Source: an uncultured bacterium | Lineage (GTDB): Bacteria; Verrucomicrobiota; Verrucomicrobiia; Verrucomicrobiales; V1-33 | Length of the DNA: 64,000 nt | NCBI GenBank assembly: GCA_903936775.1 | Contig: CAIZWU010000273.1 | Location: 18,030 to 82,029 of the forward strand | Reading direction: 5' to 3' | Shown: positions 1 through 64,000 of the stretch, piece by piece | Layout: each line of letters opens with the position of its first letter | Position numbering within the stretch: position 1 is the stretch's first letter | Program-made: the position numbers and the translations under genes | The notes under the pieces: generated by a model | The model's database searches: none | Told to the model about the DNA's origin: nothing | Seen by the model: only the letters and a program-made list of their open reading frames with translations

Positions 1-2817
1 GTTTTCATATTCGCCGGTCATGCGCCATGTCATTCCTTGCCAGTCGATGGTTTTCAATTTCTGCTCGATCTCCTGGACGAAGCCGCCCAAGTCCCGGTCC
101 TGCACGTTGGACTGGACATAGGCGCGGAGGCGTCCGTTCTCGGAAGCAATTTCATTGGCTCCGGTTTCCCGGGTGATTTTCGCCACCATGCCCAAGGGAA
201 TCGCGGTGGCCGATGAGGCCCCGCCTGCCATGCCCGCCGGGGCCGCGGGAGCTGCCGCGCCGCCACCCATTCCGCCGCCACCCATGCCCCCGCCGGTTGG
301 TGCAGCAGAGGCAGATACCGGGGCCGCGCCGGGACGCGTGGTGATGAGAAGACGGCTCAGTTTTTCAATGTCATCACGCTCGCCGCGCTCCACCCTCACT
401 TGGATGGGATATCGCTCGCGGCCTTCGATGGTGGTGCTGACGTTTTTTCCGCCCGTAGCGACTTCCACGGCGTCCAAAACTTCACGCACCGTCAGGCCGT
501 AGCGGGCAATGGCCCGCCGGTCCACTTTGATATTCAGATAGGGCTTGCCTTGGATGCGGGAGGGGGAAACCCCGGTCGCTCCTTCGATCCCGTTCACCAG
601 CTTCTCGACCTCGAAGGCTTTCTGTTGGAGCTGGTCAAGATTGTCGCCGTAAATTTTGATCCCCACCTGGGCACGGATGCCGGTGTAGAGCATGAGGATG
701 CGGTTTTCGATGGGTTGCAGCAAAGCGGGCACATAGCCCACCAGCTTCATCTTTTCGGTGAGCTCGGCTTTCAGTTTGTCGATGGTCATGCCCTCCCGCC
801 AGACGGGATTCCGCTTCATGGTGAAGCGGCCATCCGGGACATATTCCGGCTTCAGCATGATGGTGGTTTCCAACATCTCCGTCGGCGCGGGATCGGTGGC
901 GCTTTCAAAGCGGCCGAGTTTACCCGCGACAGTAGCCACTTCCGGGATTTGGCTGATGATGGTATCCTGCCACGCCATGACACGCTGGATTTCCTTCAGT
1001 CCCGTTTTCGGCATCAGCACTGGCATAAAAAGCAGACTGCCTTCATTGAGCGGCGGCATGAATTCTTTGCCGAATCCGGCAGTGAGCTGGGCCAACCGGG
1101 GCCAGCCGCCCTCGCGCAATTGCTTCACTGTTGTGCGGGGCAGGCCGAACGCGACCACCAGCGCAGTGGCCAGAATCCCCAAGGCCAACGTCACCACGGT
1201 GCGGCGGTGATTCAGCGCCCAATTCAATACCGGATCATAGACGCTCAGGAGAAAGCGCATGATGACATTGTCCTTCTCCGCATGGAACGGCCCGCGCACC
1301 AGCAGGGAGCACAGCACCGGCACCATGGTCACGGCCAGCAGCGTGGAGCCGATCATGGCGAAGGTCTTGGTGAACGCCAGCGGATGGAACAGCTTCCCTT
1401 CCTGACCGCTCAGAGCAAACACCGGCACGAAGGCGAGGATGATGATCGCCATCGCAAAAAAGATAGGCCGCCCCACCTGACGGCAGGCCGCCAGCGTGAC
1501 GTGCCACGTCTCCGGACGGGTCAACGCGCTGCCCTTCTTTTCCTCCGCCTGTTCCGCATGGCGGATCACATTTTCCGTGACCACGATGGCCGCATCCACC
1601 AGCACGCCGATGGCAATGGCGATGCCGGTCAGCGACATGATGTTGCTGGTGATGCCGAATTCCTTCATCAGGAGGAACGAAATCAAAATCGACACTGGCA
1701 GCGGCAGGGTGACGATAAGGATGCTGCGGAAGTGCCAGAGGAACAGAATGTGGGCGAGGGTGACGAGAATGATTTCTTCCAACAGGGCGTGTTTCAGGGT
1801 GCCGATGGTGCTGTCGATCAGCTCGCTGCGGTCGTAGAAAGGTTTGATGGAAATCCCCGGCGGCAGGCTGGGGGAAATCTGCGCGATGCGCTCTTTGATG
1901 TTTTCGATCACCGCCTTGGCGTTCTCCCCGGTGCGCATCACCACCGTGCCGCCCACCACTTCATGGCCATTGAGGTCCAGCGCCCCGCGCCGGAAATCCC
2001 CGCCAATCTGCACCGTCGCGATGTCCTTCAAAAAGAGCGGCGTGCCCTCCATCGTCTTCAGGGCTATCAATTCAAGATCCTCAGTGGTTTCGACCAGACC
2101 GATGCCCCGCAGCACAAATTCCGCGCCGTTTTCCTCCACCACTTTTCCGCCCACATTGAGGTTGGCGTTCTGCACCGCCGTCATCACTTCCATCAGGCTG
2201 ACGCCGGCGGAACGCATCTTGGTGGAAGACAACTCAATCTGATACTGTTTCACAAAGCCGCCAATGCTCGCGACTTCCGCGATGCCCGGCACGCTGGAAA
2301 GCTGATACCGGATAAACCAATCCTGAACGGAGCGCAGTTTCGCCAAATCATAGCCGCCATCCGGGGCTTTTTCCGGGTCCACATCGAGGTAATATTGATA
2401 GACCCAACCAAGGCCGGTGGCATCCGGCCCGAGTTGTGGTTTGACGCCTTCCGGCATGGATGCTTGGAGATAGTTCAACCGCTCCAGCACGCGGGTGCGG
2501 GCAAAGTATTGATCCGTCTTGTCTTCAAAAATGATCGTGATGAGGGAGAATCCAAACATGGACGTGGCCCGGACATCCTTCACGCCGGACAATCCCTGAA
2601 GGCCGCTGGTGAGCGGATACGTCACCTGATCCTCCACTTCCTGGGGGCCGCGTCCCATCCAGTCCGCATAAACCAGCACCTGATTTTCCGTCAGGTCGGG
2701 GATGGCATCGACCGGCGTCAGGTAAACGGCACGCACCCCCAGCGCCACCAGCATGAGCACGCCACAGGCGACGAGGAACCGGTTTTTCAGGCTCCATTCG
2801 ATGAGTTTTTCAATCAT
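1..2817 (-). CDS. cusA: CusA/CzcA-family heavy-metal RND efflux pump, inner-membrane subunit (partial; 3' end runs off the left window edge)
   Basis: Absent from the ORF track because no stop codon lies inside the window. My minus-strand translation from the ATG at 2817 reads MIEKLIEWSLKNRFLVACGVLMLVALGVRAVYLTPVDAIPDLTENQVLVYADWMGRGPQEVEDQVTYPLTSGLQGLSGVKDVRATSMFGFSLITIIFED, a canonical CusA/AcrB-superfamily N-terminus. The frame is still open at nt 1 (...IDWQGMTWRMTGEYEN). It lies downstream of the OMF and MFP genes in the same orientation. Confidence 0.9.
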   Translation of the reverse strand, partial: MIEKLIEWSLKNRFLVACGVLMLVALGVRAVYLTPVDAIPDLTENQVLVYADWMGRGPQEVEDQVTYPLTSGLQGLSGVKDVRATSMFGFSLITIIFEDKTDQYFARTRVLERLNYLQASMPEGVKPQLGPDATGLGWVYQYYLDVDPEKAPDGGYDLAKLRSVQDWFIRYQLSSVPGIAEVASIGGFVKQYQIELSSTKMRSAGVSLMEVMTAVQNANLNVGGKVVEENGAEFVLRGIGLVETTEDLELIALKTMEGTPLFLKDIATVQIGGDFRRGALDLNGHEVVGGTVVMRTGENAKAVIENIKERIAQISPSLPPGISIKPFYDRSELIDSTIGTLKHALLEEIILVTLAHILFLWHFRSILIVTLPLPVSILISFLLMKEFGITSNIMSLTGIAIAIGVLVDAAIVVTENVIRHAEQAEEKKGSALTRPETWHVTLAACRQVGRPIFFAMAIIILAFVPVFALSGQEGKLFHPLAFTKTFAMIGSTLLAVTMVPVLCSLLVRGPFHAEKDNVIMRFLLSVYDPVLNWALNHRRTVVTLALGILATALVVAFGLPRTTVKQLREGGWPRLAQLTAGFGKEFMPPLNEGSLLFMPVLMPKTGLKEIQRVMAWQDTIISQIPEVATVAGKLGRFESATDPAPTEMLETTIMLKPEYVPDGRFTMKRNPVWREGMTIDKLKAELTEKMKLVGYVPALLQPIENRILMLYTGIRAQVGIKIYGDNLDQLQQKAFEVEKLVNGIEGATGVSPSRIQGKPYLNIKVDRRAIARYGLTVREVLDAVEVATGGKNVSTTIEGRERYPIQVRVERGERDDIEKLSRLLITTRPGAAPVSASAAPTGGGMGGGGMGGGAAAPAAPAGMAGGASSATAIPLGMVAKITRETGANEIASENGRLRAYVQSNVQDRDLGGFVQEIEQKLKTIDWQGMTWRMTGEYEN

Positions 2818-2839
2818 GCCGTGTGAATGGTAAAGGCGG

Positions 2840-4537
2840 CTATTTGATCTCTTCCGCACATTTCAGCATTGCTTTGCCGAAGAAAGGATTGTGGCCGGGA
2901 CGCCCCTCCGTTTGGAGCCAGCGGCCTTCTTTAAAGGCTCCTTCCACGGCTTCATCGACCATGGCACACTGCCAGACCTGGAAGGCGGGAATACCGTCCG
3001 TCGTGCGCAGCGGTTCGAAAACGGATGTTGCCGCCGTGGTGAAAGCATAGAAGGCTTTGCGGGCTTCCTTAAGGTCGCTGAATCCATGAAAATGGCGGGC
3101 CTCCTCCAGCTTTTTCAAGGCGGGAGCCAGGCCGGATCTATCTTTGAGCGCTGCCGTGAGGGCTGAGGTGGTATCCATGACGGGAGCACTGGCAGCGGTA
3201 AATCCGACCAAGTCATCCAGTGCCAACGCCGCCGCCATGCCGTCCGCCACTTTCAGGAAATCACGGATGGCTGTTTGCTGGGAATCCGTCAGTTCAGGTC
3301 CGCCGGGCACTGGCATCGTCGGAGCTTTGGGAGTCATGAAGGCACGGTTCATTTCCGCCTGGCCGTCGATCAGCAGGTTGCCGTTGGTCACCACCTTACT
3401 GCCCTCGGTGAGGCCGGAAACGATTTGCACCAGGGTATCGCCGCGAGTGCCGATCCTCACCGGAGTGCGAACGTAGGAGCCGCGTTTTTCCTCAACATAA
3501 ACCACGGCTTCCGGCCCCGTCTGGATGACAGCGGAACGGGGCACGGACAGCACCTCCGGGATATCGAGTGTGACCAAGCCATCAGCGTAGAGCTTGTGGA
3601 GCAATTCACGGCGGCCTTCGACCATGGGATTTTCCAGTTCCACCCGGACACTAGTGGAGCGACTGGCCTCGTTGAAATTGGGATCGATGAACGTGATCTT
3701 CCCCGTGAAGACTTTGTCGGTAACTGCCGGGGTGGTGACGGCCACTTCCTGCCCCAGCTTGATCCATGGGATGTCCTGCTCGTAGGCGTCGAACATAAAC
3801 CACATGATGGAAAAGTCCGCGATGGCGAACATCTTCTGACCGGCGGTGACATACTGGCCCTCATAGACTTCATGCTCGACGACCGTGCCTCCCAATGGCG
3901 ACAAAATTTCCGAAGTAAGGGCATCGGCAGGTTTCTTATCCAACGCTCCAATTTGAGCGGGAGTCAGGCCCATTTGACGCAGACGGAGCGCCGTGTTCTT
4001 CCGCAGCTCACCCGTGAGCTGACGGTATTCCCGTTCCGCCGAAAGCAGGGTTGGGCTGTAGATCAGCGCCAACGGATCACCCTGCACGACTTCAAAACCG
4101 TGATGATTCGCAAAGAGCTTGTCCACCCGGCCATCCACGTAGGCACTGATAATCTGATGGCGGCGTTCGTCGTCGTCGATACGACCGGCGACTTTCAGGG
4201 TCTTCACCAGCTTCTGCTTTTTGGCCTCGGCAGTTTGCACATTGAGGACTTGAATCATGTTGTCATCCAGTGGCACCGCATCCGGGCTTTCCGTGTCGCC
4301 CATGCCCGTGCCGGCGGCGCTGGTTTTGTAGAAGGCGGTCGTATCCATCCCACACACGGTGCAGCGCTGGTGGGTGGGATAGCGCGGATGGCCTCCCATG
4401 GGACATTGGTAGTAACTCACCTCGCGTCCAGGCTTCATCGCGCTGCCCGTCGCCGTTGGCGCGGGCTTTGAGGCAAAAAACCAAGTGACAGTCGCCGTCA
4501 GAAGGGCGGTGACGATGATAGCGGGAAGGGATTTCAT
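2840..4537 (-). CDS. cusB: Efflux RND periplasmic adaptor (CusB-like MFP) with N-terminal heavy-metal-binding motif
   Basis: ORF 2840..4579. The likely start is the internal ATG at 4537 (MKSLPAIIVTALL, signal/TM), which leaves a 19-nt gap after the upstream gene. Contains YYQCPMGGHP...CTVCGMD, a heavy-metal-binding-domain-like CxxC pair. Also shows barrel-sandwich/beta-barrel MFP-like sequence (GRIDDDERR..., VTAGQKMFAIADFS) and a C-terminal helical extension. Confidence 0.85.
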   Translation of the reverse strand: MKSLPAIIVTALLTATVTWFFASKPAPTATGSAMKPGREVSYYQCPMGGHPRYPTHQRCTVCGMDTTAFYKTSAAGTGMGDTESPDAVPLDDNMIQVLNVQTAEAKKQKLVKTLKVAGRIDDDERRHQIISAYVDGRVDKLFANHHGFEVVQGDPLALIYSPTLLSAEREYRQLTGELRKNTALRLRQMGLTPAQIGALDKKPADALTSEILSPLGGTVVEHEVYEGQYVTAGQKMFAIADFSIMWFMFDAYEQDIPWIKLGQEVAVTTPAVTDKVFTGKITFIDPNFNEASRSTSVRVELENPMVEGRRELLHKLYADGLVTLDIPEVLSVPRSAVIQTGPEAVVYVEEKRGSYVRTPVRIGTRGDTLVQIVSGLTEGSKVVTNGNLLIDGQAEMNRAFMTPKAPTMPVPGGPELTDSQQTAIRDFLKVADGMAAALALDDLVGFTAASAPVMDTTSALTAALKDRSGLAPALKKLEEARHFHGFSDLKEARKAFYAFTTAATSVFEPLRTTDGIPAFQVWQCAMVDEAVEGAFKEGRWLQTEGRPGHNPFFGKAMLKCAEEIK

Positions 4538-4556
4538 AAAAGTCTGGAAAAGGGAT

Positions 4557-5804
4557 TCAACGCCCGCCGCGCAGAGCACGCAGAGTAGCTAGTGCGGATT
4601 GTTGGGCGGCCACAAAACGGCGTTGTTCCATCCGGGCCATCAGGAGGGACCGGCGGGCTTCCAACACTTCCGCCAAAGTCGAAGTGGCGCTGATCCAGGA
4701 ATTCTCGACAGCCTGCGCGGCCTTCTCCGCATCCGGCAGAACCTCCGTGGAATAAGCGATGGCTTGGCGACCGGCATTCCGGGCCTCCGTGGTCGCCATC
4801 ACAGCCTGTGCTCCCAGCTCGCGCTGGGCACTGGCAATGTCTTTCAGCGCGGCTTCCTGCTCCAGCCGGGCGCGGGCTTCCTTGGCATCATAGACGGATT
4901 TATTCCACCACGGCAGCGTCACGCGGACTCCCAGCATCACGTCCCGCAGGTCGCCCCCGCTATAAACATTGCTCTCCAGGCTGATCGCCACCACTGGTTT
5001 CCGCTCCTCACGGGCGATAGCGGTTTCCGCCCCGGCGGCATCCGCCATGTGATGCAAAGCCGCGAGGCGGGGATGCCTGGCTATCAGAAATTTCCATTCG
5101 TTGCTGATCTCCGGGGCGGCATCCGAAACCGGGGGCAGCGCCAGAGTGCCCCATTCCTGAATGACCGGACGCCCCAGCAGGAGATTGAGTTGCTGGGCAA
5201 GGCGAAGCCGTTCGCGCTGTGCCGCCGCCAGTTTTTGCCGCTCCTGGGTGAGTTCGCTTTTGAGCCGCAAAGGACCGGCGGCATTGGCCGTCAAGTCCTT
5301 GAGCTTCTCCGTGGCGTTGGTGCTCATCCGTTCCACCCAGGTTAGCTGCTCCGCTTCAATCACAAGCACTTCATCGGAGAGCGCCAGTTCCAGTGCGGTC
5401 TTCGCCACTTCCAATTCCAACATATTTCCCGCAATGCCGACCTCGGCCGCTGCGGCTTGTTCCTCCGCCAGCGCCTTCCCGCGCTGGGCCTGATAAAGTC
5501 CCCGGCGGGGCAACTGTTGCTCGGCCATCAGCCTGATATCGCCATCATCCGCCCGCATGGAATTCCGCGCTCCCGTCAGTCCCAGGCCCAGCATTGGATC
5601 CTCCCAAAGCCGCACCCCGCCCACCGCCTCCCGCGCCGCTTCCACCCGTGCCAGCGCTGCAGCTACCGTCGGATGGCTGTGCGTGGCTTCCGCCTGCCAC
5701 GCCGCCAGAGTGGCGGCATCCGCCACGCGTGCCTTGGCCGCACTACGGGGGGCAGCTTGGCTCACCGACAGCAAGGACAGGAAAATAGGAAGTAGGCGGA
5801 GCAT
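4557..5804 (-). CDS. TolC-family outer-membrane efflux factor (CusC-like)
   Basis: 415 aa with signal peptide MLRLLPIFLSLLSVSQA. Ala/Leu/Gln/Arg-rich coiled-coil composition with two-fold internal repeat character typical of OMF proteins. It is the first gene of the OMF-MFP-RND operon. Confidence 0.8.
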   Translation of the reverse strand: MLRLLPIFLSLLSVSQAAPRSAAKARVADAATLAAWQAEATHSHPTVAAALARVEAAREAVGGVRLWEDPMLGLGLTGARNSMRADDGDIRLMAEQQLPRRGLYQAQRGKALAEEQAAAAEVGIAGNMLELEVAKTALELALSDEVLVIEAEQLTWVERMSTNATEKLKDLTANAAGPLRLKSELTQERQKLAAAQRERLRLAQQLNLLLGRPVIQEWGTLALPPVSDAAPEISNEWKFLIARHPRLAALHHMADAAGAETAIAREERKPVVAISLESNVYSGGDLRDVMLGVRVTLPWWNKSVYDAKEARARLEQEAALKDIASAQRELGAQAVMATTEARNAGRQAIAYSTEVLPDAEKAAQAVENSWISATSTLAEVLEARRSLLMARMEQRRFVAAQQSALATLRALRGGR

Positions 5805-5960
5805 GAAAACGTCGGGATAAGGTGAACCATCGCGTCTCGTTCCCGGCCTACGAACCAGCCGGTGAAACCCCGCAAAGTTTTTGAGGGAAAACGGAAAGGG
5901 CAGGAACGGTAACCGTTCCTGCCCTTCCGGGGAGGCTTGCCAACTGGCTCTTCACTGCGA

Positions 5961-6254
5961 TTAGCGCATCGCCGAGCAGCCTGCCTTGGTCATGGTGGCC
6001 ATGGTCGCGCAGCACTTCTGTCCGGTGCAGTTGACCATCTTGCTGACGGAATAGCCGGGACCGCCCCGGCGACCGCCAAAGTCCACCACCTCGGTGCGTT
6101 TCATGGTGCATTGAGGACCGGTAGGCTGGGCGGTGCGGACGATCTTTTGAGCGTCCGTAGCCTGCTGAAAGATAAAGCCCGGACGGTTGGGGCCAGCCTG
6201 AGCGAAAGAAGCGAAGCCAAGGATGGCAGTCAGGATTGCGAGGGTCGTTTTCAT
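5961..6254 (-). CDS. Small secreted Cys/Met-rich protein (hypothetical; possible periplasmic metal-binding protein)
   Basis: Internal ATG at 6254 gives MKTTLAILTAILGFASFAQA, a clear signal peptide. The C-terminus CTGQKCCATMATMTKAGCSAMR is rich in Cys and Met. It sits immediately upstream of the cus-like operon on the same strand. Confidence 0.4.
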   Translation of the reverse strand: MKTTLAILTAILGFASFAQAGPNRPGFIFQQATDAQKIVRTAQPTGPQCTMKRTEVVDFGGRRGGPGYSVSKMVNCTGQKCCATMATMTKAGCSAMR

Positions 6255-6550
6255 GGGATTGGGGTGTTGTGTTTGGGTAGTTGCTTTGATTGGGCGGGAG
6301 GCTTCGAGCCCCCACCTTTTCATCCCCGCCTACGCTGTAACTAAGGAAATCCCGCGAAGTTCCTGCGTCTCCTGCTGAAGTGCGACGCCGCCCAATGCGG
6401 ACGTATCGACGTCGTGGCAACCGGGAGGTCGTGGATTACCGCTCAGGCGTGCTTGTGAATTGCCCGGTATTTCCGACCGGTGATCCAGGAAAAAGGAAGC
6501 CAAGGAAATAATTTTAGGAAATCTTTGCCTCGGACGGTCCAAAACGATCC

Positions 6551-7243
6551 TTGGAAACGAGGTATCTTCGGAACATCTCGCGAATGAACCCCTCTCTAAC
6601 TTACAGCAACATGGACGACGACGACCTCTCACTCCTTCTTTCCGAGCCTGACACGGCATCACGGCAGGAAGCATACGACGCCATAGTCGCCAAATACTGG
6701 AAACCCATGTGTTGCCTCCTGAAGGATCAGGGCATCACAAATTTCTCGGATCAGGAGGACATTGTCGTCGTCGCCTTCCGGCAATTTCACCGCCATGCGA
6801 TGGAAGGCATCAGCCTTGATGGTGAGAATTTCCGACAACTCTTATTCACCGTGGTGAAACGAAGGGGTATTGATCATCTGAGGCGCAAGGGGGCGGAGAG
6901 AAGAGGGGCTGAAGCCTACGAGGATTACGTGACGAATGAGACACGGGCGATTCTCAGCGCGGAAAATGCGAGCATGGCATGGTTGGATCGAACCCGTGAC
7001 GGCAGCGCTGCGGCTATCATGGAAGATTTCCGCAAGACAGTGCCAGTGCTGCCTCGCCAGCAAGAAGCCGCCGCAAGAGCTGTGTCCTTGCTGCTCGAAA
7101 GGAATTCACTCCTCTCCGGGGAAAACATCCGCGACGCCATGCAGGCATTTACAGGGGGGCCGGTCACTTTACCCGCCGCAAAATCCGCTTGGACCGGAGT
7201 GCGAGAAAAGTTCCGGGAATTTCTGAAAAATCGGCGCTCCTGA
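6551..7243 (+). CDS. ECF-type sigma-70 family factor (divergent)
   Basis: Region-2-like segment EAYDAIVAKYWKPMCCLL...QEDIVVVAFRQF and region-4-like segment VLPRQQEAAARAVSLLL...LSGENIRDAM...AAKSAWTGVREKFREFL. The true start may be the internal Met at 6584 or 6611. Confidence 0.55.
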   Translation: METRYLRNISRMNPSLTYSNMDDDDLSLLLSEPDTASRQEAYDAIVAKYWKPMCCLLKDQGITNFSDQEDIVVVAFRQFHRHAMEGISLDGENFRQLLFTVVKRRGIDHLRRKGAERRGAEAYEDYVTNETRAILSAENASMAWLDRTRDGSAAAIMEDFRKTVPVLPRQQEAAARAVSLLLERNSLLSGENIRDAMQAFTGGPVTLPAAKSAWTGVREKFREFLKNRRS

Positions 7244-7282
7244 TTTTCCCATCCTGACAACAACCCTTATCCCCAATTTTTC

Positions 7283-7651
7283 ATGACACACGAATTTTCA
7301 GACGGAGCAATCGATGCCCTGATCGCGGCTTCCCTTCGTCAAAAATATACCTCGGACACACCCAGCGAGGAAAACATCGAGGCTGCAATCAAAGCAGCCT
7401 CCATCAACGATCCGGAGGACGCCGAGCGCCTGCAGCGGATCCGCAACCGGTTGAATCAAAAATCGGGAGGGGCTCCCGCATCCACACCTCTCCGGAAGAG
7501 CGCAGGTCCATGCATGGCCATGAACCGTAAACACGATCAAGAGGAGTTTTGTGAATCCACACAGCAAGCCTTGGAGGAAGCCCGGAGGAAGGCCTTGGAG
7601 GAACTGCTGAAAGAAGAAAAGGAAGGAGGATCCGAAAATGATAACATCTGA
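7283..7651 (+). CDS. Hypothetical acidic/coiled-coil protein (possible sigma partner)
   Basis: 122-aa ORF between the sigma-like gene and ImmA. Its end overlaps the ImmA start by 14 nt. I recognise no motif. Confidence 0.4.
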   Translation: MTHEFSDGAIDALIAASLRQKYTSDTPSEENIEAAIKAASINDPEDAERLQRIRNRLNQKSGGAPASTPLRKSAGPCMAMNRKHDQEEFCESTQQALEEARRKALEELLKEEKEGGSENDNI

Positions 7652-8420
7652 AGAACGGCTTGCCGCTCAAATTCTCGATGCCCTCGAGTTGAAGAAGGTG
7701 CCCATTGACGTGTTTGAGATCGCCCGCAAAGAAAAAATCAAACTGTGCCCTACCCATGGCAGCACGGGTTTCTGTGGAAGACTCGAATATTTTCCCGATC
7801 TTGGCAGATTTCTTCTGTTTTATCCGGACCACCCGGATGCGGAGGTTAATCCCCGTATCCGATTTTCGATCGGTCATGAGCTGGGCCATTACTACATAGA
7901 AGAGCATCGGGAGCGACTGATGCGTGGGGAGTTTCATTCCTCGGAATCCGGCTTCATCTGCGAAAAAACATTTGAGATGCAGGCGGATTCCTTCGCCTCC
8001 GGCTTACTTCTTCCCGAACGCACGCTTACCCGATTTCTCCAATCCAAAGGCCGCAATTTCCTCACCTTGCAGGAGATGCTGACGTTGGCGGAGCGATGTG
8101 CCACTTCCAGGGAATGCGCCGCCATTCGCTATGCCAAATTTGCGGAGGAAAAATGCGCCGTGGTTGTGTCCCGAGGTGACAATGTCCTCTACTCCATATC
8201 CTCCGATGATGCGGCCCGCATCGCCCTGCGTCTCAAACACGGCAGCCAAGTTCCGCCCCAATCAGCAGCTCGAAGAGCAACGACTGCGTCGATAACCGAG
8301 GGTGAAATTCCCGGTTCGGCATGGTTCCCGTGGACCAATGTCCGAACCCTGTCCGAGGAATCCATCGCGCTCGGGTATGGAGGATTGGTCCTTACTTTGG
8401 TGGCATATGCACATTCTTAA
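7638..8420 (+). CDS. ImmA/IrrE-family (M78, DUF955) zinc metallopeptidase
   Basis: Diagnostic motif FSIGHELGHYYIEEH (HExxH) followed by EMQADSFASGLLLP, typical of ImmA/IrrE. Confidence 0.85.
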   Translation: MITSEERLAAQILDALELKKVPIDVFEIARKEKIKLCPTHGSTGFCGRLEYFPDLGRFLLFYPDHPDAEVNPRIRFSIGHELGHYYIEEHRERLMRGEFHSSESGFICEKTFEMQADSFASGLLLPERTLTRFLQSKGRNFLTLQEMLTLAERCATSRECAAIRYAKFAEEKCAVVVSRGDNVLYSISSDDAARIALRLKHGSQVPPQSAARRATTASITEGEIPGSAWFPWTNVRTLSEESIALGYGGLVLTLVAYAHS

Positions 8421-8434
8421 TCATCGATTCTATT

Positions 8435-8656
8435 ATGAATAAAAACCAACACGTCGTCCCCACCGATACCGGGTGGGCTGTCCGCGGAGCCGGTAACGAG
8501 CGCCGCACTTCCCTCCACGATACGCAGGCCCAAGCCATCGCGGCGGCCCGCGAAATCGCCCGCAATCAGCACAGCGAGCTGCTGATCCATCGCCCGAACG
8601 GGCAAATCCGAGCCCGCGACAGCTACGGCAACGATGACTGCCCGCCTCCCGGCTGA
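8435..8656 (+). CDS. DUF2188 domain protein
   Basis: From the internal ATG at 8435: MNKNQHVVPTDTGWAVRGAGNERRTSLHDTQAQAIAAAREIARNQHSELLIHRPNGQIRARDSYGNDDCPPPG. This matches the DUF2188 pattern (GWAV..G..R....F.TQ.EAI..AR..A.....EL.IH...G.IR..DSYGNDP.PP.G). Confidence 0.8.
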   Translation: MNKNQHVVPTDTGWAVRGAGNERRTSLHDTQAQAIAAAREIARNQHSELLIHRPNGQIRARDSYGNDDCPPPG

Positions 8657-8742
8657 TCTTTTCCGATTCTCGCAAAAGCCTGCCGACCGTGTGCCGGGTC
8701 GGCAGGCTCCTTTAACACGGCACTCCCCCTTATACCGACAGA

Positions 8743-9081
8743 ATGAAAACAAACGATAACCCCACCCCCGACGGGCCGCAGAGCGGCGATCACGAAGAAT
8801 TTGAAGACCTCGAACTGTGCTCCCGTGAGGGCCGCCAACCACGATGTGTCCACAAATACCGAATCAAAATTGATGACCGCCACCACATCGTCCCGGTCAG
8901 CCACATGACAGGGCTGCAACTCGTGGAACTCTCTGGATCCTGCAATCCGGGGAAGACAAAGCTCCGGCAGAAATTCGCCGATGGACGTGCCGTCACCATT
9001 GGCCCTGACCAGAAAGTCGATTTCACCACACCGGGCGTGGAGTGCTTCTTCACCCTGCCCTGCGACCAAACCGACGGCTGA
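8743..9081 (+). CDS. Ubiquitin-like beta-grasp protein (multiubiquitin family), C-terminal Gly
   Basis: YRIKIDDRHHIVPVSHMTGLQLVELSG...KLRQKFADGRAVTIGPDQKVDFTTPGVECFFTLPCDQTDG-stop. It resembles the multiubiquitin domain pattern (Y.I.V....y.v....itG..il.la...p....L........ig.de.vdl..pgverF.tlp.dqTeG) and ends directly in Gly. Confidence 0.8.
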   Translation: MKTNDNPTPDGPQSGDHEEFEDLELCSREGRQPRCVHKYRIKIDDRHHIVPVSHMTGLQLVELSGSCNPGKTKLRQKFADGRAVTIGPDQKVDFTTPGVECFFTLPCDQTDG

Positions 9082-9085
9082 CATC

Positions 9086-9487
9086 ATGCGCCGCGAGTTT
9101 GTTCTTCCCTCAAAGGACGTGCTCCACCTGGATTCGCTGGGCCTGCCGTGGGAAACTGTCGGCCGTCCGCAGCAGGGTGGAGCACATGTTCTTATCCACC
9201 AATTCAGGGTGCCTCCGGGATACCATGTGGAGGCCGCCACCGTGGCTCTGCGGATTGAGCCGCTTTATCCTGACGTGCAGATCGATATGGCCTACTTCAA
9301 CCCCGCCCTCTCCCGGACGGACGGAAAAGGAATCCATCAAATTGTGGCTGAGAGCATTGATGGCCAGCTTTTCCAGCGGTGGTCCCGGCACCGCACCACG
9401 GCAAACCCGTGGCGTCCGGGGATCGACTGTCTCGCCACCCATCTTGGCCAAGTTGAACACTGGCTGACCAACGAATTGACCCGATGA
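9086..9487 (+). CDS. Prokaryotic E2-like protein (Prok-E2 family E-like)
   Basis: Internal ATG at 9086, 4 nt after the Ubl stop. Motifs PPGYHVEAATVALRIEPLYPDVQIDMAYFNPAL...FQRWSRH...WRPGIDCLATHL fit the family pattern (fP..yP....D.fy..P.l......wq.wSrH...WrPg.D.l.tHl). Contains a single Cys. Confidence 0.7.
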   Translation: MRREFVLPSKDVLHLDSLGLPWETVGRPQQGGAHVLIHQFRVPPGYHVEAATVALRIEPLYPDVQIDMAYFNPALSRTDGKGIHQIVAESIDGQLFQRWSRHRTTANPWRPGIDCLATHLGQVEHWLTNELTR

Positions 9488-10692
9488 AACCATCCCTTCG
9501 CCTGACCGGCAGACAATTGACGGAACTGAACCAACGCCTCAAAGCGGGCGATAAACCGCGTCTGCTCCATGGCATGCGGAATCGGGCCGGTGCCCCTATC
9601 CATACCGTGCGCGGTTTTGCTTCAGCGGATGAATCCGGCCTGCTCTGCGGCACCAGTGACGCCGTTTCCCATCCGGCGGCAACAGGCTGGCTGCATGTGC
9701 ATGAGGACGGCGCATTGAGCGGCGGGGTGCATAATCATGGGACAAAAGTGCCTTTTGAAAGGATCTCTGTCGCCGGGGATGATCTTCTTTTTTGGGGAGC
9801 TGAAGCAAACGTCCGGCACGAACTCGCGGCCAACACCCGCAATGTGCAGGCTTTCGGCGAAGGCACCATCCGTCGGCTCGGCGGGCTTTCCATCGCCGTG
9901 GTTGGTTGCTCCGGACTCGGCTTTCCACTGGCTCAAGCGCTCGCCGGCCAAGGAGCCGGTAGACTGGTGCTCGTGGATCCGGAAACCATTGAGGAAGTAA
10001 ATCTCAACCGCCTGCCCTGCTCCACGTTGGACGATGTGGGAATGCTCAAAGTGGAGCGACTCGCCCAGCTTCTTTCCTCCTCGGCCTTTCGTCCGGAAGT
10101 GGTGCCGCTCGCGAATTCCATCCTCACAGACCGCCGGACGGCTTTGGAAATCGCCGAGTGCGATGTGATCTTCGGCTGTCTGGACAGCGTGGAGGCAAGA
10201 CATTTCCTGAACCGGCTGGCCGCTGTTTATTGCATTCCCTACTTCGATCTCGGCGTGTGTCTGAGGGCGGATGGCAAGGGCGGTGTCTCGACGGCATGCG
10301 GATCCGTCCACTACGTCCAGCCGGATGGATCAAGTTTGCTCAGCCGGGGCGTATATGACATGCAGGCACTGCAGGATGAAGGCCTCCGCCGCACGGATCC
10401 CGCCGAGTTCACCCGCCGCCAAGCCGAAAAATACGTCCGTGGCGCGCAGGAAAAACGCCCGACCGTCCTGCCACTCAACATGGCCGTCGCGGGCCTTGCC
10501 GTGATGGAATTCATGGCCCGCCTGCACCCGTTCCGCACCAAGCCGAACGCCGAATTCGCCGGGCAGTGCCTCAGCTTCCAGCATGGCATGATCGACAGTG
10601 ACCCGGACGGGGCCTCCTGCGCTTCGCTTTCCGCGCTTTGCGGCTGTGGCGACATAACGCCTTTCCTTGGTCTTCCCTCTTTTTCCGCATGA
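9484..10692 (+). CDS. E1-like ThiF-family adenylyltransferase with ~130-aa N-terminal extension
   Basis: Rossmann nucleotide loop LSIAVVGCSGLGFPLAQALAGQGAGRLVLVDPETIEEVNLNRL, followed by FGCLDSVEARHFLNRLAAVYCIPYFDLGV. ATGA overlap with the E2-like gene (9484-9487). Confidence 0.85.
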   Translation: MKPSLRLTGRQLTELNQRLKAGDKPRLLHGMRNRAGAPIHTVRGFASADESGLLCGTSDAVSHPAATGWLHVHEDGALSGGVHNHGTKVPFERISVAGDDLLFWGAEANVRHELAANTRNVQAFGEGTIRRLGGLSIAVVGCSGLGFPLAQALAGQGAGRLVLVDPETIEEVNLNRLPCSTLDDVGMLKVERLAQLLSSSAFRPEVVPLANSILTDRRTALEIAECDVIFGCLDSVEARHFLNRLAAVYCIPYFDLGVCLRADGKGGVSTACGSVHYVQPDGSSLLSRGVYDMQALQDEGLRRTDPAEFTRRQAEKYVRGAQEKRPTVLPLNMAVAGLAVMEFMARLHPFRTKPNAEFAGQCLSFQHGMIDSDPDGASCASLSALCGCGDITPFLGLPSFSA

Positions 10693-11036
10693 ATTGGCTT
10701 CGCAAATTACTGATCTGGCTCCGGGGGATATTCGCCAGGAAACGGCAACATCTCATCCCGTGTCGGGACGTATCCGCCTTGCCACAGAAGCTCGCGCCAC
10801 ACACACTCTATGTCATCGGTCAAAACGGGCACCGGTGGCACGTCGCCATGATCTGTCCTTGCGGATGCCAAGCTACCCTGTTCATGAACCTGCTGCCGGA
10901 TGAGGAGCCATACTGGACTCTCACTGAGCACGAGAATGGCAGCGCCTCACTACATCCCTCCGTATGGCGTAACATTGGCTGCCGGAGCCATTTCTTTCTC
11001 CGGCAAGGCACCATTCAATGGTGCCGCGATGAGTGA
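10689..11036 (+). CDS. DUF6527-like metal-binding protein
   Basis: Start MNWLRK at 10689 with an ATGA overlap on the E1 stop. Motifs WHVAMICPCGCQATLFMNLLPDEEPYWTL...GSASLHPSVWRNIGCRSHFFLRQGTIQWC match my recollection of the DUF6527 signature (CPCGC ... SL.PSiW...GC.SHF....G.I.WC). Confidence 0.7.
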   Translation: MNWLRKLLIWLRGIFARKRQHLIPCRDVSALPQKLAPHTLYVIGQNGHRWHVAMICPCGCQATLFMNLLPDEEPYWTLTEHENGSASLHPSVWRNIGCRSHFFLRQGTIQWCRDE

Positions 11037-11443
11037 AACCTGTCGAAATCGCAGGATTCATGGCGAAAAGGATGCAGGCCGCCCGCGCTGGCGCGGGGAT
11101 GGAGGGATTTCGTCTGAATTCACACCGGAAAGCTTGGGACGCCTGTATCGCGTCGTTGGCTCCAAAACCAAAAACCGAAACGGTGTTTATTTGGCAGGCC
11201 ACTGCGCTACCAACGTCATTTCCACCTGTGGCATCGACCATCCGCTGGCTCGTCATCGAAGTGCAGGCCACTGTCACTGTGTTTGAAAACGGCAACGGGA
11301 TTCACGCTCAATGCGCAACGTATCGGCAAACCACGGACCGCCGCCCCAAGCCAAGGCACCTCCCGGAAAGCGGAAAAAGAAACAACTCCATTCGTATCCT
11401 GGCAGAAAAACAGACGAAGTTTTTTTGTTTGGAAACGAAATGA
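11033..11443 (+). CDS. Hypothetical ORF (GTG start overlapping the DUF6527 stop); doubtful
   Basis: GTGA overlap at 11033-11036 suggests coupling. The middle of the protein (ETVFIWQATALPTSFPPVASTIRWLVIEVQATVTVFENGNGIHAQCA) looks protein-like but the tail is basic and low-complexity. No motif found. Confidence 0.25.
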   Translation: MKPVEIAGFMAKRMQAARAGAGMEGFRLNSHRKAWDACIASLAPKPKTETVFIWQATALPTSFPPVASTIRWLVIEVQATVTVFENGNGIHAQCATYRQTTDRRPKPRHLPESGKRNNSIRILAEKQTKFFCLETK

Positions 11444-11841
11444 AGAACGCGGAAAAGCCCGCACACCGATGGTCCAGGCCGTGGGCGGAGCCACGCCATC
11501 GGGAGGGGGATAAAGTCCGGCTATGCCGGTGGCCGGGACGGCCATGTATGTCCGATGGGCAGCCTTGACCCCCGCAGGTGTGCCACGCCGCAGGCGGTCG
11601 CTTAATTACAAACGGGACGGCCCGTGGCCGCATCATTGAGGGAAGAAAAAAGCGATCCGGGCATGAAGGCGAGTGGAGCGCAGGTCACTCCGCGTGCGGG
11701 TGGCTGGAGCGTGCGAGTTTCAGGGCGGATGGTTTTGAGGAACGGAAGCCGGAACAGCACGATCCGGCTTGGCACGGCGGAAACCGGCCAGGACAGATGG
11801 TGCGCGGCTGGAGTGACAGGCGCGGAGCAACGGGGCGTTGC

Positions 11842-11872
11842 GGGGCGCTCCACGCAGAATGGGGAGCGCCCC
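11842..11872. other. Strong GC hairpin (10-bp perfect stem)
   Basis: GGGGCGCTCC (11842-11851) and GGAGCGCCCC (11863-11872) are exact reverse complements separated by an 11-nt loop. The motif CCACGCAG recurs after each arm. Confidence 0.6.
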
Positions 11873-11941
11873 ACGCAGTAGGCGCGGTGGGAAAGGCTTT
11901 TCCCCGTCACTGCCCTGATATTAGAGGATTCGAATCCTTAT

Positions 11942-12229
11942 TCATATTGCTATGCTTCTTGACCTGGACGCACCGAAGGCATTCTCGATGGAACAGGCTT
12001 CCGCAGATTTCACAGAGTCGGGTGCATTCATGGCTAGTAACAATTCACAACGGGCTTTGAACTGGGGAGAGTTATTTCCAAAAATCAAAACGGCTGCCTC
12101 GACCCCGGCATCGAGCGTCATATCATGATTTCCAACCCTATCATTCAACTCCATCAAGGCTTTGGAACGGTCCGCAATACTTGTGGCATCGCCGGAACGG
12201 CGAATGGTGTCGATATCCAATTTACTCAT
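11942..12229 (-). CDS. Hypothetical protein (last ORF of the transfer operon)
   Basis: 95-aa ORF overlapping the upstream ORF by 8 nt. No motif recognised. Confidence 0.4.
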   Translation of the reverse strand: MSKLDIDTIRRSGDATSIADRSKALMELNDRVGNHDMTLDAGVEAAVLIFGNNSPQFKARCELLLAMNAPDSVKSAEACSIENAFGASRSRSIAI

Positions 12230-12764
12230 CAGTTTTTATTTCGTCCAAATGCTCGGCGTAGATTCGGAACAACCCATCTCCCATCTCGGGGAATGGATCG
12301 GCCATTTTCTCCAAGTCTTCCGAGGAGGTTCCCTCTACGGCACGGGCCATTAGCTGCTCAATACCAATGGGTTTGCCAGTTTTGGCTTCCAGTTTTTGGG
12401 AAAGAGCGGCCAATTCCTGAAATTTTTCGATTTTGATAGGGACCAGCATGTATTCGTGCGGGGGAGGAGCCAATCGGTCCGTCTCCAAGCTCAAGGGATT
12501 TCCGGGCCCGTAAAACTTTCGCAGCAACTTGTAATAAGCCCGCAGCGCGTAGAGGCAGATGTTGGAAAAGTTGGAAAAATTTCCGATGACCCGAGCCATT
12601 TTTGCGTCCTCCCCGTAAACCTTGAATGAAATGCTGTGAACGTAGTCCGGTTCCTTGGCGATAGCCGATGTTCGTCCGTTACGACGCTGCGCAGACCTCC
12701 CGACGTGTGGACGTGGGCCTTGCACTTTCGCCCGCTTCTTGGGCGCTTTCGAGGCTTCTGACAT
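12222..12764 (-). CDS. Hypothetical protein, basic N-terminus (possible DNA-binding)
   Basis: 180-aa ORF. The ATG at 12764 overlaps the AAA+ gene by 86 nt; an alternative ATG lies at 12599. The N-terminus is Lys/Arg-rich (KAPKKRAKVQGPRPHVGRSAQRRNGR). Confidence 0.45.
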   Translation of the reverse strand: MSEASKAPKKRAKVQGPRPHVGRSAQRRNGRTSAIAKEPDYVHSISFKVYGEDAKMARVIGNFSNFSNICLYALRAYYKLLRKFYGPGNPLSLETDRLAPPPHEYMLVPIKIEKFQELAALSQKLEAKTGKPIGIEQLMARAVEGTSSEDLEKMADPFPEMGDGLFRIYAEHLDEIKTDE

Positions 12765-13686
12765 TCATGGAAATTTCGGTTGCAGCTTCCATGGCGTCAA
12801 ATTCTAAAAAGTATCGTTTAATGCAGGATTTAGGTTCCCTGTTCAAAAGCCATTTAGCGAATGGTTCGCCCATCAGCCGCTCAATCGCATCCCGCATGGG
12901 ACGCGCTCCCATCTGTTGGGTATAGCCATTGCGGATGAGATAACCGATGGCTGAAGCGGTGACTCCGCAACTCACGTCCAAACCTTTCCTGCCCGCGACA
13001 TTTTCAAAATGGCGGGCCTCCTTGGCCGCAAGATCCTGCGCTACCATCCTTTGGGTTTCGTAGCTCAAGGATTGGAACACAATCTTGTTGGTGAAGCGGG
13101 CCATGGTTTCCGGCGAGAAGTAATTGGTGGCCGCCGCAATGACGGTGCGTTCCACCATTTTGTAGGGCACGCCTGTCATCTGGGCGGCGCTGGCGCTGCC
13201 GAGATTTGAGGTGAAAATGATATACCAGTTGTCCAACCGACGCGTGACGCCATCGGTGCTGGTGGTGCGGGCCGCGTCGGTCGCTCCGAGAAACACTTTG
13301 GAAATTTTGGGGTGGGCTTTTTCGATTTCATCCAACAACAGAATGCCTCCCTGCGGATTGGCGTCGATGGCGGCTCCCAACAAGCCGGGATCGGATTTGT
13401 TTTCTCCTATCAGGCGTTTCAGGCTGTCCTCGTGGCCGTATTCGCCCATGTCAAAACGGACCAGAACGTCCCTCGTGCCATGAAGAAAATTAGCCAGATT
13501 CAGACACGTCTCCGTTTTCCCGGTTCCCGTCGGTCCCAGCAGGAGGAACACGGCCTGAGGGCGGTCCGCTTTGCTCAATCCGACTTCCGCCCGGGTGACC
13601 GCGCTGGCAATACCGCGCAAAGCGTGGCTCTGCCCTCGGATAGCTCCGTTCAGATAGGCTTCAAGCTCTTCGATTGGTCGAGGCAT
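12679..13686 (-). CDS. Stand-alone ClpA/ClpB D2-like AAA+ ATPase
   Basis: IRGQSHALRGIASAVTRAEVGLSKADRPQAVFLLLGPTGTGKTETCLNLANFL (Walker A), GGILLLDEIEKAHPKISKVFLGATD (Walker B), WYIIFTSNLG (sensor 1), FSPETMARFTNKIVFQSL and QMGARPMRDAIERL (sensor 2). This is the classic Clp D2/AAA_2 motif order in a 335-aa protein. Confidence 0.85.
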   Translation of the reverse strand: MPRPIEELEAYLNGAIRGQSHALRGIASAVTRAEVGLSKADRPQAVFLLLGPTGTGKTETCLNLANFLHGTRDVLVRFDMGEYGHEDSLKRLIGENKSDPGLLGAAIDANPQGGILLLDEIEKAHPKISKVFLGATDAARTTSTDGVTRRLDNWYIIFTSNLGSASAAQMTGVPYKMVERTVIAAATNYFSPETMARFTNKIVFQSLSYETQRMVAQDLAAKEARHFENVAGRKGLDVSCGVTASAIGYLIRNGYTQQMGARPMRDAIERLMGEPFAKWLLNREPKSCIKRYFLEFDAMEAATEISMNVRSLESAQEAGESARPTSTRREVCAAS

Positions 13687-14342
13687 CAGGGGGCTTTGGG
13701 TGGGATGGGGTCCAGCCGTTCCGGGATAGGAAGGTCCATGGGATCGGCGGCAGCAGATTTACCGGCGGGAGGCGGGAGCTTGGCTTTGAGCTGATCGGCC
13801 CGCCGGTCAGCGTCATACTGATCCAGCCTGCGCAAAATCTCCGCTTGGTTTGCGGCAATGAGCCGGGCTTCGCCCAGAAGTTTCTGAGCGCGGGCGTCAC
13901 CTGATCCCGCTTGGGTTTCCAAAGTCAGGAGTCGCATCGTAACCAATTTTTGGCGGGTCAATTCGGAAGCGAGTTCCAGACTGGATGGGTTCTTCCTGGC
14001 GATGGGGTTATCCAATCCCACGGTGGGTCCAAGCAGGATGCCGTGACCGCGGTTCATGTCCCGACGCCAGGATTCGTCCTTCTCGCGACGATAGATCGTG
14101 TGCCGTTCGTGCATGATGCCGGGATTCGCGGCATCGACATACCGGCCCACGGGATAGGCTTTGATTTCGGCGGCGTTGGCTACGTTGGCGGTGCTTTCCA
14201 TGGGGATCTCACGCTCCACCTGCCATTTCACGGGATCGAGCTGCGCGAGGACTTCGGCTTCTGATGGCGGAGCTGGTTTGCTCGCGCAAGAAGCGAGGAA
14301 GGCCAAGCCCGTCAGGGTGGAAATTTGAGTGAAACTGGTCAT
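13686..14342 (-). CDS. T4SS-associated lipoprotein (hypothetical)
   Basis: MTSFTQISTLTGLAFLASCASKP carries a lipobox (LASC). It lies directly after trbI, and its stop abuts the AAA+ start. Confidence 0.6.
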   Translation of the reverse strand: MTSFTQISTLTGLAFLASCASKPAPPSEAEVLAQLDPVKWQVEREIPMESTANVANAAEIKAYPVGRYVDAANPGIMHERHTIYRREKDESWRRDMNRGHGILLGPTVGLDNPIARKNPSSLELASELTRQKLVTMRLLTLETQAGSGDARAQKLLGEARLIAANQAEILRRLDQYDADRRADQLKAKLPPPAGKSAAADPMDLPIPERLDPIPPKAP

Positions 14343-14343
14343 G

Positions 14344-15645
14344 TTACTTTTTGGATTTCAGGGATGATTTTGGAGCGGTTTCCCGCTGCTTTTCGATCTC
14401 AAGCCGCCGGTCTTCGAGTTCGATATTCCTCAAGGCATTCTGCTGTTGGATCGCTTCGGTCTGCTGCTGCATGGCGAGCACCTCGGGCGGGAGCGGCGTC
14501 GGTTTCTCATACGGGCCGCCCCTGCTGACCTCGGATTTTGAATCCTCCACGGCTGGCGCAATTTCATGGGAAAGGGAAGCTCCCAGTTTTGCTTTGGCCA
14601 TGATGAGCGGTTCACGCAGGTAAAGGTAGAATTGCTTGCCTGCCGGGACGCGCACGTAAGCTCCGTCGCGCTCGATGAGCTGAAGGATGCGCTCGGCATA
14701 ACGGTCGGTGACCGCTCTGGCTCCCTGCGCGGCGGCGGACTGCACGCCGGGCACAATTTGGTTCTGTCCGTAGGCGTTGGTCTGCCGCTCCGTGAATCCC
14801 TCGGCGACTCCCGAGAGGAAAGCCGCGCTGAATAGCTTGATGGAATTCGCAGTGTCCTCATTGGTGAGGACTTTGCCGCGAAGGCCTGCGCTGCCGTCCG
14901 TCAAAGCGAACTGGTCCTTCTCCGGCGTCACCTCCATATCGAGGGCGACTCCTTTGACCACAATTTCGGAAGACTTCGGATAAACGCCACCATCCGCGAG
15001 GATGACCACCCAATCCCCGGCCACATCAATGCGGTTCCGCGTTCTGTCAGGGCGGGCGATGGCGTGAAGCTCGGAGTTGGCCGGAATGAGGAGCTTTTGA
15101 TTCCAGAACAAATCGTGGGTGACCAAGCCAATCACAGGAGTTTCCAGAGTGGATGAATCCACGGTGGTAACAAGCTTAGCCCGGATCATCCGACCGTAGG
15201 GCGCGAAGTTGTCCTTGCTACCGATGAGTGGCTTCTCAGGGGGAGTTGGGGGCGGCGGCACAATGGGTGCCGCTGCTTTTGAAGGGGGCTGCACCGGCAG
15301 GAACGAAATAGGCACGATCTCTTTCGGCTGGACGGGCTTGGCGTCCTTTTTTCTGGCCTCCAGGATTTTCAATTCCTCCCGTTGCTGCGCAATGAGGGTT
15401 CGCTGTTCCTCCACATTGTCGAAGGCGGGAACAAAGGCCCGCTTATCGGTGTAGCCGTCCGTCGGCATGGGATCTTTGAAGACGGTGGCCGTCGGCGCGA
15501 CGGCTTGTTCCTTCGCCTTCGCTTTGGCTTGTTCGTCGGAGTTCTTCCCACGATTGACCACGCCCAGCGCGATCAAAGCGACGACCAGAAAGCCGAAAAA
15601 CTTCCCGTGGGCTGACTTAAAAAACTTAAAGAGGGAGGCTTTCAT
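14344..15645 (-). CDS. trbI: TrbI/VirB10 T4SS protein
   Basis: N-terminal TM (FFGFLVVALIALGVV), a Pro-rich linker (PIVPPPPTPPEKP), and a C-terminal TrbI-like domain (LIPANSELHAIARPDRTRNRIDVAGDWVVILADG...DGSAGLRGKV...KLFSAAFLSGVAEG). Confidence 0.85.
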   Translation of the reverse strand: MKASLFKFFKSAHGKFFGFLVVALIALGVVNRGKNSDEQAKAKAKEQAVAPTATVFKDPMPTDGYTDKRAFVPAFDNVEEQRTLIAQQREELKILEARKKDAKPVQPKEIVPISFLPVQPPSKAAAPIVPPPPTPPEKPLIGSKDNFAPYGRMIRAKLVTTVDSSTLETPVIGLVTHDLFWNQKLLIPANSELHAIARPDRTRNRIDVAGDWVVILADGGVYPKSSEIVVKGVALDMEVTPEKDQFALTDGSAGLRGKVLTNEDTANSIKLFSAAFLSGVAEGFTERQTNAYGQNQIVPGVQSAAAQGARAVTDRYAERILQLIERDGAYVRVPAGKQFYLYLREPLIMAKAKLGASLSHEIAPAVEDSKSEVSRGGPYEKPTPLPPEVLAMQQQTEAIQQQNALRNIELEDRRLEIEKQRETAPKSSLKSKK

Positions 15646-16622
15646 TTTTTGGGCTTCGGACTTTCAAATTCCAATGATTCCAGTCGTTCGACAGGCTCTT
15701 TCCCTGCCCCGGTTTGAGGCATGAGCGCCGGTCCTTCGACGACCTCCTGCATGGAGATGAGCCACGCGTTGTCTGGCGAAAGATTGTTTGATCCCTGAGC
15801 CGCATCGCCTTGGATGATGAAGTAAGCCACGGTCGTTTTTCCCGCTGGGACCGCTCCCTCCGCGTCCGCCATGATGGAGGCGTAGGAGCGGTGGCCAACG
15901 GCGACGAGGAACGACTCGGGATCGTAGAAAATCGGTTCCTTGGTTTTGTTTGTGATAGCAACTTCAAACACCAACGCATCCCACGCGCCTTTCCGGGTAA
16001 CGCTGAGAGGCTGAATTTTACATTCCGGGGTCTCGGATGGCTCAAATTTACCTTCGGTGCGTTCGAGGTCTTCCACGTTTTCCGGGGACTGTTTCAATAG
16101 ATGGTAGGCTTTCACCTTGTCGATAAGTCCCAGCATCCGGGCCGGAGAGACGCGCAGCGTGTCCCGCTCCTCAGGAATGGGTTGGTTTCTCGCACGCGCT
16201 TTCAAGTCCGCCCGCTCGGCTTCCTTCCGCTGCTGAAGTTCAGCGAGCGGATCGGTGAGGCTCATTTTGAAGAGCGCCCGTTCCACATCCACTTTCAGGA
16301 TGAAAACATACACCTCGCCCTCGTAGATGAAATTGACGTTGGTGGAAGCTGTCGATGTCAGGGGAGTGAAGGAGACGAATCGGGTGCCCGGCACATGACT
16401 GACGGAAAACAGAAGTTGGGCGTTTTCCTTGGGCGCGGACGCTAGGCCAACTCCATCGATTCCCTGGATGGGTTTGGGGAATTCCAGCGTGGTGGTGATG
16501 TTGGCGGCCGTGGGAACGATGATGGGCTTGTTCGGGTCCAACGCGACACTGGCGATGACTGGATTTGGAGCCGACAGCGCAAGCTGCGGCAACGCCGTTA
16601 ATGATAGGAAAAGGCGTTTCAT
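15642..16622 (-). CDS. trbG: TrbG/VirB9-like T4SS protein
   Basis: Signal peptide MKRLFLSLTALPQLALSAP and a beta-rich sequence. Position between the VirB8-like and VirB10 genes with 4-nt overlaps. Called mainly from synteny. Confidence 0.65.
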   Translation of the reverse strand: MKRLFLSLTALPQLALSAPNPVIASVALDPNKPIIVPTAANITTTLEFPKPIQGIDGVGLASAPKENAQLLFSVSHVPGTRFVSFTPLTSTASTNVNFIYEGEVYVFILKVDVERALFKMSLTDPLAELQQRKEAERADLKARARNQPIPEERDTLRVSPARMLGLIDKVKAYHLLKQSPENVEDLERTEGKFEPSETPECKIQPLSVTRKGAWDALVFEVAITNKTKEPIFYDPESFLVAVGHRSYASIMADAEGAVPAGKTTVAYFIIQGDAAQGSNNLSPDNAWLISMQEVVEGPALMPQTGAGKEPVERLESLEFESPKPKK

Positions 16623-17362
16623 TTAGTGACAGCGGAAGGCACGGGAGCAATGGAGACTGGCGCGGCGGCGGGTGCTGCCTGCCGCTCTCCGGTCGGGCGG
16701 AGATGGAGATATTTATAATCCGCCACCACGAGCGGATATCGCCCGTTCTCGGTGAGACGGGGGTTCTGCCACATCTGGAAAAGGAGTTTCACTTCATCGA
16801 CTTCGCGCACTCTGGCCCCGGAAATTTGGCCATCCCGGATGATCTGGCCTTCGACTTCGATGAAGTAGATCTGGATGCCTTGGGTTTGTTGCACGGACTT
16901 CACCTCAATCTTGGATACTTCCAGTTTTTGATGCATCCCCCGGCTGGTGAGGGCGGGCAACGCATTGGTGATTTCATCATCCGCTTTGCGCTTCCCCTCA
17001 CGGAAGAAAATATTGCTTACCATGTCCGGCATGTCGAAGCCTGCCGGGCCGCGTTGCAGGAGCGCCTGCGCGGCCAACAATCCGCAGGTGGTGTGGACCT
17101 TTGAAGCCTCCTTAAAATCCAGGCCGGGAGCGATGACCATATTTCCTGCGGAGTCCGCCACCAACACGATCTGCTTTCGGAACATAACGAACGCGACCAG
17201 CGATGGAGTCACTATATTTGACACCACGAGAAGGACGCACAGCCATGCAAGGAAACGGCGGTCCTTGAACCGGGACACGAGTTGTTCGGGAGGTCGGATC
17301 GGAGACTGTTTGTTCTCCACAACATAGTTGGGTGGATCGGGCGGGGCTTCGGTTGGCATCAT
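16619..17362 (-). CDS. trbF: TrbF/VirB8-like T4SS protein
   Basis: Single N-terminal TM (FLAWLCVLLVVSNIVTPSLVAFVMF) followed by a ~170-aa periplasmic domain. Called from synteny between the VirB6-like and VirB9-like genes. Confidence 0.6.
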   Translation of the reverse strand: MMPTEAPPDPPNYVVENKQSPIRPPEQLVSRFKDRRFLAWLCVLLVVSNIVTPSLVAFVMFRKQIVLVADSAGNMVIAPGLDFKEASKVHTTCGLLAAQALLQRGPAGFDMPDMVSNIFFREGKRKADDEITNALPALTSRGMHQKLEVSKIEVKSVQQTQGIQIYFIEVEGQIIRDGQISGARVREVDEVKLLFQMWQNPRLTENGRYPLVVADYKYLHLRPTGERQAAPAAAPVSIAPVPSAVTK

Positions 17363-17409
17363 GTAAAAAAGTCGGAATGGGAATTGTGGTTATCGACGGA
17401 GGTATTGCC

Positions 17410-18855
17410 TCAGGCGGTTCTGGCCGCACCGATGGGACCGGCTGAAGGCGACGGGCGGGCCGCCTTGGCTTGCTGCTTGCGTTTCACCGCTTCACGCGCG
17501 GCGGAACTGGATGGAGTCATGTTGGCCGGGGCAGGATTTCCTGACTCCTTGGCCAGCTCGTCAAAAGGTCCTTGGGCCATGGCTGCTGCTGCCGCGATGG
17601 CTCCAGCGGAGGCGGCAAGGGAATTGCCTCCCTCACTGGAACCACCTGACGGGGATTCGCCTGCACCTGCAGTTCCACCTGATGATGATCCGCCGCCGCT
17701 CTGGCCACCCCCGCCGCCACCACTCATACCCGATCCAGCCGCGTCTGATGCTCCTCCACTGCTTCCACCGCCGCCTGAACCAGTCCCAGTGGAACCGCCG
17801 CTACTGGAAGCCCCTGCGCCTGCTGCGCTGCCACCACCGCCCGCGCCGGCGGCGGCTCCTGCCGCCAGGGACGCGCCGCCTGTGGCTATCGCAGCACCGG
17901 CTCCGATGGCTGCCCCGGCGGTTTGGCCGATCAGACCGGAAGCGGCATTGGCCCCGGATGTCACCATGCGTTGAATCACGAATGGCACGAAAGCGTAGCC
18001 AAAAATCATCCAGAACGGAATAATCGACACGATGGCGATGGCCCAGAGATACGTCGTGATTTCCCAATCTGTTGCCGGAGCCGCCTTGATGGTATTTACC
18101 GCCGAAGTCAGCATGGCTTCTGTTCCCACATTGACCAAACCCCACCCCATGGGCCAGGACAGCAAACCGACCACGGACATCACGTAGCGTGTCCCAATGG
18201 ACCGCAAACTGCCGACGCCGATCATGGCTATCATGGCAGGCAGGAAGATGAGGCTAAAGGTAAACAAAAATTGCTGGATGAGCCAAAATCCCCACGCGAT
18301 GAGCGAAGCGAGTTTTGCCCAGAAAATCAGGAAGAATGAGGCCACCTGAATGATGAGGCCGCCGATGGACGGCACCAGGGACTCAATGCCCTTGTCGATG
18401 GCGTCACCCCAATGTGTCAGGTAGTAAAGCGCCCCCTTGGAGTCGCCCGCTGCAGTGGCCGCTTTTTCTTCAACACCCACAGTCATCGCGACGAGGAGTT
18501 CTTCCTTCTTCGCTTCAACCAAATCGGGGGAGCTGTTCCCTGCCCCAATATCCGTCTGGATGGTGGTGAAGCCCGTTTGCACCAGTTTCGCGCCCGAGTT
18601 GGACAAGGCAATGCAGGCCGCGAGCACCATCGCGGAACCGATGGCGCGTAATTGGGATTCTTTGGAGCCGGGACCGGATAGCCGCTGCACCAAGTGATAA
18701 ACCACCATCACAAAGGCGATGAGGAAGAACGGCTTCTGGGCATTCAGGGCGACGCCGTTGAAGCCCGGAAACATGGCTTCGAAATCCGTCAGAAAAGCCA
18801 GGATCTTTTCCCACAGGTTTTGAGGATTTGCCAATTCTGCTGCGAGAAATACCAC
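17410..18855 (-). CDS. trbL: TrbL/VirB6-like polytopic T4SS membrane protein with Gly/Ser/Ala-rich C-terminal tail
   Basis: Multiple TM segments (FLIAFVMVVY..., LIIQVASFFLIFWAKLASLIAWGFWLIQQFLFTFSLIFLPAMIAMIGV...) and a ~130-aa low-complexity GGGGS/AGAGA tail (about 17410-17900). Confidence 0.75.
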   Translation of the reverse strand: MVFLAAELANPQNLWEKILAFLTDFEAMFPGFNGVALNAQKPFFLIAFVMVVYHLVQRLSGPGSKESQLRAIGSAMVLAACIALSNSGAKLVQTGFTTIQTDIGAGNSSPDLVEAKKEELLVAMTVGVEEKAATAAGDSKGALYYLTHWGDAIDKGIESLVPSIGGLIIQVASFFLIFWAKLASLIAWGFWLIQQFLFTFSLIFLPAMIAMIGVGSLRSIGTRYVMSVVGLLSWPMGWGLVNVGTEAMLTSAVNTIKAAPATDWEITTYLWAIAIVSIIPFWMIFGYAFVPFVIQRMVTSGANAASGLIGQTAGAAIGAGAAIATGGASLAAGAAAGAGGGGSAAGAGASSSGGSTGTGSGGGGSSGGASDAAGSGMSGGGGGGQSGGGSSSGGTAGAGESPSGGSSEGGNSLAASAGAIAAAAAMAQGPFDELAKESGNPAPANMTPSSSAAREAVKRKQQAKAARPSPSAGPIGAARTA

Positions 18856-18858
18856 GAA

Positions 18859-19074
18859 TCAGGGTTCCTCCGGAGGCACAGGTTTAACGGGTGCAGTGGG
18901 ATCGAAGGTCGATGGCTTCGGTTTTGGAACGGTTCCCTGCGTGGCCTTTTCGAGCGCCTTTTGACGATTAGTCTCCAGCCGGTGCATTTCCTGGACAGCT
19001 TCCTCTTTCTGATCGACGGCAGGTTTGCAGGCGGAAGTCCCGGCTGCCAAAATTATAACAAACAGTCGGTTCAT
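18859..19074 (-). CDS. Small lipoprotein, TrbK-like position (entry-exclusion candidate)
   Basis: MNRLFVIILAAGTSACKP carries a lipobox. 71 aa, located between the trbJ-like and trbL-like genes, exactly where trbK sits in RP4-type operons. Confidence 0.45.
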   Translation of the reverse strand: MNRLFVIILAAGTSACKPAVDQKEEAVQEMHRLETNRQKALEKATQGTVPKPKPSTFDPTAPVKPVPPEEP

Positions 19075-19856
19075 TTAGCGGTAGGATCAAAGGTGGAAGG
19101 TTTGGATTTCGGGATGGTGCCTTGCGTGGCTTTGGCCAACGCGGCACGGCGCTCCTGATCGAAGGCCTCGGCGGCGGCCTGAGCCTGAGCTTGCTTCTGG
19201 GAGGCCGTATCATTGACCTCCACGGTGGACTGCGCCGCTGCCAGCAGCTCCTCGCGGGAGAGCTGTTCCTGCTGGCCTTGCAGGATTGCTATTTTGCCTT
19301 GAAGGCGAGCCACTTGAGCTTCGTCGGTGGCCCCATCCAAATCCTTCGCCGTGGTATCGATCTGTTTCTGAATGTCCTCCCGCGCCGTGGCGAGCTGCTC
19401 GCTTCTGGCGCGATAGTCTTCCGCGATGGCGGCATGAGTGGCGGCAGCCCGATACTTCTCAGGATCGTATTGGATGGCCTGACCACTGGGCAGGGTTTCA
19501 CCGACTTGGGAAAATTTACCCCCGGCAGTGCGCCGCAATACGGAAAGCGGATCACTCAAGGCCTCCTCTCCCAACTTCTGATAGCTCTTGGTCAGCTCGG
19601 TCAAATCGCTGAGCTTTTTCAACTCGTCGAGTCCCAACTGTCCGGCCAGTTCCTCCGGGTCTCCCATGCGTTTCAGGTCTTCGACGTAGTTTTCGATCTG
19701 GGTGTATTGCGTCTGGATCTGTGTGATCCATTCCGCGTAGTTCAGCACCCAATTGAAGGCATTGGTGCCCGTATGGATTGGATCGTTTACGATGTCCACC
19801 GCCCGCGCGGGAACAGCAGCGACGACTGTCGCAATGAGGAAATATTTAAGTTTCAT
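19071..19856 (-). CDS. trbJ: TrbJ/VirB5-like T4SS protein
   Basis: Internal ATG at 19856 gives MKLKYFLIATVVAAVPARA (signal peptide). The remainder is a helical, Gln/Glu-rich body typical of TrbJ. The longer track ORF (to 19949) would overlap trbE. Confidence 0.7.
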   Translation of the reverse strand: MKLKYFLIATVVAAVPARAVDIVNDPIHTGTNAFNWVLNYAEWITQIQTQYTQIENYVEDLKRMGDPEELAGQLGLDELKKLSDLTELTKSYQKLGEEALSDPLSVLRRTAGGKFSQVGETLPSGQAIQYDPEKYRAAATHAAIAEDYRARSEQLATAREDIQKQIDTTAKDLDGATDEAQVARLQGKIAILQGQQEQLSREELLAAAQSTVEVNDTASQKQAQAQAAAEAFDQERRAALAKATQGTIPKSKPSTFDPTAK

Positions 19857-19899
19857 AATGAGGATTTGGAATGGCGTTTGCCGAATGTCAGAAGGCTGA

Positions 19900-20346
19900 C
19901 TACTCCACCAGCCGCACCGTGGCCCGCCGTGCCACGGTTTGGACGCCATGCACGTCTTCCGCAGCGGGAATGGTCAGTTCGTAGGAGTTCTCGATCCCAT
20001 ATTCCCGGGCCTTGGCGTGCTCCATGGATTGCAGCATCCAGTAATGTTGTTTCGTGGCGTCGCCCTGTCCGCGGTGATAGCCTTTCTCCTCGGCGGTGAT
20101 GGCCTCCTTGTCCCCGAAGTGATTTCCTACCGCCGCCAAGCCGATGCCTGCGACTGTTCCAGCGGCCGTGATGAGGGGATCTCCATCGCTCAGCTCATGG
20201 GCCAGCAATCCGCCCCCTGCCGCTCCTGCGGCATAGGTCGTTCCTTTCCTTACCCCGGAGGCACTGCAAGCCATGTTCCCGCAACAAATGGTCCCGATAA
20301 GCAGGAACGCGGACGCACGGACGGCAAGTTGACTCACTTTTTTCAT
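19900..20346 (-). CDS. Nested or alternatively initiated lipoprotein with glycine-zipper segment (in frame with trbE)
   Basis: The ATG at 20346 begins MKKVSQLAVRASAFLLIGTICCGNMACSASG, which looks like a signal peptide plus lipobox. It is followed by YAAGAAGGGLLAHELSDGDPLITAAGTVAGIGLAAVGNH (glycine zipper). No stop codon separates it from the VirB4 body. Confidence 0.4.
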   Translation of the reverse strand: MKKVSQLAVRASAFLLIGTICCGNMACSASGVRKGTTYAAGAAGGGLLAHELSDGDPLITAAGTVAGIGLAAVGNHFGDKEAITAEEKGYHRGQGDATKQHYWMLQSMEHAKAREYGIENSYELTIPAAEDVHGVQTVARRATVRLVE

Positions 20347-23097
20347 GAACGGATTCGGTCTTGGTTTGGGGGTGTTTGAATTGCTGGTTCCACGCGTGGC
20401 GACCTCGTTGATGATGCCGTCGAGGACGTTCTCGTAGTGGCTCAGGGCCTCGGCCCGTTCGTCCACCATGTTACTGTCGGAAGCCGCCACGTAGAGCATC
20501 TCGGGGCTGGCGTAGATCCGCACCGATCCGTTGATCTGCTGCCCCATGTGCTCGGTCCAATAGCAAAAAACCGAATACCTGTCGTGCGCCGGAAGATGTT
20601 CCGGGCTTGGGTAGTTGCGGATGGCATCGACCGTGATCGGAGGGAGCTTCAACTCGTATTGGAGCATGTCCAAATCGGTGGAAGACTTCTGCCGGAAGAT
20701 CATCTTGATCTGGGAGTTCCCAATGAGGATGGGACGCAGATTCGCCGGGATCTGGGAAAGCTGCTGGGAGATGGTCACCAGCCACGCCCCATATTTCCGA
20801 TAAGTGGCGTAGGCGGCTGAAATGATTTCCTCTCCGCCGGCGACCGCGAAGAAGCGCGGTGCTTCCTCGAAGATGATCCGCTTCCGCAGTTTGCGTGGAG
20901 CGGTCATGATGAGGTGTCTGATCACATTATTGACGAGGAATCCCGCCGCCTCTTTGAAATCCCGCGCTGCCTCCGGGATCAGGGAAAGCTCAAAGTGCAG
21001 GACTTTGGATTCCAAGCTGATGTTGCTGACTCCATCGAAAAACTTGCCCCGCTGCCCAATGGCCCGCGTCCAAGTGCCCAACATGTTGGCGAGGTAGTCG
21101 ATGACTTCGGCGTTATGATGAACCATCTTCCCGTGCCGGAGTGCGGTGTAGAGCGAGTGGTGCGTCAGGTTTTCATAGTCCGCGTGTTCCCACTGGGTGA
21201 AGATCAGATTCCGCACTGTCTGGCCTCCGTCGCGGGTTTTGGCCCACTCGATGATGTCTTCCTGAGTGAACGATTGCAGAAACCGGTCGCTGTCCTCCGG
21301 GTGCTCGGAGAGCGCCTCACGAAAGGCGAGGTAAGCATCCGTGAAAGTGGTGGCGGCGGGCTGGTGGTGCAGACGGAACTGTTCCACTGCATAACCGAAT
21401 CGTTGGAGTTCGTCGATCCGGGAAGGATACTGCGCCATCCAGTCCTCGGAGGCGTCAAAGTAGAGCTGGTTCAGGTATTCGCCGAAAATCGCGACGCGCT
21501 GTTTGTTGGTGTCCTCGTTGTCGGAATAGCCCACCATCTTGAGGCACAGGGCGGCGGCGGTGCCGATGTGATAGCTGGATAGAGGAAGGGAATTTGTGTC
21601 GAGATAGTTCAGGGTCAATTCACCATCGAGCTGAAGCACGATGGGGGTGGCTCCCAAGGTTGCTGTGTAAGTCGCGTAGGTGAACCCCTCCTCGATGATG
21701 TAGGTGTAAGTGTAATACGGCTCGGTCTCGGCAAGCAGGGCGTTCATGGCCACGGACTTCCCCGCCCCGGTGCCACCCATGACGAACATGTGCTGCGGCG
21801 TGGAACCGGCAAACGTGCGCATCCCGACCACCGTTCTGTTGTCGCCATGGAACAGCGCTTCGGCCCCTTCAAGGATGCCAGTGAAGGTCGATGAAAACGG
21901 CAGGACACAAGCGAGGGCTTGATGGGACAATTCGATGTCGTAACCCCGGTAGTTTGTGAACGTATTGCCCGGCCATGTCTGGAAGAAAAGATTGCGGGCT
22001 GTGGTGGCGCGGGTCTGGTGATAGTATTGGGCACCAAGATCCGAAATGGCGGCTTTAATGGCCTCGCATTTGGTGGTGAGTCCTTCGAGCGTTTTATCCC
22101 AGACGCGGATGACCTGGAGGGCACCGAAGAGACGCATGTATCCCTCGGCCAGCGCTTCCACTTTGGTTTCCTTCCGCTTCTTCGCTGTCCCCAAACTGTG
22201 TTTGTGCTCACTCACCATGTCGCCGGCGAGACGGTGAATTTGTTTCTCCTCCTTGGCTATTTCCTCGCGGGTGTTCTTGGCGATGAAATTGGTGGTGATG
22301 ACGTAATCGTTAAACGGAAGGCGGGTCATTCCCATAGTGGCCAAAGGCCGCACCCGCCCCGGCATCCGGGAAATCACGAACATGCTATGGTAGTGGCCGG
22401 CGAAGTGGAACGAGGCATTCTCATCCTCAATCCGGACACCATCCGACCGGAACACAAGGTCCTGAATCGATGCCGCGGCATCAAACTCCGTTCTGGCTGA
22501 TTCCTTATCCTGAAACAACAATGAGGGATTCAGGAAATTCCGGGTCTGAATGAAATTGTCGTGGTCATCCAGAGCGGTGATGGCGGCGAACGATCCCAGC
22601 GATTGCTGCAAGCTCATACCTAGGTTGGAGAAGGCTCCGGCTTCCCTTTCCAACAAAACATTGAGATGCCGGTTCACTGTCTTGCGAGTCCGGAGGATAC
22701 TGGCGATGGGAGTTTCGATGTGCTTGGAAAGCCAAATGATGTGCTCTTCACGGCGAAGAAAATCCCGCTCCATTTGACTATGGAGTCGGGCGCTTTTCTC
22801 GGCTCGTGCAAAGACGGTCCAATCGTTGTCGGCGTCACGTTCCGTGACTTCATCGTAGGGTTTCAGCGCATCCCGGTAATCGCTGGTCACCCGCCACTGA
22901 CTCTGCCCCCGAACGTTATCCGGGAGGTTGTAGAGGAAATTGGAAATGGCGGCGTGCTGGGCATTGATGAGGGCCACGGAGGCCCCGCTCACGTCCAGGG
23001 TGTCCACGCGGAAACCTTTGACCAGAACCGCATCTCCACGAGGCAGGTCATACCACAACATCCCGTGAAGGAAGAAACCATTGGGGGCTGGCACCAT
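19900..23097 (-). CDS. trbE: TrbE/VirB4 T4SS ATPase, read in frame into a C-terminal lipoprotein-like module
   Basis: Walker A MGGTGAGKSVAMNALL, Walker B-like RIIFEEAPRFF, and GAWLVTISQQLSQI. At 1065 aa it is about 150-200 aa longer than typical VirB4, and the extra part is the nested ORF listed next. Confidence 0.9.
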   Translation of the reverse strand: MVPAPNGFFLHGMLWYDLPRGDAVLVKGFRVDTLDVSGASVALINAQHAAISNFLYNLPDNVRGQSQWRVTSDYRDALKPYDEVTERDADNDWTVFARAEKSARLHSQMERDFLRREEHIIWLSKHIETPIASILRTRKTVNRHLNVLLEREAGAFSNLGMSLQQSLGSFAAITALDDHDNFIQTRNFLNPSLLFQDKESARTEFDAAASIQDLVFRSDGVRIEDENASFHFAGHYHSMFVISRMPGRVRPLATMGMTRLPFNDYVITTNFIAKNTREEIAKEEKQIHRLAGDMVSEHKHSLGTAKKRKETKVEALAEGYMRLFGALQVIRVWDKTLEGLTTKCEAIKAAISDLGAQYYHQTRATTARNLFFQTWPGNTFTNYRGYDIELSHQALACVLPFSSTFTGILEGAEALFHGDNRTVVGMRTFAGSTPQHMFVMGGTGAGKSVAMNALLAETEPYYTYTYIIEEGFTYATYTATLGATPIVLQLDGELTLNYLDTNSLPLSSYHIGTAAALCLKMVGYSDNEDTNKQRVAIFGEYLNQLYFDASEDWMAQYPSRIDELQRFGYAVEQFRLHHQPAATTFTDAYLAFREALSEHPEDSDRFLQSFTQEDIIEWAKTRDGGQTVRNLIFTQWEHADYENLTHHSLYTALRHGKMVHHNAEVIDYLANMLGTWTRAIGQRGKFFDGVSNISLESKVLHFELSLIPEAARDFKEAAGFLVNNVIRHLIMTAPRKLRKRIIFEEAPRFFAVAGGEEIISAAYATYRKYGAWLVTISQQLSQIPANLRPILIGNSQIKMIFRQKSSTDLDMLQYELKLPPITVDAIRNYPSPEHLPAHDRYSVFCYWTEHMGQQINGSVRIYASPEMLYVAASDSNMVDERAEALSHYENVLDGIINEVATRGTSNSNTPKPRPNPFMKKVSQLAVRASAFLLIGTICCGNMACSASGVRKGTTYAAGAAGGGLLAHELSDGDPLITAAGTVAGIGLAAVGNHFGDKEAITAEEKGYHRGQGDATKQHYWMLQSMEHAKAREYGIENSYELTIPAAEDVHGVQTVARRATVRLVE

Positions 23098-23102
23098 ACG
23101 TG

Positions 23103-23465
23103 TTAATTCCCTCCCTTCGAGAGCTGCGCTGCCAGCCGCTCCATGGGATGCGTGGGCTGCGCCTGCGCATAGCGGACAAAGGAACCGTCGGTCGTCCGGT
23201 CCGCCATCCAGTCAGCGGCGTAGTGCGGCTCCTTCCCTTGGAAGAATGTCAGGACGATAAATAGCGTCAGCGCAAACGGGATGGCGGCCACGAGAAAAGC
23301 GATGGGAGTCGAAACCGCGTCGGCCCAAATGAGTCCCGTCAGCAACCCCACGGAAAGCAGGGCCGCGCCAATTACCGGGATATACAAATTGCCATCCAGC
23401 TTGAAGGCCACGCCGGACGAGTCATCCGCGCTGTTGGTGTGGAAAGCCACAAGTTCGTCGTTCAT
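23103..23465 (-). CDS. trbD: TrbD/VirB3-like T4SS membrane protein
   Basis: 120 aa with two TM segments (IPVIGAALLSVGLLTGLIW, IAFLVAAIPFALTLFIVLTFF). Position between the pilin and VirB4 genes. Confidence 0.7.
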   Translation of the reverse strand: MNDELVAFHTNSADDSSGVAFKLDGNLYIPVIGAALLSVGLLTGLIWADAVSTPIAFLVAAIPFALTLFIVLTFFQGKEPHYAADWMADRTTDGSFVRYAQAQPTHPMERLAAQLSKGGN

Positions 23466-23488
23466 CTGGGAGGGAACTTTGACAAATT

Positions 23489-23824
23489 TTAGAACCCGGT
23501 GACGTCAATCGTCATGCCGGTGACATCGATGCCGAAGGCACGAAAGACGACGGTCATGATGGCGACTGCGGCTGCAATAAGGACGCCTGCAATGATGCTC
23601 TGCTTCGCGCCATCCGGGTCCCGGTTATAGTTAGCGGCCCCGCCGATCACTTTGATAACACCGTAAACAAATCCGATGAGCATGAGCAATCCAAGAACCT
23701 TGGAGAGGGCTCCCTGGATATTGGTTCCCCCGGCCGCTTGGGCGAGGATGGCGACGTTGAAGAATCCGTTCAGCATAGGTGTGAGTGAGTGGGTTGCGAG
23801 CGTCGTTGGTGACGATTCCGGCAC
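23489..23824 (-). CDS. trbC: TrbC/VirB2-like pilin
   Basis: 111 aa with two hydrophobic helices (VLGLLMLIGFVYGVIKVIGG, IIAGVLIAAAVAIMTVVF). First gene of the trbC-D-E block. Confidence 0.65.
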   Translation of the reverse strand: MPESSPTTLATHSLTPMLNGFFNVAILAQAAGGTNIQGALSKVLGLLMLIGFVYGVIKVIGGAANYNRDPDGAKQSIIAGVLIAAAVAIMTVVFRAFGIDVTGMTIDVTGF

Positions 23825-23864
23825 CCTGTTCGGGCTGAATGGAAAAGCAATGCAAAGTGTTGGA

Positions 23865-23893
23865 ATTTTACGTCTCTTTGCAAAATGACGTAA
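23865..23893 (-). promoter_or_regulatory. Candidate promoter/operator upstream of trbC
   Basis: 7-bp inverted repeat TTACGTC (23868-23874) / GACGTAA (23887-23893). On the minus strand, TTACGT is followed after 17 nt by TAAAAT (-10-like, 23865-23870), about 41 nt upstream of the trbC ATG. Confidence 0.3.
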
Positions 23894-23919
23894 CTCGACT
23901 CACCAAACAGCCATCGAAC

Positions 23920-25383
23920 TCAGTTTATTTTCGGGATAATTCCGGCTGACGGCTCGCAACGCGGGAGCTTCCTGCTTCTGCGTAAAACCTTGCGTGCAAG
24001 GTAGATATGGCATCGGTGATTCCTCATCCCGGTGATCTCCTGAGGCTTGAGCACAAACTCCTCGTGAGGCGTCCTGGAGATGTTGGATTTTCCACCGGAG
24101 TAACCACGGGTGACTCTCTGCACTTCTCTTTTTCCAATGAAATTGGCGGTGATTTCAGCACTCTCAAAAGTGGGTGCTCCAAAGATGAGTCGGTTCCGCA
24201 ATTGAGCCATGGTCACGACTGCCACTTCCCGGCCCAGGACCGGATAGCAACTGGTGTGGTCCTGCATGGCCATCACCACCGCGCACTTGGCGGCCCGCAA
24301 TCTATCCAACCATCGGTAGTCGCCCCAGTCGCCTTTGCGCAACGAGTGCTGAGCTTCGTCCAACCACAAGCACAGGACATTGGCCGTTTTAAGGGCTTCT
24401 GGATTATCGTATCGCGCGAGGGCGTATTGATAAAAGAGCTGCTTGAACAAGGCGTTCAGCGCATACCGCTCCTGGGGATAAATCTGGGGGAGAGAGATGC
24501 AAAGCACCCTTCCCCGCTCAAGGTGGGAGAACTCGAATGATTGAGGATTGGTGCTCGCGAAAACCTCGGCGACTGCGGGAGTCTGGAACGGACTCAAGGC
24601 GTTGGTGATTGTGCCCGTGACACCACCAAATTGGTCAGGCGGCATGGCGAGAAACCGATTTTGGAAATGATCCATCAGCGATTTTGCACTCTCGCGTTTG
24701 GCTCTGCTTTTTGTATCATCCTTTTCCAAAGCGTGCAATGCCTTGACCATATCCGCCGTGTCCCTAGCTTCCGTGAGAACTGGGAACAGGCTGGTGAAAG
24801 TGACTGGTTTTCCCAATAGTCGCAACGCTTGGATGGCCTTGGTGAGGTGCATGGCTCCCTGGGTTTTGAAAAATTCCCCATGCGCGGCTTCGGAGGTGGG
24901 GCTGGTGACTTCCATGATAGCGAAACCCAAAGCCTCTGCCGTGAAGGCTGGATCCTGAAGCACGTTATAGAAGAACTCGGGAGGTTGGCTGCTCGCTCGG
25001 GCCTTCAAGACGATGGCATCGCCCGCCCGTTTGAATGCCCCCAAAATTGCCCGCAAATCGCCTTCGGAGTTGCCTTTGTTATCCAGCCACAAACCTCCCC
25101 ATTTGGGTTGATGGTGTGTCAGGCTGGTGGCGAGATAGTTGAGGGCGTTCGTTTTGCCGGAACCGATGCCGCCCGTGATGAGGAAATTCTGGCACGCCTC
25201 GTCGATCTCCAGTTCCTCGCCCGCGATGGTGAACATGATATTCTCGGCGGCCACTCCAGGCTTCAAAGCCAGCCAAATCAGCAGGCCAACAATTAAGAGA
25301 CCGGCCAACCAGAACCATATGTTGGAATTGCTGAGCCCGAAAGACTTGAGCGCATCCGTGACCGGAGTCAGGTCAAGATGCAT
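23920..25383 (-). CDS. Type IV coupling protein (VirD4/TraG/TraD-like)
   Basis: N-terminal TM (IWFWLAGLLIVGLLIWLAL), Walker A FLITGGIGSGKTNALNYL, Walker B VLCLWLDEAQH, followed by RLRAAKCAVVMAMQD. At 487 aa it is shorter than classical VirD4. Confidence 0.75.
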   Translation of the reverse strand: MHLDLTPVTDALKSFGLSNSNIWFWLAGLLIVGLLIWLALKPGVAAENIMFTIAGEELEIDEACQNFLITGGIGSGKTNALNYLATSLTHHQPKWGGLWLDNKGNSEGDLRAILGAFKRAGDAIVLKARASSQPPEFFYNVLQDPAFTAEALGFAIMEVTSPTSEAAHGEFFKTQGAMHLTKAIQALRLLGKPVTFTSLFPVLTEARDTADMVKALHALEKDDTKSRAKRESAKSLMDHFQNRFLAMPPDQFGGVTGTITNALSPFQTPAVAEVFASTNPQSFEFSHLERGRVLCISLPQIYPQERYALNALFKQLFYQYALARYDNPEALKTANVLCLWLDEAQHSLRKGDWGDYRWLDRLRAAKCAVVMAMQDHTSCYPVLGREVAVVTMAQLRNRLIFGAPTFESAEITANFIGKREVQRVTRGYSGGKSNISRTPHEEFVLKPQEITGMRNHRCHIYLARKVLRRSRKLPRCEPSAGIIPKIN

Positions 25384-25513
25384 GGACCAGTCTCTTCAAC
25401 GGTTTCAGAGTCAGACGATAGACCATGCCGAAAGTCCACCCGACACACCAGGAGATGATGGCTACCGGGATGATGTAGGGCCAAATGACAAGGAACATGG
25501 CGAATCGTCTCAT
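25373..25513 (-). CDS. Tiny membrane ORF (46 aa), below the ORF-track cutoff
   Basis: My translation reads MRRFAMFLVIWPYIIPVAIISWCVGWTFGMVYRLTLKPLKRLVHAS. Its ATG overlaps the upstream stop as ATGA (25510-25513) and its stop overlaps the coupling-protein start by 11 nt. Confidence 0.3.
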   Translation of the reverse strand: MRRFAMFLVIWPYIIPVAIISWCVGWTFGMVYRLTLKPLKRLVHAS

Positions 25514-25719
25514 TTTTTGGGATAGGCTTTTTGAAAGTGACTCCAGGCGAGATAGGCCCCCGGAAGAAGAATCATGTAGAGAAACCCACGACGATTGACC
25601 CCAGCCCCTTGCCCTTGGCCGGTAGTCTTGAAAAACAAAGCCGTGCCCAACACCATAAAGGAGATGAGCACAAATTTTAGGCCCCCGTTTCCGAGTCTTT
25701 TATTTACTTGGCTGCTCAT
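25510..25719 (-). CDS. Small membrane protein (69 aa)
   Basis: Two hydrophobic segments (LKFVLISFMVLGTALFF, FLYMILLPGAYLAW). 4-nt overlaps with both neighbours. Confidence 0.45.
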   Translation of the reverse strand: MSSQVNKRLGNGGLKFVLISFMVLGTALFFKTTGQGQGAGVNRRGFLYMILLPGAYLAWSHFQKAYPKK

Positions 25720-26273
25720 TTCCGTGGAGCTGCTGGAGGTTGATGTTCAAAGACGATGACTCCGTGATGCTCCGGAGTGAGGTAGGCCTCAGGGGGGCTG
25801 ACGGCACAGCGAAGCTCAAGGATGTGGACGACTTTTCCTTCCCGGCGGCTGACACGGTGAGTCAAGTCACCGCCTGCCACCCGAATCTGCTCCATTATAG
25901 CATTTCCATCCCATCCGGCAGAAGTTGGCAGAAACGGAAATTGCCGCGCTACGGCGGCACCCGTTGCCGCCGCCGCCAAACAACACAAAGTTCCCGTCAA
26001 CCATACCCGTGTCTTTTTCGTGGCCTTCTCTGATGAGGGAAACTGGGTCTTCGCCACCGAACTCTGAAAAGCGGACAGCAGGCTCTCCTGCCTTTCCAAC
26101 AGGGCAGCATGGGCGGTGAGCGAAAACCGATCAGCCAAGGCGTAAAGAGCAGGCAGGCTGTCAGGGTCTCCCTGCGCATGACGCTCCCAAGCCACGAGCA
26201 AACGTTCCCGGTCCTCACTCGATGTTTGCGAGAGAAGAATTTCCAGAACCCGACCGCTGTCTCCCGTGCTCAT
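25716..26273 (-). CDS. Hypothetical transfer-region protein
   Basis: Internal ATG at 26273 (MSTGDSGRVLEILL) forms an ATGA overlap with the upstream ParA-like stop. One TM segment (WLTGTLCCLAAAATGAAVA). The longer track ORF (to 26474) would overlap the upstream gene by 200 nt. Confidence 0.45.
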   Translation of the reverse strand: MSTGDSGRVLEILLSQTSSEDRERLLVAWERHAQGDPDSLPALYALADRFSLTAHAALLERQESLLSAFQSSVAKTQFPSSEKATKKTRVWLTGTLCCLAAAATGAAVARQFPFLPTSAGWDGNAIMEQIRVAGGDLTHRVSRREGKVVHILELRCAVSPPEAYLTPEHHGVIVFEHQPPAAPRK

Positions 26274-27112
26274 AAGTCGAAAACCGGTCCAGTAGGGCGC
26301 TGATAAGTCCCGACCACTTTGGGGCGGGAGGCCTTGGATTTGATGAGTGCGGGATCGGGGATGAGGTAGTGAGCCATATCCTCGCATCCGGTCAGGGCAT
26401 GATTCCGCCACAACTCCAGCTCGTGTCTCGGGACAATACTGACTTTTCCAATCGCCTCGGAGAGTGGCATCCAACGGTTTTCCGCCTTCACGGCTTTTTG
26501 GATTTCCTCAAAGGTGAGCCTGGTGAGTTGAGGCAACTTAAGCTGACCAGCATTAAGCAAGGCCAGTCTGGCCCCTAATTTCGAGTTGGCCCAGTCTGTT
26601 GGATCAACCAACTGTTTCGGGCCGGGCTGCCAGACGACGATCCAGTCGACACGGTCCCCCAACATCCTGACGCACTCAATGGCGGACTGCCTCGCGGCTG
26701 CATCATCCACGGGAAAAAGCAGCACGGTCAGACGGATCGCGGAAGCCTCCAGCAGGTCCAGCCCATTGCGCTCCGTGAGCTGACGCAGAACAAAATCCGT
26801 GCTCTGTGCTGGAAGGTCGCAAATCACCGTGGGCACTTCCACTGACGTCACCCCCGACAGAAAACGTGCCCATCCATCATCGCTTTTGATGGCTTCAGGG
26901 AACGTCGTGGTGATGTCTGGATAGCGGTTCGTGATCGTCAAATGTTCCGCGTCCAAGTCGAATAAAACGTTATCGATTCCAGCAAACTGCATCCAAGTGA
27001 CGATTGCTTCCGCAGCCGTCGATTTACCGATTCTACCCGCGCTTTGGGGCGCAAGGATTACCCTTTTCCGGCAATTTGTGGCGTTACTTTCTGGACTTGG
27101 TTTTTTGCTCAT
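26270..27112 (-). CDS. ParA/MinD-superfamily P-loop protein (VirC1/TraL-like relaxosome accessory candidate)
   Basis: Deviant Walker-A-like VILAPQSAGRIGKSTAAEAIV followed by LFDLDAEH. Located in the transfer operon next to the oriT gap. Confidence 0.65.
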   Translation of the reverse strand: MSKKPSPESNATNCRKRVILAPQSAGRIGKSTAAEAIVTWMQFAGIDNVLFDLDAEHLTITNRYPDITTTFPEAIKSDDGWARFLSGVTSVEVPTVICDLPAQSTDFVLRQLTERNGLDLLEASAIRLTVLLFPVDDAAARQSAIECVRMLGDRVDWIVVWQPGPKQLVDPTDWANSKLGARLALLNAGQLKLPQLTRLTFEEIQKAVKAENRWMPLSEAIGKVSIVPRHELELWRNHALTGCEDMAHYLIPDPALIKSKASRPKVVGTYQRPTGPVFDL

Positions 27113-27492
27113 CTTGGTTGGTCTGGTCGAATCGAATTCCGATTAATTTTTATGGCGGGGCCTTTCGGCTCCTCGTCGAAGTCTTCCCACGTTGGGGAGT
27201 CAATTTTGCCCGTTGGCTTTGGGGCCGCTGCAAACGTGACTGGATCCGCTTGGCTTGATGCTGGAATCGGGGGTGTCGGGTCCGGCAGCGCGTCCAGTTG
27301 AGCTCGCCTCCTGATCCACTTTGTCGCGGCCTCATACAAAGTCGTGAGAGGGATCTCCATCCCGGCGCTTTCGCTCAAGTCCGCAGCGATTTGCGCCCAG
27401 CTTGCACCAGTCTTTCTCAGTGCTACCGCTTCCGGCAGGAGGGTGCGCAACCGTGACTGGTAGGGCCTGCCTCTGGTTAAATTTGGGATCAC
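27109..27492 (-). CDS. Small HTH-like protein (relaxosome accessory or regulator candidate)
   Basis: LRKTGASWAQIAADLSESAGMEIPLTTLYEA resembles a resolvase/terminase-type HTH. The tail is Pro-rich. It is the first gene of the minus-strand transfer operon, facing the relaxase gene. Confidence 0.45.
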   Translation of the reverse strand: MIPNLTRGRPYQSRLRTLLPEAVALRKTGASWAQIAADLSESAGMEIPLTTLYEAATKWIRRRAQLDALPDPTPPIPASSQADPVTFAAAPKPTGKIDSPTWEDFDEEPKGPAIKINRNSIRPDQPR

Positions 27493-27782
27493 ACCAAGCC
27501 TTTACCAAGGTGTTGGATTTTTACAACTCTTTATCTCGCGACGCTTTTTCGGTCTTTCTTCCATGTCTCTTCGGACCTTTCCCATCCAAATCGGCGCAAA
27601 TTGAGTCCACCGCCAAGGTGACCGAAAAAACACCGAATGCCGAGGTGCGCTGCGGCTGATAAAGCCTGGCTTGGGAGGATAATCAACCCAATAGGTTCAC
27701 CTATTAGGGACATGTGTGATAATAATTAATACTCAGAACACCCTTGCTATCGGGACCTTGCCTGTCAGGCTGGAAAAGTCCG
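27493..27782. promoter_or_regulatory. Divergent intergenic region; candidate oriT and promoters
   Basis: 290-bp gap between the divergently transcribed accessory genes and the relaxase. It contains an imperfect hairpin, CCCAATAGG-TTCA-CCTATTaGGG, at 27687-27709, and an AT-rich stretch at 27711-27740. The nic site was not identified. Confidence 0.35.
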
Positions 27783-30700
27783 ATGGTTTCAAAAATAACA
27801 TGCACCAACAAAGCAGGCGCTTTGGCCTATTTCAAAAACCATCTTGCCACGGCGGATTACTTCATCGCGAAGGACGATCCTATGCAGGGGATTTGGATCG
27901 GACAACTCGCGGCGATGGTAGGGTTGGACGGGGCCGCCATTTCGCACGCCGACTTTGGGCAGTGGCTGGACGGGGATCTACGCGAGGTGGGAACCGCGCC
28001 CGATCTGGAGACTGATAAGTCCCGAATGAAACGGGCGCGGTCCAGTGAGCTGCTTTACACGGAATTCACCTACACGGCTCCGAAGTCGGTATCGATAGCG
28101 GCGGCAGTGGATGGGCGGCTGAAGGATCACATCTTGGAGGCGGTGACGGATGAGTTGCGGTGGTTCGAGTCCGCAGCGGCGGTGCGGGACCGGCGGGGGG
28201 ATTTGGCCAATGCGGAACAAACCAAGGCGACGGGAAATTTCATGGCAGGCCTGTTCCAACATGAAACGAGCCGGACGAATGATCCGAATTTCCACGTCCA
28301 TGGCCTGATCGGAAACATGAGTTGGGATGCGGAGAGGAGGGAACTGCTGGCACTGCATTTCGGCGATATGTTGGAGCTGCGGAAGACGCTTGATGCCCGG
28401 ATCCACAATAACCTCGCGACCCGAGCGGCATCGCTGGGCTATACGGTGGAGGTGGCGAAGAATGGGTTCGGGTTGCAGGAGGTGCCGACGGAAGCGGTGG
28501 AACTTTTCAGCATCCGGCATCGGCAGGTGGCGGTTGCCCGGCAACTGCTCCAGGAAGGCTACAAGGCAAGGACGCTGGGCGATGTGATAGAGAACCTGCG
28601 GTCGCGGGGCGTTCCGCAGCATCTGGAAAGCTATGCGGAGATGAAAAAGCTGCTGGGGCCGGCGGACGGGAAACCGATGGCGGATCTGCCTGCGGAGGAG
28701 ACGGCGGTGCTGCTGACACGACCGCCGAAGACGGAAATCTCGGCTGAAACCCTCACGGCCAACACCAAAGCCCGCTTAGAGCAAGCCGGGCTGACGATTG
28801 AGGTTCCTCCTGCGAACGCCATTCCCAAAAAGCCCTCCGTGGATCTGACTAGCGTGTTGAATCAAGCTCTGAAAGCTGCCTTCAATCATGAATCGGTCAT
28901 CCGACTTGATGAGCTGATCGGCAACGCGATGCGGCTGGCTCCGGGCGCGGTGACGAACCGCGAGTTTGCGGCGTTACTGCGTGAAGATCCCAGACTTGTG
29001 GTGGGTCGCATGGGAATCGCGGGCCGGGAAAGCGGTGTCGATTTGGTCACCACCCAAGCTTTGGTGAAACAGGAGGTCCGGCTGCTGGTTGATGTTCAAG
29101 CTGGATTCGGGGCACGCGTTGCCAGCGTTGCGGCGGAATCCTACTCTCCTCCTGTGGCTCTGACGGCGACCCCGGAGCGGGTTTCCGAAATCATCCGCGC
29201 GGCAGCTCAGCGCGGGGAGGTGCTCAGCGCCGACCAAGTGCAAACGTGGCTCCGGCAGTTCGAGGGGATTCATCGTTATGTTTCCACCTCGCGGGATCAA
29301 TTTCTGAACGTCCGCGGTGGTGCAGGCGTTGGGAAAACCTTCTGCATGGAAATGCTGGTGGGCGACTCCCTGGCCGCTGGTCGGCCCGTGGTGTTGGCGG
29401 CCCCCTACGGCGAACAATCCCGCGTGACGATGCGGGCGGAAGCACCGCGTCTCGCCGCCGATGGCAAGGCGGCCGTGGCGGAAGCATTCAGAAGCGCTAA
29501 CACGGTGGCGCATCTCCTTCAAAAGGCCCGGATGAACCCTGAGTTCAAAGCATCGATCTCGGGAGCGGACATTTTTGTCGATGAAGCCGGGTTGCTGGAC
29601 ACCCCATCGGCTTCGTCTCTAGTGCGTCTGGCCCGTGAAACCGGTGCCCGTCTCATTTTCCAAGGAGATACGGAACAGAAACTGGCGGTCGGACGTGGGT
29701 CTCCCCTCATTGCGCTCCAGGAGCGGCTGGGCCTCGGCATGTCGGTGGAACGCGCCGCCATCAGCCGCCGTCAACTCCGGTCAGAGGACAAGCAACTGGC
29801 CGCTGACCTGTCATCCGGGGACCGGGTGAAGTTTGAAGCGGCCTTGGAGCGATTCGAGGAGCGGGGCGACCTGCAACAGGTTGAACCCCAGGGAGCCATC
29901 GCCTTGGCAGCCAAAAGGGCCATCGAATCCCGCGCCAAGGGAGATGACCTGCTCCTTTTCTCTTCGGTTCATCGCCTCTGCGCCGGGATTTCCCAAGAAA
30001 TCCATCGGCAAAGAATGGAAGCCAACCCTGAACTGCGCACGGCCATTATCGACACGCTGAAGCCCCTCAGCCTCAGCGAACCGGAAATGCGCTCCACGCA
30101 ATCCTACTATGTCGGCCAGACCGTCGCCTACGAACATCAGGGCAGCACGCGCCTGTCGCGGGTAGTCTCCGTGGACAATGGAGTCGTGAAAATCGAAACC
30201 GGTAGGCTCACGTCCAAGCTCAATCTGGACCGGGTCACGGAGCTGTTTGAGAAGAAGTCCGTCGAGCGCTCCATCGGAGCCTTTATGGTGCTGACGGAGA
30301 AAATCAAAGTCGGCAGCAAAACCCACGAGCGAAATTCCCGGCACCGAATCAGCGGTATTGCCGGAAAAACGCTCACCTTCGATTCCGGCCTGCAGCTTGC
30401 CGCCAACGATGGACGGCTCACCCAGGGCGACGTGCTGACGGTGGACAAAGCTCAGGGAGCCAAAGGCCGCCACGTCATGTGGATCGAAGACAATCGTTCC
30501 CTAACTGCCATGGGAAACCGCCGGGATGTGCATGTCGGATTCACCCGCCATGTCGATAAACTCGAAGTGCTCGTCGAAAGCATTGAGCTTTTCCGCCAAA
30601 CCGCCGGCAATGAACGGGCGAAACTTTCCGCCTTGGAACTGGTGGAAAAAGCCCGCCCCACGATCTGGAAGCCGGTAGAGGAACGTGCGCAAAAGCGGCC

Positions 30701-30854
30701 TCCTCCCCTGCCCTCTCGATCCTCTTCCCCATCGCAAATTCAAACCAGTCCTGTCCGAGTTCCCAAAACGCGGCTTTCCGCTGCCCTCCGCTGGGCAGCT
30801 CAGACACTCAGGATCCGCTCAAAGACTCTTACCTCAAAAATCCTTCCTTCATGA
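27783..30854 (+). CDS. MOBF-family conjugative relaxase-helicase (TrwC/TraI-type)
   Basis: Starts at ATG 27783: MVSKITCTNKAGALAYFKNHLATADYF (A..YY...DYY-type motif I). Three-His motif HETSRTNDPNFHVHGLIGN. Downstream RecD-like helicase Walker A NVRGGAGVGKTFCM and DIFVDEAGLL (Walker B). Confidence 0.9.
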   Translation: MVSKITCTNKAGALAYFKNHLATADYFIAKDDPMQGIWIGQLAAMVGLDGAAISHADFGQWLDGDLREVGTAPDLETDKSRMKRARSSELLYTEFTYTAPKSVSIAAAVDGRLKDHILEAVTDELRWFESAAAVRDRRGDLANAEQTKATGNFMAGLFQHETSRTNDPNFHVHGLIGNMSWDAERRELLALHFGDMLELRKTLDARIHNNLATRAASLGYTVEVAKNGFGLQEVPTEAVELFSIRHRQVAVARQLLQEGYKARTLGDVIENLRSRGVPQHLESYAEMKKLLGPADGKPMADLPAEETAVLLTRPPKTEISAETLTANTKARLEQAGLTIEVPPANAIPKKPSVDLTSVLNQALKAAFNHESVIRLDELIGNAMRLAPGAVTNREFAALLREDPRLVVGRMGIAGRESGVDLVTTQALVKQEVRLLVDVQAGFGARVASVAAESYSPPVALTATPERVSEIIRAAAQRGEVLSADQVQTWLRQFEGIHRYVSTSRDQFLNVRGGAGVGKTFCMEMLVGDSLAAGRPVVLAAPYGEQSRVTMRAEAPRLAADGKAAVAEAFRSANTVAHLLQKARMNPEFKASISGADIFVDEAGLLDTPSASSLVRLARETGARLIFQGDTEQKLAVGRGSPLIALQERLGLGMSVERAAISRRQLRSEDKQLAADLSSGDRVKFEAALERFEERGDLQQVEPQGAIALAAKRAIESRAKGDDLLLFSSVHRLCAGISQEIHRQRMEANPELRTAIIDTLKPLSLSEPEMRSTQSYYVGQTVAYEHQGSTRLSRVVSVDNGVVKIETGRLTSKLNLDRVTELFEKKSVERSIGAFMVLTEKIKVGSKTHERNSRHRISGIAGKTLTFDSGLQLAANDGRLTQGDVLTVDKAQGAKGRHVMWIEDNRSLTAMGNRRDVHVGFTRHVDKLEVLVESIELFRQTAGNERAKLSALELVEKARPTIWKPVEERAQKRPPPLPSRSSSPSQIQTSPVRVPKTRLSAALRWAAQTLRIRSKTLTSKILPS

Positions 30855-31180
30855 AACCCGCCCAATCCGTCGTCTCCTTCACCAAAGGCATGGAAGCCCC
30901 GTGCGTCCGGTTCGCCATCACCGATGGCCCGCAATTGGTCCTGCCCTATATCCACGCCACTTCCTTCGAACTCAGCGCGGGAGAAAAACTGCTGGTTTGC
31001 CAATTCGGCGAAACCCAACTGCAACTTGAAGGAGAACGATTGCTCCCGCTACTCCTTGATCTGCAACGAAATCTGGTGGATTCCATCGAGGCTACAAAAA
31101 CCTCCGAAGGTGGCCTCCCTCACGTCTCAAGAATCGTGCGTATCGAATTGGGGGCAGAATTCGAGCCTGCTATCTCGTGA
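30851..31180 (+). CDS. Hypothetical protein coupled to the relaxase
   Basis: 109-aa ORF with an ATGA overlap on the relaxase stop. No motif recognised. Confidence 0.5.
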   Translation: MKPAQSVVSFTKGMEAPCVRFAITDGPQLVLPYIHATSFELSAGEKLLVCQFGETQLQLEGERLLPLLLDLQRNLVDSIEATKTSEGGLPHVSRIVRIELGAEFEPAIS

Positions 31181-31215
31181 TTCCCAGTGTGCTCGGGCAT
31201 TTAAGATCGGATGGT

Positions 31216-31234
31216 GAAAGGAACTTTTCCTTTC
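31216..31234 (+). terminator. Weak hairpin after the relaxase operon
   Basis: GAAAGGAA (31216-31223) pairs with TTCCTTTC (31227-31234). No convincing T-tract follows. Confidence 0.25.
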
Positions 31235-31427
31235 CTGATCGGGGAATTCATGTAATTTGAGGACAAGTTCTTCTCACGGTAGTCTTTCTCCGATGCTCAG
31301 TGCCTCCGGCATTTTCCAAAATTCCAGAGAAACAAATAACAGCCACCCTGTTTGTTGTATTTAGAATACAACTTTAATTTGTTTAGAACTCAACATCTCC
31401 TTAGTATTCAACGACTTAGAGACGGAC

Positions 31428-32215
31428 AGGTCACCTTCTATGGGGCGAAAAGTCACCTTTTGTGGGGATTTCAGGACTCAAAGGTCACCTTCGATGGGGG
31501 GAAGAGCCACCTTTTATGGGCAATCTGGAGCAAAAGTCACCTTTTATGGGGAAATGGTCAATTTGCACAATAGATTGATTGTAAAGGAGTTGCCAAATAT
31601 TTTAAAGATAGATGGCCCAAGGTCACCTTTTATGGGGAAGGTCCAACGGTGGTGGCCGAGAGCGAGCTGGACCACTCATTTCAGGCCAAAGGTCACCTTT
31701 TATGGGGGAAATCAGGCCGCAAGTCCCGTTCATGCATAGAGTGGGTGGCTTTCACAACGGATGAAAAGTCACCATCCATGGGGAAAAGGAGCTATATTCT
31801 GGCCTCAATCTGGGAAAAACCACCTTCCTCAACGGGGAAAAGTCACCTTTTATGGGGCGATGAAGGCTCGTTGGAAGCAACACCGTCAGGAATACGCCAA
31901 AGGTCACCTTTTATGGGGGAAAGGTGGGTGGATTTACCCGCAGTGTTGGGCACCTCGCATCCACTTTGGGTGAAAGGTCACCGTTTATGGGGAAAGCAGA
32001 GAACGCCCGGAGGTGGATTACGACCAACTTCCGGGCAAATCCGGACCAAAGGTCACCGTTTATGGGGAAAATCCTGCTCGTCCTTTCCTGTGCTTTAACC
32101 TAAGCATGGCCAAGGGAGTTAGGGGTCACCGTTTATGGGGAAATCCCCATCCAAAACCAGTTCATCGATAGAGTGGATTGGATCTTGCAGGATCGAAAGG
32201 TCACCATTTATGGGG
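31428..32215 (+). repeat. Iteron array (oriV): about 15 direct copies of AAAGGTCACC(T/G)TTTATGGGG
   Basis: Copies with the TCACC core at 31431, 31453, 31485, 31507 (degenerate), 31537, 31623, 31693, 31769 (degenerate), 31820 (degenerate), 31843, 31904, 31978, 32053, 32126 and 32201. All are in the same orientation and lie immediately upstream of the Rep gene. AT-rich stretches flank them at about 31340-31420 and 31555-31610. Confidence 0.85.
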
Positions 32216-32240
32216 AAAGTCTCAGATGATGGATCTCAGG

Positions 32241-32289
32241 AGTCACCGCGTAGAGTCACTTGAGGTTGGACTTGCAAAGGTGACTTTTA
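32241..32289 (+). promoter_or_regulatory. Partial and inverted iteron half-sites at the rep promoter (autoregulation candidate)
   Basis: AGTCACC at 32241 and AGTCACT at 32254 are direct half-sites. AAAGGTGACTTTT at 32277-32289 is the reverse complement of the iteron 5' half (AAAAGTCACCTTT), 17 nt upstream of the rep ATG. Confidence 0.4.
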
Positions 32290-32305
32290 GGAGCAAGATC
32301 GTGGA

Positions 32306-33667
32306 ATGTCTGACCAGGACAAGTTGCTCAAGAAACATGTCGGCACGGTTCACACCTATGCCCCATTGTCGCTTGTCCAAAGGAAAGCATTTTCCTCGTT
32401 GGTTTACAACGCTTATCCAAATCTTCTGAACCAGCGGACTCACGAAATTCCGGTCGATGTCCTCTGTGAATTGATGGGATTTGATTCAAAAAACACCGGG
32501 GCCTTGGAGAACTCTTTGGTGGAGCTCGCCAAAACAGTCATTAGTTGGGATGATGGCGAGGGCGCGGGACGAAAGTGGGCTGTGACCACCTTTTGCGCTT
32601 ACGCCGTCATCGAGAAAGGCGTATGTCGCTACGAGTTTTCCGAGTTCCTCGCCAAGCAGCTATACAATCCGGGGGTTTATGCGCGGATCAACATGAGCAG
32701 CCTGCGCGACTTTCAAACGCGCTACGGACTGGCCCTGTATGAGAATTGCGCCCGCTATCGTCCAAATGGAGATTTTGCCGGAGGCACTCCTGAATGGAGT
32801 CTGGAGCAGTTTCGGAGGCTCATGGGGATCACTGAAAAAGGGGTCACGCTTTACGACACCTTCAAACGGCTCAACGAGCGCATCATCAAACCGGCCGTTC
32901 ATGAGGTAAATACCTGCTCGGATATCCTGATCGAACCTAGCTTCGGTAAAATGGGGCGGTCCGTTTCATCCGTGAAATTCTCCGTCAGGATCAACCCGCA
33001 GCTCAATCTCAAACTCAGCGTCGAGACGAAAGACCAAGCTCAGCACCCCATGATTGTGGAGATGCATGACCGCTACCGCGTCCCCTATCTCAAGGGCCTG
33101 GAATGGCTGGAACGGTATGGAGAGGAGCGATTCAAGGAGGTCCTCCAGCTCATTAATGATCTGGTCGCCCAGGGTAAGGCCAAAAGTCCGGTCGGCTTCA
33201 TCCGCCGGGCCTTTGAAGAGAACTATGCCCCTGCCCTGAACTTGGCCGAAGAACGGAAAAAAGTCCGCACCAAGCAAGTGTTGGATGAAAAACGGAAACA
33301 GGATTCGGCCCGTTTCGAGGAATCCCGCCGCACCGTGGAAAATGAACTGCAAAGCCGTTACCGGGCGCACCTTTCGGAGTTGGTTTTCACGCGTTTCGGC
33401 AAGCTGCCGGCGGATAAGCAAAAAGCGCTGATCGACACGCTTTGCGCCACGGATTTGGTCTTTAAGGACCGGATCAAACGGAAGGGGTTAAGCGCCGCCT
33501 TGGAAGGCCCCATGTCGATCCTTTTCGGAGAGTTTCTGTGCGACCAGTGGAGCCAGTCCGATGCCCTGCCCTTCGAGCATTGGCACCGGGACTCGGGCTT
33601 GGTCGTTGAAACAACGGACGCAGGATATCGACTCTTGGAAGCGAACGCTAGTTCTCCCCCGGAATAA
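32306..33667 (+). CDS. Plasmid replication initiator (Rep_3/RepA-like winged-helix, iteron-binding)
   Basis: LSLVQRKAFSSLVYNAY..., RYGLALYENCARY (compare YS.RLYELL..Y), WSLEQFRRLMGI...YDTFKRLNERIIKPAVHEVNTCSDILIEPSFGKMGRSVSSVKFSVR (compare l.pAi.EIN..tdl.v....K.GRki..l.F.i). Directly preceded by iterons. Confidence 0.85.
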   Translation: MSDQDKLLKKHVGTVHTYAPLSLVQRKAFSSLVYNAYPNLLNQRTHEIPVDVLCELMGFDSKNTGALENSLVELAKTVISWDDGEGAGRKWAVTTFCAYAVIEKGVCRYEFSEFLAKQLYNPGVYARINMSSLRDFQTRYGLALYENCARYRPNGDFAGGTPEWSLEQFRRLMGITEKGVTLYDTFKRLNERIIKPAVHEVNTCSDILIEPSFGKMGRSVSSVKFSVRINPQLNLKLSVETKDQAQHPMIVEMHDRYRVPYLKGLEWLERYGEERFKEVLQLINDLVAQGKAKSPVGFIRRAFEENYAPALNLAEERKKVRTKQVLDEKRKQDSARFEESRRTVENELQSRYRAHLSELVFTRFGKLPADKQKALIDTLCATDLVFKDRIKRKGLSAALEGPMSILFGEFLCDQWSQSDALPFEHWHRDSGLVVETTDAGYRLLEANASSPPE

Positions 33668-33673
33668 GCCATC

Positions 33674-34497
33674 ATGGCAATTCAAAGAAATGGCGTATCG
33701 CTAAAATGGCGCAATGGTTTTCTGATTCGATCCGCTCCTCGCGTTTTCTTGCCGCCTTTCTGGGAAGCCAAAGTCCGCTGCGTTTGTCGCTTGGTGGGAA
33801 ATTTGATTTCCGTAGGGGAGCAATGAAGTTTCCGCAAAGTGAAGGGAGTGACCCTATTCATGTAGAATAGCGAAATGGCATAACGCCATTTCGAAGAAAT
33901 GTCGAAAAGGATGAATTCGCGTTTCCTGTGAAACGCGAACTTAGCATCAAGCTGAATTGGTGATTCGCTAAAGTGGCTTTGGAATGGATTTGAAGAATAG
34001 CGAAAAGTTGAATTCTTGAAGTGGCGAAACGCCATTTCAAAGGAATGGCGATAAGTGTGATTTAGCGATTCGTGGGAAACGCCAAAAAAGCTTTAAGTTG
34101 GAATGGTGAAAAGGGTGATTCAATAAAATGGCAAACCATTGAAACAATGGTTCGCCATTAAGGCGAAAAGAGTATAGCGCCAAATCATTGAAGTGCTAAA
34201 ATGGCAAACTGGCGTAATGGCGAATAGTGATGATGGTGAGATGGCGAAAAGCATGATGCGCTATTTCAAAGCATCGTTGATAAGGCGAATCGCCAATAAG
34301 ATGGAAAGGGTTAAGTGCTAAAGCGGCGAATCAACTTAATGGCAAATCAGTGAAATAGTGTTTCATTTGAGGTGCCATTATGGCGAAATGGCGATTCGCC
34401 ATAATGTGGGATTGACATTACGTCACGCTTAAGTAAATCTGGAGATCGAAAGGGCTGAGGACGGAGCCATTCGAGTGATTTGCCATTATGGCGATTC
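33674..34497. repeat. Dense array of ATGGCGAA / TTCGCCAT motifs in both orientations (centromere-like parS/parC candidate)
   Basis: At least 12 exact ATGGCG/CGCCAT hexamers, plus many variants (ATGGCA, TGGCGA, GCTAAA(A/G)(T/C)GGC). Several form palindromes: CGAAATGGC-ataac-GCCATTTCG (~33871-33893), TGGCGaaaCGCCA (~34022-34034), GGCGAaTCGCC (~34284-34294), and TTATGGCGAA-atggcga-TTCGCCATAA (~34378-34404). The array lies between the rep stop and the parA start. Confidence 0.6.
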
Positions 34498-34524
34498 ACC
34501 CTTTTCAATACTTTAGCTAATTAA

Positions 34525-35073
34525 ATGAAATTGCTGTTTCTTCAGGGAAAAGGTGGGGTGGGCAAGAGCACGCTCGCGTTTTTATTCGCCCTCACGCTCC
34601 AAAAAGCGGGGCGGGTGGTCGGTATTCGGGATCTTGACCCCCAGAAGAGCTTAACCGCTTGGCTGACAGATACCGAGGGCTTCGAACTCCAGGAGGACGG
34701 GGAAATCATCATTATCGACAGTCCGCCCCGGATCGATGATCCCTTGGTGCTGGCCGCCATCTGCGAAGCGGATCGAATTTTAATCCCCACGACACCCAGT
34801 CCTGCGGAGCTGGCGACCCTCAGGCACTCCGCCGGGGTCGTAGCGTCCAATCTGAAAGCCGGGGCTAAAGCTTGGGTTGTCTTCAATCGGGTCAAAAAAT
34901 CGACCACTTACGGCAAAAACTTGGAATCTCTTGCCGCCAGCTTGCCGCTCCCGGCTGCTAAAAATTCGATCAGCGACCGGGAAGTTTACAAGCATGTGCT
35001 CTTGGACGGCTGGATAGCCTTGGATGGGGCGGCCAAAGAGGAGATCATGAACCTTGCGCTGGAGATACAATAG
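34525..35073 (+). CDS. parA: ParA partition ATPase (small, type Ib-like)
   Basis: MKLLFLQGKGGVGKSTLAFLFAL (deviant Walker A KGGVGKS), IIIDSPP (Walker A'/B region), ADRILIPTTPSPAELATL. 182 aa. Confidence 0.85.
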   Translation: MKLLFLQGKGGVGKSTLAFLFALTLQKAGRVVGIRDLDPQKSLTAWLTDTEGFELQEDGEIIIIDSPPRIDDPLVLAAICEADRILIPTTPSPAELATLRHSAGVVASNLKAGAKAWVVFNRVKKSTTYGKNLESLAASLPLPAAKNSISDREVYKHVLLDGWIALDGAAKEEIMNLALEIQ

Positions 35074-35109
35074 CGTTTCGCTAAATTAGCATTTCACCAT
35101 TTAAATCCG

Positions 35110-35601
35110 ATGCCATCCAAAACCACTTCAGACAAACTCGCTAAACTTGCAGGTTTCGGCAAAATGGCGGGAGAGGCTCCCGCCGCCGCCGCCCACGAAG
35201 CCATGACCGCAGCGGCAGCTCTGCCGGCAATTCCACCTGCTTCGCCCCCGCTCGTGGAGCAAACGCCCCCTGAAGGAATCCCTGTCCAGGAGGCCGCAGC
35301 GCCCAGTGTGGCAGTTTCCGCTCCTTCCAAACCAGCAGAAAAGGCGGTTTCGGCTCCACTTCGGATCATGCCTCCGCCAGTGATCCAAGAGGCTAAACTC
35401 GTCCGAAACGTCGTTTTTCTGCCGGAGGATCAAATTGAGCTGGATCGTCTGGAAGACATTCTTCGGGCGGGGGGCGTCCGGAAGCCAAATCTCTCTGATC
35501 TGGTGCGGGTAGCGCTACGGTCGGCAAACCCCCAGCCCCAGGAAGCTGCGGACCTATTCCGAGCGGCCAAGGCCCTCGATGCCCGTCGGAAGAAAGAATA
35601 A
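35110..35601 (+). CDS. Partition adaptor / centromere-binding candidate (ParG/RHH-like C-terminus)
   Basis: Ala/Pro-rich disordered N-terminal half. The C-terminus VVFLPEDQIELDRLEDILRAGGVRKPNLSDLVRVALRS resembles the beta-strand-helix-helix of RHH proteins. It lies immediately after parA. Confidence 0.45.
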   Translation: MPSKTTSDKLAKLAGFGKMAGEAPAAAAHEAMTAAAALPAIPPASPPLVEQTPPEGIPVQEAAAPSVAVSAPSKPAEKAVSAPLRIMPPPVIQEAKLVRNVVFLPEDQIELDRLEDILRAGGVRKPNLSDLVRVALRSANPQPQEAADLFRAAKALDARRKKE

Positions 35602-35635
35602 GTCTCAAAGGGGTCGATTTCCCAAAAACCAGTTG

Positions 35636-35666
35636 TGCGGCAATGCGGCAATGCGACATTGCCGCA
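35636..35666 (+). promoter_or_regulatory. Operator-like repeat at the vapB start
   Basis: TGCGGCAATG occurs twice in tandem (35636-35645, 35644-35653). Its perfect reverse complement CATTGCCGCA lies at 35657-35666, a 3-nt spacer away, and ends on the A of the vapB ATG. Confidence 0.4.
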
Positions 35667-35911
35667 TGACAACAGTAGTTCCAATCAGTAAACGGGGGAC
35701 CGTCACGCTGCCACCCGCCCTGCGTCGTAAATTTGGGTTCGGGGCAGGGGAAAATCCCCTGATCGTCATTGAGGAGAGAGATGGGGAAATTGTTCTCCGC
35801 CCCGCCTCGGCGGTCACTGTGCGGGATATCCCGGCCCAAGTAATTCAGGGCTGGATCGCGGAAGATGAGGCCGGAATGCGTGAATTTGAATCCCTCGCGC
35901 GGCCTTCATGA
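35666..35911 (+). CDS. vapB: AbrB/SpoVT/MazE-fold antitoxin (VapB-like)
   Basis: From ATG 35666: MTTVVPISKRGTVTLPPALRRKFGFGAGENPLIVIEERDGEIVLRP, the swapped-hairpin AbrB motif (kgqvtIP..iR..lgl..Gd.l....). ATGA overlap with the PIN gene. Confidence 0.75.
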   Translation: MTTVVPISKRGTVTLPPALRRKFGFGAGENPLIVIEERDGEIVLRPASAVTVRDIPAQVIQGWIAEDEAGMREFESLARPS

Positions 35912-36333
35912 TTCTGTTTTTGGACACCAGCGTCCTGCTGGCCGCCTCCGGATCAGCCACGGGGGCCGCCCGTTTTGTCTGCCGGAACGGGGTAGAGCAG
36001 GGGTGGACCCTGCTCACCTCCGGTTACTGCCTCCAAGAAACCCTCCGCAACCTCCCCAAAATCGGCCCAACCGCCGCCGTCACTTGGGAAACCGAAATCC
36101 AGCCGGTGCTGCAACTGGTGCCGGACGCCCTCGCCATGGGAGAACGAGCCTTGGTGTTCCCCAAAGCCAAGGACCGCCCGGTGGTCATCACCGCCCTCGC
36201 CGCCGAAGTCGCCGTCCTGCTGACGCTGGACCGGACCGATTTTCACGGGGCGCTGGGGCGGGAAATTTACGGGATGAGGATCCGAACCCCTGCGGATTTC
36301 CTGATTGAGCAGCGGAAAGTTGGCCTGATTTAG
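35908..36333 (+). CDS. vapC: PIN-domain toxin (VapC-like)
   Basis: MILFLDTSVLLAA (first acidic residue), QETLRNL, KDRPVVITA and LLTLDRTDF. Acidic residues are spaced as in PIN domains. Confidence 0.8.
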   Translation: MILFLDTSVLLAASGSATGAARFVCRNGVEQGWTLLTSGYCLQETLRNLPKIGPTAAVTWETEIQPVLQLVPDALAMGERALVFPKAKDRPVVITALAAEVAVLLTLDRTDFHGALGREIYGMRIRTPADFLIEQRKVGLI

Positions 36334-36346
36334 AGGAATTGCGGTG

Positions 36347-36417
36347 ATTGCACAATAATACCAATTTCTCAGATTGGATGTTGAAACCAAGACAATAAGA
36401 ATTATTATTGTGTAATC
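36347..36417. repeat. AT-rich inverted repeat (14 bp, 1 mismatch) with nested 5-bp IR
   Basis: ATTGCACAATAATA (36347-36360) versus the reverse complement of 36404-36417 (ATTACACAATAATA). The inner pair is CCAAT...ATTGG (36361-36377). It may be a terminator for vapBC or a recombinase site, and it is the only strongly AT-rich patch between vapC and the recombinase gene. Confidence 0.4.
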
Positions 36418-36500
36418 GGATTTGCCCGTAGAAGCGCCCCTCGGAGGCGGTTTTCCCCGTCACGGCACCTTCCGCACCCCGAAATCACCCGTAAACCTGA

Positions 36501-37019
36501 ATGGCCTCTACTATTCCTCCACCGGATCCGGACCGCATCGAGGATGCGGTGCTGGCCTTGCTCTGGCTGACCTCCTTTTCGGAAGGTCATGGGGGCTTTG
36601 CCTGCCGCCGGGCATGGAAAGGGCACGACTGGGAAGCGTTGGGGCGGCTTCACCAAAAGGGGCTCATTAGCGACCCGGTCGGAAAGTCCAAATCCATCGT
36701 CTTCACGGATGAGGGAGCGGCGAGGGCAGGGGAGTTGTTCGGCAAGATGTTTTGCGGAACCCTACCGGCGGAGAGTCCGCCGAAAAAAAGGCAGCCGTTT
36801 GCGCCATCGGCGATCCGGCTGTGGGAGGCCATCCCGGAACTGCACCGTGAACAAATTTTGAATAACGTTTTTTGCGGCCATTGCGCCGACATGTGCCGCA
36901 TCGAGGACTTTACCGGGATCAAGGAGTTGGGTGATCTGATCCTACGTGGATTTTGCGGGAAGTGCGGAAACGTCGTGGTCCGGTTGATTGAAACCGCGGA
37001 GGAACAATCCCGTGGCTGA
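36501..37019 (+). CDS. DUF6429-like N-terminal domain protein with C-terminal Cys4 zinc-ribbon-like motif
   Basis: IEDAVLALLWLTSF...RAWKGHDWEALGRLHQKGLISDPVGKSKSIVFTDEGAARAGELF fits my recollection of DUF6429. The C-terminus carries CGHC...C...CGKC. Confidence 0.5.
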   Translation: MASTIPPPDPDRIEDAVLALLWLTSFSEGHGGFACRRAWKGHDWEALGRLHQKGLISDPVGKSKSIVFTDEGAARAGELFGKMFCGTLPAESPPKKRQPFAPSAIRLWEAIPELHREQILNNVFCGHCADMCRIEDFTGIKELGDLILRGFCGKCGNVVVRLIETAEEQSRG

Positions 37020-37932
37020 ATCCTCTTCCACCCTCTTGGAGCGCCTCTCCATTGCTGCCCGCGACCGGCAGCTCGCGGCCCCGACTTTGGCGGCTTACCG
37101 GCGGACGTGGCTTAAGCTGGTGGCGTGGACCACGGCTTCCGGGTTTGATCTGGGGAGCCTCCCAAGGGAAAATGCCCGTTCCTATTACGAGGACTTGACG
37201 GGCAATCGCTCCGCCTCCCATCACCTCCAAGTGAAGGCGGGCATCGCATTCCTGTATAAAGTCCTGGATAAACCGAGTCCGTTCGTGGATTGCCTAGCCC
37301 CCCGGTTCCGTCCTGATGCGCAGGAAATCAAATTCCTCGAAGCGGCGGATCTGGCCAAAGTGCTCCTGGCGCTGCGGGAGCTGGGCACGGACTATTTCGG
37401 GCGGCTGGCCGCGCATTTGGCGGAAGCGCTCTTTTTTACGGCCTGCCGGTTCCACGAGTGGGCGCTGCTTTCCACTGACCGGCTGGTCCGCAACGGGGCA
37501 GGGGATTTCACCGCCGCCCGGCTCAAGGTGAAGGGGGGAAAATATCGCGATGTCCCGCTGATGCCGCGGCTGTCGGATTCCCTCCGTGAGTGGGCCGTCT
37601 TTCTCGAAGGCCTCAAAGGAATGCGCCTGCGCCGGGGAGCGGTGGAGTTCGCCGGAAGCGAACTCGTGTTCCCTGGGCGCGATGGCGTGGCCATCAGCAA
37701 CCAGGCGTTCAACCGACGCCTCGCCGCCGCGTGCCACGCCGCCGGGGTTCCGGTCATCAGTGCCCACGGCCTGAGGCATAGCGCTGCCAATTTGCTGCTC
37801 AACGAACGCGGCCGTAATATCCGGGAACTGCAGGAGCTGCTCGGCCACCGGAGCTTGGCCACCACCGCCCGTTACACTCACATCGACCGCGAACGCCTCC
37901 GGGGGGTGGTCGCTGATCTTGCCCTGCCATGA
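36988..37932 (+). CDS. Tyrosine recombinase (XerC/XerD-like integrase)
   Basis: N-terminal SAM-like core-binding domain (TLAAYRRTWLKLVAW). Catalytic region FFTACRFHEWALL (R), LRHSAANLLL (H-x-x-R box) and LLGHRSLATTARYTHI (H...Y). A GTG at 37012 is an alternative start. Confidence 0.85.
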   Translation: MKPRRNNPVAESSSTLLERLSIAARDRQLAAPTLAAYRRTWLKLVAWTTASGFDLGSLPRENARSYYEDLTGNRSASHHLQVKAGIAFLYKVLDKPSPFVDCLAPRFRPDAQEIKFLEAADLAKVLLALRELGTDYFGRLAAHLAEALFFTACRFHEWALLSTDRLVRNGAGDFTAARLKVKGGKYRDVPLMPRLSDSLREWAVFLEGLKGMRLRRGAVEFAGSELVFPGRDGVAISNQAFNRRLAAACHAAGVPVISAHGLRHSAANLLLNERGRNIRELQELLGHRSLATTARYTHIDRERLRGVVADLALP

Positions 37933-38537
37933 TTTCAGCTGGTCCCAGAACCAAACGAAAATCCGTCGGCCAGGCGGCCGTCAATGCCCACGCCGTCCGC
38001 GCGGTGGTGCAGATTTTGTTTGCGACAGGAAAGGCCTACACCATCGAGACGCTGCGCGAGAAGTTGCGGGAGTTTTTCGTGGGGGAAGGGGATTCCGAAA
38101 AACGGGCGGTGGCCGCCCTTTCTACGGTGCAGCTCATCACCGCCCTGCTGGAAGCCAGTCCCGCCTTGGAAACCCTCGGCCTGCAAATCCGCCTGACGAA
38201 TGGCACCGCTCAAATGTTCACCGGACGCATTCAAAATGAAATGCTGTCCGCGTTCATCGCCGAACGCGTCCCGGCCTCCAGCGGGGCAGGGGAGTTGACC
38301 CAGGCTGCCTTGGAAGTTCTTTCCTGCATCGCCTTCAAACAGCCCGTCAGTCAGGGGGAGATCGATCAAATCTTCGGCGATACCGACAAGCGCCACCTCG
38401 TTTCCGTGCTTCGGCAGTTGGAGTTGGTTGAAGAATTTGCCGGGCCAGATGGCCGACTGCGGTTTGCGACGACTGGTAAATTTTTGGACCGATTTGGTTT
38501 GAGTTCAATCGACGATCTGCACGGTCACTCTTTTTGA
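37929..38537 (+). CDS. ScpB-like (segregation and condensation protein B family) winged-helix protein
   Basis: ALEVLSCIAFKQPVSQGEIDQIFGDTDKRHLVSVLRQLELVEEFAGPDGRLRFATTGKFLDRFGLSSIDDL matches the ScpB pattern (LE.LaiIAY.QPitr.EIe.iRGv.....l..L.e.glI...Gr...pGRP.ly.TT..FL..FGL.sl.dL). ATGA overlap with the recombinase gene. Confidence 0.75.
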   Translation: MISAGPRTKRKSVGQAAVNAHAVRAVVQILFATGKAYTIETLREKLREFFVGEGDSEKRAVAALSTVQLITALLEASPALETLGLQIRLTNGTAQMFTGRIQNEMLSAFIAERVPASSGAGELTQAALEVLSCIAFKQPVSQGEIDQIFGDTDKRHLVSVLRQLELVEEFAGPDGRLRFATTGKFLDRFGLSSIDDLHGHSF

Positions 38538-38602
38538 GTGAACCAACCCGGGAAGTCGCGGGTAATTCCCCTCAACCGCAAGCACCCATGGCAAGGCGTC
38601 GA

Positions 38603-38794
38603 TCACATCGTGGGCGCGCCACTGCCGGTGGCCGCCACAACCTCAACCTTCAGGCTGTGCAGTCCAAGAATCGTCAGGGCGCCCGCTTTGCCTGTGCTTA
38701 CAAGAAACTGGCGTCGCGAAGCCCCGGAGTTCCAGTCGTGGCCGGGAGGGGAAGCGGCCCCTGTTTTTTGCGGGTTTGAGGAGGTCTCTTTCAT
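38603..38794 (-). pseudogene. Orphan N-terminal fragment with twin-arginine (Tat) signal
   Basis: MKETSSNPQKTGAASPPGHDWNSGASRRQFLVSTGKAGALTILG is a Tat-type signal peptide (SRRxFL plus an h-region), but the ORF stops about 15 aa later. It looks like the 5' remnant of a truncated gene at a backbone/cargo junction. Confidence 0.3.
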
Positions 38795-38855
38795 GGAGAT
38801 TAATTTTGCCAGACTAGAGATTATGTGATGACAAGTCAACAATCCTGTCGATTAA

Positions 38856-39659
38856 TTGCGGTCAATGGGGTCCCGGCATCTTGTCTACACTATCGCGTTT
38901 GATCCGCCTGGCTGTTCCAGCCACCGGGCACTGGCAAAAATGTTGGCCTCCTCGCTGGTGAAAACCTATTTTCCGGGGGACGTGATGATTTTCCGGAACA
39001 CCGGAGCACCACTTTTCCTGGTGGAGCGGAAAGGATTGGAGGAAGTGTTTATTGAAACGCCTGAACTGCACGGCTCGGAGGCAGCGGAGTATTCCTGGGA
39101 ATGGAAATACCGTGTGGCAGAGCGGATTCCGGCGGACCGGTATGACCGGATCCTGTTCCTGGACTGTGATTGCCTCGCTTTGCGCAATCTGGATCATCTG
39201 CTGGAAGGGGATTGGGACATTGCCTACAAAGCCGAGCCTGGCCTGCGCATCACCCTGCCGCAATTCCATTGCTTCCTTACGGAGGAGGAAATGCAAACCC
39301 TGTGGTGCGATGGGGTAAACAGCGGAACCTTTGCCGTCCGGGGTTCCCGGTTCCATGAGGTGATGAAAGCCTGGGAAGCGATTGATCAATCCGAGCCGAA
39401 CCGCCAGCGAAACTGCAGCGATCAGGCTTCGTGGAACCGCCTGCTGTTGGATACCCCCCTTAAAATCCGTCCCTTTCCTGCGGGGGAGGTGGTGTTTCCG
39501 ATGTATCTGGATTCCCACTTCCAGCAATATTCCAAGGCGGCGCTGACCCACAACCTCGGCGGCAATGTGCTGGAAAAGGTGCATTTTACTTTCGGGCTCT
39601 ACATGCAGAATTTTTACTGTGATCCCACCGCATTGTTCTTGCAATTTCTGGAGGTTTAA
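38856..39659 (+). CDS. Glycosyltransferase, GT8-like (nucleotide-diphospho-sugar transferase fold)
   Basis: YDRILFLDCDCLALRNLDHLL (DxD-type motif) and VNSGTFAVRG (compare NSGVm). About 267 aa with no signal peptide. Confidence 0.6.
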   Translation: MRSMGSRHLVYTIAFDPPGCSSHRALAKMLASSLVKTYFPGDVMIFRNTGAPLFLVERKGLEEVFIETPELHGSEAAEYSWEWKYRVAERIPADRYDRILFLDCDCLALRNLDHLLEGDWDIAYKAEPGLRITLPQFHCFLTEEEMQTLWCDGVNSGTFAVRGSRFHEVMKAWEAIDQSEPNRQRNCSDQASWNRLLLDTPLKIRPFPAGEVVFPMYLDSHFQQYSKAALTHNLGGNVLEKVHFTFGLYMQNFYCDPTALFLQFLEV

Positions 39660-39668
39660 CTGGCCACT

Positions 39669-40334
39669 ATGGATCTGGACTTTGAAATTCCCTATAAAGT
39701 GTGTTTGAATCCGCCGCGGATGGAAGAGCGGCGTCGGACGGTGTCGGAAATGTTCCGCATGCACCGTCTCCGGGTGATTCGGTGGCCCTCGAGGGAAAAT
39801 GGGGGAAGACGGCATTCAAGAGGTTTTGCCAACGCGGGCTTAAGGGAAAATTACCTCACGTTCCTGCTGGCGGTGCGTAAAGCCCGCGCGCTCGGACGGA
39901 AGGCTCTGCTTTTTCTGGAGGATGATGTGATTCTGCACGATCAGTTCAGGGAACGAGCCGCCGATTTGGAGGTGCCATCAGATTGGGGACTGCTCTATTT
40001 CGGTTGTCTGCACATGGAGCGCCCGGAATTCACGGGTCCGGGCTTGCTACGGGTGGCCCGTGCCTTGGATACCCACGCGGTGGCGGTCAACAGCCGTTAT
40101 TACAAAACCATTCTGCATTCCTTGAGGATCAGGCGGGCAGCGGCTGGGGCAACGGCCTCGCCTCCCCTGGACGTGGCTCTGAGCATACTGCATAAAACGA
40201 TCCCCACTTATGCGGTCTGGCCCAATCTGGCCTGGCAGCGATTGGGATACTCATATCACAGCGGGGGGATCTATTCCAATTACACTGAGGATGGAAGTCA
40301 GGGGTTCATGCCGGAGGTCGTCAGCGGATTGTGA
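39669..40334 (+). CDS. Glycosyltransferase, GT25-like (LPS/LOS-type)
   Basis: VCLNPPRMEERRRTVSEMFRMHRLRVIRWPS (compare the ylINL.r...R GT25 start), ALLFLEDDVILHDQF, and THAVAVNSRYYKTIL. This is a weak motif-level call. Confidence 0.5.
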   Translation: MDLDFEIPYKVCLNPPRMEERRRTVSEMFRMHRLRVIRWPSRENGGRRHSRGFANAGLRENYLTFLLAVRKARALGRKALLFLEDDVILHDQFRERAADLEVPSDWGLLYFGCLHMERPEFTGPGLLRVARALDTHAVAVNSRYYKTILHSLRIRRAAAGATASPPLDVALSILHKTIPTYAVWPNLAWQRLGYSYHSGGIYSNYTEDGSQGFMPEVVSGL

Positions 40335-40411
40335 ATCTCTTCCGCTAATTTGCTTGCTCTTTACTTGGTTTCCCGGCAAATAACTGATATTCACCGGAAA
40401 AGGTGAGTGAA

Positions 40412-43400
40412 ATGCGATTTCGTTTGCCCATGAATGCGGTTTTGATTCACACTTTTCTTTCCACGGCGGTGGCGGCGCTGTCCGTGGCCCAGGCCGTGGA
40501 GTTGCCTTTAAACATGGATTTTACATCCGGGAAAGACTTTTGGATCGGTCCGCTCAACGGGCAGCAAGGATGGAAGACGGAGCAGGGAACCGCACAGATT
40601 CAGGAGGAGGAAGGGACATTCTATCTATCCATTCCCCCCCAGGAGCCCAGCGGACAGGCTTCGGTTTATTTTTCACCACCACCATCGCCCCAACCTCTTT
40701 TCCTTGATTTGGAGGTAAGGCTGGGAGCTGGAAACGGGAATGCGGAATTTGCGGATGCCAACGGCTCGCTGGCAGCACTAGTGCGCGTCGATTCGGAAGG
40801 ACGGCTGCTGGCCCGCCACCAGGAGGAAAGCGGCGGAGCCGAGTGGCTGGATACCCAGGTCCGGCTGGCGCTGGACGGCACCGGGACCATGCGGGACTGG
40901 ACCCGGATGACCATTCGTCAGGATCCCCTGTTGGGAACATGGGATTTGTATGTGAATGGTCTCATGAAAGCGGCCAATTTCGGCAGTCTTCCCGACGAGC
41001 GGGAATCAACCGGCTATTTCACTCTCCTGGGCGACGCGACGCATGAGGTGCGGCTGCGGCGGTTGGCCATCGCGGACAAAAACATGCTTTTCCCTGATGC
41101 GGATGCCGACGGCCTGCCGGATGCTTGGCAGGATAAATTGTCCAGACGCGGACGGGATGAAGATCCAGACGTGGATGGATTGACCAATCTGGAGGAATAT
41201 GTCGCAGGCACCAACCCGCGCCTGCCGGATACCGACGGGGACGGTGTCAGCGATGCCGGGGAATTGCGGGCAGGCACGGATCCGCTCAAAGCCCAGGAAC
41301 AGGAGCCAGGAGGGGTAGTGGAGGATTTCTGGCTCGCGGACAATTCCGGCCTGACAACCTTGCCAGCCTCCCTGTATGACTCCCGCCATGGTGGTCTTTT
41401 CTCCCGCCCGGTTTCCCTGAGGAGTGCTCTGAACCGGTTGGACTTTCAGGGAGTTCTCGACAATCATTATGTCTCCCGCGTGCGTGGGCTTATCACGGCC
41501 CCCGTCAGTGGCGACTACACCTTCTGGGTTGCCGGAAACGATACGGCGGAATTTTGGCTGAGCGGGGATGATGCCCCTTTCCTGCGTAAGTTTATCGCCC
41601 GGAGCCATGCTCCTTCAGGCTGTCATGCATTCGATGAATTCGCGTCGCAAAAGTCCCGCCAGGTGCGTTTGGAGGCCGGACAAAGTTACTACTTTGAGGT
41701 CCTGCATCGCGCCACCAACGGGCAGAATCATTTCTCGGTGGCTTGGCAGGTGCCGGGACAGCGCCGTGAGATCCTTGGCGGCAAAGTGTTGAGTGCATGG
41801 ACCGGGGATGCGCGGGACGCCAATGATGACGGCTTGCCGGACGAGTGGCAAACAGCCAACGGATTATCCGTTGTCACCGGGAAAAGAGAGGCCGAAGCCG
41901 ACCCGGATAGGGATCGCCTGACTAATCTTGAGGAATACCGTTACGGAACCGATCCCCAAAAACCCGACGCCGCCGCCCGGCGTGGGCTGATCACCCGCGA
42001 TGTTTGGTTTGGCATGCCGGGCCGCTATCTTTTTGATGCCGCCAATGGTGGGTCGGAATTTCCACGCAACCCTTGGTGGACCGAATATTTGGAAGAGTTT
42101 GAAGGGCCGCGTGACGTGGGGCAGGATTTTCTCGGCCGCATCCGTGGAGCGGTGATCATTCCTGAATCCGGGGAATATAGCTTTCATATTGCAGCCGATG
42201 ATCAGGCCGAGCTTTGGCTGGGCAAAGGGCCGGAGAATTCCAGCAAGGAGAAAGTGGCCACCGTCCCGGTTTATACGGCGTGGCATCAATGGCGGGCGTT
42301 CCCGTCCCAAACCTCCACTCCCCGGGTCTTCGAAAAGGGGGAGGTGTTGTACATTGAGGCGCTGCATAAGCAGGGATTGGGCGATAATCACCTGTCCGTG
42401 GCATGGACCCGCCCGGGCCGTTCCGCTCCGGAGGTTATCAGCGGGGAAAATCTGGTTTCCTGGAGTTCCCAGCCGGATGATGCCGATGACAACGGCCTTC
42501 CGGATGAATGGGAGGCGCAGCGCGGATTGCGTAACCAAAGCGCGGGTGGATTAAACTTCCGGAAATCGAGCGCCGTGGGGGATGCGGATGGGGATGGTGT
42601 TTCCAATGAAGCGGAACGCCTCGCGGGAACCAATCCCATGGATGTTTCCGCCTTTCCATCCACAGGACTATCCTGGGAGCTGTGGGATGGGGTGCCTGGA
42701 AATACCCTCACCGGACTGGAGGCAATCCGTGCTTTCCCCTCAGGGCCTTCGCGCAGGAAGGCACTCGTCAATCTTGACTATGCCGGCGTGGGGACGAATT
42801 ATTTGTCACGGGTCAGGGGATATGTAGTGCCTCCCGTTACCGGCAATTATACCTTCTCCCTGGCCGGGGCGGACAATTGTGAATTCTGGCTCAGCACGGA
42901 TGACAGTCCGTTCCACAAAAACCGGATCGCCCAGGTCGCCGTGTTCACCCCTTGGCGTCACCGGGAGTGGAACAGTAAACAAAGCTCCGTGCTTCTGCCG
43001 CTGGAGGCGGGCAAAAAATACTATGTGGAGATTCTCCACAAAAAGGGCGCTGGTCCGGATCATCTTTCCGCAGGTTGGAACGTGCCCGGGATGGGGCAGA
43101 CCATCCTTCTGGGGGACTTCCTGGTGCCTTATGCGGGGACTCCTGCCGATCAGGATGATGATGGGCTTCCAGATGATTGGGAAACGGCCCATGGTCTCAA
43201 TTCCGCAGTGGCGGCCGGAGCGGACGGGGCCTTTGGCGATCCCGACCATGACCTCCTGAACAACTATCAGGAATGGCGAAGTGGCTCCGATCCGCAGCGC
43301 GCGGATGTGGCAAAAATTCCCGGCCTCGCCTTGTGGGAGCTTTGGGAAAGTGTTCCCGGTATCACGCTTGACCGCCTAACGGGGAATCCCCGTTTTCCGG

Positions 43401-45499
43401 CACTGCCCGATCACCGGGTCATGCTGGACAGCGCCGAGGTTCCCCCGGACCGGGGATCCTGGTATGGCGGGCGATTGCGCGGATTTTTGGTCCCACCGGT
43501 TTCCGGCAAATACCAGGTGCTGGTTTCAGGGGACGATCAGGCCGCACTTTATGTCAGCAGCAGTGAAAGTAAATTTGAGCGCAAACTGATAACTCAAACC
43601 CCGTTCTGGACCGGCCAAAACGATTTCAAACGTTATCCCCAGCAATCAGCTCAAGTCAGCTTTGAAGCCGGGAAGTTATACTTCTTCGAGCTTTTGCACA
43701 AGCAGGGGGAGGGGCGTGATCACGCCGCCCTCGCATGGATTCCACCCGGAGCCGTGGCTCCGGAAATTCCCTCGGGAAAACTCATCGCCGCTTTCACCAC
43801 GGATCCCGCCGACCTTGATGATGATGAGCTTCCGGACTCCTGGGAGACCGCGTTTAAGCTGGACCCGCGGGACAACGGAAATGTGGAATACGCCAACGGA
43901 GCCTGGGGCGATCCGGACGGAGACAGCCTGCCCAATCTTACGGAATGGCGCCTGGGCACCAATCCCACCACCACCGACTCGGACGGGGATGGCTTGGATG
44001 ATGATTTTGAGTATTACATCACCGGCACCAACGCGGCGGTGAAGGATGGTTTGACACTTTTGCCAGCCGCCAGAGTCCCCGGAAGTTCCGCCGTGGTAAT
44101 AAAAGGGCGGGGGGCGGTGTCAGGGCAGGGCTTTACCGCCAGCACCCCCAGCGGTACCGTTGCGTTTCCCTTCAATCTGGAGACGGACGGCGTGGCTTAT
44201 TTCAAACTGTCAGCGGGCATCTATCCCTTTGCCGCCAAAACGCCGATGAGCCTGGTAATCAAAGCCGACGGCGTGGAGCTGGGATCCATTCCTCTGAATC
44301 AACTGGATGGCCCTCCCGGAAGTGCTTCCGGGAAATTGCCCTATCTTCCCAAAGGCGCTCATACGCTCGAAGCCTCGTGGGCCCTGCCGGAGCGGGACAA
44401 AACGATCAGCTTTGTGGAACTGGAAGTATTTCAGTCCCCGGCGGGCACGGCTCCGCCTCTGCGCGGGGACGATGCCGTCAACGCGGTCACTTCCACAGTG
44501 ACGGAATCCCTCACCTCCCCATTCTGCCTGGAAGGCACCGCCGCCTACGCAGGCTTGGTCCGGCTGGACAATGACGCCAAAGTCGTTCCGCTGCCCGACC
44601 GGGCCTGGTATGCGGATGTCCCTCTGCCGGAGGATGGCAAAGCCCTCACTGTGAACATTTCCTTTGAGAACGGCCTGAAAGCACAAACGACCGCCATCAC
44701 CTGGAAAGCCTGCAATGTTTTTGAAACCGGCAACCTGCTCATACGCGCCGGGGATGCCCTCCGGCTTACAGCCATTCCGGAAGGTGGGCTTCAAGCGGGG
44801 GCCAAAGTGAAGGTATTGGTGAATGGAGTGGCCTCTGCGGACACCACTCCGGAGGTTCCTGTGGAGCACGTCTTTTCCGAACCTGGAATTTATACGGTTA
44901 CCGCTGAAGTCAGTTTCGGCGATGGGACGCCACTTAAGCAGAGCATTGAAGTAAAAGCCGTGCGTGTGAATATCCCCGAGCCGCTGGTTTTTTATTCCGG
45001 CCAAAGCCGCACCGTGGCGCTGCCCGGTCTGTCGGAGGAGGCGGAGGCTTTTCCTGATCCTCTGATTTATTTCACGGAACACTCCGGAACAGCTCCCCGG
45101 ACGTTCACTCTTGGGGGTGGATTCAGAGGCGACGCTCTGATTGCGTTCCGGTTGCCGGGCCGGGGGCCTGTGCTTAAATCCGCCACCGTCCGCTCGGTGA
45201 TCCTGTTTTCCGATGTGGACACCTATTATTACACTGCGGAGACGCTTCCTGACGGCACCCGGATTGTCGAAATGGACGTGTTTATGCCGATCCGGACGCC
45301 GGGCTTAAAGCTAAGAGTGGATATCATAGTAGCCGGAGTGACTTTTGAGGATGGTTCCGTCACCAAATGGCTCACCGCGGAGGATTTTGATGACTCAGGT
45401 ATGGCCAAACTCCGCTTCGCGGTCTCCCCAGGCGTGGCCACCTCCTTCTGCCACCAGATGACCCTCATGGAGGGAGACACGGTTCTGGGCACGAGATAA
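40412..45499 (+). CDS. Giant secreted protein: N-terminal lectin-like region, 4 x [PA14 + DDDGLPDxWE calcium-type motif], C-terminal Ig/PKD-like region
   Basis: Signal peptide MRFRLPMNAVLIHTFLSTAVAALSVAQA (the track uses the GTG at 40403). There are four PA14-like units, each with Y(L/V)SRVRG...P(V)SG.Y.F...(G/A)DD.AELW(L)...G..YY.E.LHK.G.G.DH..(V)AW..PG. Thrombospondin-type-3-like motifs occur (DTDGDGVSD, DSDGDGLDDD) and a PKD-like VEHVFSEPGIYTVTAEVSFGDG. Confidence 0.85.
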   Translation: MRFRLPMNAVLIHTFLSTAVAALSVAQAVELPLNMDFTSGKDFWIGPLNGQQGWKTEQGTAQIQEEEGTFYLSIPPQEPSGQASVYFSPPPSPQPLFLDLEVRLGAGNGNAEFADANGSLAALVRVDSEGRLLARHQEESGGAEWLDTQVRLALDGTGTMRDWTRMTIRQDPLLGTWDLYVNGLMKAANFGSLPDERESTGYFTLLGDATHEVRLRRLAIADKNMLFPDADADGLPDAWQDKLSRRGRDEDPDVDGLTNLEEYVAGTNPRLPDTDGDGVSDAGELRAGTDPLKAQEQEPGGVVEDFWLADNSGLTTLPASLYDSRHGGLFSRPVSLRSALNRLDFQGVLDNHYVSRVRGLITAPVSGDYTFWVAGNDTAEFWLSGDDAPFLRKFIARSHAPSGCHAFDEFASQKSRQVRLEAGQSYYFEVLHRATNGQNHFSVAWQVPGQRREILGGKVLSAWTGDARDANDDGLPDEWQTANGLSVVTGKREAEADPDRDRLTNLEEYRYGTDPQKPDAAARRGLITRDVWFGMPGRYLFDAANGGSEFPRNPWWTEYLEEFEGPRDVGQDFLGRIRGAVIIPESGEYSFHIAADDQAELWLGKGPENSSKEKVATVPVYTAWHQWRAFPSQTSTPRVFEKGEVLYIEALHKQGLGDNHLSVAWTRPGRSAPEVISGENLVSWSSQPDDADDNGLPDEWEAQRGLRNQSAGGLNFRKSSAVGDADGDGVSNEAERLAGTNPMDVSAFPSTGLSWELWDGVPGNTLTGLEAIRAFPSGPSRRKALVNLDYAGVGTNYLSRVRGYVVPPVTGNYTFSLAGADNCEFWLSTDDSPFHKNRIAQVAVFTPWRHREWNSKQSSVLLPLEAGKKYYVEILHKKGAGPDHLSAGWNVPGMGQTILLGDFLVPYAGTPADQDDDGLPDDWETAHGLNSAVAAGADGAFGDPDHDLLNNYQEWRSGSDPQRADVAKIPGLALWELWESVPGITLDRLTGNPRFPALPDHRVMLDSAEVPPDRGSWYGGRLRGFLVPPVSGKYQVLVSGDDQAALYVSSSESKFERKLITQTPFWTGQNDFKRYPQQSAQVSFEAGKLYFFELLHKQGEGRDHAALAWIPPGAVAPEIPSGKLIAAFTTDPADLDDDELPDSWETAFKLDPRDNGNVEYANGAWGDPDGDSLPNLTEWRLGTNPTTTDSDGDGLDDDFEYYITGTNAAVKDGLTLLPAARVPGSSAVVIKGRGAVSGQGFTASTPSGTVAFPFNLETDGVAYFKLSAGIYPFAAKTPMSLVIKADGVELGSIPLNQLDGPPGSASGKLPYLPKGAHTLEASWALPERDKTISFVELEVFQSPAGTAPPLRGDDAVNAVTSTVTESLTSPFCLEGTAAYAGLVRLDNDAKVVPLPDRAWYADVPLPEDGKALTVNISFENGLKAQTTAITWKACNVFETGNLLIRAGDALRLTAIPEGGLQAGAKVKVLVNGVASADTTPEVPVEHVFSEPGIYTVTAEVSFGDGTPLKQSIEVKAVRVNIPEPLVFYSGQSRTVALPGLSEEAEAFPDPLIYFTEHSGTAPRTFTLGGGFRGDALIAFRLPGRGPVLKSATVRSVILFSDVDTYYYTAETLPDGTRIVEMDVFMPIRTPGLKLRVDIIVAGVTFEDGSVTKWLTAEDFDDSGMAKLRFAVSPGVATSFCHQMTLMEGDTVLGTR
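41300..43860 (+). repeat. Four tandem protein-level PA14 modules (intragenic repeat)
   Basis: Each unit ends with an acidic linker: DANDDGLPDEWQTANGL, DADDNGLPDEWEAQRGL, DQDDDGLPDDWETAHGL and DLDDDELPDSWETAFKL. The units are about 210-215 aa each and are divergent at the DNA level. Confidence 0.7.
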
Positions 45500-45519
45500 C
45501 TCCCACTTCGCGCTCCATC

Positions 45520-46362
45520 ATGACCCGCCGTCATTCCCGCTGGCTTGCCGCCTTTTCCGCCTGTGCGGTCATCCTGCCGGCCGGTGCCCGGCTGCGCGCG
45601 GCTCCTGCGGAACAGACCCAGCCATCCGCCATGGTGGCCCTGATCACCCAACTGGAGGGCAATGACACTTCCGCCCGGCGGAGACTGGAAATCCTCCACG
45701 GGCTCTCTCCCAACATTTCCTCCACCGATGCTGCCGCCCTGTTGGCCTTTGCAGTCCTCCCCAAACCGGACGGGCTACCTGAAGTATTTTGGCATGCTAT
45801 TTTCAACGATATTTTTGATCTCCTGCTAAGAATGAAGAATCTTCCCGGGGGGACAGACCGCGAGCTGATCCGGGCTGCTGCTGAAAACCCCGATCCGGTG
45901 CTCAGAGATTATGCCTTGCAGAAATTGGGTCATTTGATGCGGCGGTCGTCTCTTCCCGATGCGCTTCGAGCCAATGCGCTGGAAGCGGTCAAGAATTCGG
46001 CCGGGACGGCCGGACGGAATATGCAGGGGACAGCCTTGCTGACTTGGCAACGGTTGGAAACGGGGCCCGCCAGCTCCGAATTCAGAAAAGCAGTCATGGC
46101 CTGTCTTCAGTCCTCCGAGGCCACAGAACCCGCCCGCACCGCTGCCTTCCAGGCTGGCAGCGCCGCCGGGATGCGGGAGACAGCTCCCGCCGCCAGACAG
46201 GCGCTCCAAAATCCCCGCTCCGTCACGCCGCTCAAACTCAGCGCCATGGCAGCACTGGCAGTCGCAGGCACCAAGGAAGATGCCGCTCTGCTGAGGAGTT
46301 TTCTGTCGGACAACACCTGCCGCCCCGCCGCCCAAGCCGCTCTTTCCAAACTCGGTCTCTAA
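45520..46362 (+). CDS. Secreted HEAT/ARM-like repeat protein
   Basis: Signal-like N-terminus RWLAAFSACAVILPAGARLRAAPA. Repeated helical hairpins with the HEAT flavour (DPVLRDYALQKLGHL..., PDALRANALEAVKNS..., EPARTAAFQAGSAAG..., PLKLSAMAALAVAG). Confidence 0.5.
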   Translation: MTRRHSRWLAAFSACAVILPAGARLRAAPAEQTQPSAMVALITQLEGNDTSARRRLEILHGLSPNISSTDAAALLAFAVLPKPDGLPEVFWHAIFNDIFDLLLRMKNLPGGTDRELIRAAAENPDPVLRDYALQKLGHLMRRSSLPDALRANALEAVKNSAGTAGRNMQGTALLTWQRLETGPASSEFRKAVMACLQSSEATEPARTAAFQAGSAAGMRETAPAARQALQNPRSVTPLKLSAMAALAVAGTKEDAALLRSFLSDNTCRPAAQAALSKLGL

Positions 46363-46371
46363 TTAATTCCC

Positions 46372-49300
46372 ATGATATTCAAGCTTCCCGCCTCCGCCGC
46401 TCTCGCCTTGGCTTTTGTGACCGGCAGCAGTTCCACTCTCCATGCCGCCAATCCCCCTATTCCGATTCCACTGGGCAAAGTTATGCAGTCGATTGCCATC
46501 GGCGGCAATGCTCCCCCGCCCGTCCGGCCCTGTTGGAACACTTCCGGTAAGATACCCGTGCTCCTCTGGCCGGGAGCCCCGCCTGGAGCCATCTGGTTTG
46601 GTCCCATTCCCGTCTGCGCCAAACCAACCCCAAAAACTGGGCCTAAATCTTCCGGCGCCAAATCGGGCCAGATACCGGAACCCCCCATTGCGGACGGTCC
46701 ATCGGGAAATCGCGCCTGTCCCGGCCACGTGGATGGTTACCAGTGCGCAGGGGATTCAGGGAGCGGACCAGGCATTGGCGGCTCCCTCCGCGAAAGAGCA
46801 TTTATCGATATCGCGCCCAATCAGCCGGGCCTCGGCATCGGCGAACTGACTTATTATGTGGAGGAACCCAAACTGAACTTCGGCTCACCGGAGCACTTGG
46901 CCTTTAACAGCATCCTGAACATGGAGGCACACTACGCTGTTGTGACCCCTGGTTTCAGCCGCTATACCATTTTCCAGCCGGATGGCTCCAGCATCCTCTT
47001 CAACCTCTCGGACACCATACCTCCCAGCAAACCCTATGCGAAGGGGCTCCCGGCACTCTCCGCTGATGCCTCCAGCCAGGCGGGGGTGACTTGGACCAAT
47101 TCCTCTGGTGCTTTTGTTAATAAACCAGCGCTTCCGGCGACTTTAGGAGACCGTCTAAGCCAGTTTGTTCCGGGCTACGGATGGGTTCATTTTCCAATCA
47201 CTGGCGGCTTGGCCAACGGTTTCACCACCATTACCGGCCGGGTATATGATTGGTCGGCCAGCAGCTTGTCGGCAGTAATGGGCGTGGAAATCATCCGCAA
47301 ACTGCCCGGCAGCGGTTACGGAGTTAACGGGCTGCGCGATTCCGGCTTCCTCCGCCAGATTAAAACACCGGCGGGGCTCTTGGATGTGGTGCCGCTCACC
47401 AGTCGCAGCTTCATCATCAGTCAGTATGCGGCTTCACAGGTGGGGCTAAAATCGGGCGATCTTTACGCCGTGACCGGCAATGCTGTTTTCAGCATCAAAT
47501 TTGAGGCTCCTTCCTCTCCTGGCCTGTTGACCACCACCCGATCGCTCGGGACCGAGAAATACACCACCAACCACACCGTCAGCATTTCAGGGACTGCCTC
47601 CACTTGGACTCAGATGCATACCAACGGCCCCTTCCAGTTTCGCAGAATTCTCAACACCCCCACTTACGGAAGCACCCGTAACTCTACTTGGAAGGCCAAG
47701 CTGCTGGCCGCGCCCGGAATGACCATTTCCCCAACCGGTCCAGATGACTACACCCTGACAAATATCAGTCAGGATTTTTTCCCCACCAGCTCCGTGCAGA
47801 CCTTCAACTGGAGTGGTTCCCCCATCATTACTACGCGCTCCCAGACTTTTCCATCCGTCGTGGGGCTGACGGGCACCACCACGGATACCACCACCGGGGT
47901 CAACACGAGTTCCACCTACGACACGGACAAACGACTGACGCAAACCACCGTGAACACACCGGTGCCGTCCGGCGGAGGCTCGACCCCGTCCTCCTCGACC
48001 CAGGATTACGGTTACACCCTCACCGCCGACGAGCCAAATCAACCCTTTGATTTCCGTCCCCGCAGCAGCACCGTCAAATATGGCAGTGACATCATCCAGC
48101 AGGAATACTTCGCCTATCCCATAGTCAGCGGAGAGTATGTGGAAATCCATGAAATATCCGTCACTCCTGGCGCGGCCTTCGGATCCGGAGGCCTGCGCAC
48201 GGTATCTACTTACTATGGGACTGGAACCAACAAAGGCCGCCCGCGCCAGCATCGCGCCACGGATGGCACCCTGACCACCTACACGTTTGCCGACCAGGCC
48301 GGCGGGGAACTCCTGGCGACCGTGACGGCAAATCTTACGGCGGCGGGACTGCCCGTAAGCGGCTCCTCCACCCGCACCATAGTAATGCTGGATGTGCGCG
48401 GGCTTCCCACCAAAATCACCAATGCCTGCTATCTGAACACTGGAGCTTGGAAGGATTTTGAAGAATTCAACTGCACCTGGGACACCACCGGCAACCCGAA
48501 GACCACAGAACGCAAAGACCTCATCTCCACCCAGGTCCGCGTTCTGGAGGAGCGGGAGTGGGACGGCGTCCGGCTCACTAAGCTCACGGATGAACAGGGA
48601 GTGGTCACCGAATACGAATACTACCCCGAGACCGTTATCCCTTGGAAGGTCTTCCGCAAAAGCGTAGCCGCCAGCGGGAGCTACCCCGCGCAGGAGGAAA
48701 TTCTGACCACCTTCACGGGCACCTACACCATGGATGCCCAGCAGCTTCCGCTGCGCACGGAGACGATTGCCACCACCACCCCCGGTTCCGGAGGCCCCGG
48801 TCTGACCCTCACCGAAAGTTCAATCAAGGATCCCTTGGGTCGGTCTGTTTCCAGTAAGGATACCGATGGCAACACCACCTCATGGACTTATTCCTCCGAC
48901 CGCTCCACCGTCACCACCACTCTTCCCAACGACGGCACCAAAGTCGAAGTCAGTGCACCCAACGGGGATTTGCTACGGATAACAGGCACTGCCGTCGTTC
49001 CGGCCTATTATTATCGTGCTGCTATTTCCGGCGGTGGCACCACGGACACTGTTTACACTGGCGTGGATTCCTCGGTGGGCGGCACCCGCTACGAAACAAC
49101 GGAGCGGGATATCGCAAGGCGCACCGTCAAGGTGAAAACCCCTACTTATAGCGGTGGCACCGCGGAGACGGTGAACGCTTACAATTCCCTGGGGCAACTT
49201 ACCTTGGTCACCGCGACCGGTCAGCCCGCCACAATTTATGAATATGACAGCACCGGAGATTTGTTCCGCACCACCGTGAGCGGGGATAACGCAACTTCTA

Positions 49301-52017
49301 CCCTGACCTCCTCCACCGACCGCATTACGGAAACTTCCACCACCGCCCAGATCCTCACCATCAACCCTTGGCGGGTCACCACCACCGAAGTTTATGCCGT
49401 TGGGGGCAGCAGCACCAAAACTCTGGCCGGGACCTCCCGCACTCAGCTCGCGGGATTCACGGGCTATCAGACCTCCGCCAACGAACGGCTGGACCCTTCC
49501 GGCAATATCACCCGGAATTCGGTGACGGTGGAGCGCGGAGCCAAACTGGCCGTTTCCACTCTCGTCCGTCCGGGTGCCAGCAACAACGCCACTTCCACAA
49601 CTTATTACGGCCTGCTGCAGCGGCAGCATGAATCCGGCTCCAGCGGCGATATCGTTTACGGTTACGACACCCTGGCCCGGTCCACCTCCGTCAAACAGCC
49701 CCGTCACGCCAATGCGGCAGCGACGGTTTATGAAGCCAATAAATCCCGTGTTGCTTCCAAGGCGGACGCTGCGGGAAATTCCACCTCCTACACTTACGGA
49801 CCTTCAGAGTCAGGGGCCGGAACAGGATTGGTCACCGTCATCACCGCTCCCGACAGTACCACCACCACGTCTTTCGGCTACGATCTGCTGAACCGCCGCA
49901 CTCTTGTGTCCGGCACCGGCACTTACCCCGTGGGTTACGAATACACCGCCTACGGCGAACTTTGGAAAATGAAAACCTGGCAGAGCGGCACTCCCCCCAT
50001 GGGGGGCGATGAAACCACTTGGGGTTATCAAGCTTCCACCGGTCTACTGGTGAGCAAAACCGACGCCGCAGCGAAAACCGTGGGCTACACCTATGACAAC
50101 GCCGGGCGTCCGCTCACCCGATCCTGGCACCGGGGGGTTTCCTCCACCTATTCTTATAATTCCTTTGGACAAATTTGGGAGAGCACTCATTCGGATGGCG
50201 GGATCACTCCCGGGAGCACCTTCATTTACGACCGCCTTGGACGTCCCGCCACCACCACCCAGGTCGGCGGGCATTCCTGGGCCTATACCTACGATGCCTC
50301 CACTCTCCGCCCTGACACCGAAACCATCACCTACAACACCGGCGCCAGCACTTTGACCCGCGTGATCGACCGCAGTTTTGACAGCCTGCTGCGACCCACC
50401 GGGTGGCAGCTCAAAAACGGCGGCACCAGCGAGTATGATTTCACTCGCACCTACGAATCGGCCGCCTCACGTCCTTACAGCTTCACCGGCGGAGGTTCGT
50501 TTTTCAGCGGTTCGGGCCCCTCGTTCAGTTATGCCTACATGTCCGCCGCTCCCAGCCTCGTTCAGGGCATCACCAGCGGGGCCACCGTCAGCACCTACAA
50601 TGCCTGGGAAACCAACCGCGATGTGCTGGACTACAAGCAGAATACTTTTGGCGCTTCCATCATTTCAAAGTATGATTACGCCGTAAACAACATGGGCCGC
50701 CGCAGCGGATTGGCCGAGACCGGCAGCGCCTACGCCAGTTCCCCCTCCGTCGAGTGGGGGTATAATTCCCGCGGGGAAGTCACTCTGCACGACCACACCA
50801 CTGCCGCCTATGAGTCGGTTTATGAATACGACACCATCGGAAACCGCACCAAGGCGGCAGGCGGCACCACCCTCCCTGGCAGCCCCAATCACGCGGTCAA
50901 TACCCTCAACCAATACACCTCCATCGGCGGCGTCAGCCCCGGCTACGATGATGACGGCAACCTGACCAGCGATGCCGGCGGCAACACCCACGGATCCGCC
51001 CGGACCTATCAATGGGATGCGGAAAACCAGCTCCGCCAGGTCAACTTTGGATTGGTCGCCGCCTACCGTTATGACCCGCACGGCCGCCGGATTTCCAAAA
51101 CGGCCGGTGGCGTCACCACATGGTTCATCTACGACGGCTGGAATCTGGTCGCGGAATACCAGGGCAGCGCTTTGACCCGCACCCACCTTTGGGGACTGGA
51201 TCTCAGTGGAACAACGCAAGGGGCAGGGGGCGTCGGTGGCCTTCTCTGCACCAGCATAGGCGGCACCAAATATTACCCGCTCTACGACGGCAACGGGAAC
51301 ATATGCCAGTATATTGATGGGTCCGGCGGCATCGCCGCCCAATATGAATACAGTCCGTTCGGCCACCTGCTCAACCCACCGGCCTCCGGCTCCATTCCCG
51401 CCTCGCTCAACTTCCGGTTCTCCACCAAGTTCAATGATTCCGAGACGGACTTTTATTACTATGGGTATCGGTATTATTCCTCTTGGATGGCAAGATGGTT
51501 GAATCGTGATCCAATTGAAGAAAGCGGAGGTTCTAATCTTTACGTAATGATTATGAATGACGCCGTCGATTTAGTTGACGTGCTAGGTCAGCAAATGTTC
51601 AATCCGTCAGGAATTAACCTTGCCCCTGCATATTCCAAAGAAGCGGCAGCCGCGGCATACCGCAAAGCAGCAACACCCGCCAAAAAACCTGGAGGATGCG
51701 GCTCCTCTACCGATACATGGGGAGGTGATTGGATGGTTCCAGATAAGCCATTCGGATATGACTTCTACTCCGCGTGCGAAACTCACGACAAGTGTTATGA
51801 AACTTGCGGTGCCCGTCAAGCAGATTGCGAAAATAATTTTCTTAAAGATATGTTGGCTTCATGTCCTGATCATCGCTTATTTGAAATGGTGACCAGGTCT
51901 ATGCACCCCGGCACCAGACTGTGTCAGGCGCTAGCAAAAACATATCATTCCGCAGTGGCTGGAGGCGGAAAAGCTTCGTTCGCTGCTGCTCAAAAATCAG
52001 CCGGATGCTGTCCGTAA
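46372..52017 (+). CDS. RHS/YD-repeat polymorphic toxin with Sec signal and PLA2-like C-terminal domain
   Basis: Signal peptide MIFKLPASAALALAFVTGSSSTLHA. Dozens of YD-type repeats (YTYD.aGRp, Y.YD..G.L). Core terminus RYDPHGRR...YYGYRYYSSWMARWLNRDPIEESGGSNLYVMIMNDAVDLVDVLG, the RHS cap cleavage-type motif, followed by a distinct 140-aa tail. Confidence 0.9.
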   Translation: MIFKLPASAALALAFVTGSSSTLHAANPPIPIPLGKVMQSIAIGGNAPPPVRPCWNTSGKIPVLLWPGAPPGAIWFGPIPVCAKPTPKTGPKSSGAKSGQIPEPPIADGPSGNRACPGHVDGYQCAGDSGSGPGIGGSLRERAFIDIAPNQPGLGIGELTYYVEEPKLNFGSPEHLAFNSILNMEAHYAVVTPGFSRYTIFQPDGSSILFNLSDTIPPSKPYAKGLPALSADASSQAGVTWTNSSGAFVNKPALPATLGDRLSQFVPGYGWVHFPITGGLANGFTTITGRVYDWSASSLSAVMGVEIIRKLPGSGYGVNGLRDSGFLRQIKTPAGLLDVVPLTSRSFIISQYAASQVGLKSGDLYAVTGNAVFSIKFEAPSSPGLLTTTRSLGTEKYTTNHTVSISGTASTWTQMHTNGPFQFRRILNTPTYGSTRNSTWKAKLLAAPGMTISPTGPDDYTLTNISQDFFPTSSVQTFNWSGSPIITTRSQTFPSVVGLTGTTTDTTTGVNTSSTYDTDKRLTQTTVNTPVPSGGGSTPSSSTQDYGYTLTADEPNQPFDFRPRSSTVKYGSDIIQQEYFAYPIVSGEYVEIHEISVTPGAAFGSGGLRTVSTYYGTGTNKGRPRQHRATDGTLTTYTFADQAGGELLATVTANLTAAGLPVSGSSTRTIVMLDVRGLPTKITNACYLNTGAWKDFEEFNCTWDTTGNPKTTERKDLISTQVRVLEEREWDGVRLTKLTDEQGVVTEYEYYPETVIPWKVFRKSVAASGSYPAQEEILTTFTGTYTMDAQQLPLRTETIATTTPGSGGPGLTLTESSIKDPLGRSVSSKDTDGNTTSWTYSSDRSTVTTTLPNDGTKVEVSAPNGDLLRITGTAVVPAYYYRAAISGGGTTDTVYTGVDSSVGGTRYETTERDIARRTVKVKTPTYSGGTAETVNAYNSLGQLTLVTATGQPATIYEYDSTGDLFRTTVSGDNATSTLTSSTDRITETSTTAQILTINPWRVTTTEVYAVGGSSTKTLAGTSRTQLAGFTGYQTSANERLDPSGNITRNSVTVERGAKLAVSTLVRPGASNNATSTTYYGLLQRQHESGSSGDIVYGYDTLARSTSVKQPRHANAAATVYEANKSRVASKADAAGNSTSYTYGPSESGAGTGLVTVITAPDSTTTTSFGYDLLNRRTLVSGTGTYPVGYEYTAYGELWKMKTWQSGTPPMGGDETTWGYQASTGLLVSKTDAAAKTVGYTYDNAGRPLTRSWHRGVSSTYSYNSFGQIWESTHSDGGITPGSTFIYDRLGRPATTTQVGGHSWAYTYDASTLRPDTETITYNTGASTLTRVIDRSFDSLLRPTGWQLKNGGTSEYDFTRTYESAASRPYSFTGGGSFFSGSGPSFSYAYMSAAPSLVQGITSGATVSTYNAWETNRDVLDYKQNTFGASIISKYDYAVNNMGRRSGLAETGSAYASSPSVEWGYNSRGEVTLHDHTTAAYESVYEYDTIGNRTKAAGGTTLPGSPNHAVNTLNQYTSIGGVSPGYDDDGNLTSDAGGNTHGSARTYQWDAENQLRQVNFGLVAAYRYDPHGRRISKTAGGVTTWFIYDGWNLVAEYQGSALTRTHLWGLDLSGTTQGAGGVGGLLCTSIGGTKYYPLYDGNGNICQYIDGSGGIAAQYEYSPFGHLLNPPASGSIPASLNFRFSTKFNDSETDFYYYGYRYYSSWMARWLNRDPIEESGGSNLYVMIMNDAVDLVDVLGQQMFNPSGINLAPAYSKEAAAAAYRKAATPAKKPGGCGSSTDTWGGDWMVPDKPFGYDFYSACETHDKCYETCGARQADCENNFLKDMLASCPDHRLFEMVTRSMHPGTRLCQALAKTYHSAVAGGGKASFAAAQKSAGCCP
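51589..52017 (+). other. C-terminal toxin domain of the RHS protein: phospholipase A2-like (group III/bee-venom-type motifs)
   Basis: YSACETHDKCYETCG (C-x-T-H-D-x-C) and DCENNFLKDMLASC, comparable to bee-venom PLA2 ACCRTHDMCP ... CDCDDKFYDCL. There are 9 Cys in about 140 aa. GC content drops: my hand count of line 51541-51600 is 25/60. Confidence 0.5.
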
Positions 52018-52018
52018 T

Positions 52019-52279
52019 ATGATGCTAACTTTCATTGGGATATCAATTATTTGGTGCGTGGTCTTCTTTTTTCTTGTGAAGAAGTGGAAGCCTGGATTTC
52101 TAATCGTATTTGTCGGCGCATCGTGTAGTGGAATATTATTAATGATTTTAATTACTTGTGCCGTTTTGCTATTTCGGCAGGTAAATGGATGGGAATGGAT
52201 TGGGGTTGCATTCCTATCAGGATATCACACATGTATTTGTGCAGCTACGACATTATTTATAAAAGCAACATCATCTTAA
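52019..52279 (+). CDS. Small polytopic membrane protein (cognate immunity candidate)
   Basis: 86 aa with 3 hydrophobic segments. It starts 1 nt after the RHS stop. It has the same low-GC composition as the toxin tail (line 52081-52140 hand count 25/60). Confidence 0.5.
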   Translation: MMLTFIGISIIWCVVFFFLVKKWKPGFLIVFVGASCSGILLMILITCAVLLFRQVNGWEWIGVAFLSGYHTCICAATTLFIKATSS

Positions 52280-52337
52280 TGATTCGTATCCGTCAAGCGT
52301 AGCCCTGTTGATCCGTGTTTGACTGGAAGGGGGTTTT

Positions 52338-53946
52338 TCAGGGGGCCGGAGTTTCTGCGGGTGATTGCCGGTCCGCCGCCCATCCATGGGGAGTGAGGGC
52401 TCTGAGAGTTTTGGTGGTTTGGGCAGGGAGGGCCAGACGGGTGAACAGATCCGTCAGGTAGGACTGGGCGTCGATTCCGGCCCGGTGGCAGTTGCCGATG
52501 AGAGTGTAAAACAGGGCGGCGCGTCCGCCGCTTTTGGGATCGCCCATGAACAGCCAGTTTTTCCTGCCGATGGCGGTGGGCCGGATGGCATTTTCGACAA
52601 GATTGTTATCGATCATCACCCGGCCGTTCTGGAGGAACACAAGGAGTTTGTCCCACTGGCCGAGGGTGTAGGTGATGGCCTCACCTGTCAGGCTTCGGGG
52701 CAGATGTTTGCGCCGGACCACGAGATCGTCGAGCCGTGCTTTGATTTGCCGGAGGATGGGAAGGCTGTGGGTTTTGCGTTCGGCCCGGATGGTGGCGGGC
52801 CCGGCGCGGCAATCGCGCAGACGGGTTTCGATGTGATAGAGTTTCTGCATCTGCAGGAGGACCCAGGCGGCATCTTCCCCTTCGGCTCTGGCGTCGTAAA
52901 AGTAGCGTCGCGCATGAGCCATGCAGCCCGCCAGCTGGATGGAATGTCCCTTCTCCGCGCGGTTTTTGACAAAGCGGTTATATGATTTCCAGCCGTCACA
53001 CTGGATGATGCCCCGGTAGTCCGCCGGGACGATTTTTTCGAGACTGTCCGCCCCGCGCCCGGTGCGCCAAGCGAAGTAGCTCAGGTTCCTCACGGGGTTG
53101 TGGAACAGCCAGCAGTAGCCGGTGCCGCAGACGCCTTTTCTGTCCGGGTCCTGGTATTTCACCGGGGTTTCGTCCACCTGGACATAACCGTCCGCGAAGA
53201 CTTCGTCCTTGGTGGCAACGAGGATGAGGCCGCTGGCCTCGGCAGCCATGCCGGCCCAGCCGCAAAGGGTCTGGCGGGAGAGCGGGACCCCGGCGCGGGC
53301 GTAGAGTTGCTCGATCCGGTAATACGGCAGGTGCTGTTCGAAGCGCAGGACGAGGGTGTTGGCAAGGAGGCGCGGCGTGGCGATGCAGCGGTCCTGGAGC
53401 AGATGCAGCGGCGCGGTGATGGGGGCTTGGAAAGGGTGGTCGACCGTTGGGATGCACGATGATGCGCACACAAAAATGCCCGGGAATGTAGTCGAGGAGT
53501 TTGGTCTCCTCGCTGGCCCCGGTGGCGCGCCAGGCTCCGGGGTCGGCTTCCACTTCCGGAGGCGTCAGGACGGTGGTGGTCGAAGGAAGGTTTCCGATGA
53601 GCTCGGCCAAGCTGCGCTTTTTCCTCACCGGCGCAGGTGACGGACCCGGGGCGGCCGGAGTAGCGTCAGGACCAGGGTCTCCGGCGGCGGGTTCCTCCAC
53701 AGGTGGAGTGGCGGCGGCCGCTTCCTGGGCAAAGGTGTCGAAAATGAGCTGCAACTGGCCGGGATTGAGCTTCTCGGAAGAGCGGCCGAAGAGTTTGCGC
53801 GACAAGGCGTCGATCTTGAGCCGCAGCACGTGTTTTTCCTGCCGGAGCCGCTCCACTTCCTCCTGAAGCCCCTTGAGGTTCTCGGTTAACGACGCCACCT
53901 GTCCTTCGAGCAGGACTTCGCGGGCAGTGGGTTCGCAGGTCAGCAT
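52338..53946 (-). pseudogene. tnpC: IS66 transposase TnpC, split by a frameshift near 53450
   Basis: The N-terminal part is ORF 52996..53946. It has a leucine zipper (LTENLKGLQEEVERLRQEKHVLRLKIDALSRKLFGRSSEK) and EETKLLDYIPGHFCVRIIVHP, then degenerates into Pro/Arg-rich nonsense. The DDE body continues in another frame as ORF 52338..53471 (TVDHPFQAP...LPYYRIEQLYARAGVPLSRQTLCGW...VQVDETPVKY...CWLFHNP). A single-nt indel around CATCCCAACGG would join them. Confidence 0.75.
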
Positions 53947-54037
53947 AAGGCGGCAGGCGCGCCCGGCAAAGCCATAGTGCCCGTGCTGTCAATAACTCTT
54001 TGCGTAACTTGCTATAAAAAATATCTCCCGAGGGCTC

Positions 54038-54392
54038 TCAGGCCCGTTCATACCAGCCACGCGGCTTTGCGCCGTGCATGTCGATGCCGTCCGTCAGCAT
54101 GGCGAAGGCCTCGGGGTTGAGGGCCAGTTTGGTTTGCCCGTCCGCCGCGGCCCGGGGCCAGAAAAAAGTCCCGGCCTCAAGCCGTTTTGTCAGGATCCAA
54201 ACGCCAGTTCCATCCCAGTAGAGCACCTTGAGGAGTCGGCGGCGCTTGTTGGTGAAGACAAAGAGGGCTCCGGTTTTCACCTCCTCTTGGAGCCGCCCGC
54301 TGACGAAGGGCATGCAGGGTATTGATCCCCGCCCGCATGTCGCAGGGATCCAGCGCGATGAAGATGCGCAAGGCACCGGAAAAACTCAACAT
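54038..54392 (-). pseudogene. tnpB: IS66 Orf2 (TnpB), frameshifted
   Basis: The N-terminus MLSFSGALRIFIALDPCDMRAGINTLHA (ATG 54392) is in one frame. The conserved remainder FVSGRLQEEVKTGALFVFTNKRRRLLKVLYWDGTGVWILTKRLEAGTFFWP is in another (ORF 54038..54376). The shift occurs near 54310. Confidence 0.7.
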
Positions 54393-54800
54393 GGCGCGCT
54401 GGAGGCGAGCGCTTGAATGATCCGCACCGCCAGCTCTGCCTGCCGCCCGTCCGCCACCAGCAGCCGCGTCCCGCAGCGCAGTTCCAACCAGGGCCGGCCC
54501 TCGATCGGCCTGAGGATGGACCGGGCCGGGCATCACTGCCTCCATCAGACGGACGCCGGGAACCAGCCGCCGTGATGCTTTGAGAGCCGGGGCCGCCATC
54601 TGGTAATCGCCCCGCTCATGGCGGCGGCGCTGAATCCATGAGGCGAAGGTCTGATTTTGCAGTCCCGTCATCCGCGCAAACGCCGCCCCCTTCAGCCCGC
54701 TGCGTTCAAACTCATCCAGAATCGCCTCGCGTTGTTCCGCACAATAACTCACGCGGCCCACCGCGTCCCGTTTCAATATCTTCAAGGCAGTTGCTCCCAT
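54393..54800 (-). CDS. tnpA: IS66 Orf1 (TnpA-like HTH), no stop before tnpB
   Basis: RVSYCAEQREAILDEFERSGLKGAAFARMTGLQNQTFASWIQRRR is the typical IS66 Orf1 HTH. The reading frame runs straight into the tnpB N-terminus without a stop, which is atypical and consistent with decay or sequence error. Confidence 0.55.
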
Positions 54801-54871
54801 AAGAGCCGTAGTTTATGCCTCCAGCTACGCCGCGCACCATCCTTCCAACGGGGCTACGTTTGACGGATACG

Positions 54872-56370
54872 TTCCTCCAGCAGGGCGACCCGCTCTTTCA
54901 GATAAGCCTCCGCGTCGGCATTCACAGACAGCGGGATGGTCCCCGTTTTCTTCAGCTCCCCGAAAGCCGGAGCGGGAATGAGGTAATCCTCGAAATCCTT
55001 GAACTGCCGGGATCCCCTGACCCAGATGTCCCCGGAGCGGAGCGCGTTTTTCAGCTCGCACAAAGCGCAGATCTCGTAGTTCCGTCGGTCTAGGCCCTGA
55101 GCCGTGCGCACCGGCTTGTCCCAGCGCTTTTTGATAAAAGCCGTGGGGGCGTCCGCAGGCAGCTCCTTGTGCGAACCGGCGTTGAGCGCACGGATTTGCT
55201 CCACAGCCTCCATTACCGCTTTCCCGGCGGGAGCGGCCTTCAGCGGTGGAACCTCCAGCAGGGCCGGGGCATAACGGCGGACGGTTGGCCAGTTCTCGGC
55301 CAGCAGGTGGATGAAATCAAACTCCTCCGGCTGGGAAAGCTTGCCAGTCTCCGCGACACTGGCCGCAAACTCATCCCATGGGAGCACGGTCTCGATGGCC
55401 GCGAAGGCGTCGACTCCCTCCGCTTTCGCTTTGACGAGCGCCCGGCCAATTTTTCCGTATAACAGGAGCTGATCGTTGATCCGCCGTCCGGACTGCTGGA
55501 AACGCTGCTGATGTTTGTGGCGGGCCGCGTTGAGAAGCTTCCGATGATGCGGTCATGCAGATCGATGATCTGATCAATCACCGTCGCCGTGCCCTCGATA
55601 GCCAGCGCCACCAGTGTGGCATATTTCCGCTGGCTTTCACATTTGCCAAGGTCGCGGGAAGTCATCTGTCCTCCCTCGCGTGCCATTTTCAGCAGCCGGT
55701 TCTGGTGAACCCGCCGGTCCAGACCATCCGGAAGCCCCAGAGAGTGAAATCCCGCAGACGCTCAATGTGTTACAGCATGTGCCGCGAATTGGGTTTCACG
55801 GGCGACTGCCGCAGCCGCTACAGCCAAGTGATCCGGGTGCCAGGCTTCAGTTCCAGCCAGCCATCCAGTTTTGCCCGCTGGGCTTCTGACAAAGGGTCGG
55901 CGAGAACCGCGCAAATCTGACGGGTGGCCCGGGTGATGGCCTCCGACGCCAGCCTTTCCACAACCTCAATGGGCGGTATCATCACTTTCAACAGCCCGGG
56001 CCCAGCGGAAATCCCCCAGCTCGAATGGCCTCAAACCAAGATAGGCCCGGAGTTCCACAAGGTGTTCCCGGCGCGTTTGCCCGCGGGAGGCATACTGCGG
56101 CCAGCACTGCGCTTCCACACCAAGCTGGCTGCCGATCCACCGGATCATGACATCGCTGATCTGCATTCCCATCTCCAGACCCCGGCCCGGAAACCGCAGT
56201 AGACAAAGCTGCACCGCGAAGCCCAGCTGATTGGCATCTCCTCTCCGCTGACGGATCAGGGAAAGGTCGGTCTCGCTGAAGGTATAGCGGCGGGCAAACT
56301 CCTCTTCCGATTGGGGCGGCTGAAGGAGAGTGGCACGCTCAGCGGGGGAAAAGAAGCTGCGTCTCGGCAT
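54872..56370 (-). pseudogene. tnpA: Tn3-family transposase, N-terminal ~500 codons only, multiple frameshifts, truncated by the IS66 insertion
   Basis: From ATG 56370: MPRRSFFSPAERATLLQPPQSEEEFARRYTFSETDLSLIRQRRGDANQLGFAVQLCLLRFPGR, the DUF4158 N-terminus of Tn3 transposases. Later pieces lie in other frames ([30 protein letters not shown]; [43 protein letters not shown]...RRNYEICALCELKNALRSGDIWVRGSRQFKDFEDYLI). The coding sequence is cut at the IS66 IR (54871/54872). Confidence 0.75.
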
Positions 56371-56429
56371 TTCAGCCTTTAAACCGTTCCGGAAACCGCA
56401 CAAGACAGCCTGCTCAGGGTCCCTGAGGG

Positions 56430-56467
56430 CTTAGCGTGCAATTTTTTCCGTTTTCCCTGAGGACCCC
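56430..56467 (-). repeat. Tn3-family (Tn21-subgroup-like) 38-bp terminal inverted repeat
   Basis: The minus strand reads GGGGTCCTCAGGGAAAACGGAAAAAATTGCACGCTAAG. Compare the Tn21 IR as I recall it, GGGGTCGTCTCAGAAAACGGAAAATAAAGCACGCTAAG. It lies 97 nt upstream of the tnpA start with the outer GGGG end at 56467. Confidence 0.75.
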
Positions 56468-56550
56468 TGATTGTTCTGAGGGAAAATCTTGCCCATCCGC
56501 TTAAATCCTCTAGACTACAGTTTTGCCTTAATATTCAGATTTCTAAGATT

Positions 56551-57132
56551 GTGCCCGTGACGCTACAGCAGTTCAATTATTTTGCCCAATATGTGCTGCC
56601 TTCCCTTGATGGCCACTGGATGAAGGATTCCATCGCGATCACCTACCTCGAAGGAAATTTTCCTACTCCTCAAAAAGAGCTGTTGCCAAAAAACTGTGGT
56701 CCAGCGGCTTTGTCCGCGCTTTTTGGGTTAGGCGTGCTCCAATATTTGCCGGGGCATGCCTTGGAGATGTGGCAAGGGCTGAATCGTCGCGACATGGAGA
56801 AAGCCTTGCTAGAACTCGATCTGCCTTTTGATCGTCTCCACAGCAGTTGGCCGGTTTTCGGGTTGTGCCTGATCCAATGGCAAGGGCCTTGGCTGGAACG
56901 ATGTTTTAATGGTTCAAGCTTGGCCTACACTCACTGGGTTGCAGTGGTTGAAAATTACGTCTTTGACACCAATTGGGGTGAATGGCTTCCTAAGAATGTT
57001 TGGGAGGAATGCGTCGTTTATAACTTACTTGCAGCTCATAAGGGAAACGAGGGATGGAAACCACTTACAGCCTATGAATTTCACCGTCGGTCGGACTACG
57101 CCACCAACTCAAGCTGCTCATCACGGAGATGA
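56551..57132 (+). CDS. Papain-fold cysteine peptidase, C39-like
   Basis: KNCGPAALSALFG (Cys motif, compare C39 Q..DCG.AAL), THWVAVVENYVFDTNWG (His motif, compare HfVVl, followed by D/N). GTG start at 56551, with an alternative ATG at 56620. Its 3' end overlaps the convergent Cys-rich gene by 37 nt. Confidence 0.55.
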   Translation: MPVTLQQFNYFAQYVLPSLDGHWMKDSIAITYLEGNFPTPQKELLPKNCGPAALSALFGLGVLQYLPGHALEMWQGLNRRDMEKALLELDLPFDRLHSSWPVFGLCLIQWQGPWLERCFNGSSLAYTHWVAVVENYVFDTNWGEWLPKNVWEECVVYNLLAAHKGNEGWKPLTAYEFHRRSDYATNSSCSSRR

Positions 57133-58220
57133 GAAACATCATGGAGATTGGCCCTCGAATAAATAAATTGCCGATGGTGGAAAATATTGGCGGCCAGTCT
57201 TTGGCTTAAACATTCTGTGGCAGGACCCTGGAAAAGCCTCCACCGAGGCCGAAGTTTCGCTGATTGGAATAAGTTGAAACGATGCACCGTCTTCATAAAT
57301 GGGGTGCTATCGACGACAGTGAAATCTTCGAATAAGGCTTTCAATTCTTGGATCCTGCCAGTTCCTCCAAAAACTATTGGATGGATTTTGCGCCCAAGGC
57401 TTTGCATCATTTGCCCCAAATTTTTGAGGAACTTGGTGCGTCTGGCATCATCCCTTAGGCCAGTTTGAAATTCGAAGGCGACGTAATGGATCTGCGGCAG
57501 GGTCTTCATTATCTGCTCCCACTTGCCCCAATCCGAAATAGTGCTCGCATTAATATGGGGGACTGTGGGAACGCCAGCATCTCCCATGCGGTCAACCAGC
57601 CTGAAAATCCGCGAAAGGCTATAAAGGGAGTTTACCCTTGGGGTGTCCAGCATGAAGGAATAATTTGGCACTGTCATTCCAAGCAAATTTAGCTTGCTGA
57701 CTTGTTGCAAAAGGTTTTTGAGTTGGTGATCACGCCAAAAATCTTCAATGAGCTGGTCAGGGGCAATGCACGAAAGTAAGACCTGCGTTGAGCGGGCGAG
57801 TTTTAATGTAAAACAGAGTTCATCGTGAGTCTCAAATGCAATTTCCAGACCACGACGGTTCTTTCTGATAATGGCGGCCAAAGGTATCGCGACAACCCGT
57901 TCTGAGAGCACATGACGGCGGTTACCCGCGTGATGAATATTGGGGACGTAGTATGGCAACTTACGTGCGGTGCGAGGTGTAACGCAAATGCTTGGTGGAG
58001 TGCAGATTCCCCCTACGTCATCCCACGCTTCGTCAAAACCTATGGGAGTGCAAGGACACAAGCAGTCACAGGGATTGAGCTTGCAGTAAAGGTCACATCT
58101 CTGAAAGCATCCCTTGCTATAATCAGGGCCGTCCAAACCGCCGCAGTCGCGCAGGAAAACACATTCCGCACAGGATGAACAAGGCGGTGCAGGATTGTTT
58201 CTGAAAGCTTGATTGGGCAT
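57096..58220 (-). CDS. Cys-rich N-terminal module (13 Cys in 79 aa) fused to a ~290-aa alpha/beta domain of unknown function
   Basis: C14-x2-C17-x2-C20-x5-C26, then C38-x3-C42-x3-C46-x4-C51-x-C53-x-C55-x-C57, then C73 and C79. The remainder alternates hydrophobic strands and helices (VVAIPLAAII, VLLSCIAP, LLGMTVPNYSF, YVAFEFQTG, IHPIVFGG, FTVVDSTPF). Last gene of a four-gene minus-strand cassette. Confidence 0.6.
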   Translation of the reverse strand: MPNQAFRNNPAPPCSSCAECVFLRDCGGLDGPDYSKGCFQRCDLYCKLNPCDCLCPCTPIGFDEAWDDVGGICTPPSICVTPRTARKLPYYVPNIHHAGNRRHVLSERVVAIPLAAIIRKNRRGLEIAFETHDELCFTLKLARSTQVLLSCIAPDQLIEDFWRDHQLKNLLQQVSKLNLLGMTVPNYSFMLDTPRVNSLYSLSRIFRLVDRMGDAGVPTVPHINASTISDWGKWEQIMKTLPQIHYVAFEFQTGLRDDARRTKFLKNLGQMMQSLGRKIHPIVFGGTGRIQELKALFEDFTVVDSTPFMKTVHRFNLFQSAKLRPRWRLFQGPATECLSQRLAANIFHHRQFIYSRANLHDVSHLRDEQLELVA

Positions 58221-58229
58221 GACGCGACC

Positions 58230-58616
58230 TCACTGGTTTTTAAATGGTTTGAATGGCCGGACCGAGAAATTACCTGAAATATCCGGGAGGTCGGTTAATA
58301 GCACTGTCATAATCCCGGTATGGACGTTGTTGCTTTTAATGAATGCTGCGAGCCTTGCGGCATCTTCAAACTGAATGGCACCTATCTCTTGCCCGTTCTG
58401 GGAAACTTTCATTTCTGATTCGCTGAAAACTCTGATCAATAGCCTAAGCCCTTTGACTAATGCCGCCCCATTATCTGTAAGGTGGCACTGGAAAATTTGA
58501 CCCGATAAATCGGGCTGGGCATTCCGAAGCAAGTCCATGTCGAATTCTTGATTCCGACTGGCATCTCGGCGCACCTCAAAAGCGGCCCCTTTATCGCGCA
58601 TAAAGTCTAATCCCAT
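58230..58616 (-). CDS. Hypothetical 128-aa protein (cassette gene 3)
   Basis: The internal ATG at 58616 (MGLDFMRDKGAAFEV...) gives a 10-nt overlap with the upstream stop. The track ORF (to 58787) would overlap by 181 nt. A 9-nt gap separates it from the downstream gene. No motif recognised. Confidence 0.5.
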   Translation of the reverse strand: MGLDFMRDKGAAFEVRRDASRNQEFDMDLLRNAQPDLSGQIFQCHLTDNGAALVKGLRLLIRVFSESEMKVSQNGQEIGAIQFEDAARLAAFIKSNNVHTGIMTVLLTDLPDISGNFSVRPFKPFKNQ

Positions 58617-59236
58617 AGTCGATGTTTTTTTGAAATTGATGAGTAAATCCAGAATTTGCCCTCTCTTCTTCTTTGCACGAGCCGTTTGCTGAACAATTCC
58701 AAGAGACGGTTGCTCCACGCATTTATCGTTATTTTTTCCGTGGATAAGGTGTGAAGCCGTTGAGCCGTGATCTCGCCTTGGGAACACACCAGTTCCAGAG
58801 TCGAAGCCAGAAACAAATCTAACGGACCTAGGATTTGAGCAGACTCAATTTCTCCCTTTTCCCATCTGTCCATAAGCAGAAAACTCTCTCCTCTCTGCGT
58901 GGCAAAATCTCGTATTTCCTCGGCTACATCGCGGGAACAGTTTGAGATAACGGGGAAAAATGGAAAAGGTCGTATGGCCCAAGCTTCACTACTGCCTGAA
59001 GGGGTGCCCATGACATCCGCTCGACCGCATAGCACCGACCATAGAAGTGAAGCTCTAAGGTAGCTGCCATTGGTATGATCGACCCCCTCAAAGTTAAAAA
59101 TCACCATCGTGGGCAACTGCTGGGTTCGGCCAAAAACCGGCATGATTTGCTCCAAATCTTTCCGAGCTTCCAGAGCGCCCAACGCATGAGGCGCATGGAC
59201 GTGAATTTGAAGATTGTTTCCGAACACAGGCGTCAA
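58607..59236 (-). CDS. STAS-like (DUF4325-like) domain plus C-terminal winged-helix protein (cassette gene 2)
   Basis: TMVIFNFEGVDHTNGSYLRASLL resembles the DUF4325/STAS-like pattern (vvlDF.gV..itssF.del). The C-terminus GEITAQRLHTLSTEKITINAWSNRLLELFSKRLVQRRREGKFWIY looks like a MarR/ArsR-type wHTH. Confidence 0.55.
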   Translation of the reverse strand: MTPVFGNNLQIHVHAPHALGALEARKDLEQIMPVFGRTQQLPTMVIFNFEGVDHTNGSYLRASLLWSVLCGRADVMGTPSGSSEAWAIRPFPFFPVISNCSRDVAEEIRDFATQRGESFLLMDRWEKGEIESAQILGPLDLFLASTLELVCSQGEITAQRLHTLSTEKITINAWSNRLLELFSKRLVQRRREGKFWIYSSISKKHRLWD

Positions 59237-59257
59237 TAAGCCAAACGAATGATCGGG

Positions 59258-60127
59258 TCAATCCAAAATTATCTTTTCTTCCACATTACCCGAAATTGCC
59301 GTCGAAATTGTAATCTGACACCCCCTCATGAAAGGGGACCGACGATAGGCCGCATCCCTGCTGCCTGGTTGCTGGGTTAATTCAACACAGCTTGAGCCGC
59401 TACGAATTCGGATCATCGAATTGTGGTCGATTAGAGAGCTGAAAATTTGGCGGAAGCCTTCCCCTCCCCCCATTCCGGTTTTACGGCTGGCATGTTCGTC
59501 AACGATAGCGTGTAACGCCTCCTCATCGCTATGCAAATGATCCCATGAGGGCGACGTTTTTAGACTTTCGAGACAGCCCATCCCTAAGTCGGAGATAATC
59601 ATTGAAAAATAATTGCGTTCAATCTGGCAGCCAATTAATCCGGTGAATTTACCGGCACCCTCAAGCTCGCTGTGCTCAATGATGTTCAGGGTCATTTCTA
59701 CAAGAACCCCCATTAATGCTGTCAGATACTTCTGAGGCCATCCTAGATTTTTGCCGATCCTCACGCACCCTTGCTGGAATTCCGAATACTGAAGCTGGGA
59801 AAGCGACCGACGATCTCCGATTGCGCGGGTATCAATTCTGAAAAACCCTAACACAGAATCCATTGTGGATGAGTCAATTCTATTTGGCCGCTCTCTCCGC
59901 CAACACGCGTCAACCTTCTTCCACGGACTCTGGATGGCAGCATCCTCAATTCCTTGCCAAAATAACTGTGCGTTGGCTGAGTTGTCCTGAATTGTCCGGT
60001 AAAGTTCGACCAATCCCGGCAACGTCGCTCCTCCAAAGTATTCGGGAGTGAAATCCGCATTTTTCCTCTCCAGCAAAATATCCCTTACGGCATCGGCATT
60101 TCTTGTGGTCAAAATCGGTCGTGACAT
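59258..60127 (-). CDS. GHKL-superfamily ATPase, SpoIIAB/RsbW-like (cassette gene 1)
   Basis: N-box VEMTLNIIEHS (E-x3-N-x3-H), G1 box ISDLGMGCLESL (DxGxG) and G2 box KTGMGGGEGFRQI. The preceding ~130-aa N-terminal region is unassigned. I prefer the ATG at 60127 over the TTG at 60148 used by the track. Confidence 0.65.
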   Translation of the reverse strand: MSRPILTTRNADAVRDILLERKNADFTPEYFGGATLPGLVELYRTIQDNSANAQLFWQGIEDAAIQSPWKKVDACWRRERPNRIDSSTMDSVLGFFRIDTRAIGDRRSLSQLQYSEFQQGCVRIGKNLGWPQKYLTALMGVLVEMTLNIIEHSELEGAGKFTGLIGCQIERNYFSMIISDLGMGCLESLKTSPSWDHLHSDEEALHAIVDEHASRKTGMGGGEGFRQIFSSLIDHNSMIRIRSGSSCVELTQQPGSRDAAYRRSPFMRGCQITISTAISGNVEEKIILD

Positions 60128-60316
60128 TGCGGCGGAACCACTCAACAACGATTATTATTAATGAATCTCCAGGGATAATTTGGTATCGAAGCGAACTCGG
60201 TGGTGTGGATTTATAATTTTGGTTTGACCATCTCCCGTGCTATTTGAGGCTGAAGTTTGAACTGAATCGGATTTGGTCAGATTGAATCAGCCAACGCGGA
60301 GGATCATTTTACAAAG

Positions 60317-60344
60317 TAACCCAACTTGACATTAAGCTGGGTAA
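60317..60344 (+). promoter_or_regulatory. Imperfect inverted repeat with embedded TTGACA upstream of abiEi
   Basis: TAACCCAACTT-gacatt-AAGCTGGGTAA, with 9/11 arm matches. TTGACA lies at 60326-60331, about 30 nt upstream of the abiEi ATG. AbiEi antitoxins are known to autoregulate through promoter repeats. Confidence 0.3.
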
Positions 60345-60361
60345 TAGTGTAACGTGACGGC

Positions 60362-60967
60362 ATGTCAGCGAGTGTTTCCAAGAATGAGGTGCTGAGCCTT
60401 GCGGGGAAGAAAATCCTTCAATCGAAGGAGCTGGAAGCGCGTGGGGTGTCGCGGATGCAACTGCGGCGGCTCGTGGCGGAGGGGGTGCTGGAACGGACTC
60501 AGCGGGGGCTTTACATCGCGAAGGATTTTCCAGTGGATGCCCATATTTCTCTGGCGGAGGTGGCGGTGCGGTCGCCGAAAGCGGTGATTTGCCTGCTTTC
60601 GGCGTTGAGGTTCCACGAACTTACGACGGAGAATCCTTCCGATGTTTATATCATGCTGCCGGTAGGGACCAAACGGCCTCGGATGACCAATCCCCGGCTG
60701 GAAGTGTCGTGGTCCAAGCCGGAGATGCTGGTTTCAGGCATTGAAGAGCATGTCATCTGCGGGGTGACGGTCAGGATCACCAGTCCGGCCCGGACGGTGG
60801 TGGACTGCTTTAAATACCGGAGCAAGGTGGGGCTGAATGTGGCGGTGGAGGCACTTCACGATGCCTGGCGGAAAAAGAAGGCGACGGCGGATGACCTGTG
60901 GAAACAGGCGGCACTCTGCCGGATGGGAAATGTGATGAGACCTTACTTCGAAAGCCTGACCGCATGA
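60362..60967 (+). CDS. abiEi: AbiEi-family type IV antitoxin (transcriptional regulator)
   Basis: N-terminal wHTH (ELEARGVSRMQLRRLVAEGVLERTQRGLYI), then AVICLLSALRFHELTTENPSDVYIMLP, as in AbiEi_4 domains. ATGA overlap with the toxin gene. Confidence 0.8.
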   Translation: MSASVSKNEVLSLAGKKILQSKELEARGVSRMQLRRLVAEGVLERTQRGLYIAKDFPVDAHISLAEVAVRSPKAVICLLSALRFHELTTENPSDVYIMLPVGTKRPRMTNPRLEVSWSKPEMLVSGIEEHVICGVTVRITSPARTVVDCFKYRSKVGLNVAVEALHDAWRKKKATADDLWKQAALCRMGNVMRPYFESLTA

Positions 60968-61896
60968 ATGACCGGAAGGATGCCCTCAAAAACGTGGCGG
61001 CCTCGGTGCGGGATCGTCTCAAGACGGTCATGGCGTCCACGGGGCAGGACTACAACACGCTGCTGACCCGTTATACGATTGAGCGGTTTCTTTTCCGGCT
61101 TTCGGAATCCGAATACCGGAATCGTTTCGTGCTCAAAGGGGCGTTGCTATTTGCGCTGTGGAACGAAACCCCGCACCGGGTGACGCGGGATCTGGATTTG
61201 TTGGGCTTTGGCGACTCCTCCTCCGAAGAATTGGAGGCGGTCTTTGCCAAAATCTGCGCCTGTCAGGTGCCGGATGACGGGGTGATTTTTGACAGCGCCT
61301 CCGTCAAGGCGGAACCGATCCGCGCTCAGGAACTTTATGTCGGGGTGCGGCTGAATATCCAAGGAATGATCGGCAGCGCCCGGACGCTGCTCCAGATTGA
61401 TGTGGGCTTCGGAGACGCCACCGCGGTGCAGCCGGTCGAGGTGGAGTTTCCCAGCCTGCTGGAAGATATGCCGGCGGCGAGGATCCGGGCCTATCGGATG
61501 GAAAGCGCCTTGGCTGAAAAGTATGAAGCGGCCGTGACCTTGGGACTGCTGAATTCCCGGATGAAGGACTACTACGATTTTTACTTTCTGGGAAACCACA
61601 GCGCCTTCGACGGGCAAGAACTGGCCGATTCCATCCGCGCCACTTTTGAACGGCGCGGAACAGTTCTCCCTGTAGCAACACCCGCCGGATTCAGTGCCGC
61701 CTTTTGGAATGATCCGGGGCGTCAGGCCATGTGGAAGAGTTTCTGGAGAAAATCCGTGAAGCTCGATCCGATGCTGAGTTTGGAGCAGGTGGTTTCGTTT
61801 GCTGCCGGGTTCCTGCTGCCCCCCGCGTTGGCGGCAGCAGAAGGGCGGCCCTTCAGTAGCTTATGGAAGCCGGGTGGCAGTTGGAAGGAGAAGTGA
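60964..61896 (+). CDS. abiEii: AbiEii/AbiGii-family nucleotidyltransferase toxin
   Basis: From ATG 60964: MNDRKDALKNVAASVRDRLKTVMASTGQDYNTLLTRYTIERFLFRLS...FVLKGALLFALW...RVTRDLDLLGFG (NTase GS/DxD region), then YRMESALAEKYEA. Confidence 0.85.
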   Translation: MNDRKDALKNVAASVRDRLKTVMASTGQDYNTLLTRYTIERFLFRLSESEYRNRFVLKGALLFALWNETPHRVTRDLDLLGFGDSSSEELEAVFAKICACQVPDDGVIFDSASVKAEPIRAQELYVGVRLNIQGMIGSARTLLQIDVGFGDATAVQPVEVEFPSLLEDMPAARIRAYRMESALAEKYEAAVTLGLLNSRMKDYYDFYFLGNHSAFDGQELADSIRATFERRGTVLPVATPAGFSAAFWNDPGRQAMWKSFWRKSVKLDPMLSLEQVVSFAAGFLLPPALAAAEGRPFSSLWKPGGSWKEK

Positions 61897-61915
61897 TTTC
61901 CCCCTCCCGCATCAG

Positions 61916-62194
61916 CTAGAATCCTTTCGCCTTCAAGTATTCGTCCACGGCGGCTTCCAGAATGTCTTTGCGGGAGCGAGAGGAGTGTTCGGCATAGGCG
62001 GACAGACGTGCCAGAATGGTTTCCTGAATGTCGAAGCCTTGGTGGCGGATGCCTTGCGTTGTTTGGCGTTTGAGGCGGGTTTTGCGGTAGGTTTCAGCTC
62101 GCGCGGCGGCGCGTTCCTCGGGGGTGAGGGGTGCGGCACCGGCGGGGGGGCGTCCCCGGCCACGGGAGGAGGATTTCTTCGGACTCGAAGGCAT
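61916..62194 (-). CDS. Small basic protein with RHH-like C-terminus
   Basis: 92 aa with N-terminal Arg/Ser/Pro-rich tail. The C-terminus IRHQGFDIQETILARLSAYAEHSSRSRKDILEAAVDEYLKAKGF has a strand-helix-helix flavour. Confidence 0.45.
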   Translation of the reverse strand: MPSSPKKSSSRGRGRPPAGAAPLTPEERAAARAETYRKTRLKRQTTQGIRHQGFDIQETILARLSAYAEHSSRSRKDILEAAVDEYLKAKGF

Positions 62195-62257
62195 GGGCCG
62201 AGCCTACGGGGAAGAGGGGTGTTTGCAATGAGGCAGGGAGAGCGGACTGGCTCCGCT

Positions 62258-62294
62258 CTGAAAAGGGGGATTCTCAAGGGGCGCTCCCCTTGAG
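62258..62294 (-). terminator. Rho-independent terminator candidate after the methyltransferase gene
   Basis: CTCAAGGGG (62273-62281) and CCCCTTGAG (62286-62294) form a perfect 9-bp stem with a 4-nt loop. On the minus strand it is followed by AATCCCCCTTTTCAG (T-run). Confidence 0.45.
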
Positions 62295-62315
62295 CCGGGT
62301 TACTCAGATCCGCGT

Positions 62316-62957
62316 CTAAAGCGGCTGGTCAATCCGGAGCATGACGGTTGGGGTGTTGGTCCCCTCCGCCCGGAAGGCTCCGGGGGGAAGGGGAATCCAT
62401 GATTTAGCGAAATGGCGTAATGCTAATTCGCGTGAATTACCCGCCATGCAGATGGCGGCCAGTCGTCCGCCGGGTTTCAGAAACTTCATGGCGTGGAGAA
62501 TGTGGCGGATGTCCGCCCGCGCGTGGAACGGCGGGTTCATTACGATGGCATCGAACAAGCCCAATTCCGCCGGCGCGAGCTTGAGGAAATCCGCTTGGCG
62601 GATGCTGATCCCGGCCCGGTCCTGTTGGAAAAGGACCCCTGCGCAGGCCGGGGCGATTTCCACGGCGACCACGGCGGAAGGAGCTTTCGGGGCAAGGGCG
62701 TCCAGCAACCGCCCAAGTCCCGCCGATGGCTCCAAGACGCGTGCCCCCGGCTGTAGATCAAGCAGCGCCACCAGCTCGATCGCCAAGTCGGCGGGCGTTT
62801 GGAAAAGTTGGTAGGCGCTGACAGCTTGAGGGGCGGTGCCGTCCTCATGGCGGGTTTTCAATTTGTCGAATCGTGGGCGGATTTCTGCCATGGCATAGCC
62901 TGCCGCGTCATTTTCCATCCGCAGGGTGTGAAGGCGGTGCATAGGGTGGGGTTTCAT
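62316..62957 (-). CDS. SAM-dependent DNA methyltransferase (NPPF motif; N6-adenine/N4-cytosine class), orphan
   Basis: Motif I RVLEPSAGLGRLLDAL and motif IV FDAIVMNPPFH. 213 aa. No adjacent restriction endonuclease is recognisable. Confidence 0.75.
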   Translation of the reverse strand: MKPHPMHRLHTLRMENDAAGYAMAEIRPRFDKLKTRHEDGTAPQAVSAYQLFQTPADLAIELVALLDLQPGARVLEPSAGLGRLLDALAPKAPSAVVAVEIAPACAGVLFQQDRAGISIRQADFLKLAPAELGLFDAIVMNPPFHARADIRHILHAMKFLKPGGRLAAICMAGNSRELALRHFAKSWIPLPPGAFRAEGTNTPTVMLRIDQPL

Positions 62958-63000
62958 GGAATAGAGGAAAAAAGATTCAACTACATCGGCGGGAGGAACC

Positions 63001-63993
63001 TCATGCCACGGCGGGGGCCGCGTCCAGTGCTTCGATGGTTTCCCAGACGGCCGCGGGGAATGGCTTCCGGGGTTTATCAGTCAGGATAATAATCCGATCC
63101 GCGCCTCCGAAGGTTTGACCGGAGCTGGTAGAGCGCAGCTTGCACACCGGGGAGCCGACGCGCTTGTTGTGGTCCTCGCGGCTTGAACTCCAAATACCGT
63201 TGCTCTCGCGGTAAAGCTCCGCGTTCCGGCAGAGCCCATGGGTGGCGCTTCTGGCGTAGGTGCCCGCGGCGGCGGCGCTGTATTGGGCCTGGGTGAGGCG
63301 AACGATAGCGGACGGGGCGAAGGAGGGGGTTCCCAATCCCCGCACTTTCGCGCGCGCTGCGTTGGCGTCCTTTTCCCGTTCGTTCCAAATGGCCTGCAGG
63401 CGCTCGGCGTCTTCGTCAGTGGGATTGATGAGAGGGCAGGGGGCGGCTTTGGGTCTGGCGGCTTTCACATCAGTCTTTTTGCTGGCTATCAAGGCGAGGT
63501 CATCAGGAGTGGGGGCGCGGTAGGAACCGCAGTCCAGCCGCTCAATGTTCAAGGTCTGGAAGGTTTCCTTGCCCGTGTTGCCATAGCGGGCGGGGGCCAG
63601 AATTTGGACCGATACCACCCGACCCGTGGCGTTTGATTTATTCACCTTCCAAATTTGGTAACTGCCGATCCAGCCTCCGACTTCCATTTCCAGCAGGGCA
63701 GCGCGGCCGCCTTGGGCCTCCAGCATTTGGTTTTCATAGGCCAGCCGCATTTCGAAGTGTCGTGCCCACTGCATCTTGCGGGAATCTTCGAACTCCGGAG
63801 CCTCGGGATTGATTTTTCCTGCCAACCACAGGTCAGCGGCTTGTTGTCCTGTGATCGGTTTATTGCTATCCGTGAGGTGGAACCATAGTGAGCTTTTTGT
63901 CCCCGTTACAGGGTGCGGGTAGTCGTATCCTCCGGGGGTGTCTCCAGCCAAGCGGGTGGCCAGCGCGGTTTGCACTTCCGGGGTGACTGGCAA
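63001..63993 (-). CDS. Hypothetical 330-aa protein (start may lie beyond the right window edge)
   Basis: The track ORF begins at a TTG and the frame is open up to nt 64000. No motif assigned. It is co-directional with the methyltransferase and the stop-to-start gap is 43 nt. Confidence 0.5.
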   Translation of the reverse strand: MPVTPEVQTALATRLAGDTPGGYDYPHPVTGTKSSLWFHLTDSNKPITGQQAADLWLAGKINPEAPEFEDSRKMQWARHFEMRLAYENQMLEAQGGRAALLEMEVGGWIGSYQIWKVNKSNATGRVVSVQILAPARYGNTGKETFQTLNIERLDCGSYRAPTPDDLALIASKKTDVKAARPKAAPCPLINPTDEDAERLQAIWNEREKDANAARAKVRGLGTPSFAPSAIVRLTQAQYSAAAAGTYARSATHGLCRNAELYRESNGIWSSSREDHNKRVGSPVCKLRSTSSGQTFGGADRIIILTDKPRKPFPAAVWETIEALDAAPAVA

Positions 63994-64000
63994 ATAGCCT

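Follow-up and report, generated by a model that had tools for sequence, protein, structure and literature searches.

A split, JAB-deficient Bub conjugation operon with a putative sigma factor–based CapP control module on an apparent conjugative plasmid

The window, a 64,000-nucleotide stretch of DNA from an uncultured member of the Verrucomicrobiota, carries an operon in which a Bub-type conjugation system as effector module (8743–11036) is probably coupled to a sigma-based control module of the CapH/CapP type (6536–8656; Table 1). In the present analysis, this reading is based on family memberships, conservation of catalytic residues, decay of a JAB domain, co-occurrence of the sigma factor, a small protein, and CapP, and repeated promoter motifs. 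A first-pass annotation of the DNA had described a Ubl-E2-E1-DUF6527 conjugation operon joined to an ECF-like sigma factor, an ImmA/IrrE-type peptidase, and a DUF2188 protein, a description supported by the family matches, with Multi_ubiq, Prok-E2_E, ThiF, and DUF6527 all matched in the Pfam check of the four core proteins. Its eight co-directional plus-strand genes are present, the predicted families were matched (sequence reading and Pfam), and the overlaps it reported were borne out when the junctions were read from the sequence: the small acidic gene overlaps CapP by 14 nt (7638–7651), a 4-nt gap separates the Ubl stop codon (9079–9081) from the E2 ATG (9086), ATGA overlaps join E2 to E1 (9484–9487) and E1 to DUF6527 (10689–10692), and a GTGA overlap lies at 11033–11036. 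Starts were corrected to 8435 for DUF2188 and 9086 for E2. For the sigma gene, ATG 6584 is the most likely start; this codon is conserved in all related loci, and strong protein conservation begins at MDDDD (nt 6611). The possible ninth gene of the earlier annotation (11033–11443) found no family match in Pfam or NCBIfam and is probably not a gene, since its only counterpart in related loci is on an identical contig.

Table 1. Features of the operon and its 5' region (window positions)
Feature	Position	Strand	Evidence
ECF-type promoter-like element, GGTCCAAA-N14-CGAGGT, ~20 nt 5' of the sigma ATG	6536..6563	+	One copy, fixed 14-nt spacing, in every related locus
Diverged ECF-like sigma factor, 219 aa	6584..7243	+	Pfam Sigma70_r2/ECF, weak, E about 0.015–0.02
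Small acidic protein lacking an HTH, 122 aa, pI 4.9; putative anti-sigma factor and target of CapP cleavage	7283..7651	+	Position, family alignment, AF2 model
CapP, IrrE/ImmA-type Zn metallopeptidase, H80-E81-xx-H84, C-terminal GAF-like domain	7638..8420	+	Peptidase_M78 1.2e-7 (Pfam)
DUF2188 protein, 73 aa; optional accessory or second cargo	8435..8656	+	DUF2188 1.9e-26 (Pfam); PDC-S16 6.6e-37 (PADLOC)
Conserved 12-bp GC-rich hairpin directly 5' of the Ubl gene, then TTYAACAMGGCAC motif	8677..8708	+	Fold -28.1 kcal/mol, z -2.7
BubA, single beta-grasp Ubl, C-terminal Gly112, no propeptide	8743..9081	+	Multi_ubiq 1.4e-10 (Pfam)
BubB, Prok-E2_E family E2, Ser100-x-His102 and Asp67	9086..9487	+	Prok-E2_E 3.9e-33 (Pfam)
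Pseudo-JAB + E1 (BubC'D), residues 1–95 decayed JAB remnant, then ThiF-type adenylation domain	9484..10692	+	ThiF 5.2e-27 (Pfam)
BubE (DUF6527), predicted serine protease, C4 zinc site C56/C58/C60/C98 and Ser91/His101 dyad, N-terminal amphipathic extension	10689..11036	+	DUF6527 9.3e-22 (Pfam)

Family and residue comparisons identify the four core genes as a Bub (bacterial ubiquitination-like; formerly 6E/DUF6527) operon of Type I ancestry. Treating such operons as comparative-genomics predictions, as was done earlier, is outdated, as they are now biochemically characterised (Ye et al., PMC11601596), and the catalytic residues Tyr317 and Arg176 of E1, Ser100/His102/Asp67 of BubB, and the C4 site and Ser/His pair of BubE correspond to those tested in that work. 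BubA weakly matches the multi-ubiquitin protein of E. coli ZDHYS365 (PDB 9cd2), and its translation confirms the ready-made C-terminal Gly previously read from its end, ...LPCDQTDG-stop, the same letters being found in related loci L001, L006, and L009. BubB aligns with Citrobacter BubB (PDB 9eae/9eav; 9e-17), including QRWSRH and LDM/IDM. Its single Cys (C115) does lie close to WSRH (residues 99–102), as noted in the first pass, but the catalytic role implied for it does not hold: Cys115 is replaced by Ser in L001, while Ser100-x-His102 is invariant. The E1 matches Citrobacter BubCD (PDB 9ea5) at 1.4e-38; Arg176 and the crossover-loop Tyr317 are invariant (alignment A3), and no Cys is present in the crossover loop. 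Because the Bub family operates via Tyr/Ser oxyesters (PMC11601596), the expected chemistry is oxyester rather than thioester formation, and the thioester test formerly proposed would fail for the wrong reason. In BubE, the CPCGC (residues 56–60) and GCRSH (97–101) segments reproduce the spacing of Citrobacter S92/C99/H102, with Cys at +7 and His at +10 from the Ser, and the zinc-site Cys residues and Ser/His dyad are invariant in L001, L007, L009, and L015. The first-pass suggestion that DUF6527 supplies the missing protease agrees with published work, which demonstrated that BubE acts as this family's deconjugating protease (PMC11601596).

The N-terminal extension of the E1 is a JAB domain that has decayed and lost its catalytic residues. 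Residues 1–56 align with the beginning of canonical BubC JAB domains (hhalign 96%, E 1.9e-9), and deletions have removed the catalytic Glu together with the HSHP...SxxDD segment, which contains the HxH...SxxD motif (alignment A3, hhalign). Among 120 listed relatives, those of canonical type, generally of at most 50% identity and ~460–475 aa, mostly combine PF14464 with ThiF. A His cluster in this extension had been put forward as a protease or E3-like candidate; the HVH at residues 71–73 is RLH or RFH in orthologues, thus not conserved, and falls inside the decayed domain.

In the control module, the window sigma-like protein is below Pfam and NCBIfam thresholds (TIGR02985, 8e-6; sigma70-ECF, 9e-4, both NCBIfam), and CnrH and SigR were the only matches when PDB sequences were searched with a profile. 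Its AF2 model (pLDDT 72) has sigmaE/RseA, SigW/RsiW (two chains), and CnrH as its best four Foldseek PDB matches, with probabilities of 0.95–0.97, weak E-values of 0.04–0.1, and coverage of both ECF sigma-2 and sigma-4; the JGI label is sigma24 family protein. Positional equivalents in other phyla exceed the Sigma70_r2 threshold. The adjoining small protein has no match in Pfam, NCBIfam, or PADLOC, and no known anti-sigma domain significantly resembles its predicted fold. Its family alignment has a helical N-terminal region followed by an acidic linker, along with a conserved ..MAMN-R-K.. motif (residues 78–83) in which the Arg is nearly universal, and the AF2 model places three helices before a motif-bearing disordered linker and a C-terminal helix. 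Among 1.84 billion representative proteins, 17 relatives were found, all stand-alone small proteins. Cleavage of DdrO between L106 and R107, known from the IrrE/DdrO literature, follows the same pattern as would cleavage at this Arg, which lies in the predicted disordered linker 30–40 residues from the C terminus. This placement also parallels the CapH site between F82 and R83 (Lau et al. 2022) and suggests that the small protein, a putative anti-sigma factor, is cleaved by CapP. The protein called ImmA in the first pass is indeed an ImmA/IrrE-type peptidase, but rather than a deubiquitinase or Ubl protease it is the regulator CapP, aligning to positions 6–240 of the 242-position PADLOC capP model (1.4e-46) and to PDB 7t5t (CapP; 9.7e-13), with HELGH invariant within its clade.

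Comparison of loci argues for a dedicated partnership among these three genes. The survey comprised 28 CapP loci from a GTDB genome scan, seeded with CapP motifs of the window clade, hence not an unbiased census; 27, from about six phyla, were classifiable (L043 was not). Before CapP stands a small HTH-less protein in 20 of 28 loci and an HTH CapH without sigma in seven, and CapP of the classifiable loci is preceded by an HTH CapH in some and by an ECF-like sigma with a small acidic HTH-less protein in others, never by both. The small protein gene always lies between the sigma gene and CapP in related loci, overlapping the latter. The upstream gene is sigma-like in 17 of the 18 small-protein loci that were checkable (L026 being ambiguous; L021 and L040 fell outside the check), and nine of 10 sampled upstream genes match sigma-70 regions, three of them above the Pfam threshold. 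CapP proteins of the two kinds fall into separate clades, the window CapP belonging to the one always partnered by sigma and small protein. The window operon differs from the CapH/CapP switch in having a sigma factor and small HTH-less protein in place of an HTH CapH, which is absent, and co-occurrence, CapP clades, and promoter motifs lend strong support to the earlier proposal that these two replace the missing Xre partner of ImmA. The same cassette precedes Bub in L001, L006/7, L009/10, L011/12, and L013/14.

The promoter-like element 5' of the sigma gene may act as a promoter, as its geometry fits the TGTCACG(C/G)TT...CG..TA motif of more distant sigma-type loci. In L015, L028, L037, L038, L040, and L041, such bipartite motifs are found only 5' of sigma and 5' of cargo, with 0.001–0.02 expected by chance per locus (five loci tested). 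The window clade has a single diverged copy 5' of sigma and no clear second copy before DUF2188 or BubA. DUF2188, whose operons have been tied to CapH/CapP (Lau et al. 2022), is present in L008, L009, and L013, missing from L001, L006, and L011, and apparently the sole cargo in L018. The hairpin 5' of the Ubl gene is kept in L009, L013, and L001, where G-U wobbles occur and one T-A pair has become C-G by a compensatory change; it was rejected as a canonical terminator, having no U-tract. This strong hairpin lies between the control and effector modules and counts against their assumed co-transcription.

In the proposed mechanism, the oxyester chemistry, the protease activity of BubE, and the activation of CapP by ssDNA come from the literature, whereas we infer the anti-sigma role, cleavage site, promoter use, and antiphage or stress role. 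At rest, the ECF-like sigma would be kept inactive by the small acidic protein. DNA damage or foreign single-stranded DNA would switch on CapP, which would cut the exposed linker of the small protein beside conserved Arg82, freeing the sigma to fire GGTCCAAA-N14-CGAGGT before its own gene in positive feedback, with read-through into DUF2188 and the Bub genes if these are co-transcribed, as is assumed. Gly112 of BubA would then be adenylated by E1, loaded on Tyr317 as an oxyester, and handed on to Ser100 of BubB with the help of His102 and Asp67, for attachment to lysines of targets; BubE, as a zinc-stabilised Ser91/His101 protease, would remove the conjugates, the JAB fused to E1 having decayed to a catalytically dead stub.

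The same regulation could serve a plasmid-centred role, in which CapP senses incoming conjugative ssDNA or host SOS and host or plasmid proteins are transiently tagged for establishment or competitor exclusion. The replicon looks like a conjugative plasmid with T4SS genes adjoining the operon, as recognised in the first pass and supported by genes for a TrwC relaxase, a coupling protein, a VirB4-like ATPase, TrbI, and a Rep3 initiator; ssDNA activates CapP (Lau et al. 2022), and antiphage protection by Bub operons has not yet been demonstrated, according to Ye et al. (PMC11601596). Orthologous cassettes, however, occupy chromosomal contexts and defence islands, adjoining AbiE, restriction genes, and Mrr, and both DUF2188 and CapP are defence-island associated, which points to a general defence or stress function with plasmids as carriers and makes the plasmid-centred role unlikely.

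Slightly less likely again is that the sigma-like and small proteins form a split repressor, a surrogate CapH with its sigma-4 HTH on an operator and the small protein as cleavable oligomerisation module, so that cleavage by CapP de-represses a housekeeping promoter and releases no active sigma. The strong divergence of the window protein, the conserved Arg ~30–40 residues from the C terminus shared by the small proteins, CapH, and DdrO, and TGTCAC repeats equally readable as operators would fit; yet the equivalents in other phyla have a clear sigma-70 region 2 with its RNAP-binding and -10-recognition region kept, the predicted fold fits whole ECF sigmas, and the bipartite motifs show -35/-10 spacing of the ECF kind and all face the downstream gene, including three tandem copies toward cargo in L028. 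It is improbable that the small protein has no part in sigma control and is, for instance, a CapP inhibitor or chaperone beside an independent, constitutively active, merely co-located sigma: its lack of similarity to known anti-sigma domains is set against the strict order of the three genes across about six phyla, translational coupling to CapP, the absence of sigma whenever CapP has an HTH partner, and the stand-alone nature of all 17 relatives. The idea, already raised in the first pass, that CapP replaces the missing JAB as Ubl-processing enzyme or deubiquitinase, prompted by the lack of an active JAB and by translational coupling of CapP into the array, is very improbable, given that BubE has the deconjugating role, BubA needs no processing, the full capP regulator model is matched with its sensor domain, and the same CapP clade with both partners precedes Ubl-free cargo in L008 (VanY/M15 peptidase), L018, and L019.

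The favored coupling of a Bub effector to sigma-based control involves an operon that departs from canonical Bub in having BubA and BubB split and its JAB domain dead. The JAB peptidase normally fused to E1 would not be needed, because BubA is a separate gene already ending in Gly, and the operon is a stripped-down new variant of Bub.

The ORF listing and a direct reading of the sequence bore out the eight co-directional plus-strand genes (6551–11036) proposed by the first-pass annotation. The junctions it had described were also found when the sequence was read: the gene for a 122-aa protein overlaps the peptidase gene by 14 nt, the genes for the ubiquitin-like protein (Ubl, BubA) and the E2 (BubB) lie 4 nt apart, and there are ATGA overlaps at 9484–9487 and 10689–10692 and a GTGA overlap at 11033–11036. 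The predicted Pfam families (Peptidase_M78, DUF2188, Multi_ubiq, Prok-E2_E, ThiF, and DUF6527) were each matched above threshold. The sigma gene probably starts at 6584, with an ATG kept in all loci and strong protein conservation from nt 6611; refined starts of two further genes are tabulated with the other mapped features. The ninth gene suspected at 11033–11443 (ORF9, 136 aa) had neither a family match nor a counterpart in related loci and was set aside as unsupported, as was a possible DUF6880 remnant 3′ of BubE (DUF6527). The ∼900 nt downstream of BubE (11033–11941) hold no supported gene, and in related loci the stretch 3′ of BubE is occupied by other genes, for example DUF6880 in locus L009. 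Automatic gene callers often missed BubE or called a spurious opposite-strand ORF (the window contig and loci L001, L003, and L006), and public gene calls for L013 have an opposite-strand call in place of the DUF2188 gene; because of such miscalls, surveys of called-gene neighborhoods will under-count BubE and DUF2188.

Mapped features of the window, with window coordinates
Feature	Position	Strand	Remark
Sigma promoter-like element	6536–6563	+	∼20 nt before ATG 6584
DUF2188 gene	start 8435	+	refined start
GC-rich 12-bp hairpin + TTYAACAMGGCAC motif	8677–8708		directly upstream of Ubl gene; conserved in L009 (about 4165–4196), L013, L001
E2 gene	start 9086	+	refined start
TrbI	14344–15645		family match
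TraG P-loop/VirB4-like ATPase gene	19900–23097		family match
TrwB/TraG coupling protein	23920–25383		family match
TrwC relaxase	27744–30854		family match
Rep3 initiator	32306–33667		family match

Operons of the 6E/DUF6527 type were renamed Bub by Ye, Gong, Chambers and Corbett (PMC11601596); their E1 works via a crossover-loop tyrosine and their E2 via a serine, the intermediates hence being oxyesters, and conjugates are stripped by BubE, a Ser/His protease that carries a C4 zinc site. By sequence, the window proteins are clear members of this group. BubA matched Multi_ubiq (PF14452, 1.4e-10 in Pfam) and is a single-beta-grasp Ubl, a type that makes up 40% of Bub Ubls (PMC11601596). It ends in ...DQTDG-stop, as do its orthologs, with the C-terminal glycine (Gly112) open to adenylation. 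Five BubA cysteines (C26, C34, C67, C101, and C107) are kept across the window clade (the close relatives with the same split Bub operon and sigma cassette) but not in the L015 Ubl, and may make up a clade-specific metal site or clade-specific disulfides. The E2 matched Prok-E2_E (PF14462, 3.9e-33 in Pfam), with Citrobacter BubB as its best match among PDB sequences (9e-17), and Ser100 and His102 of its QRWSRH segment, together with Asp67, align with the published S333/H335/D299 triad of that protein. The lone E2 cysteine, which had been singled out as a catalytic candidate, is serine in the L001 ortholog, and Cys115 is therefore non-catalytic. The best PDB match of the E1 was Citrobacter BubCD (1.4e-38); Tyr317, within EKYVRG, aligns to the catalytic-tyrosine segment in the BubCD Y370 region and Arg176 to the adenylation arginine, both residues being invariant in an alignment of 14 E1 relatives (alignment A3), and a reading of the crossover-loop sequence found no cysteine. 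BubE matched DUF6527 (PF20137, 9.3e-22 in Pfam), with zinc ligands C56/C58/C60/C98 and a Ser91 and His101 dyad whose spacing (Ser+7=Cys, Ser+10=His) is an exact match to Citrobacter S92/C99/H102; the C4 and Ser/His residues are invariant in L001, L007, L009, and L015. At the level of these residues, the core is almost certainly a Bub pathway with oxyester chemistry, and residue conservation, read alongside Ye et al. (PMC11601596), suggests that conjugation would be ATP-dependent and would pass through oxyester intermediates. Phage blocking by Bub operons has yet to be demonstrated (PMC11601596).

In Type I Bub operons, a BubAB fusion is cut by an active JAB fused to the E1, and Type II operons are defined by an E2-E1 fusion (PMC11601596). 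The window Ubl, E2, and E1 are three separate genes: the Ubl-E2 fusion (BubAB) is missing, with a stop codon and the 4-nt gap between the genes, and the E2-E1 fusion (BubBD) is missing, with separate genes that share the 9484–9487 overlap. The Ubl/E2 split is common to all members of the window clade and to L015. The Type I E2 signature of Ser-x-His plus Asp is present (S100, H102, and D67). The E1 begins with an extension of ∼95 residues, as compared to ∼165 residues for a JAB domain. A database search with the E1 found 703 relatives (E <= 1e-10); among the 120 matches listed, about eleven clusters (68–100% identity, 401–405 aa) were window-like with ThiF alone, and the next relatives, generally at or below 50% identity and 460–475 aa long, mostly carried Prok-JAB (PF14464) plus ThiF. 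Pfam gave no PF14464 match in the window E1. In alignment A3, E1 proteins of the window clade retain the first JAB strand and helix (LRLTGRQ...L), and their catalytic Glu ("EAV" segment) and the whole HSHPxGxxxFSxxDD metal-binding segment are deleted; residues 1 to 56 are homologous to the start of canonical BubC (hhalign profile–profile, 96%, E 1.9e-9). Because the Glu and the HSHP...SxxDD segment are lost and only residues 1 to 56 are recognizable, the extension is, on alignment, the vestige of a dead JAB domain. The E1 histidine cluster (HVH, 71–73), to which the first-pass annotation had tentatively assigned a protease or E3-like function, aligns 3′ of the position of the deleted motif and is RLH or RFH in orthologs; a reading as a JAMM HxH was rejected on its downstream position and poor conservation. 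An active JAB gene was sought on both strands around the operon and none was found, in agreement with the earlier statement that no JAB-type isopeptidase is present.

A dead JAB fits a BubA that needs no processing, and conjugation was unaffected in the JAB mutant D104A if mature BubA was supplied (PMC11601596). L015 has split BubA and BubB genes alongside an intact JAB-E1, so that, from this sequence comparison, splitting seems to have come before JAB decay, and both the E2 triad and the vestigial JAB point to descent from Type I. The Ubl-E2-E1-DUF6527 core was already known and has recently been characterized; split BubA and BubB genes with a dead JAB are a new architectural variant.

The Type I operon of Citrobacter sp. 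RHBSTW-00271 (BubAB-BubCD-BubE; PMC11601596) has the same protein families and provides the closest PDB E1 and E2, and it shares with the window the Ser-x-His and Asp triad of the E2, the crossover-loop Tyr, the absence of a catalytic Cys, the BubE C4 and Ser/His spacing, and an associated CapP regulator. In contrast, BubA and BubB are separate genes here, leaving no fusion to cleave, the E1 JAB is without its Glu and the entire HxH...SxxD and is shorter by ∼60 residues, a single beta-grasp domain makes up the Ubl in place of the three of Citrobacter, and the regulator is co-directional and sigma-based. The Type II operon of Escherichia coli ZDHYS365 (BubA-BubBD-BubE) is similar in its free-standing BubA with a Gly end, its lack of an active JAB, its BubE, and its oxyester residues. 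However, Type II fuses E2 to E1 and uses Ser with Lys and His, whereas here the E2 is separate and bears the Type I Ser-x-His/Asp signature, and the JAB vestige of the E1 points to Type I ancestry. Bil (bacterial ISG15-like) operons likewise combine Ubl, E2, and E1 with a deconjugating peptidase in defense contexts but rely on catalytic cysteines, a multi-domain E1, and a separately encoded, active JAB (BilC), and they lack DUF6527; neither a conserved Cys at the E1 or E2 site nor a JAB gene was found in the window.

Upstream of the Bub genes, the peptidase had been taken for an ImmA/IrrE protein that might supply the missing protease or E3-like function; its M78 family membership stood and that role did not, since the match is to the full-length regulator CapP (PADLOC capP, 1.4e-46, model positions 6–240 of 242; solved CapP structure PDB 7t5t, 9.7e-13). 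Its HELGH (the M78 HExxH) is invariant, and a C-terminal GAF-like sensor domain falls inside the capP model match. CapP is an ssDNA-activated protease that cuts the HTH repressor CapH, inducing CBASS and other operons, and DUF2188 operons under CapH/CapP control have been reported (Lau et al. 2022, doi 10.1101/2022.04.27.489752); CapH and CapP are carried by 31% of 544 Bub operons (PMC11601596). The DUF2188 protein of the window is PADLOC candidate PDC-S16.

The absence of an Xre-type partner for the peptidase, remarked on in the first-pass annotation, was upheld by a search for HTH genes on both strands around the operon, which found none; true HTH CapH proteins were found in other loci of the comparison. 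The gene that overlaps the CapP gene encodes the 122-aa protein, which is acidic (pI 4.9) and has no match to an HTH or any other family in Pfam, PADLOC, or NCBIfam. In the family alignment, these small proteins have an N-terminal helical region and an acidic linker, and for the window protein AF2 predicted three helices, a disordered linker in which the motif lies, and a final helix. The motifs (..MAMN-R-K.., GMN-R-AEE, MVA-R-KGN, and AQAA-R-EGS) share a nearly universal Arg, which lies ∼30 to 40 residues before the C terminus, and a charged helix comes after them. All matches in a fold search with the small protein had E > 4, with known anti-sigma domains unmatched, and its profile gave no significant match to the 223-aa partner in L015. 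A profile search of 1.84 billion representatives returned only 17 proteins, all stand-alone small proteins and none of them fusions.

The IrrE cut in DdrO precedes Arg107. The CapP cut in CapH precedes Arg83 (Lau et al. 2022, doi 10.1101/2022.04.27.489752), and the distance of both cuts from the C terminus is like that of the small-protein Arg, which makes the conserved Arg, by analogy, a plausible P1′ residue. From Lau et al. and the position of this Arg in a linker modeled as exposed, we infer that CapP would be activated by ssDNA and would cleave its small partner. The CapH and CapP pair of E. coli MS115-1 CBASS (Lau et al. 2022, doi 10.1101/2022.04.27.489752) is comparable in its full-length CapP, with HExxH metallopeptidase and sensor domain, in a capP gene directly after and overlapping that of the presumed substrate, in the defense-type operon downstream, and in the known links to 6E systems and DUF2188. 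In the window, by contrast, an acidic protein without an HTH stands in the place of the HTH CapH, with an ECF-like sigma encoded before it, the cassette runs in the direction of its cargo (the genes placed under it) rather than diverging from it, and the logic would be activation via a released sigma instead of de-repression. In IrrE/DdrO (Deinococcus) and ImmA/ImmR (ICEBs1 and phage phi105), too, a DNA-damage-activated M78 metallopeptidase cuts a transcription regulator near its C terminus, beside a conserved residue; their substrates, however, are DNA-binding HTH repressors, whereas the presumed substrate here is without a DNA-binding domain.

Sequence matches were consistent with the ECF-like sigma that had been proposed, but the Pfam match to Sigma70_r2/ECF is weak, and Pfam, NCBIfam, and PDB-profile matches to sigma all fell below curated cut-offs. 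The four best PDB matches to the AF2 model were ECF sigmas (sigmaE/RseA, SigW/RsiW, and CnrH; probability 0.95–0.97), over ∼200 aligned columns but with weak E values (0.04–0.13). The protein is named "sigma24 family" in JGI, and positional homologs elsewhere passed the Sigma70_r2 threshold. Conserved elements lie on both sides of the sigma gene, a promoter-like motif before it and the small gene after it; the fold of the small protein matched no known anti-sigma domain. These sequence and model data support the assignment of the gene before the small protein as a diverged ECF-like sigma.

Sigma, small protein, and CapP always occur together among close relatives, the nearest of which are Verrucomicrobiales MAGs, and at the sequence level the small protein and sigma are rare, with 3 clusters for the small protein and 8 for sigma among 5.8 billion proteins. 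The same split Bub operon follows the cassette in L001, L006/7 (a Verrucomicrobiales MAG), L009/10, L011/12, and L013/14; in L008 (8001–11499), the sigma/small protein/CapP/DUF2188 cassette is followed by a VanY/Peptidase_M15_4 protein and a 297-aa protein, with no Bub. A scan with the CapP alignment, using one genome per GTDB species, yielded 33 loci, 28 of which were analyzed. A small HTH-less acidic protein (104–146 aa) was encoded directly upstream of CapP in 20 of the 28, and an HTH CapH, with no sigma, in 7; one locus (L043) was left unclassified. The gene upstream of the small protein was sigma-like in 17 of the 18 small-protein loci where this could be checked (L026 being ambiguous, and L021 and L040 not among the 18), and 9 of 10 sampled upstream genes matched sigma-70 region 2 or 4, those of L028, L030, and L032 above the Pfam threshold. 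These loci represent Verrucomicrobiota, Planctomycetota, Acidobacteriota, Myxococcota, and Bacteroidota, and sigma-partnered and HTH-partnered CapPs formed two separate clades in a neighbor-joining tree. A divergent regulator accompanies the split Bub genes and intact JAB-E1 of L015 (1–4619, minus strand), comprising a Sigma70_r2 protein, the 223-aa protein, and a >1100-aa fusion of Peptidase_M78, UvrD helicase, and PD-(D/E)xK nuclease, which, from its domains, may combine a protease with its own sensor of DNA damage. Directly upstream of the L001 sigma cassette, a classical HTH_31 and Peptidase_M78 pair followed by an RNase H gene (2979–4494, minus strand) may be another CapH/CapP-controlled module. 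In the literature searched, the only mention of a sigma-based CapP cassette was a single sentence noting a sigma-70-family gene alongside capH/capP in 24 CBASS systems (Lau et al. 2022, doi 10.1101/2022.04.27.489752); as far as could be found, there is no earlier description of the strict three-gene order, of a partner family without an HTH, of the separate clade of CapPs, or of the promoter motif.

Throughout the window clade, one copy of GGTCC(A/C)AA-N14-CG(A/T)nnT lies upstream of every sigma gene. Distant sigma-type loci carry TGTCACG(C/G)TT, with CG..TA ∼10 nt on, only before sigma and before cargo: once per strand in the divergent loci L037 and L015, as a single copy facing sigma and a tandem array of three facing the Ubl in L028, and as exactly two copies in the co-directional Bacteroidota loci L038, L040, and L041, one ∼40 nt before sigma and the other directly following the CapP stop. 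TGTCAC-type 10- to 12-mers are otherwise absent from the loci (chance expectation 0.001–0.02). Such placement is what a dedicated, autoregulated sigma that drives its cargo would be expected to leave. No clear second copy was found before DUF2188 or BubA in the window clade, and cargo transcription there thus probably comes from the sigma promoter, by read-through of the 12-bp hairpin. This hairpin, which lacks a U-tract and shows one compensatory change between loci, could serve as an attenuator, an operator, or a site of processing, and no Rfam RNA family was found across the window. An exact match to GGTCCAAA-N14-CG...T at 63583–63610 (minus strand) could be a second sigma target, although it falls inside a 330-aa ORF (63001–63993) and is probably due to chance. 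A sigma-54 promoter (GGCAC...TTAC) upstream of BubA was rejected because its spacing differs among loci (1 to 6 nt).

We lean modestly toward a sigma/anti-sigma/CapP mechanism, drawn from these sequence features and from analogy. At rest, the small protein would sequester sigma; ssDNA arising from DNA damage or phage replication, or supplied by incoming DNA, would activate CapP, and active CapP would cut the small-protein linker. Freed sigma would then drive its own operon, with DUF2188 and Bub, and BubA would be activated on Tyr317 and transferred to Ser100 of BubB and on to target lysines, with BubE reversing its attachment. Such a scheme resembles sigmaE-RseA and SigW-RsiW in that a sigma and a small partner would be co-transcribed, a protease would free the sigma, and a bipartite −35/−10 promoter-like element before the sigma gene would imply autoregulation. 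In contrast to those systems, in which the anti-sigmas are membrane-anchored and are cut first by the site-1 and site-2 membrane proteases, with ClpXP acting next, the parts here are all soluble, the protease is of the IrrE/ImmA type and is encoded within the operon itself, and cytoplasmic ssDNA would be the signal.

The surroundings of the operon support the earlier proposal of a conjugative plasmid with a T4SS, as genes for Rep3, TrwC, a coupling protein, a VirB4-like ATPase, and TrbI are all in the window; PLSDB held no similar plasmid beyond short DUF2188 matches. Orthologous cassettes are chromosomal or lie in defense islands beside AbiE, Mrr, and restriction genes, and the control cassette therefore appears, by its distribution, to be mobile cargo rather than plasmid-specific. 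The island around the L008 cassette includes AbiEi, an integrase, HsdR fragments, and Mrr. Elsewhere in the window are an IS66 element and, within 40403–52017 and 60362–61896, genes for a 1698-aa PA14/TSP3-repeat protein, a 1881-aa RHS-repeat protein (an RHS-phospholipase toxin) that carries a phospholipase A2-like domain at its C terminus, and an AbiEi/AbiEii toxin–antitoxin pair. Directly upstream of the operon lie a Cus/Czc-type RND efflux set (400–5804, minus strand; ACR_tran, CusB-like adaptor, and outer-membrane factor) and a gene for a small secreted 97-aa protein (5961–6254).

The split BubA and BubB genes and the dead JAB stub show that the JAB of Type I Bub serves mainly in processing of the BubAB fusion and that deconjugation can fall to BubE. 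Identification of the core as Bub directs experiments to BubE and to oxyesters on Tyr317 and Ser100; the wrong targets are ImmA, the E2 cysteine, and the E1 histidines. On a wider reading, about which we are evenly divided, the control module would be a third CapP wiring and a new class of ECF sigma control, found in Verrucomicrobiota, Planctomycetota, Acidobacteriota, Bacteroidota, and Myxococcota. In this class, a soluble, ssDNA-activated protease of the IrrE/ImmA family would destroy an HTH-less cytoplasmic anti-sigma, and the freed sigma would fire TGTCAC-type promoters before itself and before interchangeable defense cargo (Bub, DUF2188, peptidoglycan peptidases, patatin, and others). If this is true, the promoter motif would be recognizable enough for use in regulon prediction and in the discovery of new cargo, DNA-damage sensing by CapP would have two outputs, CapH de-repression and activation by a released sigma, and ECF sigma control would gain a fully cytoplasmic route with a self-encoded protease.

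Follow-up and report, generated by a model that had tools for sequence, protein, structure and literature searches.

Four minus-strand genes, G1 to G4, located in the window (the whole 64,000-nt stretch of DNA that was analysed) form a real, widely conserved and mobile unit, which recurs in about 100 independent loci from several phyla. Sequence comparison shows G1 and G2 to be distantly homologous to the regulators CapK and CapS, and the catalytic core of G4 to be homologous to DUF4417, a domain of no known function. The cassette is read here, with a probability of roughly 0.55, as a single mobile operon forming a kinase-gated stress or anti-phage module, where a CapK/CapS-type phospho-switch would control a new nucleic-acid-modifying effector.

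Gene arrangement and genomic setting

The five open reading frames (Table 1) and the spacings described in an earlier note on this DNA are all reproduced from the sequence, as are the motifs quoted there (VEMTLNIIEHS, SDLGMG, GMGGGEGF, MVIFNFEGVDHTNGSYL, NCGPAAL and THWVAV). A gap of 21 nt separates G1 and G2, G3 shares a 10-nt overlap with G2 (ATGGGATTAG), and 9 nt lie between G3 and G4; the 3′ ends of the convergent G4 and G5 overlap by 37 nt. The 10-nt overlap and the 9-nt gap suggest co-translated partners, with G3 translationally coupled to both G2 and G4. The G1 reading frame can be extended to a TTG at 60148 (59258–60148, minus strand), but the ATG at 60127 is the likely start and the TTG the less likely one, because a 99% identical homologue (P0035) is also 289 aa long.

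Table 1. Positions of the cassette genes and flanking features in the window
Feature	Position	Strand	Length or residues	Description
G1	59258..60127	(-)	289 aa	predicted CapK-like GHKL (Bergerat-fold) Ser kinase
G2	58607..59236	(-)	209 aa	predicted CapS-like STAS-like (DUF4325-type) + winged helix-turn-helix
G3	58230..58616	(-)	128 aa	small conserved protein, fold without match
G4	57096..58220	(-)	374 aa	Cys-rich module + predicted TIM barrel
G4 Cys-rich module	57984..58220	(-)	residues 1-79	predicted metal / Fe-S site
G4 catalytic domain	57096..57983	(-)	residues ~80-374	predicted DUF4417-superfamily TIM barrel, presumed effector enzyme
G5	56551..57132	(+)	193 aa	convergent accessory gene
Non-coding stretch between G1 and abiEi	60128..60361	(.)		candidate promoter/operator space
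Tn3-family inverted repeat, outer end	56418..56468	(.)		left edge of low-GC island
AbiEi/AbiEii pair	60362..61896	(+)		type IV toxin-antitoxin, abortive infection; Pfam + PADLOC

Synteny, proposed earlier as a test of the cassette, is strict across phyla. The gene set is found in Verrucomicrobiota, Myxococcota, Acidobacteriota, Alphaproteobacteria and Planctomycetota, and its repetition in about 100 independent loci is beyond chance. Among 80 metagenome loci retrieved via G2, counting only those with room for the gene in question, G1 lies upstream in 45/45 and G4 downstream in 46/46. A G3 gene separates G2 from G4 in 53/57 loci from metagenomes and in 17/20 from genomes or assemblies. All seven contexts found via G4 homologues show the set of ~290, ~205, ~129 and ~375 aa, and G1 and G2 accompany G4 in 15/17 genome loci, the exceptions being the short L025 (2.6 kb) and L027, where G4 is truncated. 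The order is G2-G3-G4-G1 in four loci (L028, L108, L110 and L111) and in one Aminobacter plasmid; the four-gene set persists despite rearrangement. G5 is found convergent and directly 3′ of G4 in about 70% of loci (13/20 and 27/36).

The cassette sits in a 48% GC patch with a Tn3 inverted repeat on one side and the AbiE pair on the other, the two borders named in the earlier note. The lower-GC island described there is present (0.46–0.51 over 56250–60250 versus 0.58–0.65 in the flanks), but the flank figure of about 67% was slightly high. The Tn3-type terminal repeat (GGGGTC... on the minus strand) ends at ~56468, the N-terminus of a Tn3 transposase (DUF4158) is found at 55966–56403, and loci L008–L011 show an identical Tn3-repeat junction. 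AbiEi and AbiEii, with PADLOC E-values of 4e-71 and 2e-103, are the right-hand neighbour and lie outside the cassette.

Neighbours of the cassette are mostly defence and mobile-element genes. They include AbiE, pAgo with a DpnII/MboI-like protein, SIR2, TIR, BREX-like PglX methyltransferases, NERD-kinase and AAA_13/DUF4011 helicase genes; PADLOC models for SNF2 helicase, Hma, DRT and Zorya-type systems match neighbours in 14 further loci, and KwaB-like and DUF499/DUF1156 genes are close to plasmid copies. No PADLOC model matches the cassette itself. The low GC, the AbiE pair and the defence neighbours at other loci bear out the horizontal acquisition and defence-island setting proposed earlier, and this context is a suggestive pointer to a defence role.

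The stretch between G1 and the divergent abiEi gene is the sole non-coding space able to hold a promoter or operator for the cassette. A minus-strand search there for sigma-70-like sites upstream of G1 gave none, and a search of 53 regions upstream of G1 showed no conserved palindrome, TTAA-type or other. An IS (DDE_Tnp_1) is inserted upstream of G1 in near-identical metagenome copies.

Predicted functions of the five proteins

The kinase domain of G1 consists of residues ~132–285, preceded by ~130 aa of a fold without match. Pfam searches with six G1 orthologues gave HATPase_c in 4/6 (best 1.4e-4) and HATPase_c_2 in 3/6 (best 7.8e-5), and N148, H152, D180, G184, G222 and G224 of the N, G1 and G2 boxes are invariant in 72–80 orthologues; the GHKL assignment made earlier is thus well founded. 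An hhalign comparison of G1 with a CapK alignment yields a probability of 97.8% (E = 6.6e-13), the match being confined to the kinase domain, and no similarity was detected between its N-terminus and the HTH/STAS region of CapK.

G2 matches a CapS alignment over its full length (hhalign probability 97.0%, E = 1.1e-10), placing S58 opposite CapS S54, and its top PDB profile match is the CapS crystal structure 9z71. Both CapS matches bear out the proposed STAS plus wHTH architecture, and plasmid orthologues carry the NCBI labels DUF4325 or STAS-like. S58 is invariant in 93/93 sequences, and W174, N176, R177 and L178 in 94/94. Ser58 is the predicted phospho-acceptor. The sensor pair, which the earlier note could not match to a named defence system, is linked to one by these CapK and CapS alignments.

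The earlier count of 13 Cys in residues 1–79 of G4 is correct, but only about 8 of the 13 are conserved. They form the motif C17-x2-C20-x5-C26GG-x11-C38-x3-C42-x3-C46-x4-C51-x3-C55-P, with 60–93% conservation among 160 family members, many of which are N-terminally truncated. This region is modelled with a pLDDT of 85–94, and a ParB-linked Streptomyces relative likewise has a Cys-rich N-terminus. It is a predicted metal site that may bind Fe-S or Zn.

The AF2 model of G4 has a pLDDT of 90.5 and a pTM of 0.89, and D155, E159, P185, N186, S188, R204, E250, T253 and G254 are conserved at ≥97% (n = 160). The confident model and the invariant acidic and polar barrel residues are why G4 is read as a putative enzyme. 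PF14386 (DUF4417) is matched by 20/30 G4 homologues (best 2.1e-7), whereas the G4 of the window scores 15.7 bits, below the Pfam cutoff of 28.9. Plasmid homologues are labelled DUF4417 by NCBI, and hhalign of G4 against gp98 of phage DalanDe (ParB_N + DUF4417) gives a probability of 96.4% (E = 1.2e-9). DUF4417 is found fused to or adjoining ParB_N in phages and plasmids.

The top named fold matches of G4 are tRNA-guanine transglycosylase (TGT) and DpdA in the PDB (E = 1.8e-3, TM 0.44) and phage TGT-like proteins in BFVD. The TGT resemblance is weak (Foldseek E ~1e-3, TM 0.35–0.45), other TIM barrels being nearly equal; the G4 profile gives no signal against E. coli Tgt (probability 0.3%) and a TGT-type C-terminal Zn site is absent from G4. 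Neither 7-deazaguanine synthesis genes nor ParB is found within the cassette.

G3 has conserved residues M1, G2, F5 and C44 and no consistent match in Pfam, PADLOC, NCBIfam or PHROG. G5 may be a papain-fold thiol enzyme, judging from a Cys49-His128-Asp139 triad (C49 in 38/38, H128 in 43/43, D139 in 40/43 with Glu in the other 3). The C39-like peptidase label given earlier draws on motifs only: peptidase Pfam models match 0/13 orthologues, sequence profiles and PDB sequences give no match, and the single-sequence structure model (pLDDT 38) is too low for use.

Proposed switch and alternatives

In the proposed switch, G1 would act as a GHKL serine kinase of the CapK-like kind, and the part before its kinase domain would be a sensor of its own that matches no recognised domain. 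On the analogy of CapK/CapS and VapK/VapS, infection or damage may supply the signal that activates G1; experiments have established how CapK/CapS and VapKSC work (PMC13373217). The signal may differ from that of CapK, because the G1 N-terminus has no similarity to the ssDNA-binding CapK HTH-STAS region. Activated G1 would then, on the same analogy, phosphorylate Ser58 of G2, and phosphorylated G2 would let go of its target: operator DNA (auto-repression), the G3/G4 proteins (antitoxin-like), or both. That G2 controls transcription of the cargo is not evident, since there is no promoter or operator space between G2 and cargo and no conserved upstream palindrome. The output would be G4, a metal- or Fe-S-binding DUF4417 TIM barrel with the TGT/DpdA base-exchange enzymes as nearest known fold, which may excise, exchange or modify bases in DNA, possibly in tRNA. 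The probable role of G3 is that of an obligate partner of G4 or of its inhibitor, and G5 would be a frequent, lineage-specific accessory thiol enzyme. Such a cassette may confer phage defence.

The wHTH of G2, with its invariant W-x-N-R-L helix, and the CapK/CapS homology as a whole could also point to pure CapKS-type control, with G2 dimers repressing a promoter, G1 phosphorylation de-repressing it, and G3-G4, with or without G5, as an independent immune-operon cargo. Known CapKS pairs do precede many different immune operons (PMC13373217). However, this G1/G2 clade is found without any other cargo (46/46), the G2/G3 overlap leaves no cargo promoter region, the G1 gene sometimes lies downstream of G4, and a conserved operator was not found in the 53 upstream regions, so that such control appears rather unlikely. 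Fixed cargo, overlap, movable kinase gene and missing operator fit better with one integrated four-protein machine. It is possible, if still doubtful, that the cassette is a toxin-antitoxin of VapKSC type, where G2 (perhaps with G3) would inhibit a toxic G4 until Ser58 phosphorylation frees it, resulting in abortive infection. There is a precedent in VapS, which inhibits VapC until VapK phosphorylates VapS (PMC13373217). The tight translational coupling of G2, G3 and G4 is consistent with this logic, and DNA-binding domains are frequent in antitoxins, for auto-repression; yet G2 has a full wHTH, unlike VapS, G4 is no PIN nuclease, and the role of G3 is left without explanation.

The TGT/DpdA-like fold matches of G4, the DUF4417 relatives tied to ParB_N amid DNA-metabolism genes of phages and plasmids, and the cassettes on conjugative plasmids or adjoining transposons would suit a DNA-modification module of a mobile element (self-marking or anti-restriction), where G4 installs or exchanges a modified base, DpdA-like, under G1/G2 control and is not an immune effector. 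This is improbable: neither genes for precursor synthesis nor a restriction partner are conserved next to the cassette, the neighbours are mostly defence genes, and a kinase switch of the damage type is more at home with an inducible effector than with an enzyme that modifies constitutively. The pairing of a GHKL kinase with a STAS protein is a hallmark of partner-switching modules, and the top PDB profile match of G1 is the RsbW-like domain of Rv1364c (E = 0.45, not significant). The earlier note had mentioned partner-switching modules of such kinases and STAS proteins; the kinase and STAS pair stands, but the classical sigma-factor-sequestering switch does not, the pair being nearer to CapK/CapS. 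The Pfam-annotated neighbours at seven loci include neither a sigma factor nor a PP2C phosphatase, the low-GC region is flanked by a Tn3 end and AbiE, and the strict G3/G4 linkage across phyla effectively refutes a housekeeping RsbW/RsbV-type module beside unrelated genes, which has a negligible chance of being correct.

Comparison with known systems

CapK/CapS, "controllers of adjacent pathways", are a kinase and repressor pair governing adjacent immune operons and act as DNA-damage-sensing immune regulators, the activating signal of CapK being single-stranded DNA (Chambers et al., EMBO J 2026, PMC13373217). The cassette of the window resembles them in gene order, a GHKL kinase of anti-sigma-factor-like type being encoded directly before a STAS plus wHTH protein whose STAS serine is absolutely conserved, and in location, with the pair preceding an operon of immune type within mobile defence islands. 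The HTH-STAS region of CapK forms an ssDNA-binding groove with Trp68 contacting ssDNA (PMC13373217), whereas an unrelated ~130-aa region replaces it in G1 and only the kinase domain aligns. In contrast to canonical capKS loci, G1, G2 and cargo follow one another without an intergenic operator, the cargo (G3-G4) is fixed and not interchangeable, and the kinase gene sometimes comes after it. G3-G4 is not among the named CapKS cargos, which are CBASS, Bub, Bil, Thoeris IV, CarolAnn and YegP (PMC13373217).

VapKSC, likewise a compact operon of tightly coupled genes, places an enzyme effector under the control of a STAS protein and of a CapK-like kinase that lacks the HTH. Here the putative effector is a Cys-rich DUF4417 TIM barrel and not a PIN nuclease, G2 keeps a wHTH, and there is an additional small protein, G3.

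The G4 core shares PNYS and (E/Q)FQT motifs with DUF4417 (PF14386; ParB_N-DUF4417 fusions, bioRxiv 10.1101/2025.10.10.680097), but G4 adds an N-terminal 8-Cys module and its partners are a kinase and STAS pair, not ParB. The predicted TIM-barrel fold is that of TGT and of the DpdA DNA preQ0 insertase (PDB 7a4x, 7ui4), and the DUF4417-ParB pairing mirrors that of DpdA (TGT-like) and DpdB (ParB-like); the Cys cluster of G4 is N-terminal, whereas the TGT Zn site (CxCxxC...H) is C-terminal.

SpoIIAB/SpoIIAA and RsbW/RsbV also combine a GHKL kinase with a STAS protein, there phosphorylated on a helix 2 serine, and in our own reading of the motifs DFSG..S58 of G2 resembles DLSG..S58 of SpoIIAA. The cassette differs from both in having no sigma factor or phosphatase, in the DNA-binding domain predicted in its STAS protein, and in its mobile setting.

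Layout and surroundings of the cassette

The cassette consists of four minus-strand genes that encode a kinase (G1), a STAS plus winged helix-turn-helix (wHTH) protein (G2), a small protein (G3) and a Cys-rich enzyme-like protein (G4), with G5 as a convergent neighbour. It is classed here as a hard-wired switch of the type of the CapK/CapS kinase and repressor pair, carrying a new sensor domain and joined to a novel, widespread and uncharacterised effector. The open reading frames bear out the spacing described in the earlier note, i.e. a 21-nt gap between G1 and G2, a 10-nt overlap of G2 and G3, a 9-nt gap between G3 and G4, and a 37-nt convergent overlap of G4 and G5. At the G2/G3 junction CGA CTA TGG GAT TAG is read over ATG GGA TTA GAC, which is a classic coupling overlap. 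Every peptide motif quoted in that note is found in the cassette proteins, and its count of 13 Cys within G4 residues 1–79 is correct.

Coordinates of the cassette genes and the convergent neighbour in the window
Gene	Positions	Strand	Source
G1	59258–60148	-	ORF list
G2	58607–59236	-	ORF list
G3	58230–58616	-	ORF list, internal ATG used
G4	57096–58220	-	ORF list
G5	56551–57132	+	ORF list

The lower-GC island seen earlier is real, with a GC of 0.46–0.51 over 56250–60250 vs 0.58–0.65 on both flanks. Its borders are also as first described: on the left a Tn3-type terminal repeat has its outer end near 56468, and on the right is a bona fide AbiEi/AbiEii pair. Adjoining the terminal repeat is a Tn3 transposase remnant, with its DUF4158 part at 55966–56403 and an IS66 element inserted in it. 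A megablast search of the island against plasmids showed no close plasmid copy.

Several other features of the window are recorded here. The IS66-family element (52285–54871) is bounded by 26-nt inverted repeats (52285–52310 and 54846–54871); its transposase appears split in two overlapping open reading frames, and the insertion target is the Tn3-family transposase gene. At 60319–60342, some 20 nt before the start of abiEi, there is an inverted repeat, ACCCAGCTTAATGTCAAGTTGGGT, with a 9-bp stem. It was flagged by a terminator scan and may be an AbiEi auto-repression operator. An 1,881-aa RHS-repeat protein (46372–52017, plus strand) displays a C-terminal phospholipase-A2-like domain (PF06951/PF09056, under the Pfam cutoffs), and GC falls to 0.44–0.51 across the last ~700 nt of its gene and the region just downstream, a drop typical of a swapped polymorphic-toxin tip. 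At 62316–63993 (minus strand) a small SAM-dependent methyltransferase (213 aa) is found beside a 330-aa protein that matches no Pfam family. This pair also accompanies the island in metagenome copies, together with DUF3560-like and Mrr-like genes, which suggests a conjugative-element backbone.

The PADLOC search proposed in the earlier note gave no significant match for G1–G5, none of which matches any model of known anti-phage systems in PADLOC-DB v2. Pfam and NCBIfam likewise yielded no significant match, the sole hint among direct matches being that of G4 to DUF4417 (PF14386; E = 0.011, 15.7 bits, cutoff 28.9). By phmmer, G4 and G1 have no sequence relatives in the PDB, and a word-indexed homologue search with G1 returned a 99% identical copy only.

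Conservation of the gene set and its neighbours

Contigs that carry G4 homologues (27–51% identity) repeat a series of genes of ~290, ~205, ~129 and ~375 aa. Scanning a single genome for each species turned up 17 loci, the majority in Verrucomicrobiota and the remainder in Myxococcota, Bryobacteraceae, Pseudomonadota and Falsiroseomonas. When HMMs built from the cassette proteins were run on 22 non-redundant loci, the window included, G1 and G2 were both present in 20; the two without them are a locus of 2.6 kb only (L025) and one with a truncated G4 (L027). G3 was found in 17 of these 20 loci, with a small open reading frame at the same position in 2 more, and G5 in 13 of 20, convergent every time. 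L027 had been considered as an alternative architecture and was set aside as a truncated G4 beside a serine recombinase. A 188-aa gene after G4 in locus L002 was considered as a G5 homologue and is unrelated to G5.

A metagenome search started from G2 rather than G4 gave 380 relatives, and gene content was read in the best 80 loci. Among these, G1 is upstream of G2 in all 45 loci with room for it and G4 is downstream of G2 in 46/46; G3 is present in 53/57 and G5 in 27/36. Under this clade-specific search pattern, the G1/G2 pair carries a fixed G3-G4 cargo in 46/46 metagenome loci and 15/17 genome loci. The order G2-G3-G4-G1 is found in L028, L108, L110, L111 and an Aminobacter plasmid (G1 is located after G4 in L028, L108, L110, L111 and L118), so the four-gene set survives rearrangement. 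The co-occurrence of the four genes elsewhere, which the earlier note had left to be checked, is therefore that of a conserved unit in genome and metagenome loci alike.

Metagenome copies (L008–L011) are 99% identical to the window island and have the same Tn3 and AbiE flanks. In these, an insertion sequence with a DDE_Tnp_1 transposase (419 aa) lies between abiEi and G1 and leaves G1 only about 86 nt of upstream sequence. Expression would then come from a cassette promoter within this stretch or be driven by the insertion sequence. Gene calls in L008, L009 and L011 looked truncated, and pseudogenisation of G4 was considered; extracting the open reading frames anew recovered the G4 frame intact, with all 1125 nt.

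Neighbours of the cassette include AbiE, pAgo with a DpnII/MboI-like protein, SIR2 and TIR proteins, BREX-like MmeI-type methyltransferases, a NERD-kinase, AAA_13, EMARD and DUF4011 helicase genes, and integrases and transposases. Many of 107 neighbour open reading frames from 14 further loci match PADLOC models, namely SNF2 and DEAD helicases including HmaA (E = 0), PLD-helicase, RT_UG29, ZorD and PbeA. Plasmid loci show a KwaB-like protein, a PIN protein and DUF499/DUF1156 genes nearby. A role in defence or stress is assigned to the cassette with moderate confidence.

G3 has conserved residues M1, G2, F5 and C44, and searches with it found no matches. G5, a possible C39-type or papain-like cysteine peptidase, displays Cys49-His128-Asp139 in papain order, with C49 and H128 invariant and D139 in 40/43 (38–43 sequences compared). 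None of 13 G5 orthologues matches Pfam, and G5 shows no match in the PDB, PHROG or plasmids; its AlphaFold2 model from a single sequence is unusable (pLDDT 38). The HMM did not detect G5 in the Myxococcota loci or in L028, the sole Alphaproteobacteria genome locus screened, and it is thus regarded as accessory.

The presumed G4 effector and the DUF4417 superfamily

The AlphaFold2 model of G4, made with 30 homologues (pLDDT 90.5, pTM 0.89), has an N-terminal Cys-rich module, after which strands and helices alternate. Eight Cys are conserved among 160 relatives: C17-x2-C20-x5-C26GG-x11-C38-x3-C42-x3-C46-x4-C51-x3-C55P. In the barrel domain the polar residues D155, E159, P185-N186-x-S188, R204, E250-F-x-T253-G254, H280 and D304 are essentially invariant in the same relatives, and this set is a predicted enzyme signature.

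DUF4417 is matched by 20 of 30 G4 homologues (best E-value = 2.1e-7), hhalign of the G4 family profile with a phage ParB_N-DUF4417 fusion gives 96.4% probability, and plasmid homologues of G4 carry the NCBI annotation DUF4417. Placement of G4 in the DUF4417 superfamily is supported, at a level short of strict Pfam membership. Pfam has no dedicated model for the G4 family; an exhaustive profile search gave at least 469 clusters (50% identity) at E ≤ 1e-30 and 1,542 at E ≤ 1e-3.

The superfamily occurs in phages and plasmids fused to or beside ParB CTPase-fold proteins, and ParB-DUF4417 fusions are reportedly common in phages (bioRxiv 10.1101/2025.10.10.680097). A second, plasmid-borne context of the superfamily is L117, from a Streptomyces sp. 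NBC_00582 plasmid. Here (positions 3586–10873) the order runs from a separate ParB_N protein to a Cys-rich DUF4417 protein, then a hypothetical protein of 490 aa and a pair of amidoligase-family proteins, and replication-relaxation genes adjoin. In L116, from a Sinorhizobium alkalisoli plasmid, the DUF4417 gene is annotated from a start too far downstream to include the Cys-rich N-terminus. The latter is encoded in-frame upstream (4960–5180; LGCRGCKDFGICGG...), and the start site appears to be misannotated. A 299-aa protein after G4 in L116 has no G1 HMM match. Weak G4 matches are also found in 59 Clostridium plasmid records.

A Foldseek search of the G4 model against the PDB places tRNA-guanine transglycosylase (TGT) and the DNA preQ0 insertase DpdA first, a weak signal (E-values 1.8e-3 to 3.4e-3, TM ~0.44), and phage proteins named queuine tRNA-ribosyltransferase rank high among the named matches in BFVD. 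In the Dpd system DpdA is paired with the ParB-like DpdB, and because of this precedent the ParB association of DUF4417 is suggestive. On the other side, hhalign gives no link between G4 and the E. coli Tgt sequence (probability 0.3%), and the G4 profile against the PDB returned noise only, with no TGT. The Cys clusters differ as well: TGT and DpdA have a C-terminal Zn site (CxCxxC...H), whereas that of G4 is N-terminal. The leading hypothesis for G4 is a TGT-like enzyme that exchanges or excises bases in nucleic acid, kept as such and not as a result because the fold signal is weak and there is no sequence link to Tgt. Action on nucleic-acid bases is proposed only tentatively.

The predicted kinase-repressor pair compared with known switches

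The earlier note could match the cassette to no named defence system. This no longer holds for the control pair, which belongs to the CapK/CapS lineage, so the cassette is less unprecedented than it first seemed. Once ssDNA has activated CapK (HTH-STAS-GHKL), the kinase phosphorylates CapS (STAS-wHTH) at Ser54; the CapS dimer is then broken, DNA binding is lost and the adjacent immune operon is de-repressed (Chambers et al., EMBO J 2026, PMC13373217).

G2 orthologues match the STAS-like family DUF4325 weakly, and window G2 an ArsR-type HTH, also weakly. The best PDB match of the G2 profile, again weak, is 9z71, a 'winged helix-turn-helix transcriptional regulator', which was traced through the literature (PMC13373217) to CapS. 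Direct comparison used the capK/capS pair of an E. roggenkampii plasmid plus four divergent pairs. The G2 family aligns to CapS over its full length (hhalign probability 97.0%, E-value = 1.1e-10), the STAS part by itself with 93% probability. Like CapS, G2 has an N-terminal STAS domain with an absolutely conserved Ser and a C-terminal wHTH; G2 S58 pairs with CapS S54 and is invariant in 93/93 sequences.

G1 orthologues match HATPase_c and HATPase_c_2, and the G1 family aligns to CapK in the kinase domain (hhalign probability 97.8%, E-value = 6.6e-13). G1 shares with CapK the GHKL kinase domain, the conserved N-box Asn (CapK N218) and the ATP-lid glycines; N148, H152, D180, G184, G222 and G224 are invariant in 72–80 sequences, D180 and G184 within D180xGxG and the last two as G222xG224. 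The G1 kinase domain also matches phrog_3364 (PHROG, function unknown; E-value = 5.7e-10), so related GHKL proteins occur in phage or prophage genomes. G1 and G2 are very probably CapK/CapS homologues that act through phosphorylation of Ser58.

The N-terminal halves of the kinases differ. In CapK an HTH and a STAS domain form an ssDNA-binding groove (W68), whereas no likeness to these is detected in G1: residues 1–132 align to CapK residues 1–200 and to STAS profiles with <1% probability, by a method insensitive enough that CapK-STAS vs CapS-STAS fails too. A cryptic STAS fold in the G1 N-terminus is possible. Since this region cannot be aligned to the CapK HTH-STAS region, the sensor part of G1 (~130 aa) may be different from that of CapK.

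The most far-reaching interpretation is of a new anti-phage or stress system, in which a CapK/CapS-like switch with a new sensor would unleash an Fe-S enzyme, distant kin of TGT/DpdA, that removes or swaps DNA or tRNA bases; its probability is put at about 0.3. The cassette is a well-defined, testable candidate and not a demonstrated system, and its wider meaning is something we infer. If true, this interpretation would give the DUF4417 superfamily its first function. The G4 chemistry could reveal a new enzymatic attack on, or marking of, nucleic acids in phage-host conflict, and could explain the role of the phage ParB-DUF4417 fusions. G1, with its different N-terminal domain, may be an example of a kinase switch re-tuned to another danger signal. 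The first description of CapK/CapS dates from 2026 and presents a movable regulator that serves known immune operons (PMC13373217); here a divergent branch is permanently attached to a so far uncharacterised effector.

Other kinase-STAS systems fit the gene content less well. A housekeeping RsbW/RsbV or SpoIIAB/SpoIIAA module, the alternative raised in the earlier note, shares the kinase and STAS partners but also includes the sigma factor it controls and a PP2C phosphatase; neither is found among the Pfam-annotated neighbours of 7 loci or in the window flanks. In the VapKSC toxin-antitoxin system the related VapK/VapS pair gates the VapC toxin post-translationally (PMC13373217). VapC contains a PIN domain, and the STAS protein that inhibits it ends in a short C-terminal helix, whereas G4 shows no PIN-domain match and G2 carries a full wHTH.

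Within the CapK/CapS lineage, the canonical arrangement has capS directly after capK, both ahead of the operon that they regulate, and G1-G2 is arranged likewise save in the loci with G1 after G4; that the kinase gene can follow the cargo is a difference from canonical CapKS. The supplementary tables of the CapKS paper (PMC13373217) make no mention of DUF4417 or a transglycosylase. Canonical CapKS has TTAA half-site palindromic operators in the capK-capS and capS-cargo gaps, whereas the cassette is without them, and with a G1-G2 gap of 21 nt and overlapping G2/G3 there is no room for two CapS operators. Among 53 regions upstream of G1, no conserved palindromic operator was found above shuffled controls. 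CapKS is modular and serves many different downstream immune operons, but the cargo of the cassette is fixed as G3-G4. The absence of operators, the fixed cargo and the movable kinase gene point to an integrated four-protein module, intermediate between the transcriptional logic of CapKS and the protein-protein logic of VapKSC.
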